A DNA stretch of 60,544 bases, counting the filler, from Hausera hauseri (lineage: Eukaryota): assembly GCA_046269625.1 (NCBI GenBank). It is 10 parts of 10 records of this genome, joined end to end, with 100 filler letters (N's around TTAATTAATTAA, not from the genome) between each part and the next. Parts side by side here need not be neighbours in the genome. Positions count along the whole stretch, not along the records: positions 12,917 to 17,980 come from JBJURY010347157.1; positions 18,081 to 23,060 come from JBJURY010372148.1; 8 more parts are not named here. One strand, given 5' to 3'. This document shows positions 1 through 60,544 of the stretch, piece by piece. Below the pieces are notes generated by a model. That model did no database searches. It worked only from the letters and a program-made list of their open reading frames with translations, and was not told where the DNA came from. Positions within the stretch are counted from its first letter, which is position 1, and every line of letters begins with the position of its first letter. The position numbers were made by a program, and so were the translations under genes.

Positions 1-77
1 ATTCATGTGGGCTGAGTATAATTACTTCTTAAAATGAAACAAAAATGTTCTGAAGTAAACACTTCACAGAAACAATC
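1..77 (+). repeat. 77-bp exact direct repeat of the contig end (copy 1)
   Basis: 1-77 is identical to 7532-7608. Confidence 0.97.
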
Positions 78-120
78 ATACCAGTAAAATCAACAGACTG
101 TCTGCAATTTCCTTCCTTAC

Positions 121-3100
121 CCTGGAATCCAAGATCCACCAGAAGTTGAGGAATGGCTGTTGTATATTCTTCCATCAGATGCTTTATGGTCATTGTCCAA
201 AGATGATGATGCTGATAGCTGCTCATCCTTTACCAGGTAATAGTTGCTCACACCCATGGGAATCAAACATACTGAAATACAAAAATAGTGTTTACTTTTT
301 ATTAACATTTCTATCATGGATGATTTTCAATGAAGTTGTTTTTTTTCCTTCATCACAGAACAAAACTTATTAATATAGCTTGTCAACTCATTACTACATT
401 TAATATGATATATTCATGCACACGGATCTGAAAAGAGACAACCAGGCAGGCAGTCACACACCCACACAAACACATATTATATGACTCACCCACTGGTGGA
501 GGAATTTCTGATACATTAGGTACTGTGGGTAAGCCAGTGCCAAGGGATGGTGGAGTTGGAGTCAGCAAAGGAGGCCGAAGAGTAGTTACAGGCTTTTCAG
601 TGGATGGATTGCAGCCCAAAACATCAAATCTAATGAAAATTACAAACAAATAAACAAAAATCATTAAGTATTTGGCTTTATAAAAGTACGAGGAAAGGAA
701 TTTCAGCAAGTAAATAAGTGTAAATATTTGGCCCACAGAGATGTGGTTCCTGAGAAGAATGATCAAAATATCATGGACAGACAAAAGGTCAAATGAATTT
801 GTTTTGGAAGAAGCTAATAAGAAAAGAAGAATAATTTTGGATATAAGAAACTACTACTACTTCCTGTCCGGTTTATTTGCAGAATATAAAGCCACTGCTG
901 TAGAACTCCATCTCTCAATGTGCCCATTCTTATTTTGTCAAGCATCTTTCTCTAGGATGTTGCTGGTCTTCCTATCCCCTGTGTCCCTTTGGATTACACT
1001 TATATAAGAAAACAGCAGCCAGACTTTTTTGGAACATGTATTGAAAAGGGGGAGATTTGAAAATTTAATAACAACAGGCCAAATTGAGAGCCAGAGACAG
1101 AAAATTATAGATGGTTTGATAACATAACATCTACAAAAGTCGTCAGTTTGATACTGAATCCAAGAAATAGGGAGATGTAAAGAAACATAATCACCAATGG
1201 CATTAGGCAGGGTACTTGAAGATGCTGATTTGGTTTCATTTTTCAATGACAGAAATGTAATCATGGATAAAAGTGAATCGTGATTATATTAGATTAAATG
1301 CTTTAGTTTTAAATATTATGAATTAATAAGCAATAAATATCAGATTACCTTAGAGAAATACCATTATGACTGGTGACTGGCATAATGCGAATGTATCGGG
1401 CCATTATATTTTGTGTAAACAAGTTTGTGACAGGTGAATCTGTGTCAAAATTAGCTTTGAAAACCCTGGCATTTCCATCCTGCTTTTCTGAATATGGAAG
1501 GAAGTCATCACCATCAATGCTGTAATAAACCTTCAATCCAGTCACCCATCTGTCCTCTTTCCCTTCTCCTTGTGTAACAATGCCAGATAAATATTTGAGC
1601 TCTCTGAAGTCCACTTGAATATATGGAGACGTGTCATTCAACCTATAACGAAATCGTAATCTCATTTATGGTCAACATGCTAATGAAAGAAGATTCATGG
1701 AACTACAAAATTAGTAACTGCATATGTAACTATAGCCCAGAAAATCAGTTCAAACTTATTTAGTCATGCAAATATTTTTAGAATATATAATTGTCATTAT
1801 GTTCTCAGAAAACTCAACAAGCCTTTGATTTGTGATAATATTAATATGCTATTAATTCATTGTATTAAAACACTGTTTTATTAATGAGAAATATGCTGTA
1901 AACAAAATAGTAATTAAAATTTAAAAAAAAATTTACTCTGGTATCCAAGAGCCTTGATAAGTTCCTTCAGATAATCTTCCAAGTTCAGGCCCATGTTTGT
2001 CAGTTTTTGAAGATGACTGTAATTGAGTATCCTCAATTATTTTTTCGTTCTTCATTCCCATCTCTTTCATGCATCCTAAAATATATAATCAATTATTTTG
2101 GACGGCATTATTAATCTTGACTGACTACTCAAGGCAAAGATATGTGCTGTGCAAGATCACTGTTTTCTACAATTTAGAAACCAATTAAGAATGGCAGCTC
2201 TCATCTACTCTTACTCAGTAAATGCCCTTCAGAATACTGGTTATTTGCAAATCAACAAAAACCACACTTCCCTCTCTCCCTCACTCATGATAGCTTAACC
2301 AATATCTTCAAAACAGGAAGAAAGAGTCTTTCAGTTGTTTTTAAACCTTTATTGTTGTGGACATTCTTTAATACTGTGCCACAAAAGTTTAATATCGTTC
2401 GTCTATCCATCATATTTGTTTCCCTCACTTTCCCTCAGTCAATTACATATAGAAACACAGGCTTCTGTCAAATTTAAATTTTCCAGTAACTATGGAAATG
2501 TTTCATATCATTATTGACTAAACTATGTACAATTTATTGTCATTTGAATTTTAAAAGAATGATCTATCACAATGCTGTATTTATTGTAATATAGCTATGC
2601 TAGCTATCATACTCACTCAGAACAGGCACAGGAATTGTTGGAGGCGATGGTGTTAGATTGTTGGAAGAGCTTGCAGTTGAGCCACTGGTGGGAACTCCAA
2701 ATGGCAATGTTGGTTTAAGTGTGGTATAAGAAAGAGGAGAACACTGGATGTAGTTCAGTCTCAAGCCTGGACCTGATGGACCCCAAGTTACAGGTGAAAA
2801 TCTCACATACCTTGCCACAATAACCTGCAAATTTCAGCAACCATTAGAATGTGCCACTGTTAGCTATTACATATAGCTGCACTATACATGAGATTTCCAT
2901 TTGTTAGTACAAAATATTTCATGAACTAAATGCATGAGTAAACATTGTAAAAACAGCTATGAAAATTGTTCTGACACAGAAGACAGTAATCAATACAACA
3001 GCAGTTGCCACATTTAAATCAAAGATTTATATGAGTAAATAGTTGTTTTCACTTACACGGGGAAAATAATTCATTGCAACTGTATTCCTATCTGAGTTTC

Positions 3101-6100
3101 CAGCATAAATGATTATTGCACCATCATGGTTCCTCACTGGGTAGAATGTGTAACCATCCATACTCGTGCTTATAGTGAAAGTGGACACCCATCTGTCATG
3201 ATCAGGGCTACCCTGGGTCAGTATTCCTGACAGATTCTGGGGCACCAAGAAATCCACCTGATGCCATTGGTGTGTGTCAAATATGCTGAGGAAAATGATC
3301 ATATTTTTAGGATAGAAATCAGTTTGTAAAATATATTCTCACTACTACTCTTCATGAATAAATTTAACTGTTTCAATGCATTTATAACTATTCGGGCAAG
3401 TGTCTATAGATTTAACTAATGTTCTTCAATCAATCTCTGATTTAAGTTGATTATCTGACCAAAGTGTAACTATAAAATCCTTTCTGTTCAATCTGTAGAT
3501 GTTGAATTTCAAACAACAGAATGACATTGGGATATCAAAAGCCTGCTATTTGTCAACTTTAATAACAATACCAAAGTCCAGGAGTACTGCTCTTTGGTGA
3601 GAAAATTTACAAAGTAAGCATAGCTTTTGTAAATGGAAGATTACAATATCTATATAAAACAATTTTATTATGATACAATAATAGATCTCTTACTAAGGAA
3701 CCCATGAGGAGTGCTGGTTGTTCAGTCTACCTTCAGAGGCTCTTGTCTGAGGGCTGAAATCACTAGAGGAAGTTAGCAGATTATCAGGCAACATGTTTGG
3801 CAGGTCCACATTCATGGGCACATTACATTTCATTGCTGCAATGACAAAACCATTAATGTCTTTAGATCATAAATGCATTTTTAAACTTCACATTGATTGT
3901 CAACATGTAATGATTGAAGTGAACTCAAGCTTACATATTCAATCATGATTTTCATAAATGTATTACCATCAAAAACAAAGAATAAACAACTCTGCTAACA
4001 GGCTAACCAGATTTTTGTTCACCAAATCAAAGTGTTCTCCTGCACTGTCATCAATGTTTTGTCTGTGTAACAGTTACTACTATTATAAACTCATGGTTCA
4101 GGTAGATTTTAACACTTATTTCCAATAAATTGTATAAACAAAAGCCATATAAAATCTATTTTCTTGCAGATAACAGTAACAAAACTCACTAGGAATTTTA
4201 GAAAATGGAGTTTCAATTGCCACTGTCGATGTTTTGTCATACTTTCCTGATGAAGGAGTCTCTTGATGCTCAGGAGTTGGTGTTACTGTTAATTTGGGAA
4301 AAATAAAAACAATACTGCATTTAATACTCTCTTCTCAGTTCATGCCAAAAACCTTCTACTAGCATTTGAATATTTGTCTCGTAATAAACATAGTCCAATG
4401 AATGTAAATTATTTATTAACTCACGCTTACCTTTCTAATTACTTCAGTAAGACTTCTGTCTTCTTATTAATTATTTTTTAAAGCAGTAACAAGATCATCA
4501 CATTTAAACTTTACTAAGGCATATAATATTTTACACCGACTGTCACCACACAACAAAATAAACTCCATACAAAATGTTTTGTAACTTTTCAAAGTATCAC
4601 AACATAATTCTGCCAAACTTTTAAACACAGCTATATAAACACATTGGAAACAAAACAAATCATACCTAGACAGTCACATTTGTATCTGATCTCATAATCA
4701 TGACAGTCTATGCCAATGGCAATCATATTATCACAGATCAGTCCACTGTCTACTGTGCACGATGCCTCTTGCAAGCTCCAATAGTCATCTCCAGTAGCTG
4801 AATCTCTACATTCAATCTCTGTGATGCTTCCACCTGGGCAAAATTCAACCATTTCTTCTGGTGTCATCTTTTCATAATCACCACTTGACCCCACAGGAGT
4901 GGCTTTATTTATCCAAGAAGACCATTTATTCACACACAGGTGAGATGTAGACACATTGTGTTTAACACTGGGTGCAGTAGTTGATTCAAAATAATTTTCA
5001 GTAGGTGTGGACATGGACTGTGTTGAAGGCAATACTGTTGTCAATGAGCACACATCACACAGCACTCTGATTTCATAGTCCTCACATATGTGACCAGTAT
5101 CTGCAATACACATGAGTGCTGCATCATTCAGAGAACACTCAACAAGAGGATCAGTTGGATCCCACATGATTTTCGTTGCTCTGACTCTGCATTCAATCCT
5201 GCAAGATAATACATTACATTAAGCAGATAGATACTTTTCCTACAGTCTCATCTTTCATGATATGTCTTTGATAGATTAATTTCTATGACAAACAAATGAT
5301 CAGTTGATTAACTTTAAGGACAAAATATGACTCACATTTTCATAATATTATGTCGTACATACTTTAGATGCCTAACTAAGCTGTTTACACTTAAATCATC
5401 AACTGAATACTTAATTATCAAGAATTCTCTACTGCATTACATCTGCGCTTAGAAATGTACAAATGTGCAACTGACCCAATAACAAAATCCTTCGCACATG
5501 CATTCGTGACAAGCGGTTCCTGGAAGAAGTTCTCTGTTTCTCCTGAAACATCATCTGGTACATTTTTACTGATCCATGGTGACCAGTACAAGCAACCTTG
5601 TGCTGAAAATACATGGTTTGAAAGATTCTTATCTTACTTTTAAATTAAAACATGCCTGTTTGCTACATCAACAAAAAACATAATGAATCATAATGAATGC
5701 TTATTCTTGACAAATTCCCTGTTGCAACATATAAAAAAATATTTTTTGGATCATTTCTCCCCTGAAATGCAATATGTTATTTATTATCAACAAATGGCAC
5801 TGATGAACAATTTAACTTACTTGTTGACACAGTACTTAGTGATGGAGTAATCTGTGTTACAGTAGCTGGCGTTGGAGTTGGAGCTTCGCATCCCAAAACA
5901 TTAAACCTCAGTCCAATGGAATTATGAAATTCCACAGGTCGAATCTGGACATAACGGGCAACGACTGGAGTGAAAAAGTTGGAAACTGTTGAATGTTGAT
6001 CTGAATTTCCATTAAACACAACTGGCTTATGTGTTCCACCAAGGATAGGATGAAAGTTGACTCCATCAGTGCTGTAGTAAATGATGTACTTTTCAACCCA

Positions 6101-7213
6101 AGATTCTGCATCTGCTAGACCTTGTGTAACTATTCCAGAGATTGAGTATGGAGCAAGAAAATCTACCTGAATATACTGGCTTTTGTCTGAAACACTGTGT
6201 AGAAAACAGAAAAAGAGAAAAGACATTATTTCTGAATAAATGTTGCTCACTTAGGAAAAAAAACTCAACAAACCCTACTTTCAAAAAGTGATTTTTTTTT
6301 TTTAAAATATACATGTATCACAAACAGCAAACACCAGACAGCAAAATGCCAATGGAGCTCAGCAATCAGTTTGAGTCTACATTAATTATTTAAAATCATT
6401 GTGAGTAAATAAAGTGACCTACGCAGGAGACCAGCCTCCAGCCATGGATCCATCTTTCTGAATGTAAATTCTGCCTCTTGAAGGATTATGATGTAAGTCA
6501 AGATAACTTGAGGCAGTCAGCTGTCTGTCACTGATAACTTGAGGATTACTTAAACCCATTGGTACATCACACCCTAAGATAAATAAAATGACTGTTTTAA
6601 GTTAGTGATCCAACAACAAATTATTTGTTGTCAACAATTCTTCAACACAATTTACAAATGTACATTTTCAAAGAATAAACTGTATGCAGATGATATGTAT
6701 CATCATCAAGGTTGAAACACCAAGCAAATCCGTACAAGCTAATAAGTCTACTTCTGGTACTGAACAAAATTCTTACTGGGAGGTATTGCAGGTGTAGCAG
6801 TATTCCCTACTCCTGGTGTAGCAGTATTCCCTGTTCCTGGTGTTGCTGTGGATTCTGAAGATGGTGTTGGAGTAACTTGAGGTGGAACATTTGGTGTACA
6901 GCCAATAACAGTAAATCTAAGACCTATACCATTCGTAGAGGCCTTAACAGGGACAATCTTCACATACTGTGCGATTATGTCCCGGCTGAAAAGAGCCCTT
7001 ACTGGTGTGCTACTGTCTGTGTTTCCAGTGAACATAAATGGTGTGTTAACATTGTCAGATTCCATATATGGAAAGAAATTCTTCCCGTCCACACTTAGAT
7101 AAACATAATATTGCTCAACCCAGCGAGGAGAATCTGGACTGCCTTGCGTCACCACTCCAGACACGAGTTTAGGCTCCCTGAAGTTTACCATTATCCAAGG
7201 CTCAGCTTCGGAT
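121..7213 (-). CDS. Multi-exon fragment of a large secreted mucin-like protein: four F5/8 type C (discoidin) domains, WxxW domains and P/T/S linkers
   Basis: Exons encode repeated YIQVDF..SGIVTQG..WV..Y.S.DG..F..F.GN.D....ARYV...P..GLRF..GC motifs (6777-7213, 5820-6192, 3055-3285+2636-2825, 1349-1643+487-630), first-half exons C..PMG....QL.ASS...GGW (121-272, 6420-6590, 3695-3840, 1938-2076) and WSSWIN/CHDYEIRYKC WxxW motifs (4647-5200, 5435-5600). GT-AG borders seen; exon limits approximate. Confidence 0.85.
741..1230 (+). mobile_element. Intronic 3' fragment of an RTE-like LINE
   Basis: MWFLRRMIKISWTDKRSNEFVL, then after an insertion ..RFENLITTGQIESQR; typical of RTE ORF2 C-termini. Confidence 0.75.
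851..1001 (-). mobile_element. Second LINE 3' tail nested antisense in the first, with 10-bp TSD
   Basis: Flanked by ATATAAGAAA at 841-850 and 1002-1011; minus strand ends in a (TAG)n tail and encodes a PKGHRG.GRP-like remnant. Confidence 0.7.
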
Positions 7214-7531
7214 CTGAAAACAGTCAAACAGAAGGGGACAAATGTTAGTGTACCTTGAGAAAGATATATGTAACAAATTCCTCATATATGGGTATGCAAT
7301 AAATTTGGAGCATAAATATTTGTAATTAATTTTAATTTCTTGATTCCTGTGATTAATATTCATGAAAGTAAAGCGGCATAACTTCACAATTTTGTAAAAT
7401 TTATTCTAGGTAGCTCAAGTATCGTTAAGTATTTGAGGGTAATGCACAATGTTGGGTTTTCTTTTACATCAGGAACAAAAGAAATGCTGATGTGGTGCAT
7501 GCCATGGTTGAGAAAACTTCAGACTCAATCT

Positions 7532-7608
7532 ATTCATGTGGGCTGAGTATAATTACTTCTTAAAATGAAACAAAAATGTTCTGAAGTAAACACTTCACAG
7601 AAACAATC
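7532..7608 (+). repeat. 77-bp exact direct repeat of the contig start (copy 2)
   Basis: Identical to 1-77; typical of a circularised assembly-graph node. Confidence 0.97.
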
Positions 7609-7708
7609 NNNNNNNNNNNNNNNNNNNNNNNNNNNNNNNNNNNNNNNNNNNNTTAATTAATTAANNNNNNNNNNNNNNNNNNNNNNNNNNNNNNNNNNNN
7701 NNNNNNNN
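7609..7708. other. Artificial contig spacer (first of nine; others start at 12817, 17981, 23061, 27936, 33211, 40101, 46116, 51028)
   Basis: 44 N + TTAATTAATTAA (stops in all six frames) + 44 N, repeated identically. Confidence 0.99.
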
Positions 7709-8955
7709 AGAGAAGAACCGCTTAGCAATTGAAGTAATATCGATTTAGAAATATTGGGTATAGACCCAGTAGATATTCCTCCCTTGATGGGAATGATTAA
7801 AATCGCATTTGCGGTACCAAAATAATATACAAACCTAGAAGACCGAATTAAAATAGAAAATGAAAGCCGAGCGCAGATTTACAGCCTGAGAAACCGAATC
7901 ATTTTCCCAATATATGAGGAGACTCAATACGTAATATATGCTTGTATCGTAGAATTGGACGAATATAAGGACGAGTTTAGTTATGTCGGTCAGATTATGA
8001 AATTTCTAAGAGGGACACACGATGAGTTAAAGGATGCATATAAGATGCTAGATAAAGCTATAATGGCAAAGCCAATGATCGCCAATCAATTGTCGAAATG
8101 GTCCGAATTAGTAATGCGGTTGAGCAAGTTAGTGGAAAACCTAAGAAAGAATCCCCAGAGAGCGAGCCTTCTGTAAAAAAGCAGTTAGAAGAAAGCGCTC
8201 GTAACTTAGAATTAATACTGGCAGAAATAGACATCCGAACGCGATTCGAAGCATCACGACGACTCAATTTTATGAAAAAGAAACAGGAAGCAACGATACT
8301 TGAAGAGATCTATGAAATGATCGAAGAGACAAATTTTACCGAAAAGCGAAATATGACTTGCAATTTTTATCCACGATTGAAAAATATCCGATTAGAAGGA
8401 GTTCAACATTTAACATATAAACCCATTGACGAGATCTCTGTCCAAGATATCGAGACACTAGATGTTTGTCCGGAACACCGAGTCACTTTAATGGACACAA
8501 TAAAATTTTTGCATAAACCTCAAGAATGGATGGCTGGATCAGATCAAAACTTCTATATCGAATTGATAAAAATAAGAAATGACCAACATATTAGTTTTCA
8601 GGAATCTAAGTTCGTAAAGAAACAATTAATGCTGAAATTACGACAAGTCGAAGAAACGTGCATAAAATCAAAACAAAGAGTAACGAGGCTAGATGACCTG
8701 GCAAAAGAACTCGAAATTTACCGAAATAAATATTCTTTCACAGAATCAGAAATCAAGAATAAGCGAGAATTCGTACAAAGATGGCAAAAAGATGTAATCA
8801 TTGAATTAACAGATTATCACCAAAAGTGACTCATTGATTCTAATGAATTCGGTGAATTACTAAAAATGATTCAGTATGCCTGTGGGAATGGAGTAGGTTT
8901 CCGGACTACGCAGATGAAAGAAATACAGCCCAGGTTGAAAGAAATTTGAGAAAAC

Positions 8956-10236
8956 ATGCAAAGAACGAGTGTAGCATTGGTAGGCACTGGACTTCCAGAT
9001 GTTGGAAACGAACCGGAATGGGACGCGTACTTCGACGCAATACTGGCCGAAAAACCCATGACCCCAGTACAAATAAACGAGATAAAAATGTGCCCACAGA
9101 ACAGGAGATTCAATGTGGAGATGCTTCTGGATTCAACGCTAGCTGAAAAAGACTTAATCGAACTAATTAACGTAAACATTGCTGAAAGTAAGGTAGGACA
9201 ACTTATTCCGACATTAACTAAATTATCTATTGAGAACACGATTTATAGCACGGTGCAGAAACTTTTGATAAGGAAATACGCTAAAATCTTGAGGACCAAA
9301 CCTGAAGTAGCGATGAAAGTACTAATATCATCCGAGTGGATGGTCGAAAAAGAATACGAATTAACTACATATTCCTATGTGAAGGACGTAAGAGAATGGT
9401 TATTAAATAATGGCGGAACCAATGAGGTAAACTATAGATTTTATTTTAGAGGCAAAATACTCGACGACCTAGAGCAATTTATAGATGTCGGAATCATTCC
9501 CGGCGAAACAAACCGAGTAGTAGTTACAATAGCTAACGAACAAACCAAGGAAGAAGCTACACGCAAAGCTAAGGCAGAACAATGCGTAGGACAAATCATG
9601 GGAGTCCGAGATGCCGCTATGTATTTTGAGTATTTGCAAATAGATGAAAATAAGGAAAAATATAATATAAATTTAGTACCACTGAGAGAAATAACAACGA
9701 AAGGGCCAAAGCTGAAACGTCCAGTAAGCCGACCTAAGAAAACGCGAGAAGAAGTTGTCTATAATGGAGAATTGATTAGAGAATTGAGACAGCTGTCGAT
9801 TCCGACTCTCAGTACAGATAATGAGAAATTAAGCGAGTTAATGAAGTATCTAGTACGAATCGTGAATTATTCAAGTCTTCGAGGTGACGTATTAGACGAT
9901 AAAGAAAAGATAATTTTTGAAGCAGCTAGAACGATGAGAAGTTCACGCTTTAAACTATCAAAAAGTAACTTAGCCGATGAATCGGTAATCGATAAGATTA
10001 TGGTAGAAAATACCAAGGAGGAACTAAGAAAAGTACTACTATATTTAGCTATCAAAGTAAACCCTAATCGAGAGAATGAAATTAATAGAGCTACAAGCTT
10101 AGCACGAAGAGCGGAAAGAAAATTGCCCCGTGAAGTAAATTGGTCAAGACTATTTGACAAGGAAGAAGATAGACGAACTAGTAATAAACTCGACGATATG
10201 TTACGTAATTTAACAATAACGAATCGGATTGGGTAA
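8956..10236 (+). CDS. Polyprotein segment with ubiquitin-like domain (~9310-9535) and degenerate Bcl-2-like helical domain (~9800-10160)
   Basis: MKVLISSEW..EYELTTYSYVKDVREWL..YRFYFRGKILDDLEQFIDVGI..VVVT fits a beta-grasp Ubl; DKIMVENTKEELRKVLLYLAIKV aligns by eye with EKMFATGITREKVVTAIAYLLYKV of copy B. Confidence 0.65.
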   Translation: MQRTSVALVGTGLPDVGNEPEWDAYFDAILAEKPMTPVQINEIKMCPQNRRFNVEMLLDSTLAEKDLIELINVNIAESKVGQLIPTLTKLSIENTIYSTVQKLLIRKYAKILRTKPEVAMKVLISSEWMVEKEYELTTYSYVKDVREWLLNNGGTNEVNYRFYFRGKILDDLEQFIDVGIIPGETNRVVVTIANEQTKEEATRKAKAEQCVGQIMGVRDAAMYFEYLQIDENKEKYNINLVPLREITTKGPKLKRPVSRPKKTREEVVYNGELIRELRQLSIPTLSTDNEKLSELMKYLVRIVNYSSLRGDVLDDKEKIIFEAARTMRSSRFKLSKSNLADESVIDKIMVENTKEELRKVLLYLAIKVNPNRENEINRATSLARRAERKLPREVNWSRLFDKEEDRRTSNKLDDMLRNLTITNRIG

Positions 10237-10250
10237 TTAGCTTACTCACC

Positions 10251-12010
10251 TTGGTGATGCTAATTAATCACATAGGCGCTGTAACTGTCTACGACTGTAA
10301 TAAGTTTAAGCTAGGACAAAAATATTCCCTGATGGATCTGGAAGTGTGCGAAGATGCCAGACCACACAAATTGGAGACAAAAGAGAAAAATTACTTCCTA
10401 TATCAGCAGCGGGAATTGATGTCGCTAGACACTCATCTATAATCAAACCAACGACTCCATTAATTCCAATGAACTTAGAACGTCAACACTGCAAGCAAGC
10501 CAAGGAAACTGGAAGAATACAATGGGACAGTATGCAATTAGAAATGCAATCAGGAAAAATAATCAGGGCATACAAAATAGTGGCCGGAAGATTGGATATG
10601 CATAGTGGACATTATAGTGGAGCAGAATACGACACCGGGAAGGGATTGGAGGCAAACGTAGTGGTTGTGGATTTCAACGAATTAGAAATTCGATCATAGA
10701 AGGTAATGTTTCATATTGTCACCAAACTGTATATAGAGAATCAAAAATGTCATTTACAAGATGGGACCTGTACTTTTAGAAGTTCGGTTATAATATGGGA
10801 ACATCCTTCTGGAAGAAATTGTAATTTTATTAAAATTAAAGAATTAAAGTTTAATGAGACTGCAAGAAAGCGATATGTGGACAAATCAGAAACAAATTCG
10901 AGGACACATGAGGATGTATCAGAACACTCTACACCTACTATATTAATTTCGGATCAGCATGAATTGAAATTTACTAAAATAGAGATGATTTCTGGCTGTG
11001 ATGTAGTGATGTTTGCTACGAACTACAAGGCGTTTTTCGTCGCAGAAACGGACATAAGTGCGAAGACGTATAAGCTCGAAACACAGGATGTCGGCATCGA
11101 AGATTACTTGAAAAATAGAGATAATTACTTTTGTTACAAGGGACAAGTCGGAATAACGGAACTATATCATAAAATGATAATGAATGACTGCAAATTGGAT
11201 ACGAAAATCATGAGAACTAAAATGGCTCTGATATATGCAAACCAATAATTGGCTTCACCAATAATTCCCATGAGAGAAGGAATTGTCGGTCTGGTAACAG
11301 GCCAAGTATTGCTAACTTATGAATGTGAAAACAGAGATGTACCCATCAACGTGGAAGAGAAACGTTGCATTCAGGAACTTCCTGTTATTTACCAAAATAT
11401 TCCGAGATTAGCTACACCGCTGACGAGAGTGTTATTGGATAACGCTATTCAACCGACCATCCTTAAAAATTGTAAGGCAAGCTTAGGAGAACCTATGTTT
11501 AGACGTATTGAGACAGACTGGGTCGGATTGCCAAATGGAGGTATTATTGCCGCTCCAAATAAATTGACAGGAACATATCTCGCGGAAGGAATTACAGACG
11601 ATCAATTTCAAGACGCCTCATAGAAAGGTATATAGGCCGAAGGAAATTGAGGCTTTTAGGCAATTCCTTGCCTTTCCACGACAACGAATACATGAGCTAA
11701 ATCGAGCTATGGCTTCTGTAGTAGATGATACGCGATACCAGGCTAAATGGGAATCTTTACTTGGCGTAAATCATTATCAGCGAGTAACAACTAAAATACT
11801 TTACAAAATGTGGAGAAGATTTTTGATATTCGGACAAGCCACATCCGGATTTTTAGCGATATACTTCCTGATTCAGATGGTTAAAGCAGTAGTCCAAGCA
11901 GTAATAAATGGATATGAGATATTTACATTGACTGGATTTTCATGTAAAATATTGACTGCAATCATAACGCCTTTTGGAAAATTCTTGAAAGCATACGAAG
12001 AAAATAGATG
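10251..12010 (+). pseudogene. env: Envelope glycoprotein (chuvirus-G/gB-like class III fusogen), frameshifted
   Basis: AVTVYDCNK...YSLMDLEVC start, Cys-rich ectodomain, C-terminal FLIFGQATSGFLAIYFLIQMV TM; several stops and frameshifts. Confidence 0.75.
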
Positions 12011-12674
12011 GAAATCGGACGTAGAACGCCATGTCGGCTATTATAATGGTAAACGAAGAGGAAGGCCTATATTTCTACGGAAACGAAAATTTCCAAAACC
12101 TATTACACGAAGAAATAATTCAGATAATGACGAGCCTAAGGGAGGAGAAACACTTTCAGGAATAAATAGACATAAGATGTACTCTGTCGTTAAAGCGCCA
12201 TTATCCATGTTACCTCCTACCGCTCCATTCTACAAAGATTGTGACAAACGATCCATGAGTTCATATCAGACGGAAATTTATAAAAGAACAATTAATGTAG
12301 AAGATCCTTATGAGGGAACAAAACGTTATGGAATTTTACGGAAAATGTGCTACCGACAATCCACAGATGATCCCAGACTATTGTACTTACCGAGGGAACC
12401 TAAGAATATCGAAATTAGATCGACGGTTTGGGACAATTCAAGGCTAAAAACCTTCCAGAATACTGAATTACACACTAACAATCGCAAACCATTAATTAGT
12501 ACGCATGAAGCGGAAGAATTGCACATAGAAAAGAACGGGCTATATCCAAACGAAGAATTGAAACAGTTGTCGGAGAATATAGTAACCTCTCTCGAAATTC
12601 GAATCAATGGACATAAAATATCGGCGACAAAACGTCCAAAAGTAGCAACAAATTGTTTCGGGACATTGATAGAA

Positions 12675-12816
12675 GGAAGACCCTTCGCTAAAATTATTAT
12701 AGAAGATTTTGGAGGTTTATACATTAATTGATATGGGTTCCGAGATATCTTACATCAAAAATGATTCAATACCTCAAACGCTGAGAGGACAATTATACCC
12801 ACCGTCTACGAAGGAC
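12675..12816 (+). pseudogene. Start of retroviral-type aspartic protease directly downstream of the env tail
   Basis: RPFAKIIIED/(frameshift)EVYTLIDMGSEISYI; DMG at 12730-12738 sits at the D-T-G position. Confidence 0.75.
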
Positions 12817-12916
12817 NNNNNNNNNNNNNNNNNNNNNNNNNNNNNNNNNNNNNNNNNNNNTTAATTAATTAANNNNNNNNNNNNNNNNNNNNNNNNNNNN
12901 NNNNNNNNNNNNNNNN

Positions 12917-13121
12917 AATTAAAATTAATCCTAGCCCCACAGGCTATCGCTGCCCTAACATATTACGTATAAGTTAGTGATAGGTAAGACCAACATCTCT
13001 GCAGTATTCAACCCTAGAAGTAACAAAATCTCACCACATACGTAACCTTGTTCACTCCACTAATTTGAATAACGCTTTATTGAGAAGTCTCTCCCAACCC
13101 AAATTAGTGAAGGATTGAACA
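12917..13121 (+). repeat. 3' part of the 5' LTR of copy B
   Basis: Ends ...GAACA, 2 nt before the PBS; truncated by the contig start. Confidence 0.7.
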
Positions 13122-13123
13122 AC

Positions 13124-13141
13124 TGGTGCCGTGACCCGGGA
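13124..13141 (+). promoter_or_regulatory. Primer-binding site complementary to the tRNA-His 3' end
   Basis: TGGTGCCGTGACCCGGGA versus the known His-type PBS TGGTGCCGTGACTCGGAT; located between the LTR end and gag. Confidence 0.85.
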
Positions 13142-13296
13142 CCACTCGATACCCAAACGCACGCATTTGATATTTTTAAAAGTTTACCTTTGAAAGAAGC
13201 AAAATTAGTACTACTAGAAAAGGCACTAAATATCAAGAAGATACCGAACCACATTACGGTCTAGAGTATTTGGATAATCTGTCAGAAGAAAACGAA

Positions 13297-16200
13297 ATGG
13301 CCCATACAAATGTTGTAGAGCAATACGTGCAATCAAAGGCGGACTATACGCTACCCATGAAAAAGTTTAGTGGAAAAGAAGATGTACAGGATTTTATGAT
13401 GGAGTACGAAGTGTACTCAAGAAGTTTTGGATGGAATGACCAACAACGGATGGAAAGATTACCTCTTCATTTAAAGGGAACAGCCCTAACAATTTATTTC
13501 CAGATGCCAGAAGATGATAAGAAGGACTGGAAGTCCATTAAGGATAAGTTGCCGCAGAAGTTTCTAGTTGATCCCTCTGGAAAGGGGAGGATAGAAGAAT
13601 TTATACGAAGAAGGCAACGTAAGGATGAGTCAGTCCAAGATTATGTGTGTGCATTGGAAAAATTGGCAGCACGGGCATATCCTGACGTAACGATAAGAAG
13701 TAACGCTTTGTTGGCCCAATTCCAGTATGGATTGGAAGGAAAGTTAAGGACAATAATATTACAAGCTGACCCACCCACGTTCCAAGAGGCGATAAGGAAA
13801 GCTCGTAAAGCCGAACGGGATATGGAACTATATAGGTGGAACAAGTCCAAAAGTTATGAAGATAAACAAGATAAAAGGAAGAATAATAGCACGCAAAAAT
13901 ATCAACGATACGATAGGAATCGAAGCCCATCTCAAACCTCAGCAACAGAAGCAGAATCAGATATAGAAAAGAAGGTCAGATTTAAGCTGAAGAACGATGG
14001 AGAAAAGTCAAATTATAAAAGGAAGTCCTCTATGAAGGATGGAAGAGCATTGCCTAATATAGATTCGGAAGGAAGGTTGAAGTGCTTTAATTGCAATAAG
14101 TATGGCCACATAGCAAAATCATGCAGGTCACGAAAAAGAGATTCTTCAAAGCCCGATAACAGTAAACAGAAAAAGAAGAAGGATTACACATCAGCTACCT
14201 CGGATGAGTCATCTGATAAAGAATACGAAACAGAAGATAGCGAGCACGAAAAGAAAGATAAAAAGAAAGAAAGTGTAAATTATGTTAACGAAATATTGTC
14301 CCAACGAATGAAAAAGCAGTTAGCCATAGAATTAAACGACTATAAAATTCAACAAAAACGATTACGAGAAAATAGTATTTGCGTAACGGAAGAAAAGCCT
14401 AAAGGAGGAAAACCTCGTCCAGAAAGAAAGAAAGGTAACAAAAAGATAATAGAAGTAGAATCCCGCGAAACATCTGAAGAAAGAAGTAACGTAGGACAAA
14501 AAGGGAAAGGACGAAAGAAAAGTAAACCCGGTGAACCAACACCGGAGGAAAGTGAGGAAGAAACGCAACCAGCAAAGATTTTTGATGAAACTGTTATCGA
14601 ACAAGTAATACATGACATAGACGTAGACCTAGATGCCGAAGATGATCTCATTCAAGCAGTCATTGCCATAGATCCTGAGAACATACTTGATGTAAATCAA
14701 GCCACAAGTACGATATTGAAGTTAATAGATAATAAGGTATCTTCAGTTAAGATAAAGGAAATTTTATTTCAACTATTATTACTGGCCCACGATATTAGTC
14801 CAATTAGAGAGATAGCTCGGACAATACTGGCTAAAGCAGCTGAAGATGAAAAAGGAAGAAACGAAACAGTAAGGATAACGTTAAAAGAAGGGAATCAGGA
14901 TATCAGAGTTATTAGAATGAATGAAGCAGATGATATATTATCGTTGCGAGAAAGAATCGAAGACTTAGAACCATTTTACAAGGAAAAAGTATATGGGTTA
15001 AGTTTTTATGGAAGAACGTTATATGGTTATGATAAGTTATTACGAATAGGATGTAGAAGTGAAAATTACAACCCAATTATGATAACGGAAATACACCCTG
15101 ACGCAAGGGCAGAAGAAACGATAGAAAATATAATGAGGGAAATGCAACCACCTGAGACAGAGGAACAACCAATTGGTGATACACAGGATGTCACAGTACA
15201 AACTGAGGCTAGAAGAAGAGGGCGACCGAAAGGAACAAAGATAAGCGATATTCGAAATAAAAGAGATAGGAATGAAGAGATTGTAAGACGTCTGCTATTA
15301 GCAGGTACAGATACGACACCGGAAGCTATAGATATAGATCCTTTGTTAAGAACGTTGCTAGCGAAGTTACACACGTCATTTGCATCGTTTGATATGCAAG
15401 TAACAATTCCGGACGAACTATTCCAAACGTTGCGTAATGGAATGCTAAGAATCAGTAGACAATTTTATGAGAATATCAATGAAGAGAGAATTAACGAATT
15501 ACACGAACAAGACATATTGGAAAAGATGTTCGCGACAGGCATTACCAGAGAAAAAGTTGTAACAGCTATTGCCTATCTCTTGTATAAAGTAATCGTTATC
15601 AATTACCAAACACAAAATTTAGAGGAAATCGAAAGAAATATAAAAGTGACGGTTAAAATTTTACGTGATACGTTAGAAAGTTGGGTACAGTGTAGAGGGG
15701 GATGGATACCAAGTCTAATGAACGGTAGAATAAGACCCGAAGGAGGTTCGCATCAAAGAGCAGACACCATACAATTAAATACTATGAAACAAGGCTTAGG
15801 CGGTATGTCATTCATGGAGATATTACAATTATTATTGATAGCATCCATATGTATGCCAAAGGCCATGGGCGTGGTGGCCTATGATTGCTCGAAACCCAAA
15901 GAAGGGCAGAAATACTCATTGGTTGATCTTGAGAAGTGCCCAGAAGCCGATCCAGAACAATTAACAACAACTAGTGGTCATAGATATTGGGTATATCAAG
16001 AATCGGAGTTTATAAAAGTTAAAATTCGAGAATGTTACGTAAAGAGATCGTTCTTTCTATTTAATTGTGCATACTATTCTGGGAACTCCGCAATTATCGA
16101 ACCAACGACACCTTTTGAACCAATAATAATATCACGGGCGGAATGTCAGGATGCTTTTAAAATCGGAGTCATAACAATCCAGAACGCACAAATACCAGCA

Positions 16201-17337
16201 GTACGAAATAAGATAAAGTATACCCGAATTTTTAGAGCTGGAAGAATAGATAAAACAATGGAAGGAACCTGTAAAGGAGTGGAATACGACGTTGGAGGTA
16301 CCATCGCACCCCGAACAGTAGCCATTGAAGATTATCAGGTCCAGCTGAAGGAATATGAAGGATTGTTCGATTCTCAAACAAAACTCATGACAATTATGAA
16401 CGAATGCGAATACGAAAACGGAGAATGTGATACGGGAGAATCCAAAATGACATGGGAAGTATCATCGAATCGGTGTCACCTTACTTTATTGAAAGAAGGA
16501 AAGTTTAACAAGACAATAGGAAAGACGGCTGAAAAAGAATCAACAACATATAAGGAAGGAATTAAAGAAGTAAGGATGACAGAAGTAGCAACAGTAGTAT
16601 ACTCGGAAAATCCGGAAGAAATGATGCGATTTAAAATTGTTGGAACAATCAATAAGTGTAATGAAGAAATGTCCAAAACTAATTATAAAGGTATATACCT
16701 TTCAACTAAAGAAGTAACTCAAGCTAAAACAAAAATAGATAAAAAGGATATAAAATTAACGCAATATTTTGACAATAAAGTTGACTTTTTAATTAACTAC
16801 GTCAGGAAGGAAATTAGAAGTTTATACAGGGAAATAATACTGAACGAATGTAAACTAAATTATGAAATTATCCGAAATAAAATGGCGTTGGTCATAACGA
16901 ACCCCGACATGGTAGCCCCAGTAATGCCGTTTGGTGATGGGATGATCGGAAGAGTTATGGGCGAAGTATTGATAACTATTGAGTCTAAGAAGGTGGAAGT
17001 AGCAATTAGGCCAACAGAAGAATGTACATCAGAATTACAAGTGATTTATAATATGGAACCTCGATACGTAATGCCGGTGACAAGAATACTGCTAGACGTT
17101 AATGCGAAGCCCACTCAGTTAAATAATTGCACTTTTAATATGTCACCAATGTTTAAACTAGACGAAGATAAATGGATAAGAATGCCGGAAAGAGAGCCAG
17201 TACCGAAACCAGAAACATTGAGTTTAATTAATCTGCAGAGAAACCAGAAATTCGAACCTCTTATTGGCATATCACAAGGAGGAATTTATACACAACAGAA
17301 TTTAAAGGATTATTGGCGAATGTTACTGTTTCCCTAG
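13297..17337 (+). CDS. Gag - Ubl - Bcl-2-like - Env polyprotein (copy B) in one uninterrupted frame; the frame continues past in-frame TAGs to the contig end
   Basis: Gag capsid (KKFSGKEDVQDF..LPLHLKGTA..RRQRKDESVQDY..FQYGL), CCHC knuckle CFNCNKYGHIAKSC at 14083-14124, Ubl ~14866-15099, BH1/BH2-like motifs 15526-15705, signal peptide 15805-15870, VVAYDC at 15871. Confidence 0.9.
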   Translation: MAHTNVVEQYVQSKADYTLPMKKFSGKEDVQDFMMEYEVYSRSFGWNDQQRMERLPLHLKGTALTIYFQMPEDDKKDWKSIKDKLPQKFLVDPSGKGRIEEFIRRRQRKDESVQDYVCALEKLAARAYPDVTIRSNALLAQFQYGLEGKLRTIILQADPPTFQEAIRKARKAERDMELYRWNKSKSYEDKQDKRKNNSTQKYQRYDRNRSPSQTSATEAESDIEKKVRFKLKNDGEKSNYKRKSSMKDGRALPNIDSEGRLKCFNCNKYGHIAKSCRSRKRDSSKPDNSKQKKKKDYTSATSDESSDKEYETEDSEHEKKDKKKESVNYVNEILSQRMKKQLAIELNDYKIQQKRLRENSICVTEEKPKGGKPRPERKKGNKKIIEVESRETSEERSNVGQKGKGRKKSKPGEPTPEESEEETQPAKIFDETVIEQVIHDIDVDLDAEDDLIQAVIAIDPENILDVNQATSTILKLIDNKVSSVKIKEILFQLLLLAHDISPIREIARTILAKAAEDEKGRNETVRITLKEGNQDIRVIRMNEADDILSLRERIEDLEPFYKEKVYGLSFYGRTLYGYDKLLRIGCRSENYNPIMITEIHPDARAEETIENIMREMQPPETEEQPIGDTQDVTVQTEARRRGRPKGTKISDIRNKRDRNEEIVRRLLLAGTDTTPEAIDIDPLLRTLLAKLHTSFASFDMQVTIPDELFQTLRNGMLRISRQFYENINEERINELHEQDILEKMFATGITREKVVTAIAYLLYKVIVINYQTQNLEEIERNIKVTVKILRDTLESWVQCRGGWIPSLMNGRIRPEGGSHQRADTIQLNTMKQGLGGMSFMEILQLLLIASICMPKAMGVVAYDCSKPKEGQKYSLVDLEKCPEADPEQLTTTSGHRYWVYQESEFIKVKIRECYVKRSFFLFNCAYYSGNSAIIEPTTPFEPIIISRAECQDAFKIGVITIQNAQIPAVRNKIKYTRIFRAGRIDKTMEGTCKGVEYDVGGTIAPRTVAIEDYQVQLKEYEGLFDSQTKLMTIMNECEYENGECDTGESKMTWEVSSNRCHLTLLKEGKFNKTIGKTAEKESTTYKEGIKEVRMTEVATVVYSENPEEMMRFKIVGTINKCNEEMSKTNYKGIYLSTKEVTQAKTKIDKKDIKLTQYFDNKVDFLINYVRKEIRSLYREIILNECKLNYEIIRNKMALVITNPDMVAPVMPFGDGMIGRVMGEVLITIESKKVEVAIRPTEECTSELQVIYNMEPRYVMPVTRILLDVNAKPTQLNNCTFNMSPMFKLDEDKWIRMPEREPVPKPETLSLINLQRNQKFEPLIGISQGGIYTQQNLKDYWRMLLFP

Positions 17338-17715
17338 CAGAGACAACGAGTAATAGCAGAATTAACAAGAAGAGTGATGTGGGACGGAGAAGGTTCACCA
17401 CAATGGGAAAACATAATGGACAGAGATTATTTGAAGAAAGTCACAAGAAGTGTTATGGAAAAGATGTGCGGAAAATTCCTCTATTTTGGCCAGGCTGCTT
17501 CAGGATTTTTAGCAATATATTTCATCATCAGTGCCCTACGGACAATATTCACTGCACTTGGTAAAGCTTACAGAATACATGCAGCAGTAGGATGCTCTTG
17601 GAAAATCCTCATAGCGGTAATACCGACAGTTGCTAGTTGTTTTCCAGCAAACCATGACGCCAAATGGAAGAGAAAAATTCTTAAAGGAAGAAATAACGAT
17701 ATCGAAAAGAATTAG
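17338..17715 (+). CDS. env: In-frame continuation of Env: membrane-proximal region and TM
   Basis: After the TAG at 17335-17337 it reads QRQRVIAELTRRVMWD...KFLYFGQAASGFLAIYFIISAL, homologous to the TMs of copies A and C. Confidence 0.85.
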   Translation, partial: QRQRVIAELTRRVMWDGEGSPQWENIMDRDYLKKVTRSVMEKMCGKFLYFGQAASGFLAIYFIISALRTIFTALGKAYRIHAAVGCSWKILIAVIPTVASCFPANHDAKWKRKILKGRNNDIEKN

Positions 17716-18872
17716 CCATATAGTACCCTAAATGATAGAAATAATGACGACGAGAACGATCCAAATGTCCAAGGGAGACGTGAGAGATATTTAACAAGAC
17801 TCAGAAAATTTTCCTTAAGGTCCCAAAGACAGAAGTAGAAACGAAAATTGATTACTGATTTACCTCACTTAGATCCAGCAGACGAATACCACGGACAAAC
17901 ATATAACGAACAAATGCTAAGTCCTTCGGCTCCCCAATATGTGAAACACGGAGGCATGTATCCCACATACCAAATATTACNNNNNNNNNNNNNNNNNNNN
18001 NNNNNNNNNNNNNNNNNNNNNNNNTTAATTAATTAANNNNNNNNNNNNNNNNNNNNNNNNNNNNNNNNNNNNNNNNNNNNAACTAGTGCCCATTGAAAGC
18101 TTCATATACCCATAGAAAATACCGAAACTAGGAAAAGATCAATATACGAGTAATATTGAAGTAGAACAGTTCTGTGAAACTTTTTGAATTCAACGTCAAA
18201 ACCGCCCATAACGTAATTTCCACCGACAAAATGCCAAAGCTTAACATTTGACATAAACACTCTAAAACTGCTACAAACCAAATGGACTGAAATAAAAAGT
18301 TGTCTAAGTGAATAATTTATGGTTTAGAAAACTATTCGGTGATGAATACTCTGTTAAGTGAATTACCGCGTCTAAATCGTCTAGTTAAGAATATCAAAAA
18401 AAAAAGAAAAATCAGTCGACAAAAACAATTTAATGAATGAAATATGCGATTGACAAATATCAACTAACCAGGAAATCCGAACGGAGAGAGCAAATCGAAC
18501 ATATGACCAACGAACGGATAATAAAAGTCAGACCATACACGAAAAAAGAAGTAAATAGCACATATGAGTAATTTGAGGTGACTATTCAGACAAAACAGAC
18601 ACACATACACGCACACGCGCACACACACGCAGAGACAATGTTAATTATTGTATTGTATTTGCCAACAGTTATTCTCGCAACATCCCATTGATAAAAAATA
18701 ATCGGTTTCGGTATTGGATATCACTCCAACTAGCCAGCCAGATCCTTTGGATGTTTATCGACATAAGCCGTCAAAACATGCCTTCTCTCCATCAAAAACT
18801 CCCCCAAAAAATTTTTTTTCGGTGACTTTTTAAGTGATGCATGCGAGATTAATCGGTGGCTAGTGCAATGAA

Positions 18873-21800
18873 TTACAATTGCGACAATGGAGCAGTGCCC
18901 CCGAATCCACCACTTTGCGAAATGTCCTGGGAATTGTAGTCACCGGCAAAATACTCGTGAGACCGCATCTGATTATTGATGATTGGCTGATACGTTGAAT
19001 CCTGTGACAGTAAACTGAACTCGTTCAACATGTTGTTCGATGACGAGTTAGGGTCCATCATGCCATCCTGTGATAATTGGGACAATCCACCAAATCCACC
19101 AATGGCTCCACGACCCAGAGAATTCTGTGACAGTCCACTGAGACCAACACCGAATCCTTCCTGAGACATTGGCTGAGTCAGCATGTCTGGTCCACCACCA
19201 ATGTTCCTCATGGGATTTGTCATCACCCTGCCACCCATGGCTGTCTGGTTACGGTACCCTCCTTGATTATATCGTGGTGGGGGACCTCTATTGTTGGTAA
19301 CAGGGCCACCAGGTGCTTTGCTGAATAAAGATGGTGGTCCACCGAATTGTGTTTGTTGATGATTGCCGAGTACACCCAGCATGTTATTGGGTTGGTGTTT
19401 CTGTGTACTGTTGTTGACGAATGCGAATGCCGGATGCGGCGGTGGTGGTGGACATAGCATGTTGATAGGGACAGGCAAATTTGATGCATTGGATGCTGGA
19501 TTCAATTGGCGATTTGAACTGATGTAATTCATTGGATCGTACGGACTGAATCCGAATTGACTCTGCATCATCGGATTGACAAGTCCAGATGGGCCCATTC
19601 CCAGACTGGAGAATTGATTAGGTCCATTGGCGAATCCCGACAAACCGGATCTGGGATTGGCTGGATTGTAGATGCTACCTGATCCACCTTGTTGACTCAT
19701 CCGTGGAATGCTGTTGTATTCTTTGGCGCTGTACATGGTGTTGTTCATGAATTTGGCTCCCGGATTGACCATGTTCACCATCTTCTTTACTTTCGGAAAT
19801 TGGATCAGTGATTCCTTGAGATTATTCAAGGCACCTTCCACCAGCAGATGTTGGTCCTTGAAGAAATGGAGCAGATTGTTCCAGAGTGGTTGTTTCGAAA
19901 GCGCTTTTGGATTACCAACGATGATGAGTCCGTATTTGGCACGAGTCAATGCCACATTGAGTCGACGGGGGTCGTTCAGGAATCCGATTCCCTGGTGTTC
20001 ATTAGCACGGACACACGACAGAATGATATAGTCCTTCTCACGGCCCTGGAATGCGTCGACAGATGCCACCTCGATTTCTTGGTAGAGTTTCGTGTTGAGG
20101 GATCCCGTGAAATGGAAATAGTGGACCAGATATGCCCGTTGACCTTCGTAAGGTGTGATGACGCCAATATTGATCGGCTTCACGCCATCCTTCAGCAGTC
20201 TCGTCACGATTTTCTCGACGGTGGCCGCCTCTGTTCGATTGAGGTAAGACGTCCCATTACTGGCCATTTCCTCCTGTCCCGATGAGCAATAGAAGAATGT
20301 CGGTTTGTCAGGATTAGGCCAGGGAAAGTCGATTTTGTTGCATCGTTCCTCGGCTGTGACTCCATTCTGGAGACTGCCCTCGTAGAAAATGTTACTGGGG
20401 AATGACGATAACACCGGATGCATACGGTACTGAACCTGCAGTCGCATTGGACGAATACCCAGCACTACAAGACGCTCGAACAAACTCTGACTCAGTCCGG
20501 CCTTGGCTGCCTTCTTACACATAACGACTGGGCCCAATTGGCAATGGTCACCGACAAGAACAGCTTGTTTGCATCCTAACACCAACGGAATGAGACACTC
20601 GGGTTCAGTAGCCTGTGTCGACTCATCGATGAGTACACACGAAAATCTCATCCGACTCAATCTCGGGTCACCGGCACCAACACACGTACAGCAAATCACA
20701 TCAGCATGAGTCAACAATTCTCTCTCCAGCTGTTTCTTCAATGCCCGATATCGTCGTTCGTCCGACTGACTCAATTCGCCAGTCTCATCCTTCAGCTGCT
20801 GCAACTTCTTGAACTCGCTGTTACCCTCCATGTTGGCTATCTGTACATGCAATGCCAAATGACTGACCGGCGACTGGATGGCTTCTCTCGACTTGGCACA
20901 CAATCTGACCACCTTCAGGCCGATTTTGTCAATTTTCTCTGTCAACTGATCGACGGCAATATTACTGGGTGCACAGACGAGCACCTGGCCTTGGTTCATC
21001 TGACTCAGATGGTACACGATCGTGGCCGATGTCACCGTTTTCCCGGTACCCGGCGGACCTTGGATGAGACTCAGTGGTCGCTGGAGAACTGTCCGCACGG
21101 CGTACACTTGACTGTGATTCAATTCCGGTAGTCCTGGTGCTGAGAATCTCTTCGGCATGTTACATTTCATGATCATCTCGTCAGCCTCATGGCCGAGCAA
21201 TTTGTGATAAATGTATGCTGATACCGAGTTCTCATCAATTGCGAGAGTCTTGAGTGCCGTCTGCATTCGATCGAACGACGTCGACTTCCATACGTATTCG
21301 ACAACAAAATTAGACGTATGCTCTACCGGTACATTGCTACAGGCGTTCTTTAACTCTATGCCAACCTCATCGGAATAATCTAAACACATTAAAATACGAA
21401 ATTAAATCATATGAACGCACTGTCTGGAATTTTAATGACATGGCCAACACCGGTCCACTGTTTGCTAGGATCGCCAACGTAACGTAAACGCAATTCATCC
21501 CCGTGCATTAATTTCATCTCTACATATCCTATAATAATTCTCAATGGAAATGTACACCATACCTTCGTTGGCTTTGGAGAAATTAAAATATGCCACTCGT
21601 TTTTTGTTCAGTCCAAGATCCCATCGGACGAAGACATTCTCTTGGGTCTTGGATTCCTTCACCCGACGATCATAATCGGCTTCCAATTTTACAAGTGGAC
21701 CAAGAATATTTTGATACTGATAGGCATCTTCATAACGCAACATAACGTGGTGCGGCTCTTCGTCGACACCCGGTTTTTCCAAGTCCTCTAATGTGGCACT

Positions 21801-22866
21801 CGGATTTTCTTTCCATAGTTCTTCCAGTTTGTTTATTTGTTGAGCTGACATCTGTCTAGCTCTGCATTGCTCCTCGTCGCTTGGTACTTTTACAAGCCAC
21901 GACAAAAACTGTCGATCAATTATTAAAGGTTGCCACTGACTTGGATCCCATGTCATGTCTTTATTCTAATTAATAACGTAAATAATATGATAATTGGTTA
22001 AAACAAAAATAGAGTTCCGTCATTTACTTTGCCATCGTTAAGTAGAATACTAACTAATCTATTTCATTGTAACATTATGCAGAAGTTAAAATGGCATCTT
22101 TATGACATTTTTCAATATTTTAACCAAATAATATTATACAGCTTATGACACATTATTCCTACGCATGTTACAAAATTTACGCAGTATGAATAAAATTAAG
22201 AAAGCAGTTTTATGCCACAAAGGTAACTAAATATTGACATGCAAACCTGTTGAGCGCATGGATGCCGACATAACAACACAACAACTGATTCTGCTTTTGC
22301 CGGAACGAAACCGAGTTGGAAGACATTTTTACTAGCACAGACATAGCATTCCAATACCGTATCTTTTAATGGACCATCTTTATGTAACGTGACTTCTTTC
22401 GTCTTCGCTCGCACCAGATGGTGAATAATATGACTTCCCGACGTATTTCCACGGCCATTACAAAACCATTTCTTGGTGGCATTGCACATAACAACTGCTG
22501 CAGGATCGTGTATTCCGCAATATGAACACGCCCAATGTGGCAGTGTTTTCGGTTCTTCTATTTCAGCTTCCTCTTCTTCTTCAAATTTTAAATTACTGAT
22601 GCCGCTTTCCAGAATTGGATCAATATCCTTAAAACTCTGAAATAATCAACGAATTTCAGTAAAAATTTTTAAATATTTACCTTTTCGTTATCATGTGATT
22701 TGTCCAATTGTGAAGCTTGAGTTTGAGATTGCGATGGAACTGAAAAAACATTATAATCAATTTCAGTATCTTGTGTGACACCGCCAATTAAATCGGTTTC
22801 ATCCGTATCAAGGAAGGTTAAAGCTTGAGAATTGGTATTGTAAAAATTTGGGTCATAAATATCCAT
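18873..22866 (-). CDS. UPF1: Regulator of nonsense transcripts 1 (SF1 RNA helicase), complete; exons 22681-22866, 22247-22636, 21563-21965, 21421-21519, 18873-21379
   Basis: CH domain ([26 protein letters not shown]), [43 protein letters not shown]-rich tail; all four GT-AG introns are phase-compatible. Confidence 0.97.
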
Positions 22867-23229
22867 GTTGCATAAAATTACCAACGAGAAATAACAAGGA
22901 AACTAGTTTTAAATGTGTAATAAAACAGGTTTAATAAAACAATTTTTCTACAGTAATTTAAAGATAAAAGTTCAACATAAATTATATAGTTTATTAAATG
23001 TTGTTAAGGGTAAACTCTAGAACACAGTTCTGTTGATAATTTCGATAAATGTAATTTAAGNNNNNNNNNNNNNNNNNNNNNNNNNNNNNNNNNNNNNNNN
23101 NNNNTTAATTAATTAANNNNNNNNNNNNNNNNNNNNNNNNNNNNNNNNNNNNNNNNNNNNAATTAAAAACACAGTCGAAAATTAATAACTAAAAGGGCCC
23201 GTGATATTGTGCGAGCGAAACCCTTTAAT

Positions 23230-23840
23230 ATTGGTGACTATCAAATGACCTTTTGTCATATGATGCTAAACAAAGTTTTCACATCTATAAGGGAACATTA
23301 AAAAATTAAAGGAATTCCAGGATTATTAAACATCCCTGCGGTTTTATCCGCAAATTAATTGACGAAGACTTAGCAAGTTCTTTCTTTGACATTTCATGTC
23401 TCTTTTCCAGTGATAAACCGAATTATCTGAATGGTGTAAATGCATGGGAACCGTATTACACTTACCTCTCCCTTAGAGAACTCTTAGACCGCATTCGGTA
23501 AAATTGAGTAAAGACGGTCTGGTTGAATATTCTTCAGTTTCGACTGCCAGCAAATTGACAACAAATTCCTTCCGTCTGCCAGCACTATAACCGAAAAAGC
23601 TATATAAAAATAAGGAAAACCTCGAAATAAAATTCAGAATAATGGATAAAAATAATTCAGGGCATATACCACTGGCAGAATTTCGGGATGCTTACAAAAT
23701 TCTTCATCGACACATCGGCAATTAAGCGACGATACAATAAACGATTTAGCCAGTTGAATTGATATAAATAAAGATGGAACGATAGATTTCAATGAATTTT
23801 AGAAATATTTAGATTGTAGTGAACTGACAAACAAAACCTG
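23230..23840 (+). pseudogene. EF-hand C-terminal remnant resembling PPEF/rdgC phosphatase
   Basis: LYKNKENLEIKFRIMDKNNSGHIPLAEFRDAY ... LDINKDGTIDFNEF, with stops and frameshifts. Confidence 0.55.
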
Positions 23841-25088
23841 AATTGCACTTTCGACTTTTAAGATATACTTATTCATGTGTCTTTATTATGTGCAATAAAA
23901 TTGAACAATGGCCATAGTTGAAAAAAAACGTTGAAAAAAACAAAAATAGGAATCAGTGCATTTATATTTAAATTTTGAATTTTGAATCAAAAACTAAATG
24001 TCTATACAGATTGTTGCTGCATATATTGGGCAAGCTGAGATACAGTTAGGTAGTGCCCTTTTGGAGCTATTTTGTGTTGCACATGGAGTAACGTGAGAGG
24101 GGAAATTGGCAGAACAAAGAGATGAAATTTTAAAACTGGCTAAGATGGAAATTAAGTCTGAATTAATCAGATTGCCTTTGCGAAAACTGTCAGAAACGTA
24201 TGGGAAAAATTTCGGGTGTGTGCAGAAATATTTCTATTGCCGACGATGTCCCAGAGTACTATGGATCAGTACAATTCTATTTTAGACACTTACTCTGCAA
24301 TGGAATATGTTTATTACGGAATTCTGTTCGTCAACGAGTCTTCATCAAAAAGGAGTTAATCATTTGGGTTGTGTAAGACTAATGTACATTCTGATGAATC
24401 GTCTTCTAAATCAAATGGTTTTGTGCATCTTTCTCTCCCATCAGTATCGATATAATGAGACGTATCACATTGTTGTTGACAAAATCTTGATCAAGGTCGT
24501 ACCATATCCATGAGTTTATTTTTCTGTCCTCAGTTAGGTTCCCATTGCCAGTCAGAATCAAATTAGATATGGGCGATTAGATGTTACCGATTTAACACGT
24601 AATGTAATTTTGGGTGACGGACCTTTTCTGAACTTCTCATTCGAACACAACAAATCCACGTCCTGTTGTTTGTTATATTGCTGCTACTTCGGCCCGAGAG
24701 TGGTTTATAATGCTGTGATAAAAGATATTGTTAATTATAAAAGTTGTTTGCGTTACTCGTTCGTTCATTTTTTTGGTGTCAGCGGGCGTCGTGATGTGTG
24801 TGCACTTGAATGTATGTTTGCTAAAATCAGTTTGAGTGCGTAGGAGAAATTATTAAGGGTGGACAGTGTTTTTCGGAGAAAGATTCCCCGTTAAGAGGAG
24901 CTAGAGGTGGTTATGAGATTGATATTCATTTTATTTCGTGGTAATTTACAATAAAATTGTTAGCTATGAAAGGAGAAAAAATATTCGAAAGAGGAGTAAT
25001 ATATCGGGTGTGTTTTCATCTTGTATCAAATTTACGAACTCAACAAAATCGTTCGGTGCGTATATTATAAATTCTCCAGCTCTTAAGG

Positions 25089-27935
25089 TTAATATGCTGA
25101 AGAATCAAATAGAGCCTTCAAGATCAAAAATAGGCCCATATTGGAAAACACAAATATAGCTGATTGGCTGCATGAAGAGCATATGAAGCTGATCCATGAA
25201 GCCGATAAGAGCCAGGATAAGAAGAGTGGATGGGCTCTGGCAACCATCAAGAGACTGCTTATATATGTACACAGATATTCCCCCATGCGAGGCAGTTCAT
25301 ATATACAGCTTCCGGACTGGATCGCTAATAAGAAAACATGTATCAATGTTCAAAACAATGACAACAAGTGCATCATGTATGCCATTTTATCAAAACTCGT
25401 AACGGATCAAAGGCATGCAGCAGATCGGATTTGGCTATATAAGTATGTGCAACACAACTATGACTTTCAATGCATCATATTCCCTCCATCCATAGATAAA
25501 ATCAAAAAGTTCAGCCGCATCAACAACATGTCCATCAATATCTTTTGATTGGATGAGAAGAACAAATTCTACCCCTTGCAAATATGTGATGATGAATTGG
25601 AAAATCATAGGGATCTGCTCCTATTAGACGATGGTGATAAGAAACATTATGTGTGGATCAGGAATTTTAAGCGTCTAGTCAGATCCCAAATAACAAATCA
25701 CGAACATGGAATCGAAATATGCAAAAGATGCTTATCGCATTTCAGCGGCAAGTTAGCTGTGTAGAAGTTGAAGTAGCACAAGATGTATTGCAACAACAAT
25801 TATTGTGTAAGGTTAGAATTTCCCAAAAAGAATTATATCGAATTTATGGAATTTGAGAAGAAGATCAAAGTCCAAATTGTCATCTATTGCGACTTTGAGG
25901 CTATTCTCAGACCACTGTATACATGCACCCCCAGTCCTCAACATAGCAGTACAACAGCATACCAATATCACGAACTCTCATCGTATTGTATGTATGCCAA
26001 AGGACTAGACAATGAACCATATCTGTTTAGAGGTCCAGGTGAAGCAGCACATTTCATGAAGAGACTTGAGACATGGCTCATAAGCTTGAAAACATGTTAC
26101 AGCAATATAAGGACGACATGAGCATGTCTTAGATGCAAGAACAAGAATGGCGCAAGGCAGCATCATGCTACTTGTGTGACAAGTTCTTTACCAAGGGAAA
26201 TTGGAAAGTTAAAGATCACTGCCATTTTACAGGTGCATACCGGGGTGCAACATGTAACAACTGCAATCTACGATGCAAAACATGCACATATGTGCCGCTG
26301 GTATTCCACAATCTCAGCGGCTATGACAGCCACTTCATAGTCCGAGAATTAGGCAACATTGATGGCGATATAGAAGTGACCCCCAATAGTGAGGAGAAAT
26401 ATATCACTTTCACTAAGCATGTTGGTAAAATCCGATTTCGCTTCATCGATAGTTTTTGATTCATGTCGTCTTCACTGGGCAGTTTAGTGAAGAACCTGCC
26501 TACTGAAGAACTCAAGGAAACGAAGCGATTCTTTCCGGATACCTTTGACCTAGTTAAAAGGAAAGGAGTGTTTCCCTATGACTATAACATTATGGGAGAC
26601 ACTGGATGAGACCTCATTACCACCCAAGCGTGGTTTTTACAGCAAGTTGTCGGATAGGGATATCAGTGATGAGGACTACCAACATTCTCAGAACGTCTTC
26701 TACAGGCATTCCAATGCAGAACATTAGGGGAATATAGTGATATATATCTCTAAACTGATGTGCTGCTGCTGACAGATGTATTTGAAAGTCTCAGGGATGT
26801 CACAATGAAGCGCCATACTTTTGATCTAGCTCATTTCTTCACGGCTTCAGGGATGAGCTTGGCAGCAATGCTGCGCTATACCGGTATCAGGCTGCAAATC
26901 ATTAAGGACTACGACATGATCCCTATGATCGAAAGAGGCATTAAAGGGGAATATGCCAAGCCATTCATCGGTATAGTGAGGCTAACAACAAATATATGGC
27001 TGAATACGACTCAACAAAGGAGTCAACATATATTTCTTACCTGGATGCTGACAACTTGTATGGATGGGCAATGACCGTCCCATTGCCATATGATAATCTC
27101 AAGTGGGTTGAGCATCCTGATGACATTCCTATCATGAACCTGGACCCCGCTGGAGATATTGGCTGCATACTTGAGGTGGATATGGGATATCCGACTTCTA
27201 TCCACACAAGGCATCAACAGCTGTTTTTCCTCCCTGAATTCAGACCACCGCCCAATGGAAAGCAACGAAAGCTTCTTTGCCATTTTGGTAATAGGGAGAG
27301 GTATGTAGTTCACTACATCAATCTCCAGCAGGCAGTTAAACATGGACTCCGCATTACCAAGTTTCACAGAGCCCTCAAATTCAGCCAGTCCATGTGGTTG
27401 CAGTCCTACATTGATCTAAACACCAAGTTGTGGACAAATGCCAAAAGCGATTTCGAAAAAGACCAATTTAAGCTCTATAATAACAGCGTTTTTTGGCAAG
27501 ACGATGGAAAATATCCGCAACAGGATCAGCATCGAGCTTGTATGTGCTGGAAGCGTGCAAAGAAGCTTATTTCAAGGCCTAACTTTCATAGTAGAACCAT
27601 ATATGCTGAGAATTTGGTAGGGATCCATATTCTAAAAACATCAATAGTATTTAACAAGCCCATATATGTGGGTATGGCAATATTGGACCTATCAAAATCC
27701 CTAATGTACGACTTCCATTGTGATATAATGCTGACAACATTTAAGTCCATACAGCTGATGTATATGGACGCTGACAGTTTTATCTATCACATCGACGCGG
27801 AGGACATGTATAAGGACTTTTTAAAATTAGCCCAGCACATAGATACCTCGGATTATCCGAAAGATCATCCAAATTATTCTAGTACCAATAAGAAAGTCCT
27901 CGGGAACTTCAAGGACGAGGTGTATGGTAAGATAA
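25089..27935 (+). pseudogene. Protein-primed family B DNA polymerase of a Polinton/Maverick- or adintovirus-like element, decayed and 3'-truncated
   Basis: GSSYIQLPDWI, IYCDFEA (ExoI), DHCHFTGAYRGATCNNCNL (endonuclease VII-like), FHNLSGYDSHFI, RFIDSF, KGVFPYDY, YLDADNLYGWAM, KLYNNS/FGKTMEN, YMDADSF; many stops and frameshifts. Confidence 0.92.
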
Positions 27936-28382
27936 NNNNNNNNNNNNNNNNNNNNNNNNNNNNNNNNNNNNNNNNNNNNTTAATTAATTAANNNNNNNNN
28001 NNNNNNNNNNNNNNNNNNNNNNNNNNNNNNNNNNNCGGGTTTTGTTTAATAGGATTATATGATGTTGAATAACATTGGTTCTACCGATGTCATTGTCATT
28101 CATAGCTATAATATCTCGATATTTGTGAAATAATTGCAATAGTTTTTTCAATTGATATGGGGTTAAATCGCCGTCTTTAAATTTGATATTTTTATCTTCT
28201 ACTTAGAATGTTGCTAAGCATACTTTAACCGGTTGTAACTGTACTAAATTGAGGTTTTGCAGTAATCTGTTTGCCTTTTTATTAACGCTTTCTATTGGCA
28301 GTTCTAAAAATTGTACCCATTTTGGTATAAACAAAGGATATTGTAGAATCTTATATTTTTCATTATTATACAAATTCGGTTC

Positions 28383-28830
28383 TTACATACAAAGTTGCTT
28401 GTGGTATTGCGGCGGTATTGTTAACATTACTACTACCTGCTGTTGTGATCTGATAATTACGTCATGAGTCAAAGTCATGCTGATTTCCTCAATTGGCAAA
28501 TTAATCATCGTGTATTTGAGGGTTTTGGTTGATAGGTCCATTGGGAGACTTGAAATTTGAGATAATAAATACATTCCTATTACCAAGGATACTTGCAATA
28601 TTTTGTCGTCCACCAAAAACAGAATGATGGTATGTAGATTTTCATCAATTCTTATTTTGATGTTTATTTTTCCTGAAAATTGTACTTGTGTAGAATTGGC
28701 CGCTGCTATTACCATATCACTCGGCATAAATGTTTCTTTTTGATCGTCAATCAAGCATGAATGTCGAATCATTGACATGCATGCACCGGTATCTAGTAAT
28801 GCCATAATATTTAATCCGTTAAATTGTACT
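28383..28830 (-). CDS. Ty3/Gypsy-type aspartic protease
   Basis: VQFNGLNIMALLDTGACMSMI...IAAANST.V..SG.....LVIGMYLL. Confidence 0.9.
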
Positions 28831-29279
28831 CAAATGTAGCGGTTATTTCCTGTTGTTATAGTGGTTTGAGTCATAAAAATGAATTTTGTATTATTTCGTC
28901 GAGTATCCGCGGTATTATATTGTCGGAGTACATTTTGTGGATAAGCAGTGCTTGGTAAGCAGGTATATTTATCCAAATCTCTTGCCATTGGAAGATCATG
29001 CATGGACGTGACCTTCATTTCTCTGTAATCAGGATATTCCGGGAATTCATCAATAGGTTCGGGTTTATAGTATGTTGGTACTTCTGGCTCGAAGTGTTGT
29101 CTAGCTTTCTTTCTCACTAATTTATATTTAACCAGACATTCTTCCGTTGTTAACTTAATAAAACTTGTAACTGTTGTTCTAGTTCTGGGGCTAGACGAAG
29201 TTCTTTTTTTAATTTGTCAAGTTCCTTTCATGCCAGTACATTAATCCTGATTGAGCCATTAAGGGAAAACATACAAGCA

Positions 29280-31110
29280 TAATTTGCCATGTACAACCAC
29301 GTACTTTCTTTATATTTCTGGCGACTCCTGTTTGTCTTAATATAGCCATTATAGTGGTAATTATAACATAAATACCAAAAACTCCAGATATTACCTGACC
29401 AAAAATAAGGAATTTATTCCAGACGTCATAAAGGACTTTTATGCTGTTCTCTCTAAATGGTCAATTGGCAATAACATTTTATAATTAGGTACACCATCTG
29501 ATCCTTTTGTAACAGTATATACGAATTCTGTGATAACTTTTCTCGAATATTCTAAAATAATTCCTGTTTTCTTACTGCCTCCAAATCCGTTAATGAATAC
29601 AATCCACTGGTGGGGAGTTCTCTATTTACTTTAAACTTTATACCTTTATCCTGTTGTAACAATCCAATCGTCTGCGGTATATTCATCGTAGTTGGAAGCG
29701 TGTGTTAGTACACCTTCCGTCATTAGGTTTAAAAGCTGGATAGAAATTCTTGTAACATGGTGCAAAACTAATTTCTGTAGGTAATAACAATTTTCGAGTA
29801 ATAGGATCTACATATCCGATTTTAAGTATGTTTTTCTCTTTATATTGAACCATTAATTCATTTGTGCAATTTTCTCTTGTGCTCGTTATTGGGGTTATCT
29901 GTATTGGAGGGCACTGATATACATGGCGTATTTCACCTTGTACCCTACCAAATGTTTCAGGGCGATATTCCCTAATTAAGACAATATGTTCTGGGAATTC
30001 TCTGGCTAGTATTAAATCATTCTGGTTCAATTTTTGAGTAATTTTACAGTCTCTTAGTACCACCATGTTATATAACTCAACTAAATCCATTTTTGCCGTG
30101 TAATAAATATAATCTATCTTGTTGTTCGTGTATAGGTACTACTTTATATCTTCAATTGGTAGCTTTCCTGTATTTGCTAGAATTACGTTTATTAAAAATA
30201 GATCTTCATAAGATGTAGAATAAACGGCATTCGATCCACAAGTCTATACTGCTCCTTTGCGTGCCAATACGATTCCATCTTTGTCGCTGGATGATATTAA
30301 GACTTTTAAAGAAGTGGTCTGTTTTAAGGTTCGTGGGGTAGGTAAACTTATACTATGGTTGTGTACAGGTTCTTGATATTTGTTATCATAATATAAATTA
30401 TTTTAGATTTTATACATAGATACTTGTTTAAGGAAAGCTAGTGGACATATTACGACCGTTTTTTCCCAAACTAGGGTAGATTCTCCTAATGTACACACTT
30501 CATCAGAATATGTATAAGATGGTGCGGTTAATATTTTTCCTGCAATTGCATTGAAGTTTACTTTATATTCCTTTATGGTGACAGTAAAATCTTCTATTTG
30601 TACCACAGCGGATTCTTTTTGTCCACTTATCATCATACTTTGTCCTTTACAAACTCCACCATATCCTGGCCATATTTTTATGGCTGGAACTATACGTGAA
30701 TAAACTCGTTTTCCTATGCCTGCCTGTACTAGCTGTTGTAAGCCTACGTGAATTGAGTCTGTGGAATTTATACAATTTTCATCAGTTATTGTTACGGGCG
30801 TAGGTAGTCCTGGTGCAATAATTACTGAATTCCACGAATTATGACCGCAATTATAAGCAAATAACTTTATTAATTTGACATTCCTTTACTTGCACTCGTT
30901 GATTGCTGATTCTTTGATACAAGTTATAAATGTAAAGACCTTCCTTCTTTACTGATATTAGATTTGCGTTTTGATATTTACCTATATCTACCAGTGAAAG
31001 TCTGGCTATTATTTCTGGTTTGGAGCAATCGTAAGCTTCTAATGCCTTCGTAGTTTTTAGGCTACTAACGGCTATTAAATATAATAACAGATGAATAATT
31101 TGTACTTCCC
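29280..31110 (-). pseudogene. env: Envelope glycoprotein (chuvirus-G/gB-like), fragmented
   Basis: Hydrophobic leader then AYDC (31026-31037); fragments 30403-30636 and 29683-30090 align with copy B (IEDF.V.IKEY, GES.L.WE, GRVQGE, CTNEL.V.Y, YVDPITR); conserved TM. Confidence 0.8.
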
Positions 31111-32745
31111 AATCTGAGACATTGGTATCTTTGGGGTGTATTAATGTAGTGGTGTTAAATTTCTTGAGGATTTCGTCCCAACCACTTTGTTTGGTTACTC
31201 ATTCTTTCGTTAACTTACCCATATGATGGGCTAAATTCCTCACTATATTGTGTAACTTGACATCAACCTCTGTTTGGTTTTTAAAGCTTACCACTATGCA
31301 TCCTAATGTCATCAGTAGTGGTTTAGATAACATTCCTTTAATAATGGTGTCAATGCTTTATTCAATCCACCTTTCAATTTATATTTATGTAATATTCTCG
31401 TAATTTGTGATGAGAAGTTTCTAGCAGTTTCTATTATGGACTGTAATGGAATTGTTGTTATTGTTGGTATCTTCTTGAGTTGATATGGATAAGCTTTCTT
31501 AATTAATTGTTCTAAGAGTTCATTAGTTGTCAATGTTACCTTTGGTACATCTATTTTGTTTTCATCCAAATTTCCCGGAGTAGGATTTTTTATTAATTCA
31601 TTTTCATCATCACTAATAGTAAATCGCTGGATGTTATCACATAATATATCTTCTAACATTTCCCGTTGCTCCTTACGTTTTCGCGACAAAGGTCTTTTCT
31701 TTCTTTGCCTTTCTGGCTTTTCTTATTCGGAATTTTCTTAATCATCACTTATTGGATTAAAATCGCATTTTTGTGGCCTCTCTCCTTTTTCTTGGTGCCA
31801 AATTCCATGGCAATCTGATGAATTTTTCCAGTAAGGAGTCCATAATCTACAACATAATCGTTGTCAATGGCCAATCTGCTATAAACATCAGTTTTCGCTG
31901 TTATATTACTTTCTAGATCTAATTCCTCTCGCACCTTCCTTCGGAGATCTTTAAATTTGGTTAACATTCCTGCTGTTACTTTAATTACTTGTTTCCGCTT
32001 ATTAAACCTAATTTCTATACTTATAATGCATGGTTGTTTTCTTCTGTGTTTTCGTCTCAGATCTCTTCAAAGAGCTTTTAGTAACTTTCGTGCGGCTGAA
32101 AAGCAGAAAACGTCATCTTTTGTTAGCGGCAGGAGTAAAGGCGCACATTCTATTCGACTAGTTAATGGTAGTGACTCATATTGTCGTAAAGCATTTCATA
32201 CTTCATTAGGTGCTGAAACAGTCATATGTAATTTAGCTTTAATTATTTCAGTTACTGATTCTGGAGGTTTGTCGTGCACTATAGAACCTGGTGGAATATT
32301 CATTTATGGAAAGATTTTTGGGTTTTCCATTGGCAATAGTGTAGTTTCAGGATATTGGATCACGTCCGATGTAAGTATAAGTTCATTGTCTTCTAGGATT
32401 TCGAACATTTCGTCTCCATCGACTACTCGTGGTTCCTTTTTGGAGGTACTTGGGTGTATTGAATCCCAAATACTTTTTAATAGCGTGGGCCGTTGGGGTG
32501 GAATCTTTAATTGGGGAAGTGGTGCGACTAATCTATCGTTATAAGGTTCTATCCATTCTCCAGTTGATCTTGTTCTGACGAGCTCATGTGATTATTCATC
32601 ATAATCCATATCCGTATGTCTGAGCAATTGGTTCGATTACTGGAATTGTTGTTGCTTCTTCAATTTTCTCAAGTTTTCGTATTGCTGGAAAGGCTATTCG
32701 TAATGTTTTCTGGCTTTCTATTATTCATGGTATATTGTATTCTAC

Positions 32746-33195
32746 TCATACTGTCCTTAAGTATTTGTCTAGACATCTTTGTGCCATAATTTCTGAGTTA
32801 TGACCATGATACAGGTCTAAACATTTGTAGGTTCTGTTATTCTTTTCCAGGTCGTAGATGGCGGTTAGATTTGCTGGATTTATTCTCAATGCATTTAATA
32901 ATTCTGGAAACTGGCGAGCGATAATTACTTTTCCTGGTAAATATTTATTCACAAATTCGTTTACTGACTCTTTTCGTTGAGGATTGGATCTTCTACTATA
33001 TTCGGTGTACTCTATAATATCTGGTATGTTCGGATACACATCAATATTGAGAATTGTTTTTCCTTCCAAATTTTTGGCAGTAACTTGTGTAAGTCCTTTC
33101 TGGTCTCCTTTGATTATGCATCCACCTGTAAAAATTATTTCTGTGTCCTGTCTTACAAGTTCATCCGCGATAAATATGGGTATTTTTTTAAGCAA
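32746..33195 (-). CDS. Degenerate REX4/ISG20-like DEDDh exonuclease domain
   Basis: LTQVTAKNLEGKTILNIDVYP, VNEFVNKYLPGKVIIA...LNALRI and HGHNSEIMAQRCLDKY follow the REX4 pattern, but the acidic catalytic residues appear replaced. Confidence 0.5.
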   Translation of the reverse strand: MLKKIPIFIADELVRQDTEIIFTGGCIIKGDQKGLTQVTAKNLEGKTILNIDVYPNIPDIIEYTEYSRRSNPQRKESVNEFVNKYLPGKVIIARQFPELLNALRINPANLTAIYDLEKNNRTYKCLDLYHGHNSEIMAQRCLDKYLRTV

Positions 33196-33442
33196 TTGTA
33201 TTAAGTATATNNNNNNNNNNNNNNNNNNNNNNNNNNNNNNNNNNNNNNNNNNNNTTAATTAATTAANNNNNNNNNNNNNNNNNNNNNNNNNNNNNNNNNN
33301 NNNNNNNNNNTATGTCCGTCTTCTTGAATTTGGTACACTTTTCCTCCATCGTAATATATTTCAGGCGGGAATCCATACAAAACCTGTAAAAGTTGTTGAA
33401 AAGAATAACCAAAGGAGATCACACAACTTTGAAGGTGGAGTA

Positions 33443-34120
33443 TTGGTGACGCCTTCGAGATTAAACTTCTTGTTTGGCAGTTATGATAATGAGGAAAGGA
33501 ATAAAACGCTTGACTATGTTATAGAAAATAACAGGCGTAAAAATATAAGTTTGGAGAAAAGTAAAAGACTCGAAAGGAACTTGGAGGAAAGGATAAGAAT
33601 CACAGAATTAGAAAAGAGAAATCAGATGAGTTCGGAAGACGCCGAAGAACGATCGTTAAAGCAAATTAAAGGGGAAGGAAAATCAAAAAATCCAAAGAAA
33701 ACGGTTGAAATAGAACAGAATGAAATAGGGAACGTAAACAAAGGGGAAGATTCAGCCACTCGGGATAATGAAAGGGAGAAACAAATTATATTGCGATGTA
33801 GTGGAAAAAACTACATGATAGGATCGGCCGACCTAAATTCTCGTAATGTATTACTCAATCACGTGAAAAGGAATTTAAGGGTTAATGGAGAGTTCAATGT
33901 GTTGTATAATGGGAAACCTCTGCGCACGGATGATGAGGTGAGAAACCTAAAACATGGGTCGACCGTTCAAGTAACATTTCCATTGAAAGGGGGAAGCGAA
34001 ATGACGGCTGATGAACTCGAGGAACGCATCGCCGGACGTCGAAGATTCATAAATGAGCTAGCCTCAATCAGTTATATGAATTATTATAAGAAATCTGTAA
34101 GTTGTGTCAAAAAAACTTGA
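33443..34120 (+). CDS. Charged coiled-coil followed by a ubiquitin-like domain ending in di-glycine (33778-33994)
   Basis: KQIILRCSGKNYMI....FNVLYNGKPLRTDDEVRNLKHGSTVQVTFPLKGG|SEM; the frame is open from near the contig start. Confidence 0.7.
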   Translation: MVTPSRLNFLFGSYDNEERNKTLDYVIENNRRKNISLEKSKRLERNLEERIRITELEKRNQMSSEDAEERSLKQIKGEGKSKNPKKTVEIEQNEIGNVNKGEDSATRDNEREKQIILRCSGKNYMIGSADLNSRNVLLNHVKRNLRVNGEFNVLYNGKPLRTDDEVRNLKHGSTVQVTFPLKGGSEMTADELEERIAGRRRFINELASISYMNYYKKSVSCVKKT

Positions 34121-34126
34121 TCAGGA

Positions 34127-34965
34127 CTATACAATTTGAACCAAATATGCCATAATTGTGATGTAATAAAATAATAAAAAATAATATATCATAGAATTAT
34201 GTAAGAGCAATTCATTCATTATAACCTTTTCAATTTTTACAGGTTTATCGACAACTTTAAAGTTATCGGATTTAAAAATATCCCCCGTCATTTCTGCAGT
34301 TTTCGATTTTTTATTCGACGACAAAAAATGATCAGGAGAAAATCCGGATTCACTGTCTGATGATGAATCGTATGCAGCTTTTTTACGTTTGCTTTCTTTC
34401 TTCGTTGGGAAATTGTTCAGTTTCGGCGACATCGAATGGTCAAAATTACTCGACAGCATTTTTTCCGACTTGATCGGTTCGAAATCAGATGATTTTACAT
34501 GTTTATGGTTTTTTGTTGATGACGACAAACGAGTTGACGTCGACTCTTCACTGGGGGCTCGTTCGGTTTCGGTTTTGATTATAAGAGTTGTTTGAGCGGT
34601 CTCGTATTCGTCGTACATGCGTATCATTTCTTTCTGTAAAATGGCAAACGATATTCAATGCTACGGCATTGAAGGAAATTACCACTCGGTCGTAAACTTT
34701 AGGGAAAAATCTATCGGGTTTCAGTGGTTGGTCGTTATGTTTTCTTACGTATTCGAGCATTTTTGATAAAGCTTTCATGTTTTCCGCTTCATCGTCATAC
34801 GTTTCAATGGGTATCTAAACATTAGAAGAGCTGAAATTCTGTATGATATTGGACGAATATACAGATTAGCCGCTAATTGACAAATCTAATCACTAATGCA
34901 GTTGTAAGGAACAGCACCTTACTGCTGGTGCGCGGTTTACAAGTTCTTCAAGTTGTTTAATCATT
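34127..34965 (-). CDS. Spliced host gene of unknown function (S/K-rich)
   Basis: MIKQLEELVNRAPA|gtaag, then IPIETYDDEAENMKALSK..KVYDRV|gt..ag|KEMIRMYDEY with short introns. Confidence 0.4.
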
Positions 34966-35151
34966 TGAAATATTATTGCAAAGAAAGCTAAAATTGCGCA
35001 TTATTGGCTACTAAATGTTACGTCATTTCGTACTTCTTAGATTTGCCCCGAACATGCAGAGGAATTTTGATTTTTCATAAAATTTTCGTTTCTTTTTTCA
35101 ACCAAAGTCGAATTTCCAGTTTGTCATTAATGTTATATCAAAGTACAATGT

Positions 35152-36825
35152 TAGGGTTATGAAAAAAAAAATTTTTGCCTGGAGCAAAGAGAGATGAGTT
35201 TTGTCATTTAAAATCTCGTCACGTGAATATAGAATATAGATTTGTGATCAATAGAATGTGATCAAGACTGCATTGAAAATAAGAATTATCTCACTTGAAT
35301 TCGTTTTTTGGGTTTGTTTGCTTTGCAATTACAAATCAGCGTTTAAATTTCGTTACTTTAATATTGCGAAATTATTTATTGATTTATGCTTTTAATTTTT
35401 AATTTTGATGTACTCATAAATTTTAATATGTTTTCATTTAGACATTTGAAAGGGTTCAACATTGTTTAATGAAATCCTGTAAGGTAGCAAGAGAAATCGT
35501 GGACAAGAATGCCAAGAAATAGTTGAAAAATTTGCCTCGGCCATGAAAGAAGCTGAAGTCTCAATAGACAAGAGTTTGACTAAATTTGTTAAACGCCCGT
35601 TGATGAATGATTTCATTGGAAGATTTTTATTTTTATATGACGAAATTAAGGAAAGAAACTCCAATATAAGTCAAGTATGTGATGAATTATTGGGATTATG
35701 GCGTACTGACAAAGCTGCATCAAGTTCTGCCGTCCATCCCTATAAGCGAAAATATCTATAATCAAATGAAGGGGGTTGTAGTAGAAATTGTTTCACACAA
35801 GATCTGAAACAAAGTGTGACTGTCAGTTCATCCGATGACGAAAACAACCGACAAATATGTGGAAGCTCTTCAGGACGTCTCTTGTCGCGCTTTTCAACAG
35901 TTTGCAGAAGTTTGACTTCAAGTACGATGACAGTGCAAACACCCAATCAGTCAGGAATATGTCGTCGGGTTATAAATGAAGGACACTTGACCAGAGAGAA
36001 TAAAGAAAATTTTATCTGACGAAAAGAATTTCTGTTTCCATTGCTAAATGTCATCTACTACAGAATAAAGGTTTGCTTGACAGTTACAGTGCCTGTTTGT
36101 GACACAACTCCCATTAAAACTAAACGAAAAATGGGCTGGTAGCAAAATCCAAAAGCAAATGTTGACACGTTTATCATCGGGTGTCAACACCACATATTGG
36201 ATCGCATTTTCAAGCACGGTTTGGAGTTCTTTACTGAAACGCCTACTACTCAGTCTCTATCGATGAATTATCTATTCGTGGATGAAGTGATACAGAAGTA
36301 TTATATGTAGAAGTACCCCTCAAACAACAAGACAATCCTGGATGCAGGGTTCCAATTTTTGTTTGAATTATCGAATTTACAACGATAAGATGAAATTTCC
36401 TATTCTCAAATGGCAGCACTTACCATCTCTTCATGCTGCACGGTGGAACTCTCGTGCTACACACTGCCTCATTGCTTTCTTACTTTTGCCTGCTTGGAGA
36501 AACAAACTGGAACTTGTGAACGATTTTGTGGCTAACAAATGGCAAGCAGCGTGGTTCTCGGAACAAATGAACAATGAAGAAATAACGACACGGTTATCAA
36601 CAGCAATTGAACGTCTTAAGTGTCCCTCCGCTTTAAAGTACTTTCAGACGCACTTGAGTTTTGAAGATTCCAGAATCGGTGTTTCGCGGACAAATATCAT
36701 CGCTGAACGAGGGGTAAAATTAATGGAAGAATTGAAAGCAACTTGCAAACGTGACGATTATCTCGACTTTAAATTTGTGGCTACGAATAATCTATAATTC
36801 CACAATGACTGACTAGTGAGTACAT
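35152..36825 (+). mobile_element. Decayed hATm-like DNA transposon
   Basis: Begins TAGGGT; remnants CDTT, GCQHHILD, LHAARWNSRA, NIIAERGVKL; right TIR not found. Confidence 0.65.
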
Positions 36826-39524
36826 TAGGGTGGTCCTTAAAATCGAAAATTTGAAAATGTACATTCTCACCCCCAGTTGTGTAAATACATTGTCCAATGA
36901 TGTTCTGTGTACATTATTTAGATGCGCCTCATTCGCGGAAAAAGGTCATACTACGTACTTGCATATAAAGATTTACAATAGTCCGTAACTAGTCAGACAT
37001 AAAGCTAGTTAATAAACTGCAAGGCTATAAAATTTAAAAATACCAAAACTGAACTGTTGTCATGTTTTTGGTTGGCGCCATCATCAAAGCGTAAATGTAA
37101 AAAACTGACTTAGTCATAGTTACTTGTTAGTAGCAATTCATTTCGAAATGCATTTGTTGTGCGCTTAGTAGTAAACTATTGGCTTTAACGGTTCGGTCAT
37201 TCTGTTGCTCACAAACAGTGAAATGAATCCATTTTATCAGTTTAGCGGATTAACAATGGCCACAACACCAAAACGTACAAGGAGTTCAACTGTCATATGG
37301 CTAGTAGGCCAAGAAGAGAATGAACTTAAATGGTGCAAGTTACCTTCAATCGGACAAACATTTTCTCGTTTCATGTATCAACATAATACTATCCATCATA
37401 CAGTTCATAAAAGTGCAAGGATTGTTGTAGAAGAAGAGAATTTTGGGAAAAAGCAAGAATTACGATTCGTACCAAATATCACTGCGTTCAACAGCTAGAA
37501 AGGTTGCACCAGCAATGGAAACTTTTGAAGAAGGCAAAAAGAAGAACTGATAACCAGAAAAGTGAAGAAGCTAATTTCATGAAAAATCTAGATAATTTGT
37601 TTGATATAGCGCATATGAATATTATGAATATGCTAAAGTTCAAGAAGATAAGGAATTTCTAAATGTTCAGAGAGACAGGCCAACGAGGCTACAAGGGTAA
37701 GATTGACAATGTACTAGCTGCTAAAGAAAGGAGAACTGAAAATCTGAACAAACGTCAATTTGATCTGAAAAGGAACTACGATAAGAGAGTGTCGAACAAG
37801 TTTAGATAAGTCGCAATTCCCATGTGGTGGTACATCAGACAGTGAATTGAGGAGTCTAGTACTGATACCGCTGACAGTGATAAGAGCATTACATAATCGA
37901 ATGCAGTAATGCAAAGGAAAAGAAGATCAACTAAAGCTGTTATCACTTCTGACTTGGCAGCAGCCCTTGCTAGATCAAAAGTCTCTGATCGCCTAGCAGA
38001 ATTTATTGACTGCAGCTGCTAAAACACTGGGTCATGGCGCACCACCATATTCCATTAATCGCTCCTCTATCAAACGTGCTAGAGAGCAAATTTGTACTCA
38101 AGTAGCAAACTCATTGAAAGATCAGTTTCAGCCATCAGTTCCCCTAGTTGTGCACTGGGATGGAATGCTACTGAGCGATCTAGCTGGACATGACAAGGTT
38201 GAGCGTTTTCCAGTAATAATTTCAGGTGCACATGTTCATCAGTTAATTGGTGTTCCAAAATTAAAAGCTAGTACCGGTAAAGTCCAAGCTGAGGCAGTTG
38301 CACACCTTTTACAGGAATGGAATTTAACTGACAAAGTCTGTGCGATGTTCTTCGATACAACATGTTTTGTTGGAGCAAAAGTTAACCAGACAACTGCTGT
38401 ATTTGCCTTGTTGCCACCACATTATGGAAATTATGTTAACATATGTTATCGAAAGCAGCAAGTTTACGGCACCATCAAGTCTTTTGACAAAACTAAATAC
38501 GACAGTTGTGACGCTAAATCAGTGAGAGAATGAAGAGATGCCGTAATAACTTTCGCTAAACGTCAGCTACAATTTCGTCAGGTCAGAGATGACTATAGAG
38601 AGCTATAGAGAGGTGTTCGTTTTTCATGTCCTGGTGCTGTTCATCATGCGAAATGGATGGGGAAAGCGCTATATGCATTTAAAATATGGATGTTCAAGGA
38701 ACAGTTCAAGTTGACCCTTCATGAAACCAGTGCATTATACAGCATTTACCACTTCCTCTTCCGGGTTTGTCAGAGCCTGGTTTATAGCTCCAGTTACGAT
38801 TTTTTCTTCTATTAATGACCTAATCGTCTTGCAGTATCTTGATCATTACCGTAAACAAAATGTAGTTGTAGCTGAAGCAGCTGGCAACAAGTTTTGTAAG
38901 TATCTATGGTATCTCAATGAAGAACTCTTTGGGATATCATTCTTTGATGCAGACACCCCATTGGACACAGTGAATTGTTTATAAGGAGCAGCCATAAATT
39001 GACAATTGCGAACTTTGTCACCAAAAACACGCAGACGTTTTTCAAGAACTTGAACATTTCAATGGATTTTGTACAGTCTGATCCTGATTATCAATATCGA
39101 CAAAGGATAGTGAAAGGACTTGAAGTAGTGAATGATAACACATAGAGAGCTGTAGCCGTTATTGATGAATACAACAGTCCCATGACCAAGAAAGAAAGCC
39201 AAAAAGCAGTACTTTGTTCAGGTTGTCCAGGAACATAGAAAATTGTTTCCTGATTGTCGAAAACAGACACAAGTTCAGTGTGAAATGGACGATACTGACT
39301 AACCAAACCGTAAACGTGACCTAAATCTATCTAGAAAGTAAGCTGACTGTATGTGAGTAACGTTTGTAATAAATAAATGCATGTTATTCAATTGCATACT
39401 AATTGAAAATTCAGACGTTTTGAGCCACCTCTAAATATGAAAATATCACTAAATCAATAATTGAAGGGTGAGAACATTGATAATGCAAACTTTGATATTC
39501 AGCATATGGTCAAGGACCACCCTT
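36826..39524 (+). mobile_element. hATm-like DNA transposon with terminal inverted repeats and a decayed transposase
   Basis: TIR TAGGGTGGTCCTT (36826-36838) / AAGGACCACCCTT (39512-39524), 12 of 13 match; VHWDG, FFDTT, LPCCHH, PGAVHHAKWM, LWYLNEEL, VVND..RAV motifs. Confidence 0.85.
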
Positions 39525-39760
39525 ATATATATAAGAAAATTTTCCATTTACTATATAACAATATCGTGTAAAAATTAAAGCTAACAGCTAGATGTGTAGA
39601 ACTTGCTCAATGATACTGAAATGTGAACCACCCGTAACTTGTCAAACACGAAATAGTTTAATACCAAAAAAACGCTAATTACAGTTATTAACATATCAAA
39701 CATGAAATTGTTCATTAGCAAAAAAGCGTTACTTGCATTTAGTAGGAATATCCAAAATCG

Positions 39761-40100
39761 TCAATTGGTGCTTGACGCCCACCGATCACGTGATTTACAT
39801 GTTGTAAGTGTGCCCTTGAACGACTCCAGTATTCGTTTTCGATTACCTTCAACAACCGGGATCGACTTTTGCATCTCGCCTTCATTTTTCGTCCATGTAT
39901 TATTGACGGTTGTCATTAAAGCAATCGATTGCTCCGCAAAATCATTTACATTTACCGAATGCAAAGTTACTTTCGTCCGTTGATAAGACGGAATGGTACT
40001 CCGTGACTGTGAATCTGTTCCTACTAGAACTGCAACGTCCAATCCGAGCAGCTTTAATGCTAGAGTAGAAGCTAAAGTAACTAACTGGTTTAATCTTTGT
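39761..40100 (-). CDS. Probable last exon of an unidentified host gene
   Basis: Open frame from the contig edge to a stop at 39761; no motif recognised. Confidence 0.3.
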
Positions 40101-40258
40101 NNNNNNNNNNNNNNNNNNNNNNNNNNNNNNNNNNNNNNNNNNNNTTAATTAATTAANNNNNNNNNNNNNNNNNNNNNNNNNNNNNNNNNNNNNNNNNNNN
40201 GTTTGGTCACCGTCGTTTTTGTGGGAATCGACTTGACGCTGATAGATAATTTCGACGA

Positions 40259-40430
40259 TTCAGTAATTAAAATGAAGATAAAGATCTTTGGACTGGCAAA
40301 TTCCAGATAAAATTATTGTTGGTATCACTCCAAAATCCAAAGCATCCAGTATTTGACTATCTTCGTACGTAAGAAACATTGACTCTTCCACTCCATTTAT
40401 TTTCATAAAAACTTCGTATCCGACGTCAAT
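40259..40430 (-). pseudogene. Possible Spt20-domain exon fragment
   Basis: GYEVFMKINGVEESMFLTYEDSQILDALDFGVIPTII resembles SPT20 LPYEE.ELLEYLDAEELPP. Confidence 0.35.
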
Positions 40431-42342
40431 GGGAAAAAATTAACATAATGACATTTAGATTCTATTGACAAATTATCGCCTGGAGATCGGCGTTCTCGTA
40501 TTGGTTCCATATGACAATCGACATTCTTTGAAATGTATACAATTTAACGAGATTACATTATTCCAATTATGCATAGAAAATGGTGATAAGCAGATTACAA
40601 AAACAAATTGGCACTGAATTGCGTGTGTTTATTTTAATATTAAAACAAAAAATAGTTTTTTTGAACAAATCACCCATCGGGTAAATGTGGGCACCACAGC
40701 ATTCAACTGAGCATCATACAGGTACTTTTAACAACAGACCAATTCGACACAGAAGAAAAGATCGTTCACCTACAAGACGCAATGCTGCCGAAGAGGAATT
40801 TTGTAAATTGGAACGCTTTGAAATAATCCAAAGTTCCATTCCCCAATGGGCTTCGCCGTTACATATTGTATAAAAGAAGCATGGCACAATACATCTCTGT
40901 GGAGATTACAGTTTGTTAAACTCAATAACGCAGTACGATTCTTATGATGTCCCGTTACTTTCAGATATATTTCAACGCCTTTCTGGATGTAAAATATCAT
41001 AGACCTTCGATGATAAGAAAGCTTATTACCAAGTTCAAATAGCAACTATAGATATTCCGTAAACCCCGGTAATCACTCTCTTTGGACTTTTCCAATACCG
41101 CTACATGGCGTTTGGTTTCAGAAATGCTGACAAACATCTCAACGGCACATAGACACGGTAGTGGCTGGATTACATTTTGCGCATCTATATATGAATGATA
41201 TATTAATAGGTTTCATCAAGGGAAAGCGAATATCTCGATCATTTCAAAATAGTTCCAAAACGTTTACACGTCAGCTAAACTCGGAAAATGCTGTTTCATC
41301 AAGCCGTGTGTACAATTCTTTGGTCACTTTATATCTGACAAAGGTAATTCTCCTCTACATGAACGTCTGAATCAAATAATGAATATTTCTGTACCAAAGG
41401 CTATCACAGAGCTACGTCGTTTTCTTGGTACTCTCCATTTCGTATATTGATTTGTCTCGAATTGCTCAGATCTTACTGCCCGACTAGCTTCATTCAGGGC
41501 TGGCTAGAAACGCGCGACTCTTAAGTGGACGGATTCAATAATTACCGAGTTTAACAACTTGAAAAACAAGCTGCAGACTATTAATATCGTAGCTTATCCG
41601 AACGCAAAAGCTAAACTGTACTTAACAGCAGATGCTTCTTCAGTTGCCACAGGAGGTATACTACATCAGATTACAGAAGAACTATATGAACCTTTGGAAT
41701 TCTTTTCCCTGAAATTCTCCTATGTGGAATGCAGATACTCCATATTTGAAAGAGAACTTTTACCTGTGAAACACTTTAAACACATTCTACAAGCTGGAAC
41801 GTTTACACTACAAACAGATTATAAACATCTGTTACTTATAATATCTATCTCCAAGACAAGAGAGGAAAATTGAATATTTTTAAAACCTTTTACAACATTT
41901 TCTGCCTTCATCTTTCAAGATAAATTACGGGCATATCCTCCAACAAAATATCTTACTCACTGCAAAAGGACGGAAACTATTGCCGGAATATTTTATAATA
42001 TATCAATTCACGGAAAGAAACGAGCAATCACTCACTCGTCGCTAAGAAAGCCTATTTTTTCACCACTTTCATCAGTTACATCATTCAGGAATAAAGACTC
42101 AGTACAAATTAATACTCTCAAAAGTTTTTTGGCCATCCATGCGAAAAGGTGTTCAAATCTGGTGCGATAAATGCATGTCCTGCCAGAATTGTAAAGTAAC
42201 AGGACACATCCAACCGGCGCTCTATAATTTCACGTGTTGAGACCGTACGTATCGATTTAGTGGGACCTCTGCCACAGTGTAACGTTTACAGGTTCCTTCT
42301 AACAATGATGGGCCGATTGACACTTTGGCCCGAACTCACTGC

Positions 42343-42420
42343 TGTGGTGCCCGTGTGCGTTTTCGCCCTTTGGCCCATTCTAGCCGACTACAGTCGGGGG
42401 CGTCGACTCCACTCCTATCG
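42343..42420 (+). repeat. LTR 5'-end fragment related to the contig-10 Gypsy LTR
   Basis: TGTGGTGCCCGTGTGCGTTTTCGCCCTTTGGCCCATTC versus TGTGGTGCCCGCGTCGATCGTCGCCCTCCGGCCCATTC (minus strand from 51522); right limit unknown. Confidence 0.65.
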
Positions 42421-42767
42421 TTTTGCAGATCGGATTAGATTTTTATCAGAATCCTATCGTTTGTGGAGTTCCCAATCAAAACGACCGTCCATTACAATTA
42501 GGATAAAATTGTCGCGTTTCCACCGATTTCACAGGCTAAACTGTCAATCAACCCAGAAATTACAATCATTTTCAATGTATATTCCATAAACGATATTGTG
42601 CACTTCAAATATATTAGCCAAACATAAATGACGATATGCATGGTGGGCCAGAAGTTAGGGGGCAATACCAAAAATGTTGGCTTAAGTATCTGTTCAGTTT
42701 ATTTAAGGTATTATATCTATGCACAGCAATATAATGGATTAAAAGCGATACTTTTATTTACAAATAC

Positions 42768-43440
42768 TCAAATTGTCCACCATTTACTTCGATACAGTTC
42801 AAAACTCTGTTCTTCATCGATGAACACTTTGTGACAGAGCTCCGGAGTAAATAAATGAAAAGCGTTGGTTATTCTTTCTTTCAATTCTTCCAATGAACGT
42901 GGTTTAGTACAGCACACAGCTTCCTTTATAACTCCCCAGAAGAAGAAGATGTCAGGCGGTATAAGGTCGGTGGATCTTGGGTCCACTCGAGTCCTCCCCG
43001 TCGCTCTATCCAACGACTACCAAAATGTCAGTCAACCACTTAGGAGCCATGTTTCCATAATGCGCTGGGGCGCCATCATGCTGAAACCATCTTTCCTGAA
43101 TATTGGGCAAATCTGAGACAGCCAGGTAAAACTTTCCCATCAAAACTGTGGTGTATGACTTGCTTGTTACATTGCCATGAAAGAAAAATGGCCCAATCAA
43201 CGCATCACAGCAGATAGCGGCCCAGACGATTACTCCTGAAGCATTAACATTACGTTCAATTTCTTTATGTGGATTTTCTGCAGCCCTATAAACGGTATTT
43301 GAAATGTGCTTCATCAGACCAAAAAACTTTCGTGAGAAATGAAGGACATTTGTTAAGGAAGGTTTTGCAGAATCATTTCGACGGTCTGGATCATTTTCTG
43401 ACATGGCATGCACGAGATGTTTGAATAGTCTGCGCAAAAG
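42768..43440 (-). mobile_element. Tc1/mariner-superfamily transposase remnant
   Basis: VIVWAAICCDALIGPFFF, WFQHDGAPAHY, PRSTDLIPPD.FFWG.IK, SLEELKERI. Confidence 0.88.
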
Positions 43441-44399
43441 TTTCGGTTTGATAAATTTTTTTAGTTCCTATATTTTGGGATTTCAATAAAACCTCTTGGG
43501 CTTCAAAGTTGTGTATTGATATTTTACAAATTTGTTGATTAAATTGCGCTGGATATTTATCAGGATTCGTTCCATTTGGATTCATTAAATAAAAATTTAC
43601 CCTTGCTAAATAAGATGGATGCATTGTCGGTGTGGAGAAATTGGACAAGGTTATTTCGAAACACCAGAAAAACTTGGTTATGATTTGTTATTCGTATGAC
43701 TTTAACTCAGATTAGAAAAATGCAATTTTACGATCCCAATAAACAAACTCAAAAATAGTAATTGCACTTCGTCAACCCGATGCAGCTACATAGCAGACGT
43801 GTTCATAAAGATGTGTATAAATCGGTTCGGATCCCTGAAATACGTAACCACAGACCAGGGACCTCAGTTTGAATCATCTCATCCTCAGGCGAACGGTCTA
43901 CTTGAACGCTTCCACGCACCCTCAGAGTGTCACTTAAAATTCTCGCAGACCAAAATAAGAATTTGGTATCTACGCTGCCGTATGTTCTACTTAGATGGCG
44001 GAACACTCCGTCGACTTCTACAAATTGTTCACCGGCCCAAGAACCTTTTGGAACGTCCTCTATTCGAACAAATATAACAAAATGATACTTCTGAATATCA
44101 CATTATCAGACAAGCTCAAGACCACTTTTTAGAAGTCAAGAAAGATGCATTCGGCCGTTTGATAAACAAAAACAAGAAATTCCTTTCTGAAAAATTATAC
44201 GAAACCAAGCTCTTCAATGAGTTTGAAACCTCTATATCACAGCCTTTATAAAGTTATCGAACTTTCTTTACACAACGCGAAAATACTCAACAACGGACAA
44301 GAAACAAACGTAAAATTGGCGAATGTGAGGCCATCTACAAGAATTCTTAGAACAGTGTTAGATTGTACTGGCTATTCTTATAGTCTTTACAATCCTATA

Positions 44400-45079
44400 T
44401 GAGGGTTACACTTTTAAAATTGATTAAATTGTTCGTGTTTTATTCTTTTTCTAGCAATATAGAATTCGAGGCTTTCTTCAATATAAAATTTAAGATAAGA
44501 GAAAGTAATTGAAACGTATCCCAAATATTTCTTAACTTTCAAAGACAACAAATACCTGAATGATATTTATTAATATTACAATACAACTGTAAATTCAACA
44601 AAAATTTACAATAAACCAAATTTAACCAAATCAATTACCGCTTGTCTCTCAATTCCTTTAGAGAGAAACTACAATGAAACTAAATTCCAATTTATTATAT
44701 TTTACTAGCCCTTAGGTGCTGTATTACAACTAGCCCTGTGGAGCTGTATCAAATCTCTCTGACGAACCGGAGGAAAATTTATTAATAGTTAACTCGGACG
44801 AACCGGTTTAAGAGTGTTCAGTTCTCTTAATTTAACAGCAGTTTATATAACTGTTTCTGACTAGAATAATACAATCAGAAACAAGGTTATGCGTGATCAG
44901 AGTAGGTATGTGAAATAATCAGTTAAAACAAAACTACTAGTTTTAGCTACTTTTAATCAAAAAGGTGCTAATTAATTATCCTTCATTTCTATGTTACAAT
45001 ATAATATTTACAAAAATATTTTTATTTATCTTCCACATTACAATTTAATATTTACATAAACATTTTTAACTTTCTAACA
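44400..45079 (-). repeat. Putative 3' LTR (TG...CA, ~680 bp), preceded by a PPT at 45080-45090
   Basis: Minus strand GGGTAGGGAAA|TGTTAG ... CCCTCA; distal boundary inferred. Confidence 0.6.
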
Positions 45080-45383
45080 TTTCCCTACCCTTAATGATTT
45101 AGCATACATAGTAAGAAATAAAATATACACCAATAACATATAAAGAGGAAAATACAATAATGAAGATAAGCAAGAAGTAGATCACTAAAATTTACACAGT
45201 TATAATGGAATCAAATAAACGTCACAAATGTTTATCACTAATCAATAGTCTTTTTATTCTCGTCGGTCCAAATCAACTTCATCGTCGTCGATGATTGTGT
45301 TGTCAGCAGTTTCTGAAATTTCGACTGTTTGTTCTTCTTTGTCAGCACTGGGGTTCTCACTGATTGGTTGTTATAAAGTTATG

Positions 45384-46115
45384 TTATAGATTCCTGCTTC
45401 CTGGGTTCCCACGTCTCTTTTTTCTACCGAAATGGTAATCATACTGGTCATCCATGAGTAGTTCATGTAGGGATACAACGGAGTGGTCCGTGGTTAATAT
45501 GGATATCGGAATCCATGTGGTTTGTTTATTTCTGATAACTAGCAAAGCGATCAACTCCAATAATTTACTTTTCACCGTTATATCTGTGATTGTATCTGAT
45601 GAAAACAATTGTCCCCTAAACCTTTGGAAGGAATCAGGATTTATTTCTATTTTCAAATTCCAAATGTCCATAATTTCTCTATACGGCAGGATGACCGTTT
45701 TCTTATCCTTGGTTTGAGTGTACAACAATGAGATTAAAGAATGACCTACCTATTCTCATTCTTTAATTATGCTTTGTTTGATTGTTTTGTTTTGCGGCAC
45801 TGACGTTTCTGGCAAAACTTTGTCTATAACAATATGCACCGATATTTCATTTGCCATGGAGATAAGCAAAAGCTCCGACACTTTGGTTTTAGGCTTCTTA
45901 TGTTGAAAAATAGAACGTAATAAGTGTCTTATCAAATCATTTGAGTCCATCTCGTCAGTTTGAGTGGTTATTTGCGAATTTTTTTCCGTCTGTGTCGTGT
46001 CTTCCTGTATAATTATATCTTCCACCGCTAATATCTCACAATCCGGTTCTTCCAACTCATTAGAAAGACTTATTTTTTTAGTAGGTGTAAAATTGGTCTT
46101 TTCCTTCTCCTTTGC
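45384..46115 (-). pseudogene. Unidentified ORF at the 3' end of an LTR element
   Basis: 45756-46055 and 45384-45728 are in the same frame, separated by stops, about 300 bp upstream of the PPT. Confidence 0.45.
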
Positions 46116-46699
46116 NNNNNNNNNNNNNNNNNNNNNNNNNNNNNNNNNNNNNNNNNNNNTTAATTAATTAANNNNNNNNNNNNNNNNNNNNNNNNNNNNN
46201 NNNNNNNNNNNNNNNACACCCGAATTCAATATCACAATCACGTTAATGATACGAAAGTCTATTTTCCGAATTAGTCTATTTTACCAAATTGGAATATTGA
46301 AGATTCAGTGCTTTTTGGCTGCGCTCCTAAGTCGCAAAAAATACTTGTCCCTTTACCGCGTTTAAGCGTCTGTTTATATACTGGTTGATTCAATATAATT
46401 TGGGATAACCAGCTGTTTTATTGCAAATTAAATACGATAAAATACCATTATCACTATTTACAGGAGTTAAATTTACAAATTCATTACATTCTGCCGCACA
46501 TTAATATCTATGTTAGTAGTTGAAGGTTGGCCCTATCCAACACCCAACTATAACAATGAATGAAACTCAAATTTGAATAATATTATATGAGCAGGTAAGT
46601 CCTAACGTTCTCATTAGAATGTTTGCACTGATTTATAATGCTTGTACTGCGTGTATGTCCTGTGCAAGGTTAACTAGGTCTCAACCTATCTATAAAGTT

Positions 46700-47270
46700 T
46701 AATTGATTTTAATTCTTAAGATAGTGCTAGACCCTCTTAAAGAGAGACGAAAAACTTTAAGGGATTTCAAATACAAAATTTATTGACACAAAGAAAATAA
46801 ACAAACAATACCAACGATACAGTCGTCGACGATCAATAGAATTGAAGTCAGTCAGCTGAAAAACTGGATTAATTCGAAGAATCACTTTGAGCGTCGATCA
46901 ACATTTTCTCCAACCACTGACAACCTCAATTTTCGCAACTCCCTAATATTTGACACAATTTCCAATTGTGCAATTCAAACGCAAAAGAACTCTTTTCCGA
47001 AATCTGCTAGCTTATATAACAGTTGGCAGTTTTTCATTTAACTTGACAAACATTTCCTAACAATTTTTATTTGCTTTTCTTTGTTTTTCTCCTGTCGGAA
47101 CCGCTGAACTATTGTCATTTAAATTCAAACAATTCATATAACGATGCATATACTGCTGATTAATTGTTTAAAGGACTGATAAATTCTAATCTAATTTTAT
47201 TAATTTTCCTTTTTAGCATTCATTTTCAGTTTACATCTGTACAGTTTACGGTTTACGGCTTTTTATAACA
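46700..47270 (-). repeat. Putative 3' LTR, preceded by a PPT at 47271-47282
   Basis: Minus strand AGGGAGGAGAAA|TGTTATAAAAAG; AATAAA near 46780; distal boundary unknown. Confidence 0.6.
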
Positions 47271-47425
47271 TTTCTCCTCCCTGAACGGAACTCTCAGGTA
47301 TGCCCATTGCGTCAGAAGAGGTGCCGCGTAATCGCTCCATTCGTCCACTTCCGAATCCAATTCATCGTGTGGAGATCGCGAGTCAAACCGGTATGCTGTA
47401 GTATGTCTCGGAGGAAATATCTCCA

Positions 47426-47764
47426 CTATTTTTTACTCTCTCCGTTAGAGAAATATCTCAATCTCGTACTTTCAGCCCTACATACTGGACAGGTCGTTTT
47501 CCCGTTTTTCAGGTTCCACGTCTCTAAACAATACTGGCAATATTTATGAGTGCAGTTCTTATTATCTAATACCACGAATCCTTGGTATAGGTCAGCATCA
47601 CAAACAGGACATTCTTCTTTTTCACCTCCGTCTATATCTACGAGATTCTCATCAACCTCGATCCGTTCGAACACGAGCCATTTTGTCCCGATATAGATAA
47701 TCATATAATCGTTTTTGTTAGGGTCTATGGAACTTTTCCTAAGGTCATCCGATACAGTTACCAA
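47426..47764 (-). CDS. C3HC4 RING-finger ORF just upstream of the PPT
   Basis: CPVC-x14-CTHKYCQYC-x12-CPVC at 47480-47611; intronless. Confidence 0.88.
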   Translation of the reverse strand: MVTVSDDLRKSSIDPNKNDYMIIYIGTKWLVFERIEVDENLVDIDGGEKEECPVCDADLYQGFVVLDNKNCTHKYCQYCLETWNLKNGKTTCPVCRAESTRLRYFSNGESKK

Positions 47765-47803
47765 TATCCACTCAACGATTCCTTGTTGGTCTAAATCAGG
47801 TAT

Positions 47804-50530
47804 TCAGGTTTTATTATATTGTCTCTTCAACTGAATGCGAATTTGGACATCGACTGGAACAGTTAAACGGTTGGTACCGTTTCTGGATTGAAATATTGTG
47901 GCTAGATATGTGCCGATCGTCACATCGTCTTGGACATAGCCGTTTCCACTTACGATTCTCCTTGGGACAATGGAGACATAAAATAAGGCTTCCTTAATTT
48001 TACCTTTGCTATAATATTCAGCCATGACAAGCATTCTAGGGTATTCTTTAACTTGAACGAATTCTGTTACTATGATGGGGGCTGGTTCTTCCCAATTCTT
48101 TCTGAGAACATTCACTTCGGTTCTCGGGGTTTCATAACGAAAGACTTTACTTGTCTGCGCATGAGGTTCTTCGGTCTGTGGCCTTTTTGGTTTAGCCTTC
48201 GGACTTGTCATTCAATTGGTGGCTTTCTTCCACGCGGTTACCAGTGTTGTTGTCTCTTTTAGTTAATGTCCAAAAAGGGTAAATTTTGTATTGATAGATT
48301 TGCCTTTTTCTGCTCGGTTTTGGTGGTAATTTGGTTTACTTGTGCTTACATATCGATCAGAGGTTTGTGGTTTCATAAGGGAACTTCGTGGTTCCATCCA
48401 GTTTTGATTAATCGACGTTTTATCTTAAAATTTTCTACCCGAAGTTTTTGGTTGCAAGTAGTCCGACTCGAGGCCTGGTTTGAACTGTGATCTGCAGGCC
48501 ACTATGCCCTTGGGTTTCGATGCATCTTGGCGCTGGGCACTCACAAAATCCATTTCGGAATTTTTGCATCAATATTTTGGGATTGCTGTCGGACATTACA
48601 TTTTGTTCGGGTTCTCTGGGCTGCCACTCGTGTTCCCATCGTAAAAAACAGATGTCTCTTTCGTGTTTCGTCCTATGACTTGCTGATATTAGGTTCGGGA
48701 AACGGAAATGTTCGCCATTCATGGCTTCTAACATTATCTTTAATTGCGATTCTCGTAATGCTGAAGGAAGTAAACATCCTCTTTTCCTCATTAAGGTATT
48801 TTCCGTTCGACTTACCACGGTCGGATTGCGACTCAACTCACTGATTCCTGCTATATATTGTTGTCGGATTCCTAGTCTTTCTAGCATCTCATGTACTCTA
48901 AATCCGGTTATAATGAACCCATACAAGCAATGGCTTACGTATTCTTGAATTTCCAGGAAATCTTTGCCTTTTTCAAGTTGTAACTTTGTGGTTCCTGTAA
49001 CATCAGGGAAAGTATCTTTCACCTTAGTTCTAGGTGAAATAATTTTGTTGACAATTTCTTCTCCATTTACACTTCGGATAGAGATTTCGATTGGGGTGTA
49101 CCATTCATCGTCCTTCTCTCCATAATTTACGGCTAAAACCCGAATATTTCTGCCGTCTGGGACTAGTCTGAATGTCTCTCAATTCTGTTCTATTTCATCT
49201 TCTGAGAGCTTCTGTATATATCGTATTGGCGGTAGCGGTTTCATTACCTATGTTCGCAAGGTCAGTTCGAACATAAGCTTGGTCGGAAGTTCTGCGATTC
49301 TAAACCCCAGAGCGTATTCCATGAGAATAGAGAAACATAGCTCATATGTACTGAATTTCCATTGTTGCCCTCTTTGCATACTCCAAGGTTGTCCTATAAT
49401 TCTGCATTGTATTTCACCATCAGCGAAATGTATGTACATTTCCTGATGTGTTGGTTCATATGAGATCATGTCCTTCAATAGGTACACTCGTGCATCCTTC
49501 GAGTTTCTCATAGCATACAATCGGACTAGTCGGTTCTCCTCTAAATCCCATTTTAATCCATTTGGTATTCTGCTTTCTTGCTTAATCTCTACATAGGCCT
49601 TGTCTTTCAGGTTCTATCCAATCTGTCGATACAAGCTTTTAGATGTGGGTTTAAGGACTGTCACTGTTGTATGAAGCTATTGATTTCATATCTGGGACTG
49701 TGTACTTGGATCTTCGTCTTCTCGACCATACTTACTCTGTTGAAATACTAATAAAAGTTAATCCTAAGACAGATCATCGTTTCAAAACAAAACATTTTCT
49801 CTGCTTAATGATAGAATAACCCGATCTGTAATTATCAGGTTATGCTATCATAAAGTTCGTCTTGGCTTCATTTGTCTCGTTGCGTCGAGGCCTATTTACT
49901 CCGAATTCGGTGATTATGTAGGCTTGGGCTCCGGGCAGATTATAATAGAACATTTGAAATTTATATGATCGTCCGAAATCTAATTCACAACATTTTTGTT
50001 GGGCTCCATAAGGAAAATCGCACGTTCTCAACGCAGAGCTGACTTGATCTACAAATATTATTTGAAATCGCACGTTGTTTCTGACAAATTCGCTTGCCTT
50101 AAACAAGGGACATGACTTGCTCCAATCCATATCGTAGACTTTTAGCGACTGTAAATTTTGTATATCCTTCCGTCTTTCCGCATGTTGTTGTTCTTCTGTT
50201 GGGAAATATGACATCACTCCGTGGATGTCTTCTACTAAGTCCATTGTCCATTGAGTCTTTGCCTTCGGCATATATGAAGCAATTAGTGACAGTGCAAGAA
50301 TTATTTGAGCGTATGATATAGGTCGATTTACTATTGATGAAGTTTCCATTTCCTTTCTACTTCGCCTCAGGTTTTCATTGTTCGAGCGTAGGTTATAACG
50401 TTTATTTAGCCTTATTTCTGTTTTTACAACTATTTGTATTAATACAACTTCTTTGCCATTTTTGTTCATATAAACTGTGGTTGGTGTGGTTTTGACAACT
50501 TCATAAGGTCCTCTTCCATTGTTATTAAAC
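47804..50530 (-). pseudogene. Integrase C-terminus (GPY motif) running into a ~2.7-kb accessory coding region with an internal signal-peptide-like segment
   Basis: GPYEVVKTTPTTVYM..KRYNLRS, then IILALSLIASYMPKAKT; co-oriented ORF fragments 49840-50562, 49248-49520, 48435-49022, 47804-48211. Confidence 0.6.
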
Positions 50531-51127
50531 GAAAATCTACAAAAGACGAAAACTTTTCTCATACATAATTTTGCTCGAATATTTACTTGCGTTGTTATTT
50601 ACGTTCATAATGTAATTAACTAATGACAAAGCATCAACATTAAGTGATGAGACGCAGTGTGTGCTGCCTTGTGCAAAACTGTTTATCTCTATTAATGACA
50701 AACTGGTGTCATGATTTCTCGTTTGGATCTAATCACTCTCTTACAACAAGTCCGATTCCATCAGGAATCAGTTTGGAGCATCATTTAGGAGCTCATTCAT
50801 TCCTCTTTGGGATGTAGGTTTGTGTATTTGTACATTTAAATCAGTTACAAGTCTGAATGCACAAACTTTAAAATTTTGTTTTAATGTGTCCTCAGAATTG
50901 TTTACTTTCACAGGCGGGGCATTACGGCTGAAACTTTATCTGATGTTTCTTTGAGTTTATTTTGAATGTAATGGAGACATATATATATATACAGCCAACC
51001 AAAGCTTAAAAGTAGGTAGCTGTGCCCNNNNNNNNNNNNNNNNNNNNNNNNNNNNNNNNNNNNNNNNNNNNTTAATTAATTAANNNNNNNNNNNNNNNNN
51101 NNNNNNNNNNNNNNNNNNNNNNNNNNN

Positions 51128-51522
51128 TAGGGCTAGTAACTAAGTTTCAACGGAAACGTTGACTTGAACTACCTACACATCAATGGATGCAGAAAACTAC
51201 ACATAACTACATAATATAAAAATAAATATACTACAAAAGAGAGCGTTTTGGTAAGTCGATTTCATGATTTTCGGAGATCTGTAAAAAAAGAACCACTCTA
51301 ATATTCGAGACGGCAAGAGGGTATCTGGTGTTTTGTTATGATTAACTGTTGGAGATGTTGAACAATTAACAAAATAATATAGAGGCATCCTTTTTATTGA
51401 TTTATTTCAGTTTTCAAGGCAGGAAATCGGGACCTGCCTATACGTCCGTCGCGCCGGTAGCAGAAAACCCGGCCGTGCCCAACCGAATGGGCCGGAGGGC
51501 GACGATCGACGCGGGCACCACA
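51128..51522 (-). repeat. 3' LTR start of the contig-10 Gypsy element, with PPT GGGGGTGA at 51523-51530
   Basis: GGGGGTGA|TGTGGTGCCCG downstream of the integrase; distal limit uncertain. Confidence 0.7.
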
Positions 51523-54500
51523 TCACCCCCGTGGCAAAGTTGAAACTATAAAGAATAAAAGATAGAGAGAAAAAATAGCAAAACGAAAAGTGTGTGTGTT
51601 AACTGAGCTTAGTGTGAATAAGACGTTGAATACCTTCGACTCATTTTTCCCTACTATACTGGCTGAATGTGACTCTTCGTGTTGTGTGTTTATGCAATGT
51701 GTTTGTTTGCAGAGATTGGGGTCGAGGAAAAAATTGGAAGAATGTGGTGTAGGTATTGTGTTGTGCGAAGATGATTCAGAATAAAGAGAAGAAGACAAAG
51801 AAGGAAGAGGGATTGTTGAAGACGGATGGTTAAAGGTGTTGAGAAGAGTGTTAGAAGACGAAGGAGTGATGAAAGGTGTAGTGGCGGATAAAGAAAGAGG
51901 GGAAAAGTTTGGAGTGGAGATTGAAGTTGTGTTGAGTGAAAGAGTTGAAGAGGAAGATGAAACGGAGGTAGTGGTAGAGTTATGAAGAGTGGTAGGAATA
52001 GAAGTAGAAAGTGTAGAAAATGATGGAGCAGGACTAGGCTCAGCAGAGAAAGGTGGAAATTTTGTAGCAATAGATGTAGTGATAGCAGGGAGTGGAGGAG
52101 TAAGAAAAGAAGTTGACGTGTTGGTTAGTAATGTGTCGTCGACAAAGAAAGCGGGCTTTAAGTTGGTGATGTTTACTGTGAGGTCTTTTCCGTCTTTGGA
52201 GATGATGGCGTTATGCGAGTGTAGCTGTATCAGTTTGTAGGGCCCCAGGTACCGCGGCTGAAAAACCCAAGGCGCCCGATTCTTTAGCCATACGAATTTT
52301 GCTGTGTACAAATCTTCGGGTAAGTATGTTGTCTTTGTGAAGTATCCTGCAGAACGAATCTTTACTGACCTCGACGAAGTGATTTTGCGCCTCCAGTATC
52401 GTCTCATCTGTGGGAGTGTCGTCTAGGGCGGTTAGTTCGAATAATGATCGGACACGAGCTCCGAATAAGGCTTCAGTAGGTGAGCATCTTGTGGAAGTGG
52501 ACGGAGTGTTCCGCCAACCGAGCAGAACGAACGGAAGAAGATACGTCCAACTAGTGTTGGACTGTGCCAGAATTCTTAGTGACGTTTTCAATGTTCGGTG
52601 GAAACGTTCTAGAAGGCCATTCGATTGGAGATGATAAGGCGTAGTATGTATATGATGGATCCCCAATCGGTTAACAAGGGATTTGAACAGGTTCGGTTCA
52701 AACTGTGGACCCTGGTCCGTGATGATGAAACGAGATGATTCAAACCTGCTAATCCATGTGCGAATGAAAATGTCAGCTATGGTGTTAGTGTTTGTGCTCC
52801 GCACAGGGATGGCTTCTGGCCATGGCGAGGAACGGTCCATCATGGTGAGGATGAATTGATGTCCGTTGTCTGGAGGAAGAGATCCAACGATGTCGATATG
52901 CACGGACTCGAAACGCGATGTGCAGGGAAAGTAGAATAGTGGTGGCTTTAAATGCTTAGCTGTTTTGTGTTTTTGGCAAGCCACACACTCCTTAACCCAT
53001 GCCTGCACATCAGAGGCATTGACGGCCAAATTACTTGTCGATGTAGTAGACGAAAAGTGGCTTTAGCACCAGATTGGTATAGTGAATGCACGTTGTGGAA
53101 AGCTTGCCTTTTCAATGATGGTGCAAGAAGTATTACGGAATGGCCTGGTTTGGAGGTGTCTAAAGCCAAGCCGTCAACGACTGTGCAAGATTTGAAAGAA
53201 TTAAGCATATCCTGAGGTGGCTGGTTCTGTTAAAGCTGATCTTGCGTAAAAGTGGGCAAAAAACTAATCGAACTAACTGACCTAGATAAAAAATCAGCAA
53301 CCAAATTGTTAACGCCGTTAATGTTTAATATCGAAGTTAAATGTCCAAAAGTATGATATTTGTCGTTCTTGGCGTGTGGAAGGGTGTTTCATAGCCATGA
53401 TGTTAAGTAGGGGCTTGTGATCAGTTTGTAGAGTGAAATGACGATAGACAAGTAGGTGTGAGAAATGCTCTAAGGCGAGAACGGTGGTCAATAGTTCACG
53501 ATCGTACGTGGAATATCTGGTTTCAGGTGCTGTTAGCTTCCGAGAGAAAAATTCGAATGGTCGGTTTTCTCCCTTGTAGATCTGGTGGGGTACGGCGCCT
53601 ACTGCAGTGGTTGACGCGTCTGTAGTAATGATGAGTTCTGCATCAGGCTTGGGAAAAGATAGGATATCGACGGTTTTGATTCTTTCGCGTAGTTTGTCAA
53701 ATTTGTCAACCAATTGGCTGATGTATTTTGCCGCCGCTTAGGTGTGCGAATGGTGCTGTCAATTAGGAACAATATGGTACGTATTTATGTACAAAGTGTA
53801 GTGTACCAAGGAAGCTGCGCATTTCGGTGGTTGTATGTGGCAACTGGATGTTTTTAAGAGCTTCAACTCGGTCTGATTGGGGAGAATGACAGTCTGGTGT
53901 AATAACGTGGCTTAAAAGTTAATGCGCTTTTTGAAAATATGGCATTTGTCAAAATTGACTTAAAGATTATGGTGGTTAAGATGTTGGAATATTGCACGAA
54001 GGTGTTCCGCGTGTTGTTTGACCGAAGATGAAACGACTAGAATATCATCGATATAAAGGTGTGCAAACGGGAAATCGGAAATAATTGAATCGATGTGCCG
54101 CTGGAAGGTTTGTGCGGCATTCCGCAAACCCAATGGCATAAGTAGGTATTTATAGAGGCCAAAGAAAGTTTTTTCATGTCTTCGGGTGCTACCGGGATTT
54201 GATGGTATGCTTTAGCTAAATCAATGGTTGAATCGATGGTGGTTGAATTAAGACGATGCAAGATATCCTTAATGAGTATTAAAGAATACGCATCCATGAT
54301 AGTCAAGTTATTCAGCTGTCGATAGTAACCGCATGGTCTAAAGGTACCGTCCTTTTTTGTACAACGTGTAACGGTGATGACCAGGGAGATTTGGAACGGC
54401 GTACTATGCCGGAACTTTCTAGCTCAAGAAATTCGGCTTCTACGGCCTGTCTACGACGAGGTGACAGAGGCCGTACTTTTTGGCATATTGGACGTTGGTG

Positions 54501-56646
54501 CTGTGTGACTATGTGGTGTAAAGTACTGTTTGCGGGAGTAAAGGTACGGTCTTTTTTAAGTACGCGTGGTCATGTGTTGACGAACTGTTGTTAAGTTGTA
54601 GGTAACTGTAAGAGATTCGGTGAAAGTGGTGAAACGGCTTGAGTAGTAGCGGATGCAATGTGTGAGTTGTTTGGTGATGTGCAATCAAGTGGTATTTTGT
54701 TGTAAAATGGTTGAATTGAAAATGGTTTTGGATGAGGTATTGTTGTTGAATGAGTTAACGTTAATGGCAGTACCACAGTTATCGACATTGAACTTCAATA
54801 GAACATCAGTATTATTAATAAAAAATTTTCTAATGGAATTATTGTTATAAAAAATCGAATTATTCGCCGACATTTTTAAGATTGACTTCCGCATTCCGAT
54901 CGACTGCGCGGTAGTCAAAATGCTATTTACATGTCTAGAAATGTTGCCAGTGGTGCCGTTCTTCAAGCATCGTTGACTGAAGTCAACCAGTAAACTGTAG
55001 TGTGAGAGAAAGTCTGACCCTAGAATTGCCGTCTGGACGTTAGCGACTGTGAACGTCCAGTGGAAGAGTAAAGGAAAGTTTGGTAAGGTGAAAGACAGTT
55101 TAGCCGTGCCAGAAATGTGCAGCGGTTGGCCTGAAGCAGTGTATTAGGGATTAATTCTGAATTTAGAATTTTGTACGGGAAAGGTTTGTGGTAATAATGA
55201 AATCGCTGCACCTGTATCGATGAGAAAGTCAACGTATTGCGCTGTAGGAGCGGTGATTGCAACCTTTAAAGTGAAGACAGAAAAAGAAACGTGTCAGCGT
55301 TCAGAATGTGCAGTAGTGCCTTTGCCAGAGGTTGCCGTGAATTTAGTTTTTTTGAAAGGGTGAATTAGGACGACTATTAGAAAGAAAGGCAGTACGTCCG
55401 TCGTTTGTATTGGATTTGAAAGTGCAACCTGGAATACATTTACTAGCTTGATTTTTGAACCTTACATGCTAGATGCAAATAACGGTGTCCGAGGAAAAAT
55501 TCTTATTATAAAACTTGCATCCTAGGCAGCGCTTCTGAGCATTAGTGTTGAATCTGGTGGTAATAGCAGATCGACGCACGCGCAGGCGATGGTGAGCGGT
55601 TTCTAGACGCAGAACGAGCGCGGTCAGAGGCAAAACACCCTCGGCGGGACAGAAACAATGCGTTCAATTTATTATTGATGTTATTGATTGTTGCATGTAG
55701 TGCAATGTTTTCAGCACGTAGCTGATTAAGTTGTTGTTCTATGTATGTATTATCGTTAGCGGCAGCTGCTGCTGAAACAACTGGTGGAGAATTTACGTGT
55801 AGGACATCGTGTTTCCTATCGGCTAATTCGGCTAATTTCTCAAGCGGCGTAGTGTCATCCATCACGGTAAGTAGGGCCCGGATTTGGATAGGTAGCGCAT
55901 TAAGAAAATAGTGGCGCCATAGTTCTGGGTTGTACTCTTTAGTGACGCCGAGAATATGTAGGCGTGCTAAGGAGGTGCGTAAAAATTCTGATGGCCGTTG
56001 GGCGCCTATAACGTTGTCGTGGAAGAAACGCTGTATGATCGTGTCCAATGAAGGCTCTGTGATCTTTAGGACTGCGTTAGAAAGTTGGGAATATCGGTCT
56101 GGAAGTTCAAAGATTTTGATGATGTTATGGATGCGGGTTTTGATGTTGTTACGCAGTAAAAGAAGGTTCTGGGCTCTAGTTAAAGAGTCGATGTTATTTG
56201 CTTGCAGCCAAAATTGGTGAAATTGTAACCAAGTTTTGCTAGAGTCTTGATTGTCGATGAAAAACTCGGTGCAGTTGGGGAAAGGAGCTCAAGAGGTAAT
56301 GGCTGTGAGCTTGTTAGCAGATGTAGGAGTGGGTTTTTGGAGTTCTATAACAAGTATTGGTTTTGTGGCGGTTTTATCCGTGGTTCCAATAGTTGGTGAA
56401 GAGTTTATGCCACCACGGATACGGAGATGTATGTTGAGGCAAGTGTGGTATAAGAAAGAAGGTAGAGTTCCGTTGAGGAATATGATAACGTCATTATGGG
56501 TGAAATAAAAATCAGAAGAATTAAGTAGGGAAGAAATGGAGGTCCGAAGGGTGGGAATGTGTGGATGTGCTGTAGTGAGGGTGTAAATGTGTATTGTTGA
56601 AAAAAAAGAAAATAGAAGGGGAAAGAGTGGTGCGCCTGAGGGCGTG
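51523..56646 (-). mobile_element. Near full-length decayed Ty3/Gypsy retrotransposon without env (gag-PR-RT-RH-IN)
   Basis: Gag IGAQRPSEFLR..FLNALP..LAELAD..ICYYH; FLIDTGAAIS ~55200-55227; TIDLAKAYHQIPV; YIDDIL; TTDASTTAVGA..YSTYDRELL; HIDIVG..TDQGPQF..QSNGLLERFHR; YLGPYK. Confidence 0.93.
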
Positions 56647-57345
56647 ATGTGGGGCCGACTCCGAAGGTGCTGTCCGACCGACCGGCGCAGAGTTTGAGGC
56701 CGGGACTTCCGTCCCAGCGGGCGGGCACGAAAATGCAGGGTGGCCGAGTTTCTTCTCAAAGGTCCTTTGATTATTCTCGCAGTGAACTCAATGAATTTCT
56801 TTTCGGATTTTATCGAATACGGCGTTTTGAATCTCCGTCTGTGGGCACTAGCAACGCCACCTAAGACACCGAGCGACCGGGGACTTTGTAAAGTGTGTAC
56901 ACTTCGTATTTTGAACGAATCATCAGCTACTTCGCCTCCTTCGCATTTTTTGTTAGCGATCGAATTTTATCGGCAAGTTAACAGGAATTTTCAGCAGAAA
57001 TTCCGATTGTAAATAAAGGAGAATGATTTATAAATGTTTGAATTTCCCTTGTTGACCAGAAAGTGCACCATTACTATGCTTAGGCGAAATGGAAAATGCG
57101 AGAAAATATTCAGACGCAAAATATATCGAGGCATCATCCGAAATAATATCAATTTAAATTGCAATTGGGAAATAGACGTATCCGAATAAGGATTACACAG
57201 AATGAACAAGAGAATTCGATCGGATCGTGTTTGCGAATTGTCGACGACTTTCTGTTCCAGAAATCCAGCGAGACGCATCAAAAATAGGAACCTGATAAAG
57301 GCGTAATTTGTAGGGTAACTGATTGAAACTCAAACACCAATCGTC

Positions 57346-57894
57346 TTAGGAATGCTTTTTACTGAAAGTACGTGCCTGCAAAATACTTAGTAGTCTATTT
57401 GTTGCATTTAGTTTTAATTCCTCAACAATTTCTTGACATTTTCCGTTAGATTTGATGAAATCCTTAATTTTGTCCATTTGAGCATCAACGCGGCCAGATC
57501 TGTCACAGCAATTGCAAATGTAAATAAACAGGTGTTTTATGACAAAACTAGAATCTTCTAAAATGGTTGCTGGACAATCGTACGACATAACGTCGTTATT
57601 TGTTTTCTCAAAAATACGTTGCAAGTATTTCTTTGTTAAAACGTTCGCGGTGAAACTGTGCATCCAAAGAGGAAATCTACTATCGATAGAAAACCATAAA
57701 ATATTCTCTTCTATTTTCATAGAACACAAAAACACGTTTGCAACATTGGACAAGAAATAATGGTTGATTTTGTTAATGAGATGACTGTTGACGTCGATGT
57801 TGCCTAAAGCCTTATCATTAATTTGCCTTAGCAATTCAACAACGTGTGGATTGATGTAATGGCCAGCAGCCATTTCAACTGTTGTCCATGCCAC
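57346..57894 (-). CDS. Unidentified ORF downstream of the SMARCAD1-like fragment
   Basis: 182-aa open frame, no motif recognised. Confidence 0.3.
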   Translation of the reverse strand: MAWTTVEMAAGHYINPHVVELLRQINDKALGNIDVNSHLINKINHYFLSNVANVFLCSMKIEENILWFSIDSRFPLWMHSFTANVLTKKYLQRIFEKTNNDVMSYDCPATILEDSSFVIKHLFIYICNCCDRSGRVDAQMDKIKDFIKSNGKCQEIVEELKLNATNRLLSILQARTFSKKHS

Positions 57895-58030
57895 TGTGTA
57901 AAATTCTTCTTGTCAACTCTTGAATCGTTTCATGACTTTATCCAATCGACAATCGATCGAACAGACACATTCACCGCCGCACGTTGCAACGACATTAGTA
58001 GTCTCTGAGTATGGATTGTTTGGATTCGGC

Positions 58031-59135
58031 TCAAAGGCACGTCGCCAAACTTTCGTATTGCAAACGTGTGGATTGTTGTCTCTGGCGTGACATCGAATAA
58101 TATGGAGTGGATCGTAGTCCCGGTGTTCTACCGTTCACAAGCAAACCCTTGCTATTGGATACGGGTTTGAATATTTGACTGATAGGCAATGTGACTGGTA
58201 CACCGACTAACTTTGGTACAACTTTTTGTTGCTTGTCTTTTTCCTCTGTTCGCTTTTTCAGTAACTCATTGACAAATGATGCCTCGCTGTTAATATCGCT
58301 GTTATCTCTGTTGATCGTGATCTGCTCCAGTTTCAGTTTTTCAATGGCAATGTGAAGGATACATTCATCAATTGTTCCCTGAGATATGAGTTTCAACACT
58401 CGGACATCTCGTGTCTGGCCAAGCCTATGACTTCTGTCTTCAGCCTGTTTGTCATTATAAGGATTGTAATCAATGTCATATATGATGACAACATTTGCCG
58501 TAGATAGATTAATACCCATTCCACCGGCACGGGTAGTAAGTATAAAAATTCGTATGTCATTTTCCCTGTTATGAGTAACATGACAATCAACCATCAACCT
58601 TTATACTATTACTCGTTAAATCTATCAATAAAAGTTTGTCTGACTTCTGAATGGGTGCCACCGTCCAGTCTGAGAAATGCAAGGCCTCTATATTGTAGAA
58701 ACGCTTCCAAAACATCGAGAACCATCACAAATTGACTGAAAATGAGAATTTTGTCACCATTTTCAATCATTTTCGGTAGATTCTCATCGAGATAACGAAG
58801 CTTATTTGAATGCAACAGCATTTCATTTGGCAATTTATATTTTCCTATTGCATGCTGGTACGACATACAGTGGTGATGAATCTTGAAATCGCTCATGAGA
58901 GAGAAATCCTCAAAGATCAATTTCGGATCTGCCGTAATGTTATCGACATCGAGAAGCATATCCCGGGATATTTTTCTCAAGATATCATTGGTAAAATGAT
59001 TTCTTAGCAGTAATGTGTAATGGGAAATTTTTCTGAGCTCCATAATTCGCGCCATATCCAATTTGGAATCAGTTGATTCGGACTGGTAAGATTCGACTTT
59101 TGCCCTGTCAATAGTACTCTTGTACAGGATTGCTT
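58031..59135 (-). CDS. SMARCAD1: C-terminal helicase lobe of a SMARCAD1/Fun30-like SNF2 remodeller; no N-terminal ATPase lobe visible
   Basis: MELRK..H..LLRNHF, EDFSLMSDFKIH, LIFSQFVMVLDVLE, LRLDGGT, short intron ~58566-58612, IFILTTRAGGMGINL..AN, NPYNDKQAEDRSHRLGQTR. Confidence 0.8.
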
Positions 59136-59145
59136 GCTTGTAAAT

Positions 59146-60100
59146 TTAAGGTATACAAATGACTTGATTGAAGTATTGGCCATCGGCAGTTGTAGTTACC
59201 AGTATTCGGCTGTCCATATTCAATTCGTCAGCGGGTTGAGAAATAATTCCATAGTGATTAATTGGTTGTTTAGACGTTAGATCAGTTTTACTCGTTTTCC
59301 AATTTTGAGTTTTATCGAATCTACGATCATCCTGTATTTGGAATCCATACACACAATAGATTATTCTACCAACTACGACTAACAGTAAAATCAATGTTAC
59401 TGCCCCAATGTCCACGTATTTAAAATGGTTTTAAAATCGATTTTTGAATTTGGCGATAGAATTTTAATTAAAAACGTAGCATTGACTTTACCAACATTGG
59501 TCAAAACATACATTTCCAATTACCGTTATCGTTTTGATCGGCTCTTGTTATATGCAACCACGCCTTGAATTGAATACCCTGGGTTTGATCCAACGTTACT
59601 CGTTGCCAGTGTTTCTGAACAATCATACCGTTCTTTGACCACGTAATCGATCCATCGGGATTGGCATGGAACTCACAGATCATCGTCAAGTTGTCGCCTT
59701 TCTGGATTTCAATATCCCGATTGCTCGTGAAAATTTTCGGTATACATTTGAAGTCGGTGATTTTTATGGCATCATCTTCGATGTAGTTCGAAAACATCTT
59801 TTTCCCACTGACGCTAACTGGAGTATTACACCTTGGTTGGTATTCCACAACCCCAGCGGAAGCGCATTGAAACGGTTCTCGACTGTATTTGATGTCTGGA
59901 TTTCGTGAACAGGTTCTTAACCACCGCAGATTACAATTACAGGTCCAGGAATTGTTGTGAAGATAGAACACCTGGATCTGAATATCGGATAACGATGGTG
60001 AAAGACCTTCCGATAGAGTTGTCAAATGATTGAACGATAGACCTAAAACCCGTAATTCATTCAAACCATAAAATCCATTATCTTCAATATAAGTAGAGGG
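59146..60100 (-). CDS. LRR - LRRCT - Ig - TM receptor fragment (LIG/Kekkon-like)
   Basis: YIEDNGFYGLNELRVLGLSFNHLTTL, LHNNSWTCNCNLRWL, GDNLTMICEFHANP..ITWSKNG, DNGNWKC; TM IGAVTLILLLVVVG. Confidence 0.8.
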
Positions 60101-60544
60101 AAAATGGCGGTTCTGGCTCACCCCGGGGAAGGGTAATCGATAAATGGATTTTGCACATGTGCCGATCGATAGTGCACACTGTGCACCATCGATCCATGAA
60201 TTGCCTAGCAACGGTGCCTACCGGCACTTTTCACTTATCGATCGCTGCACAGTGCACTATTGATCGAATCGATCGGGACAAAGTGCTAATCGAAAGCGCA
60301 CATCAAGATGCATCGACTGGTGCACAGTACAAATGTGCAGCACGTGTGCAAATGTGCGGCACATGTGCAAGTGTGCAAAAATTAATAATATTGGATTTTC
60401 GAGATTTCAAAAATCGATCGTTGGGGCTCGAGACCGGGTGCAATCGCAAGTGCACTTGATGTTGTACATGAATGTGCAGTTAGAATTTAAATCGATTGAT
60501 TGGTTTTCGAATAATTCGCAAGTGGGGCAGAACCGCCATAGGCC

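Follow-up and report, generated by a model that had tools for sequence, protein, structure and literature searches.

A damaged Burro-like LTR retroelement, likely from a flatworm, with Ubl, Bcl-2-like and fusion glycoprotein domains in one frame with Gag

The window analysed is a stretch of 60,544 nucleotides from the Hausera hauseri assembly GCA_046269625.1, made of 10 parts joined end to end. One of them, contig 3 (JBJURY010347157.1), carries on its forward strand a single open frame of 1,346 codons in which Gag, a small helical domain, a ubiquitin-like domain (Ubl), a Bcl-2-like domain, a signal sequence and an Env glycoprotein follow one another (Table 1). We refer to this polyprotein as P0001. 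The longest frame after shuffling contig 3 (200 shuffles) was 210 codons, versus the 1,346 observed. Upstream of the frame there is a 12/12 match to the tRNA-His(GUG) primer site, a 12-mer that occurs once in the whole window and whose reverse complement is exactly the His_GUG tRNA end tabulated in supplement 1 of PMC13524379. Both the stop-free frame and the primer-binding site (PBS) had been pointed out in an earlier note on this DNA, and both hold. The “LTR end” of that note could not be confirmed, as it was placed from the position of the PBS only and a second LTR is absent; just one element end is present, and neither a repeat pair nor a target site duplication (TSD) was found in contig 3. 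The probable LTR terminates in CA, 2 bases upstream of the PBS. The “Pol” of the note's title is likewise not in contig 3, which ends upstream of any protease and has in-frame stops at 17335, 17713 and 17836, the first of them interrupting the Env ectodomain. Base composition is uniform along the frame, env included.

Table 1. Features of contig 3 and of its two decayed relatives, in positions of the window.
Feature	Coordinates	Strand	Basis and remarks
Probable 3' part of 5' LTR	12917..13121	+	Position; contig begins inside LTR
PBS, tRNA-His(GUG), 12/12	13124..13135	+	Sequence match
Polyprotein ORF, 1,346 codons, premature stop in Env ectodomain	13297..17337	+	
Capsid, Ty3/Arc type	13339..13830	+	Pfam Retrotrans_gag, Ty3_capsid; dArc2 E 1.1e-7
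CCHC zinc knuckle (nucleocapsid), one only	14083..14124	+	Pfam zf-CCHC
Small five-helix domain, upstream of Ubl family-wide	14629..14856	+	Alignment, profile; model pLDDT about 76-86
Ubl (beta-grasp), without C-terminal di-glycine	14857..15096	+	Family profile, fold comparison
RGRP motif, presumably AT-hook-like, in Ubl-to-Bcl-2 linker	15217..15228	+	In 6/9 relatives checked
Bcl-2-like domain	15244..15714	+	BH1/BH2 core, best likeness BOK/BAX
Internal hydrophobic signal/anchor, before AYDC start of Env	15802..15876	+	Hydropathy
gB-like (Monjiviricetes/chuvirus-type) fusion glycoprotein	15877..17650	+	Pfam, hydropathy; stop 17335-17337
Env tail/spacer toward protease	17651..17980	+	Stops 17713, 17836; PSAP 17923; Tyr-Pro 17956; contig end
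Contig 2, decayed relative	7709..12816	+	Helical+Ubl about 9070-9546; Bcl-2 remnant uncertain; Env from 10287; PTAP 12216; protease start at end
Contig 6, decayed relative close to P0016	28036..33210	-	Helical+Ubl about 32252-31782; Bcl-2-like about 31611-31163
Contig 6, continued		-	Env from 31036; protease about 28800; lead-in to RT at end

Pfam recognised Retrotrans_gag (residues 56-146) and zf-CCHC (residues 262-277) in P0001, and the combination of capsid and CCHC nucleocapsid expected of Ty3/Gypsy elements (Metaviridae) is present in contig 3. The Ubl alone had no match in Pfam; its family profile gave the UBL of ubiquilin-2 as best single-domain match (E 1.3e-5), and its predicted fold had a structural match with Z 11.7 and rmsd 2.1 Å over 77 residues. 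The VIA structure list was filled by the Ubl and is thus silent on the helical and Bcl-2 domains, while single-sequence folding gave an unusable pLDDT of 35. The Ubl would act as an interaction domain that is not conjugated. The signal/anchor stands at the matching position in 10/10 sequences aligned, and the glycoprotein behind it matches Monjiviricetes_fusion (PF24664; P0001 residues 841-1346) with E 5e-61. The frame goes on beyond the stop with a Pfam match to Env, and the membrane segments of Env (about 17476-17565 and 17575-17650) are also found past it, in frame with the polyprotein. Further on, a Tyr-Pro motif is conserved across the family between the Env tail and the protease; a literature search for it gave general late-domain reviews only, a weak test of its absence from print. 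The Gag with CCHC, the Ubl-like domain and the signal peptide followed by an AYDC-type glycoprotein that the earlier note had described are all borne out by these matches.

Env homologues and the helical+Ubl module are both present in contigs 2 and 6. The latter has 18 stops inside the matched stretches, which lie in several frames, and its Bcl-2-like domain was detected in two of them (E 1.8e-14 and 2.4e-9). The order Ubl, Bcl-2-like, Env that had been claimed for both contigs is found in contig 6; for contig 2 the Ubl and the Env stand and the Bcl-2 call is not supported, since 30/500 shuffles scored equally and the hhalign probability was 0.4%. The claimed continuation into protease is backed by Pfam in contig 6 (E 2.5e-5) and in contig 2 by a D-[ST/M]-G-type motif seen by eye, with no Pfam match. 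What had been taken for the start of RT in contig 6 is a stretch leading into it, the RT core being absent. The segment between PR and RT in this contig aligns with relatives, none of which has a Pfam dUTPase match.

Seven relatives (P0005, P0008, P0015, P0018, L001, L003 and P0152) contain Env-PR-RT-RH-IN in one ORF. The layout of L001 is Ubl > Bcl-2-like > Env > PR > RT > RH > IN over 3,426 codons, and the best match of its RT was Ty3 (329 bits; next 191, foamy 126). In a quick tree of Env, where the branches of contig 2 were long, all three Envs of the window fell within one clade of 15 rows (SH-aLRT 96). The Ubl was found in 9/15 rows of this clade, the other 6 beginning downstream of it, and the Bcl-2-like domain in 8/15; outside the clade, either domain was seen in 0/4 rows that show the Gag-Env interval. 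The two cargo domains are thus markers of one defined clade of Env. The pol order PR-RT-RH-IN and the Ty3-type RT were seen in relatives of this same clade, and the Ty3/Gypsy status of the contig 3 copy rests on its capsid and on these relatives, because it has no Pol, second LTR or TSD. Capsid and relatives' RT agree with the earlier proposal of a diversified retrovirus-like Ty3/Gypsy lineage with captured Ubl and Bcl-2-like domains. Word-based protein searches, which are insensitive, gave no relatives for residues 420-1346 of P0001 and P0002 only for the Ubl+Bcl-2 alignment. Pattern searches returned 0 relatives among 63 matches in viral contigs and 62 in prokaryote genomes, and 3 loci among 596 matches in metagenomes; Atlas searches gave leads under 0.9 only.

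The Bcl-2-like domain, also claimed beforehand for contig 3, stood up with moderate statistics. The Pfam Bcl-2 match (P0001 residues 734-803) had E 1.6e-5 and 25.8 bits, under the curated cut-off of 31.4, with a profile E of 0.002, Foldseek E of about 0.002-0.004 and rmsd of 8-12 Å. Identity between P0001 and P0002 was 49% over the Bcl-2 core, 52% over Env and 6-32% in the linkers. The domain is missing from P0005, P0006, P0007 and P0008, four members of the clade in which this interval can be seen, and is for this reason dispensable; in the Env clade it is conserved yet dispensable. Its fold and BH1/BH2 core are supported, and a BH3-binding groove acting on BAX/BAK is putative. Poxviral proteins with a Bcl-2 fold bind other host proteins. 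The domain of contig 3 might similarly have the fold and no role in apoptosis, binding other host proteins or serving as a matrix-like spacer between Gag and membrane, a serious possibility that we hold to be the lesser one. It would agree with the canonical BH3 and NWGR motifs not being seen by eye in the alignments, with the loss in the four clade members and a domain unrecognisable in contig 2, and with the location exactly at the Gag-membrane junction. However, the BH1/BH2 core and the terminal GGW are kept in 7/7 aligned members, with conservation equal to that of Env, and Burro elements have BIR domains too (PMC6431247), which suggests apoptosis as a theme. We found no apoptosis test of a Burro-type Bcl-2-like domain in print, and the Burro authors called such a test worthwhile (PMC6431247).

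A programmed stop at 17335, with readthrough or a secreted Env ectodomain in a functional or domesticated copy, is improbable. The 1,346 codons are indeed still open in an AT-rich sequence and the frame continues beyond the stop with a Pfam match to Env, but P0010 (the closest fragment, 76%) and the other spanning relatives have no stop there, two further stops follow downstream, contig 3 lacks an ectodomain cysteine that relatives retain, and decay is obvious in contigs 2 and 6. Far less credible still is that Env and cargo are a separate insertion, i.e., an endogenous gene for a chuvirus-like glycoprotein that landed inside an ordinary gypsy element: this Env family is common to negative-strand RNA viruses and to stand-alone insect EVEs, but env is fused in frame with uniform composition, no flanking repeats rise above chance level, many independent relatives have the identical order, and the retroelement Envs form a clade of their own apart from stand-alone glycoproteins. 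These observations largely refute nesting and leave env as part of the element, as the earlier note had assumed. Equally hard to sustain is a BEL/Pao (Anakin-like) element, a group that also captured chuvirus glycoproteins and has the identical Env class (PMC13524379; PMC7642597), given that Peptidase_A17, DUF1758 and DUF1759 were found in 0/8 RT-bearing relatives and not in P0001, that these relatives match RT_RNaseH and Integrase_H2C2, and that the RT is nearest to Ty3 and the capsid to Arc.

Regarding the host, a UPF1 gene on contig 4 groups with Schistosoma (0.98) and Macrostomum (0.94). It is one gene compared with two flatworm references, tied to contig 3 by co-occurrence in one file, and it makes a flatworm the likely host of contig 3, probably one other than the planarians of Burro (contig GC 34-42%). 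UPF1 is known as cargo of nematode retroelements; we dropped this possibility for contig 4, where the gene contains short introns and behaves like one of the host. A link between contigs 9 and 3 is not supported either.

With a probability of roughly 80%, what contig 3 preserves is the 5' half of a Ty3/Gypsy-type env-bearing LTR retroelement in a damaged genomic copy, likely of a flatworm and organised as in the planarian Burro/GYPSM1, with capsid, Ubl, Bcl-2-like domain and fusion glycoprotein in one frame that likely once continued into protease, RT and integrase. In an intact member, the transcript from the 5' LTR would give one polyprotein, whose internal signal sequence would pass Env across the ER membrane, with cleavage by signal peptidase just upstream of AYDC. 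Gag, helical domain, Ubl and Bcl-2 would stay cytosolic, tethered by the signal helix much like Bcl-2 proteins by their tail anchor. The chain would re-enter the cytosol by way of the Env membrane segments, and there one or more proteases of the element itself would release PR, RT-RH and IN; the conserved Tyr-Pro would likely be a cut site or an ESCRT-recruiting motif. Particles would form, tRNA-His would prime reverse transcription, and the membrane-bound Bcl-2-like domain would most likely dampen the death of the producing cell. A joint reading that we consider unlikely as a whole goes further, taking these flatworm elements as infectious agents of a retrovirus-like kind in which labour is divided the other way round. 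Gag, together with a tail-anchored anti-death Bcl-2, would be held at the membrane by the signal helix of Env, and late domains that recruit ESCRT for budding (Tyr-Pro-x-Leu, P[S/T]AP) would sit in the Env tail instead of in Gag; helical+Ubl would have been gained once, Bcl-2 gained once and lost repeatedly, in a lineage reaching flatworms beyond planarians. Under the main reading, the locus adds compact, more tractable Burro-like members, apparently from another flatworm. Activity of the Bcl-2 domain, if proven, would mean that a retrotransposon carries a regulator of apoptosis in animals that depend on cell death to regenerate.

Burro/GYPSM1 are giant gypsy-like LTR retroelements of Schmidtea mediterranea and Dugesia tigrina, credited to Jurka (2007) and Grohme et al. 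(2018), with Gag > Ubi/SUMO > BCL2 > mononegavirus-like Env > PR-RT-RH-IN in one ORF (PMC6431247). The same paper gives an ORF of about 4,900 aa in an element of >30 kb, 2-3 CCHC knuckles, MATH, BIR, ankyrin and Smc cargo, and a dUTPase-like domain between PR and RT. Like Burro, our elements have env in frame between gag and pol (Gag-Env in contig 3, one ORF in the relatives, broken in contigs 2 and 6), and contig 3 has a Ubi/SUMO-like domain upstream of BCL2, a BCL2-like domain with moderate scores directly before env, and an Env akin to mononegavirus fusion glycoproteins (PF24664, E 5e-61). Unlike Burro, it has one CCHC, about 860 codons from Gag to Env and no MATH, BIR, ankyrin or Smc among the Pfam matches of P0001, and the copies in the window are broken. 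Given the missing cargo and the 860-codon interval, we call the contig 3 element Burro-like, not Burro proper. The link to Burro is one of domain order and of Env motifs compared by eye, the tree having held no Burro or Schmidtea sequence. The non-canonical ERVs of nematodes reportedly have one continuous ORF and are said to be restricted to nematodes, and we know of no Ubl or Bcl-2 cargo in them. Their Env also lies between gag and pol (Sacco et al., 2022, as described in PMC13524379). Errantiviruses of the HSV/gB type with gag-env-pol order are described in Platyhelminthes, Bryozoa and Nematoda, e.g., Smed_errantivirus_1-6 (PMC13524379). These share their gene order with our elements, and by eye their Env domain I-II motifs match P0001, with an identical 9-mer in Smed_4 and a 6-mer in Smed_3. 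Unlike contig 3, the flatworm elements tabulated in that paper, which lists intact copies only, are given “none” or “others” as PBS and never His, and neither “bcl” nor “ubiquitin” occurs in its main text. The architecture, which the earlier note presumed possibly undescribed, is already catalogued as Burro/GYPSM1 (PMC6431247) and gB-type errantiviruses (PMC13524379); being in print, it is not a discovery. Compact members, as well as the PBS or the motif in the tail, may also be described already in the supplements of Sacco et al. (2022) and Grohme et al. (2018) or in Repbase, Dfam or GyDB, and our additions are small: a compact form without the MATH/BIR/ankyrin cargo of Burro, the Ubl and Bcl-2 domains mapped on the Env tree, and the Tyr-Pro motif.

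The retroelement of contig 3 was correctly identified in the earlier note, and the single frame read there holds, since it stays open for 1,346 codons before its first stop, compared with 210 codons for the longest frame in 200 shuffles. Pfam matches along it are Retrotrans_gag, Ty3_capsid, one zf-CCHC, Bcl-2 and Monjiviricetes_fusion (E 5e-61), and the closest solved structure to its capsid is Drosophila Arc2 (E 1.1e-7). The 12-base primer site fits the tRNA-His(GUG) end listed in supplement 1 of PMC13524379. The 205 bases upstream are probably the end of the 5' LTR, and no second LTR copy was found within the contig; of the two terminal features claimed, the primer site stands and the LTR end is probable. 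Past the stop the frame goes on matching the Env profile and holds two hydrophobic segments, followed by two further stops and by the end of the contig before any protease. Therefore, the Pol of the proposed polyprotein is not in contig 3, and this copy is defective.

The ubiquitin-like domain (Ubl) is well founded. A profile of four family members matches ubiquitin-like domains (ubiquilin-2, E 1.3e-5), and a structure model from an alignment of 10 sequences (mean pLDDT 70) superposes on ubiquitin/SUMO with Z 11.7 and rmsd 2.1 A over 77 residues. Upstream of the Ubl, all members of sufficient length have a five-helix domain. For the Bcl-2-like domain each line of evidence is moderate, and the lines agree: the Pfam match in contig 3 is below cut-off (E 1.6e-5), the single-sequence search gives BOK (E 0.009) and BAX (E 0.07), a three-sequence profile gives Bcl-2/Bcl-xL/BOK (E 0.002) with the Bcl-2 family in 60/60 matches listed, and Foldseek on the predicted fold points to BAK, Bcl-xL and BOK (E 0.002-0.004, TM to target 0.45-0.52, rmsd 8-12 A). 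Judged by eye in the alignments, the BH1/BH2 core is retained and canonical BH3 and NWGR are not. The contig 3 polyprotein (P0001) and its nearest relative (P0002) are 49% identical in the Bcl-2 core, 52% in Env, 57% in the capsid, 32% in the Ubl and 6-32% in the linkers.

Contigs 2 and 6, read previously as relatives with the same domain order, both have an Env homologous to that of contig 3 and the module of five-helix domain plus Ubl (leave-one-out E 3e-11 in contig 2 and E 2e-27 in contig 6). Contig 6 also has the Bcl-2-like domain, a protease and, of the RT, only the lead-in; it is ~60% identical to the database protein P0016, with 18 stops within the matched stretches. The supposed Bcl-2-like domain of contig 2 is unsupported: the alignment is plausible by eye, yet 30/500 shuffles score equally and hhalign gives 0.4%. 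P0016 shares with contig 6 a weak exonuclease-like similarity upstream of the Ubl (E 0.002, two stretches in P0016), so the exonuclease may be part of the polyprotein in some lineages and lie downstream of it in others.

Features of the window, and of the relative locus L001 in its own coordinates
Contig	Position (strand)	Feature
1	1-7608	77-base identical ends (assembly overlap); F5/8 type C and Mucin2_WxxW domains
2	7709-12816 (+)	decayed relative of contig 3 element
2	8056-8826 (+)	upstream cargo, B-box/Smc-like by eye (a Cys-His motif, a coiled-coil-like stretch); no Pfam match
3	12917-17980	enveloped retroelement
3	13124	primer site
3	13297-17337	P0001 frame
3	17335-17337	first stop
4	18081-23060 (-)	UPF1 gene, short introns
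	25093-25545 and 26945-27934 (+)	presumably pieces of Polinton-type DNA polymerase B (by eye); no Pfam match
6	28036-33210 (-)	decayed relative of contig 3 element
6	32632-33210 (-)	weak exonuclease-like similarity
	33311-34117 (+)	ORF with ubiquitin-like stretch, di-glycine-like motif by eye, then more residues; no ubiquitin match in Pfam
8 and 10	40697-41846 (+) and 52364-54551 (-)	decayed RT/RNase H and integrase of gypsy type, from other families; the contigs share a 155-base inverted match
9	46216-51027 (-)	integrase-tail-like stretch, then signal sequence and second surface protein (49843-50598); resembles the 3' end of an element from the broad group of contig 3
9	47429-47785 (-)	RING finger (Pfam 7e-8)
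9	~48822-49124 (-)	DEDD exonuclease-like remnant (E 2.5e-6 to L001 exonuclease)
L001	2-10279	polyprotein with three protease domains, two extra membrane proteins
L001	10617-12104	RNase_T exonuclease ORF, 3' of polyprotein

With the Ubl-to-Env part as query, a full HMMER search returned 745 proteins at E <=0.001, of which 150 were listed and 28 of these scanned with Pfam; the best-scoring are ENA records. Env-PR-RT-RH-IN lie in one ORF in seven of the relatives examined (P0005, P0008, P0015, P0018, L001, L003, P0152), and several of these contain more than one protease domain and an additional membrane protein. Ankyrin repeats and C2H2 fingers accompany seven protease matches in P0152. P0008 (HBK71150.1) is a retroelement polyprotein with the full Ubl-Env-Pol run; it is filed under a Flavobacteriaceae MAG as a hypothetical protein and is likely eukaryotic contamination of the bin. 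L001 has the complete run of Ubl, Bcl-2-like domain, Env, PR, RT, RH and IN in 3,426 codons; its RT scores best against Ty3 (329 bits vs 191 and 126), and BEL/Pao domains were found in none of eight RT-bearing relatives.

The Env tree (quick IQ-TREE search) has 36 rows, the best long matches, with P0152 omitted as a near-twin of P0007. It sets the retroelement Envs apart from the stand-alone glycoproteins, 14 in number, and the Envs of contigs 2, 3 and 6 all lie in one 15-row clade (SH-aLRT 96). The Ubl is present in nine of the 15, the remaining six beginning downstream of its position; the Bcl-2-like domain is present in eight and missing in P0005, P0006, P0007 and P0008, while contig 2 is a doubtful case and the P0009 and P0013 sequences do not reach its position. 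Neither domain was found in the four outside rows showing Gag and Env (0/4). The midpoint root serves drawing only, so a single gain with repeated later losses is an inference.

In the stretch that separates the Env membrane region from the first protease, Tyr-Pro occurs in 12/14 sequences, compared with 4.1 expected from shuffles, which is not a probability because the sequences are kin. In most it lies 28-61 residues ahead of the protease catalytic motif, a distance that suits the N-terminus of a protease, and retropepsins classically cut at aromatic-Pro. YPxL fits in 5/14 tails, PSAP occurs additionally in 2/14 and PPxY in one; the contig 2 tail has PTAP. Such motifs resemble retroviral late domains as described in PMC8402826. 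On sequence grounds, the Tyr-Pro may equally be a late domain or a protease cut site. Contig 3 ends seven residues beyond its Tyr-Pro, which is the best hint that a protease once followed.

Starting from the observed domain order, folds, primer site, lesions and clade, we propose that an intact element would make one polyprotein, whose internal signal sequence would send Env into the ER. A cut just before AYDC, the start of Env, would leave Gag-Ubl-Bcl-2 tethered through the signal helix, and the Env membrane segments would bring the chain back to the cytosol for PR-RT-RH-IN. tRNA-His would prime reverse transcription and Env would permit spread between cells. The likeliest role of the Bcl-2-like domain is to prevent death of the producing cell (about 55%); a non-apoptotic role for it is a possible, lesser candidate.

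The ten contigs, separated by N-linker-N spacers (GC 34-42%), are animal DNA with several decayed transposons. The UPF1 of contig 4 is a host gene, at most 79% identical to any database protein among the matches listed. In a FastTree of 74 sequences (the query and 73 of 120 matches listed, a set with no triclad reference) its closest companions are Schistosoma (0.98) and Macrostomum (0.94), and the host of contig 4 is therefore likely a flatworm. Contigs 3 and 4 are assumed to come from the same animal.

The architecture, which the earlier note thought might be undescribed, is already reported, and by that note's own criterion this refutes its novelty. In PMC6431247, Burro/GYPSM1 elements of planarians combine retrotrans_gag and CCHC knuckles, Ubi2/SUMO-like, BCL2 and an env that lies in frame between gag and pol and matches arthropod and fish mononegavirus fusion glycoproteins, the same architecture as the earlier note described. 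BURRO1 is transcribed upon loss of SMEDWI-2, according to PMC8532177. GAG-ENV-POL gB-type errantiviruses occur in flatworms, bryozoans and nematodes (PMC13524379), and the Env rows of Smed_errantivirus_1-6 share motifs with P0001 by eye. The contig 3 element differs from Burro proper in having one CCHC, no MATH/BIR/ankyrin/Smc cargo and a much shorter Gag-Env interval. Therefore, it would work like Burro and probably belongs with the gag-env-pol elements of flatworms, without being classed as Burro itself.

Follow-up and report, generated by a model that had tools for sequence, protein, structure and literature searches.

Large DNA viruses are known to encode mimics of Bcl-2. Among retroelements, a BCL2-like motif has been described in the Burro1-4/GYPSM1 elements, giant gypsy-like LTR elements of the planarian Schmidtea mediterranea with a Burro-like element in Dugesia tigrina, whose polyproteins comprise Gag, a Ubi2/SUMO-like motif, the BCL2-like motif, and Env, followed by protease (PMC6431247). 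Beside BCL2, these elements carry the apoptosis domains BIR and MATH_TRAF, and meddling with apoptosis and ubiquitination is put forward there only as a proposal (PMC6431247). A second group of related systems consists of the GAG-ENV-POL errantiviruses with an HSV/gB-type Env, reported from Nematoda, Bryozoa, and Platyhelminthes (PMC13524379). A word search of the main text of that study, which did not look for such a domain, returns no mention of Bcl-2, apoptosis, or ubiquitin, and neither RGGW nor Burro is matched among the listed text of its supplements. The available text of PMC8532177 and PMC11410931 likewise contains nothing on such a domain, and the literature search found no functional study of a retroelement Bcl-2 domain. 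On the host and viral side, viral Bcl-2 proteins influence cell death even when no BH motif can be recognised in them (PMC11209288; PMC2836074), and flatworms are reported to possess a mitochondrial pathway based on Bcl-2/Bak (PMC8998228).

The window analysed here, a stretch of 60,544 nucleotides including filler, is composed of ten separate contigs of Hausera hauseri (GCA_046269625.1) joined through N spacers. Its animal origin is indicated by a Upf1 helicase and by mucin WxxW and Ig/LRR exons. The finding concerns the contig at 12917-17980 (JBJURY010347157.1), referred to below as contig B. It carries an open frame at 13180-17337 (+) of 1,385 codons, with the first Met at 13297, whose product is designated P0001. 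The order of domains in P0001 is Ty3/gypsy Gag, helical domain, ubiquitin-like domain, AT-hook-like motif, Bcl-2-like domain, hydrophobic segment, and gB-type Env (Table 1). An in-frame TAG stop at 17335-17337 lies inside the Env of this copy, and the same frame continues beyond it to the end of Env. The tRNA-His primer site is the single match in the window and is located directly after the presumed 5' LTR end. Pol is absent from contig B, which ends at 17980.

Table 1. Coordinates and supporting evidence of the features discussed (positions along the window)
Feature	Position	Strand	Evidence or remark
Primer-binding site, tRNA-His	13124..13135	+	Exact reverse complement of the tRNA-His 3' 12-mer, as given in PMC13524379 supplement 1
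Ty3/gypsy capsid domain, residues 59-214	13354..13821	+	PF19259, E 5.6e-5; 59% identity to P0002
CCHC zinc knuckle (nucleocapsid), residues 301-316	14083..14124	+	PF00098, E 1.1e-4, above cut-off
Probable helical domain, without Pfam name	14602..14844	+	Alignment A4; common to P0001, P0002, P0003, and contig A
Ubiquitin-like domain	14863..15099	+	PDB matches of profile A4, best E 9e-4; PF00240 E 0.21 in P0001 and 0.0046 in P0003
AT-hook-like motif RRRGRPKG	15211..15234	+	RGRP invariant in 3/3 (P0001, P0002, P0003)
Bcl-2-like domain	15322..15723	+	Pfam PF00452, PDB matches, alignment A4
Alpha-1-like helix	15334-15369	+	Part of the Bcl-2-like domain
Degenerate BH3	15406-15420	+	IPDEL aligned to BOK LGDEL, Pro in place of Gly
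Degenerate BH1, GITREKVVTAIAY	15538-15576	+	Aligned to BH1 of BOK and BAX
Intact BH2, LESWVQCRGGW	15673-15705	+	Ends GGW
Hydrophobic segment, residues 881-899	15820..15876	+	Hydropathy peak 1.94 at residue 881; counterpart peak in P0002
gB-type (class III) fusion glycoprotein Env	15877..17715	+	PF24664 (Monjiviricetes fusion glycoprotein), E 5e-61, residues 880-1385; one in-frame stop
Contig A: helical and ubiquitin-like domains, segment in the Bcl-2 position, broken Env	8950..10236	+	Module profile E 1.2e-9
Contig C (decayed): gB-type Env and then aspartic protease, preceded by a possible remnant of the module and a BH2-like stretch broken by a stop	28386..32066	-	Pfam (Env, protease), translation

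The AT-hook-like RGRP motif sits between the ubiquitin-like and Bcl-2-like domains. The probable helical domain, which directly precedes the ubiquitin-like domain, keeps an A-x3-S-P motif, and its version on contig A is more distant.

The closest resemblance in layout is to Burro, with which the element shares a single frame encoding an N-terminal Gag with a CCHC knuckle, a ubiquitin/SUMO-like domain, a BCL2-like domain, and a fusion protein of mononegavirus-like type; Burro has its protease after Env, as does the related contig C. The novelty implied by the sequence-only reading is thus not sustained, since the arrangement ubiquitin/SUMO-like domain, BCL2-like motif, Env has already been published for Burro (PMC6431247); the term AT-hook is not mentioned in that source. 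The Burro ORFs, in contrast, are giant (4,873-5,140 aa) and carry BIR, MATH, ankyrin, and Smc domains (PMC6431247), whereas Pfam finds none of these four in P0001 or in its two homologs P0002 and P0003, and P0001 is compact, with about 900 residues ahead of Env and one knuckle. Having the Burro-like layout without the giant size and the BIR, MATH, and ankyrin features, the element is therefore considered a compact relative in layout and not Burro itself, the comparison being by description only. With the GAG-ENV-POL errantiviruses it shares a Ty3/gypsy Gag followed by a gB-type Env with an internal signal segment, a tRNA primer site, and a multicopy nature (PMC13524379). With host and viral Bcl-2 proteins (BOK, BAX, BAK, Bcl-2, and the proteins of dsDNA viruses) the domain shares the sequence at the BH1 position and BH2, the helix pattern, and a downstream hydrophobic segment, and BOK in particular shares GIT-x-x-KVV with it. 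It differs from them in being embedded in a polyprotein, in the loss of NWGR and BH3, and in that its hydrophobic segment would serve also as the Env signal.

By sequence comparison, the segment listed in Table 1 is confirmed to encode a Bcl-2-derived domain, as had been claimed for a retroelement polyprotein at this place. PF00452 matches the 136-aa piece at E 5e-7 with 30.6 bits, which is 0.8 bits short of the curated cut-off of 31.4, and matches residues 773-842 within the whole P0001 protein at E 1.6e-5; the absence of any profile hit, named beforehand as grounds for rejecting the claim, was not encountered. In a PDB sequence search at E<=10, 29/30 matches were BOK, BAX, BAK, Bcl-2, or Bcl-xL, the best being BOK at E 0.0035, aligned over 102 residues. 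The three-sequence profile built on alignment A4 (P0001, P0002, and P0003), for which a lax threshold of E<=10 gives PF00452 matches in 3/3 members with a best value of 3.1e-6, returned 183 PDB matches at E<=10; among the 60 listed of these, 30 are ubiquitin-like domains at profile positions 78-203, and the other 30, at 318-387, are Bcl-2 chains. From these comparisons, it follows that the module is composed of a helical domain, a ubiquitin-like domain, the AT-hook-like motif, and the Bcl-2-like domain. An amphipathic helical domain that resembles Bcl-2 by chance, or a captured remnant evolving neutrally, would accord with a score just under the Pfam cut-off and with the modest best single PDB value, but is rendered very improbable by the PF00452 E value, the concentration of PDB matches in one family, the agreement of three distant proteins, the synonymous excess described below, and the independent annotation of the motif in Burro (PMC6431247).

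Both BH1-like and BH2-like motifs were found where they had been reported, in a single open frame, with 31 residues between them. LEKMFATG begins at 15517. At the BH1 position, GI, K, A, and YLL are kept in 3/3 proteins, and BH2 takes the form W-x4-RGGW (WVQCRGGW in P0001), with RGGW invariant in 3/3. The previously noted loss of the NWGR core is upheld: TREK occupies this position in P0001, and SRNK and EDTK do so in the two homologs, so that W, G, and R are replaced by R, E, and K in P0001 and the Gly position differs among the three proteins. The BH3 motif with Gly-Asp does not occur in P0001, and in alignment A4 BH3 is absent from P0003. Across the three proteins, hydrophobic core positions are invariant, and the BH1 and BH3 surface motifs are lost.

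These observations bear on whether the domain could act as a canonical viral-type Bcl-2 protein whose usual groove sequesters host Bak, Bax, or BH3-only proteins by their BH3 motifs. The presence of the alpha-1-like helix, the BH1 position, BH2, and the downstream hydrophobic segment is compatible with such a function, as is the poxviral protein DPV022, in which no BH motifs are recognisable although it binds Bak, Bax, and Bim (PMC11209288). The replacement of the NWGR residues in P0001, differing again in P0002 and P0003, speaks against it, given that human Bcl-2 no longer binds Bax when it carries W144A, G145A, G145E, or R146A (PMC6825947), and the variable Gly position argues against a conserved groove; this function is accordingly regarded as unlikely. 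The sequence-only reading had offered both an apoptosis inhibitor protecting the producing cell and a repurposed fold similar to the poxviral Bcl-2-fold immune antagonists, and the canonical BH3-binding inhibitor is the weaker of the two because the replaced W, G, and R sit where these substitutions abolish Bax binding (PMC6825947).

Residues 881-899 form the sole strongly hydrophobic segment of P0001, between BH2 and the start of Env, and are predicted to be the Env signal peptide and possibly a tail anchor of the Bcl-2-like domain. A hydrophobic segment follows BH2 in P0001 and P0002 and was not found in P0003, which stops 20 residues after BH2; either the anchor is therefore not universal or the P0003 record is incomplete.

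Searches for relatives have yielded few proteins. A word-indexed protein search gave 1 match among 7,999 candidates, another covering 8,000 candidates of 218-697 aa gave no relative, and a third among 7,998 longer proteins gave P0002 and P0003 only; a HMMER scan of 1.84 billion representatives with a two-sequence profile produced 2 matches, and two metagenome scans produced no locus, none of their 520 and 334 pattern matches being confirmed. P0002 is 44% identical overall to P0001 and has the same order through Env, while P0003 is about 20% identical to P0001 over the module and shares the Gag-helical-Ubl-AT-hook-Bcl-2 order with P0002. Between P0001 and P0002, identity reaches 48% in the Bcl-2-like domain, 52% in Env, and 59% in the capsid, compared with 32% for the ubiquitin-like and 24% for the helical domain; the three linkers reach 24% (pre-Env), 29% (long Gag linker), and 39%.

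The family is highly repeated and diverse, with 17,312 contig records from run X1 matching the stretch, for the most part at 90-99% identity or lower. Variants were taken from four public runs, X1-X4, which are not independent, as the source sample may be X1 itself and the other three may derive from the same host; runs X5-X9, with small shares, were left aside. Within 15280-15780, the best-supported 40 of 170 variable sites comprise 36 synonymous and 4 nonsynonymous changes, against an expected synonymous share of about 29%, within a range of 22-31% (binomial p about 1e-15 for these best-supported sites, which are no random draw), and no indels occur in the Bcl-2-like domain among the 40 of 170 variants listed. 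Over the whole of contig B, the best-supported 40 of 1,223 sites comprise 29 synonymous and 6 nonsynonymous changes and 5 beyond the stop. These counts provide evidence of purifying selection on the Bcl-2-like domain, apparently of a strength equal to that acting elsewhere in the frame.

Selection of this strength fits a structural role equally well, in which the Bcl-2 fold would be reused as a matrix-like spacer tying Gag to the membrane and Env within a one-frame Gag-Env protein, with no effect on host signalling. That the domain always immediately precedes the Env signal segment, in P0001 and P0002 as well as in contig C and the published Burro, agrees with a spacer, as does the loss of the BH1/BH3 surface motifs while the hydrophobic core and RGGW stay invariant. 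Several points nevertheless make it a somewhat unlikely explanation: a word search of the description of GAG-ENV-POL elements finds no mention of such a domain, although PMC13524379 did not search for one; P0003 has no Env, terminating beyond the domain; and the BIR and MATH domains of Burro point to apoptosis control (PMC6431247).

Two further contigs of the window had been regarded, together with contig B, as copies A, B, and C of one element, to be compared by dN/dS. This view was rejected, as the three lie on separate contigs, have no blastn match to one another, and show Env identities of 27-41%, so that they represent distant families. On contig A, the module is recovered by HHalign with a probability of 78.5 and P 1.7e-5, and the helical sub-profile matches at E 0.001. 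The LPREVNW attributed to copy A is indeed present, but the segment in the Bcl-2 position is not significant, its score being reached by 97 of 1000 shuffles for the BH1-BH2 part and by 285 for the whole domain; with no Pfam Bcl-2 match and no relevant PDB match either, it was discarded as evidence for Bcl-2. The TGA reported for copy C likewise exists, at 31201-31199 (-), within a segment that is only marginal against shuffles (43 and 6 of 1000, respectively, reach its score) and has no Pfam Bcl-2 match. Contigs A and C may thus be said to offer weak support, and to the gene order more than to Bcl-2 identity. With the Bcl-2 domain marginal or not above chance in both, relatives appear to tolerate heavy drift.

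Upstream of the contig A module, 7826-8829 (+) contains helical, charged frames, with no Pfam match for 8056-8829, and a capsid was not seen on this contig. Upstream of the contig C module, an open frame at 32749-33210 (-) recalls by eye a degenerate DEDDh exonuclease, an identity that was set aside in the absence of any Pfam or PDB match. Elsewhere in the window, 26133-26459 (+) encodes Endonuclease VII and a fragment of protein-primed DNA polymerase B and is Polinton-like, and other contigs carry a pair of decayed pol regions of Ty3/gypsy type (RT, RNase H, and integrase) at 40684-44381 (+) and 52105-54546 (-), which are 40-60% alike in protein, with no link to the Env elements shown. A host gene for the Upf1 helicase, whose intron appears to be short, occupies 18873-21965 (-), and helicase C-terminal pieces adjoin an LRR/Ig exon at 58031-60217 (-). 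The first contig, which holds repeated mucin-type (WxxW) exons, has the same 77 bases at its two ends (1-77 and 7532-7608), which probably arose where copies of a tandem gene repeat overlapped in the assembly.

Taking the comparisons together, the explanation preferred here, though held tentatively and at somewhat less than even confidence, is that the conserved domain derives from Bcl-2 and travels as accessory cargo within the Gag-Env polyprotein of an enveloped Ty3/gypsy retroelement present in many copies, likely acting as a membrane-tethered modulator of host death or defence. The hydrophobic segment, 38 residues after BH2, would enter the ER as the Env signal, and cleavage would send Env into the lumen and leave Gag-Ubl-Bcl-2 in the cytosol, tethered by this segment in the way that a tail anchor tethers host Bcl-2 proteins. 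The Bcl-2-like domain may then bind a host partner via a surface other than the classical BH3 groove, by which the producing cell would be kept alive while fusogenic Env and particles accumulate. A modulator of this kind is supported by the Bcl-2 homology, the order kept in P0002 and P0003, the domain identity close to that of Env and the capsid and above that of the flanking linkers, and the synonymous excess, as well as by the BIR/MATH_TRAF domains of Burro, the viral Bcl-2 proteins without BH motifs, and the flatworm Bcl-2/Bak pathway. It is weakened by the Pfam shortfall, the lack of the segment in P0003, and the drift in contigs A and C. A bolder extension, which is to be considered improbable, holds that the helical-Ubl-AT-hook-Bcl-2 block might be the ancient minimal core of a wide Gag-Env-Pol lineage, of which Burro would be an inflated form, and that the Env signal would double as the Bcl-2 tail anchor. 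One cleavage would then release a fusogen and leave a BOK-like, groove-less protein anchored in the ER, whose role would be either to block death through a new surface or to shape the membrane for budding.

Burro is the sole case of a retroelement Bcl-2 found in print, where it was noted by domain search (PMC6431247). To this, the compact family adds evidence of purifying selection, two distant homologs that reveal the positions kept, and a natural domain of 134 residues that is small enough to express, fold, and assay. If the domain does protect cells, retroelements of stem-cell-rich invertebrates would control host death much as DNA viruses do.

Follow-up and report, generated by a model that had tools for sequence, protein, structure and literature searches.

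The window analysed here, a stretch of 60,544 nucleotides, contains three regions that resemble the glycoprotein (G) of chuviruses, and these raise the question of what kind of element carried them and what else was made in the same protein. The window is composed of 10 unlinked contigs, with a spacer of 44 Ns, 12 bases and 44 Ns at each junction, and each of the three G copies lies on its own contig. The original prediction was that they encode a chuvirus-G/gB-like class III glycoprotein, present in three diverged copies and associated with a Gypsy element. Sequence and structure comparisons confirm that the three regions encode class III, chuvirus-type fusion glycoproteins. Firstly, the Pfam family PF24664 (Monjiviricetes_fusion) matched the copy 2 open reading frame (13180-17337) with an E-value of 5e-61 (206.9 bits, cut-off 27) and the adjoining piece 17338-17712 with 2e-14, as well as three of the four pieces scanned in region 10310-12728 and three pieces in region 29686-31198. 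Secondly, a tblastn search of the window with copy 2 as the query identified copy 1 (E 1e-81) and copy 3 (E 6e-45) at 203 and 151 bits, compared with a top score of 27.7 bits for 100 shuffled queries. Copy 2 G agrees with its relatives at 34 of the 38 alignment columns that are at least 80% conserved. Thirdly, its model (pLDDT 93.5) has a predicted gB-like fold with an extended fusion domain, a PH domain and a long central helix. All 34 matches listed by Foldseek against the PDB were herpesvirus gB (best E 1.6e-14), the five highest-scoring VIA matches were gB as well (Z 8.7-11.0, compared with 4.0 for the best non-viral match), and the best-matching viral models were chu-like G (TM up to 0.81). 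Thus, the best structural matches are viral fusogens, not non-fusogen host proteins. Hydropathy gives copy 2 G a signal peptide and a C-terminal transmembrane helix, and the mature start and the helix fall where they had been predicted (Table 1).

The description of the regions as three diverged copies holds with respect to homology. However, the copies share only 24-31% protein identity and give no blastn match with each other, and we therefore consider them distinct families. Tandem triplication of G is ruled out by the separate contigs together with the absence of DNA similarity. Of 12 motifs that had been listed as common to the three copies, four are present as written (YDC, C..EL.V.Y, P.TR.L and FLxFGQ..SG), and most of the remainder occur in two copies or in a relaxed form. 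All three copies are broken, and none of them can make a membrane-anchored G. Copy 1 has frameshifts near 10230, 10428, 11600 and 12700 and stops at 10697 and 11246, and copy 2 has a premature stop (17335-17337) upstream of the transmembrane helix and a substitution at codon 16984, a position that is 99% conserved.

The elements to which these glycoproteins belong are decayed members of three Ty3/gypsy families of the flatworm GAG-ENV-POL type, in which the envelope is located between gag and pol. The ~5 kb contigs stop inside the elements and none contains a whole one. The capsid and zinc knuckle upstream of the envelope were recognised in copy 2 only; the contigs carrying copies 1 and 3 showed no recognisable Ty3-type capsid or zinc knuckle. 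The copy 2 contig ends upstream of the protease, and Pol is seen in the window as the protease and the start of the reverse transcriptase (RT) of copy 3, an element that shares 49-75% identity, by segment, with its intact relative P0015. The complete order PR-RT-RNaseH-IN follows the envelope in the relatives P0004, P0007, P0014 and P0017. Intact relatives encode Gag-G-PR-RT-RNaseH-IN in one frame, which in P0017 takes up 2146 aa, and among the scanned relatives an in-frame protease follows G in 11 of 20 and RT as well in five of 20. In a quick, unrooted SH-aLRT tree of 57 G rows, which excluded matches shorter than 330 aa as well as roughly two thirds of the hits below rank 26, all three window sequences fall within a 19-row clade (SH-aLRT 99) containing these polyproteins. 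The association with Gypsy elements is stronger than had been claimed, because a single frame encodes both capsid and G, with protease and RT located after G. A BEL/Pao origin is ruled out: there are no BEL-type Gag or Pol domains, G does not follow an integrase, and the BEL/Pao-type P0127 lies outside the clade. It is very improbable that the regions are instead free chuvirus G genes integrated beside Gypsy debris, or a host-domesticated fusogen. Such fossils often adjoin fragmentary LTR elements, according to the part of PMC10084718 available, and the chu-like structural matches would fit such an origin, but the in-frame capsid of copy 2 and P0001, the in-frame Pol of many relatives, the primer-binding site and the broken state of all three copies argue against this explanation.

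Gypsy elements that carry a gB-type envelope have already been described, as has the GAG-ENV-POL order in flatworms, and the association of envelope and element has been argued to be ancient (PMC13524379). The host of the window elements is probably a flatworm too: in a quick SH-aLRT tree, the UPF1 sequence present on one contig groups with spiralians (98), beside Macrostomum (89). A link between this contig and the elements is unsupported; UPF1 is an intron-containing host gene on a contig of its own.

Table 1. Features of the three elements (positions along the window).
Copy	Feature	Position	Strand	Basis or remark
1	Whole region	8950..12816	+	
1	Ubiquitin-like domain	about 9290-9520	+	PF00240 E 0.08
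1	Degenerate Bcl-2-like segment	about 9800-10200	+	marginal; equalled by 15 of 500 shuffles
1	G, after signal	10281-12030	+	
1	PTAP in tail	12216	+	
1	Protease-like motif	near 12685	+	seen by eye; no Pfam match
2	3' part of 5' LTR, probable	12917..13121	+	inferred; directly precedes primer-binding site
2	tRNA-His primer-binding site	13124..13135	+	12-base exact complement of His_GUG 3' end
2	Single open frame, Gag to G ectodomain	13297..17337	+	first ATG 13297
2	Ty3/gypsy capsid	13348..13827	+	PF19259 E 5.6e-5, under curated cut-off
2	CCHC zinc knuckle (nucleocapsid)	14080..14127	+	PF00098, over cut-off
2	Small helical segment	14647-14859	+	
2	Probable ubiquitin-like domain	14866-15090	+	weak to moderate profile matches
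2	Bcl-2-fold domain	15241..15720	+	PF00452, PDB sequence, Atlas and fold searches
2	Internal signal peptide of G (hydrophobic segment)	15814..15870	+	hydropathy peak 1.94; sited where Bcl-2 proteins have their tail anchor
2	Class III fusion glycoprotein ectodomain	15871..17475	+	PF24664 and fold searches
2	Transmembrane helix	17476..17560	+	hydropathy; downstream of premature stop
2	Cytoplasmic tail, same frame	17641..17980	+	stops at 17713, 17836; PSAP at 17923, YPx3I at 17959
3	Whole region	28036..33210	-	many stops and frameshifts
3	Ubiquitin-like region	about 32100-31794	-	
3	Bcl-2-like domain	31560-31130	-	split by one frameshift
3	G, after signal	31037-29236	-	
3	Protease	28829-28386	-	PF13975 E 2.5e-5
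3	RT, beginning only		-	start of Pol matches P0004, E 5e-14

Copy 2 preserves the 5' part of such an element. Its contig probably begins within the 5' LTR, lacks a second LTR, and carries a primer-binding site whose 12 bases, matched to the His_GUG 3' end given in supplement 1 of PMC13524379, occur once in the window when both strands are considered. Between stops, the frame extends from 13180 to 17337 (1385 codons) and encodes first the capsid and the zinc knuckle, then a probable ubiquitin-like domain followed by a Bcl-2-fold domain, and finally the signal peptide and the glycoprotein. An equivalent Gag-G fusion is present in P0001 (38% identity over 1203 columns), and the hydrophobic segment precedes YDC in the relatives as well.

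The unexpected component of this frame is the Bcl-2-fold domain, on which searches of Pfam, of PDB sequences, by language model and by fold converge, each of them with moderate strength. PF00452 matched the domain with an E-value of 7e-7 (30.1 bits, just below the curated cut-off of 31.4), and the PDB sequence search returned BOK, BAX and Bcl-xL. The Atlas language-model search gave Bcl-2 matches of low recognition, including clusters of pox Bcl-2-like proteins. Among the matches listed by Foldseek, all 41 belong to the Bcl-2 family (E 0.002-0.007, none below 0.001), and the top 13 VIA matches are Bcl-2 family members with Z 7.1-8.3, in a range where helical bundles may reach 13 by chance. The model was built from five sequences, with a mean pLDDT of 49 and about 70-80 in the domain core; alignments A1, A4 and A5, in which some rows are misplaced, were kept out of structure modelling. 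Could the likeness have arisen by chance, from a helical bundle in a variable spacer between Gag and Env? The moderate scores, the generic range of the Z values and the low depth of the model would allow it, but we consider it improbable, because the sequence-only searches independently rank the Bcl-2 family first, P0002 on its own matches PF00452 (E 0.001), and 25 of the 26 matches listed by VIA over the region are Bcl-2 family. In addition, none of 500 shuffles reached the score of the leave-one-out profile in five of six members, the exception being the copy 1 segment, and a profile trained without copy 3 recovered copy 3 with E-values of 2e-14 and 3e-12. The first word-index search with this region found P0001 alone; another found none among 734 candidates and, as it missed even P0001, is uninformative.

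Of the 14 relatives whose upstream sequence is long enough, four carry the Bcl-2-fold domain, as does copy 3, and the other 10 lack it, from which we conclude that it is dispensable. Where present, it is apparently kept under constraint, judging from the identities between copy 2 and P0001: 47% in the domain and 16% in the linker that follows, next to 59% in the capsid and 53% in G. A BH2-like motif, W-x4-GGW, is found in copy 2; its GGW is invariant in all five aligned members, and the BH2 of copy 1 is degenerate. The BH1 region aligns with that of BOK and Bcl-xL, but the canonical NWGR is missing in all members, and for this reason we refer to a Bcl-2-fold domain and not to a canonical Bcl-2 family member.

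How would a polyprotein of this kind work? We consider it likely that the internal signal would take it into the endoplasmic reticulum (ER), where signal peptidase would release the N-terminus of G into the lumen, and that the transmembrane helix would bring the tail and Pol back to the cytosol, so that Gag and Pol would be held on the G-bearing membrane. The element's own protease would then free Gag and Pol, the PSAP and YPxL motifs of the tail would bring in ESCRT so that budding can occur, and G, as a trimer, would fuse with the next cell. In this way, the single-frame layout suggests how Gag, Env and Pol come together on one membrane. A further step, to which we give slightly less than an even chance, is that the cleaved signal peptide would remain and anchor the Bcl-2-fold domain by its tail, and that this domain would act like a viral Bcl-2 and block the death of the producing cell. 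Taken as a whole, the explanation of decayed GAG-ENV-POL families encoding an ER-inserted polyprotein with an anti-death Bcl-2-fold domain is, in our view, probable. It should be noted, however, that a shorter second hydrophobic stretch after the transmembrane helix (17587-17643) would place Pol in the lumen if it crosses the membrane, that an ATG at 15784 could initiate G separately, and that every Bcl-2 signal is moderate. The window's own copies can no longer carry out this cycle.

Poxviral Bcl-2-like proteins include antagonists of innate signalling or autophagy. In the same element, the Bcl-2 fold might therefore serve as such an antagonist, or as a matrix-like adaptor coupling Gag to the G-bearing membrane. 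The altered BH1 of every member, the pox clusters among the Atlas matches, the location of the domain after Gag and before the signal anchor, and the adjoining ubiquitin-like domain all speak for this. On the other hand, the GGW of BH2 is invariant, the sequence matches are to the apoptotic members BOK, BAX and Bcl-xL, the highest-ranking VIA fold matches are anti-apoptotic viral Bcl-2 proteins, and viral Bcl-2 proteins lacking recognisable BH motifs can inhibit apoptosis, as stated in the available part of a review (PMC11209288). We regard these other roles as less likely than the anti-death reading. Accessory genes against cell death are sensible for infectious viruses and not for purely intracellular transposons, and the domain therefore bears on the question of cell-to-cell spread. 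To our knowledge, equivalents of viral Bcl-2 are so far known only from dsDNA viruses. Tentatively, the domain may be a true equivalent within a flavivirus-like capsid-signal-glycoprotein polyprotein, with the envelope signal as its tail anchor and the budding motifs in the envelope tail instead of Gag, in infectious viruses that would keep flatworm cells alive while spreading. The idea is testable because Schmidtea mediterranea reportedly has related elements with copy numbers of 45 and 215.

Non-canonical endogenous retroviruses of nematodes reportedly have a continuous gag-env-pro-pol frame, and we know of no Bcl-2 domain in them. These elements, a metavirus whose env/pol order is flipped (Sacco et al. 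2022, doi 10.1099/jgv.0.001739, as cited in PMC13524379), differ from the window copies in host and in envelope sequences of domains I-II that look unlike. Among the closest are Schmidtea errantivirus 1-6 (C1a, Chary and Hayashi, PMC13524379), likewise Ty3/gypsy with a gB-type, Chuviridae-G-related envelope before pol; their domain I-II motifs, compared by eye, are shared with the window copies, and these Platyhelminthes errantiviruses, like the window elements, come from flatworms, in the latter case probably. The text of that paper does not mention Bcl, ubiquitin or a polyprotein, nor do its seven supplements mention Bcl-2 or ubiquitin, the lone 'bcl' string being an assembly name. Anakin BEL/Pao elements (Dezordi et al., in the part available) have PF24664 in common, but their Pol is BEL/Pao and G follows the integrase; in the example P0127, DUF5641 precedes G. 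Canarypox CNP058, ASFV A179L, KSHV Bcl-2, adenovirus E1B-19K and cellular BOK, BAX and Bcl-xL resemble the window domain in predicted helical fold, BH2 and a C-terminal hydrophobic segment, whereas the latter lies within a retroelement polyprotein, has a glycoprotein signal peptide as its putative anchor, and an altered BH1. No report of a Bcl-2 domain in any retrotransposon was found in the literature searched, and the available part of the dsDNA-virus Bcl-2 review (PMC11209288) does not mention retrotransposons; as far as these searches reach, a Bcl-2-fold domain inside a Gag-Env polyprotein is new.

The ubiquitin-like assignment is probable, on weak to moderate evidence. Profile A1 of this region matches ubiquilin UBLs (best E 0.04), PF00240 matches P0001 (E 0.03), and leave-one-out homology is found in six of seven members. 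The model has the order strand-strand-helix-strand at pLDDT below 50, the Atlas search of the region gave zero matches, and no conserved C-terminal GG was seen among the members. Two other readings were rejected: a GRPK motif as an AT-hook (not significant, E 8.4), and a DEDD exonuclease, suggested by eye for the unassigned domains that lie upstream in copy 3 and in P0014, for which Pfam and PDB searches gave no support. Among 13 envelope tails, P[TS]AP is present in three (0.08 expected) and YPxL in five (0.72 expected), counts that are inflated by related sequences and include one tail, that of P0014, which was cut too long. The YPxL motif doubles as a YxxL sorting signal.

Ten contigs, joined by nine artificial N44/12-base/N44 spacers (for example, 7609-7708), make up the window; because they are unlinked, any neighbourhood across a spacer is meaningless. 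The three glycoprotein regions, referred to as copies 1, 2 and 3, are homologous, as the original prediction had claimed. All three matched PF24664 (Monjiviricetes fusion family) in a Pfam scan, and a tblastn search of the window with copy 2 retrieved copy 1 (E 1e-81, 31% identity in the main segments) and copy 3 (E 6e-45, 25% identity in the main segments), the top score of 100 shuffled control queries being 27.7 bits. Copies 1 and 3 share 24% identity, and blastn between the copies gave no match. The twelve motifs proposed to be common to the copies held up in part: four are present as written in all three, but the remainder are not. Copy 2 matches 34 of the 38 columns that are at least 80% conserved in 137 aligned sequences and has a premature stop (17335-17337), ahead of the transmembrane segment (TM); copies 1 and 3 each contain several stops and frameshifts. 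The three copies are old families, each of which decayed separately.

Coordinates of the principal features
Feature	Position	Strand	Remark
Copy 1 contig	7709-12816		~5 kb; holds one glycoprotein region
Copy 2 contig (main finding)	12917-17980		~5 kb; holds one glycoprotein region
His-tRNA primer-binding site, copy 2	13124		
Bcl-2-fold domain (predicted), copy 2	15241-15720		between Gag and G signal
Host UPF1, intron-containing	18081-23060	-	separate contig
Copy 3 contig	28036-33210	-	~5 kb; holds one glycoprotein region

The unbroken ectodomain of copy 2 (15871-17334) was modelled with AlphaFold2 from an alignment of 130 sequences (mean pLDDT 93.5). Herpesvirus gB filled all 34 rows listed in a Foldseek search of the PDB (best E 1.6e-14), and the top five chains in VIA-align were also gB (Z 8.7-11.0), followed by class III proteins of thogotoviruses, rhabdoviruses and baculoviruses; the top non-viral chain reached only Z 4.0. 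Among predicted viral proteins, chu-like and related glycoproteins were closest, with a TM-score of up to 0.81. The structure searches thus uphold the proposed chuvirus-G/gB-like glycoprotein (G), and the class III fold predicted for copy 2 stands.

Downstream of its primer-binding site, copy 2 contains a single 1385-codon frame with a Ty3 capsid, a CCHC knuckle and G, and the same capsid-to-G fusion is present in an independent protein, P0001. Copy 3 runs on past G into a protease and the start of reverse transcriptase (RT). These two arrangements bear out the suggested association with Gypsy elements. In the case of copy 1, a protease-like motif was recognized by eye only. Searching all 1.84 billion representatives retrieved 790 matches, the top ones being long polyproteins. 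An in-frame aspartic protease follows G in 11 of the 20 relatives scanned, and RT as well in five of the 20; P0017 (2146 residues) comprises capsid, knuckle, G, protease, RT, RNase H and integrase. Sacco et al. 2022 reportedly described a continuous gag-env-pro-pol frame. In a quick G tree (57 rows), the window sequences and the polyproteins form one 19-row clade (SH-aLRT 99); the stand-alone G proteins, for the most part, fall outside it, as does a protein of the BEL/Pao type. Being unrooted, the tree does not give the direction of transfer. Two or more aspartic-protease matches follow G in relatives P0003, P0004, P0005, P0006, P0012 and P0013. Two other degraded Gypsy pol regions, at 40201-46115 (+) and 51128-57000 (-), lack G and are akin to each other (71% DNA identity over 160 bases).

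Between Gag and the signal of G, copy 2 carries a Bcl-2-fold domain (15241-15720) that was overlooked in the original prediction. It matches PF00452 with an E of 7e-7, slightly below the curated cut-off. PDB sequence searches returned BOK, BAX and BAK; a five-sequence profile retrieved Bcl-xL (E 0.003), and the best 60 of its 109 rows were all Bcl-2 family members or Bcl-xL fusions. Of the six Atlas clusters listed, at low recognition, one was pox B6 and another bore no name; the rest were Bcl-2, E1B-19K or pox Bcl-2-like. With a low-depth model, whose mean pLDDT of 49 rises to ~70-80 in the core of the domain, Foldseek found only Bcl-2 proteins among the 41 rows listed (E 0.002-0.007), and the top 13 VIA rows were all Bcl-2 proteins (Z 7.1-8.3, rmsd 2.6-3.9). 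Each search is moderate alone and none is strong, yet all are concordant.

Copy 3 also has this domain, which a profile trained without copy 3 detects at E 2e-14, and in copy 1 its presence is marginal. The domain recurs in P0001, P0002, P0003 and P0015, four of the 14 top relatives with at least 125 residues before G. Five of six members scored above all 500 shuffles in a leave-one-out test. Identity between copy 2 and P0001 is 47% in this domain, 59% in the capsid, 53% in G and 16% in the following linker. BH2 is retained, and BH1 lacks NWGR. Our best guess is that the domain has an anti-death role; a role as signalling antagonist or adaptor is nearly as likely, because BH1 is altered and the distribution of the domain is patchy.

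Upstream of the Bcl-2-fold domain, copy 2 probably encodes a ubiquitin-like domain (UBL), judging from its sequence: the region is homologous across six of seven members tested and matches known UBLs weakly (E 0.03-0.08). The Gag-Env interval seems to be a cargo slot. Further domains in it, at 32100-33210 (-), at 7709-8950 (+) and upstream of G in P0014, are unassigned; no support was found for an exonuclease reading.

Chary and Hayashi (PMC13524379) describe Ty3/gypsy elements across animals whose envelopes are of gB type and resemble those of Chuviridae, with the order GAG-ENV-POL in nematodes, bryozoans and flatworms. By eye, the six Schmidtea C1a envelopes there share domain I-II motifs with the window copies, whereas the bryozoan and nematode sets shown are unlike them. 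Based on this, the original interpretation corresponds to a known kind of element. The text of PMC13524379 contains neither "bcl" nor "ubiquitin", and its seven supplements contain no "ubiquitin" and "bcl" solely within an assembly name. No report of a Bcl-2 domain was found for errantivirus, retrotransposon, Metaviridae or gypsy in the literature covered, largely outside subscription journals, or in the accessible flatworm GAG-ENV-POL literature. The element is of a known enveloped Gypsy type, and its cargo domain and polyprotein design appear to be undescribed.

The layout suggests a single polyprotein threaded through the ER, a mechanism that we infer as a whole. Gag, the UBL and the Bcl-2 fold would lie on the cytosolic side, an internal signal would be cut ahead of the YDC motif, leaving G luminal, and, after a single TM, the tail and Pol would be back in the cytosol. 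The signal lies ~30 residues downstream of BH2. Bcl-2 proteins carry a tail anchor at the corresponding position, and hence the cleaved signal would keep the Bcl-2-fold domain attached to the face of the ER. The later steps would resemble those of retroviruses and class III fusogens: release by the protease, budding through ESCRT and entry mediated by G.

The envelope tails are enriched in P[TS]AP and YPxL motifs, which are known as ESCRT late domains. P[TS]AP is present in three of 13 tails, including those of copies 1 and 2 (0.08 expected from shuffles), and YPxL in five of 13 (0.72 expected); these counts, inflated by the relatedness of the sequences, omit two clade members in which no TM was matched and two whose tails are very short. 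YPxL may instead be a sorting signal. Within the last 90 residues of stand-alone G relatives, P[TS]AP occurs in 17 of 92 (0.4 expected) and YPxL in 27 of 92 (2.0 expected). The enrichment of PSAP/PTAP and YPxL in these relatives (among P0026-P0150) extends to cytoplasmic tails of chuvirus-type G generally. It may be that G itself drives budding.

In a tree with 41 named references, UPF1 groups with spiralians (98) and adjoins Macrostomum (89, not starred; long branch). Provided that this contig and the elements share one organism, a free-living flatworm is the probable host.

The remaining contigs provided minor observations. The degraded, A-rich, multi-ORF contig at 46216-51027 (-) is possibly a viral or mobile-element remnant; apart from a RING finger (47429-47803) it gave no Pfam match, and its long frames, one with a signal-like start, are unassigned. 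The degraded frames at 23161-27935 (+) resemble, by eye, a protein-primed DNA polymerase such as Polinton-like elements carry, and the single ORF scanned had no Pfam match. The ends of contig 1-7608 are identical over 77 bases, probably because a tandem unit overlaps in the assembly; F5/8 type C and mucin WxxW domains are encoded on this contig.
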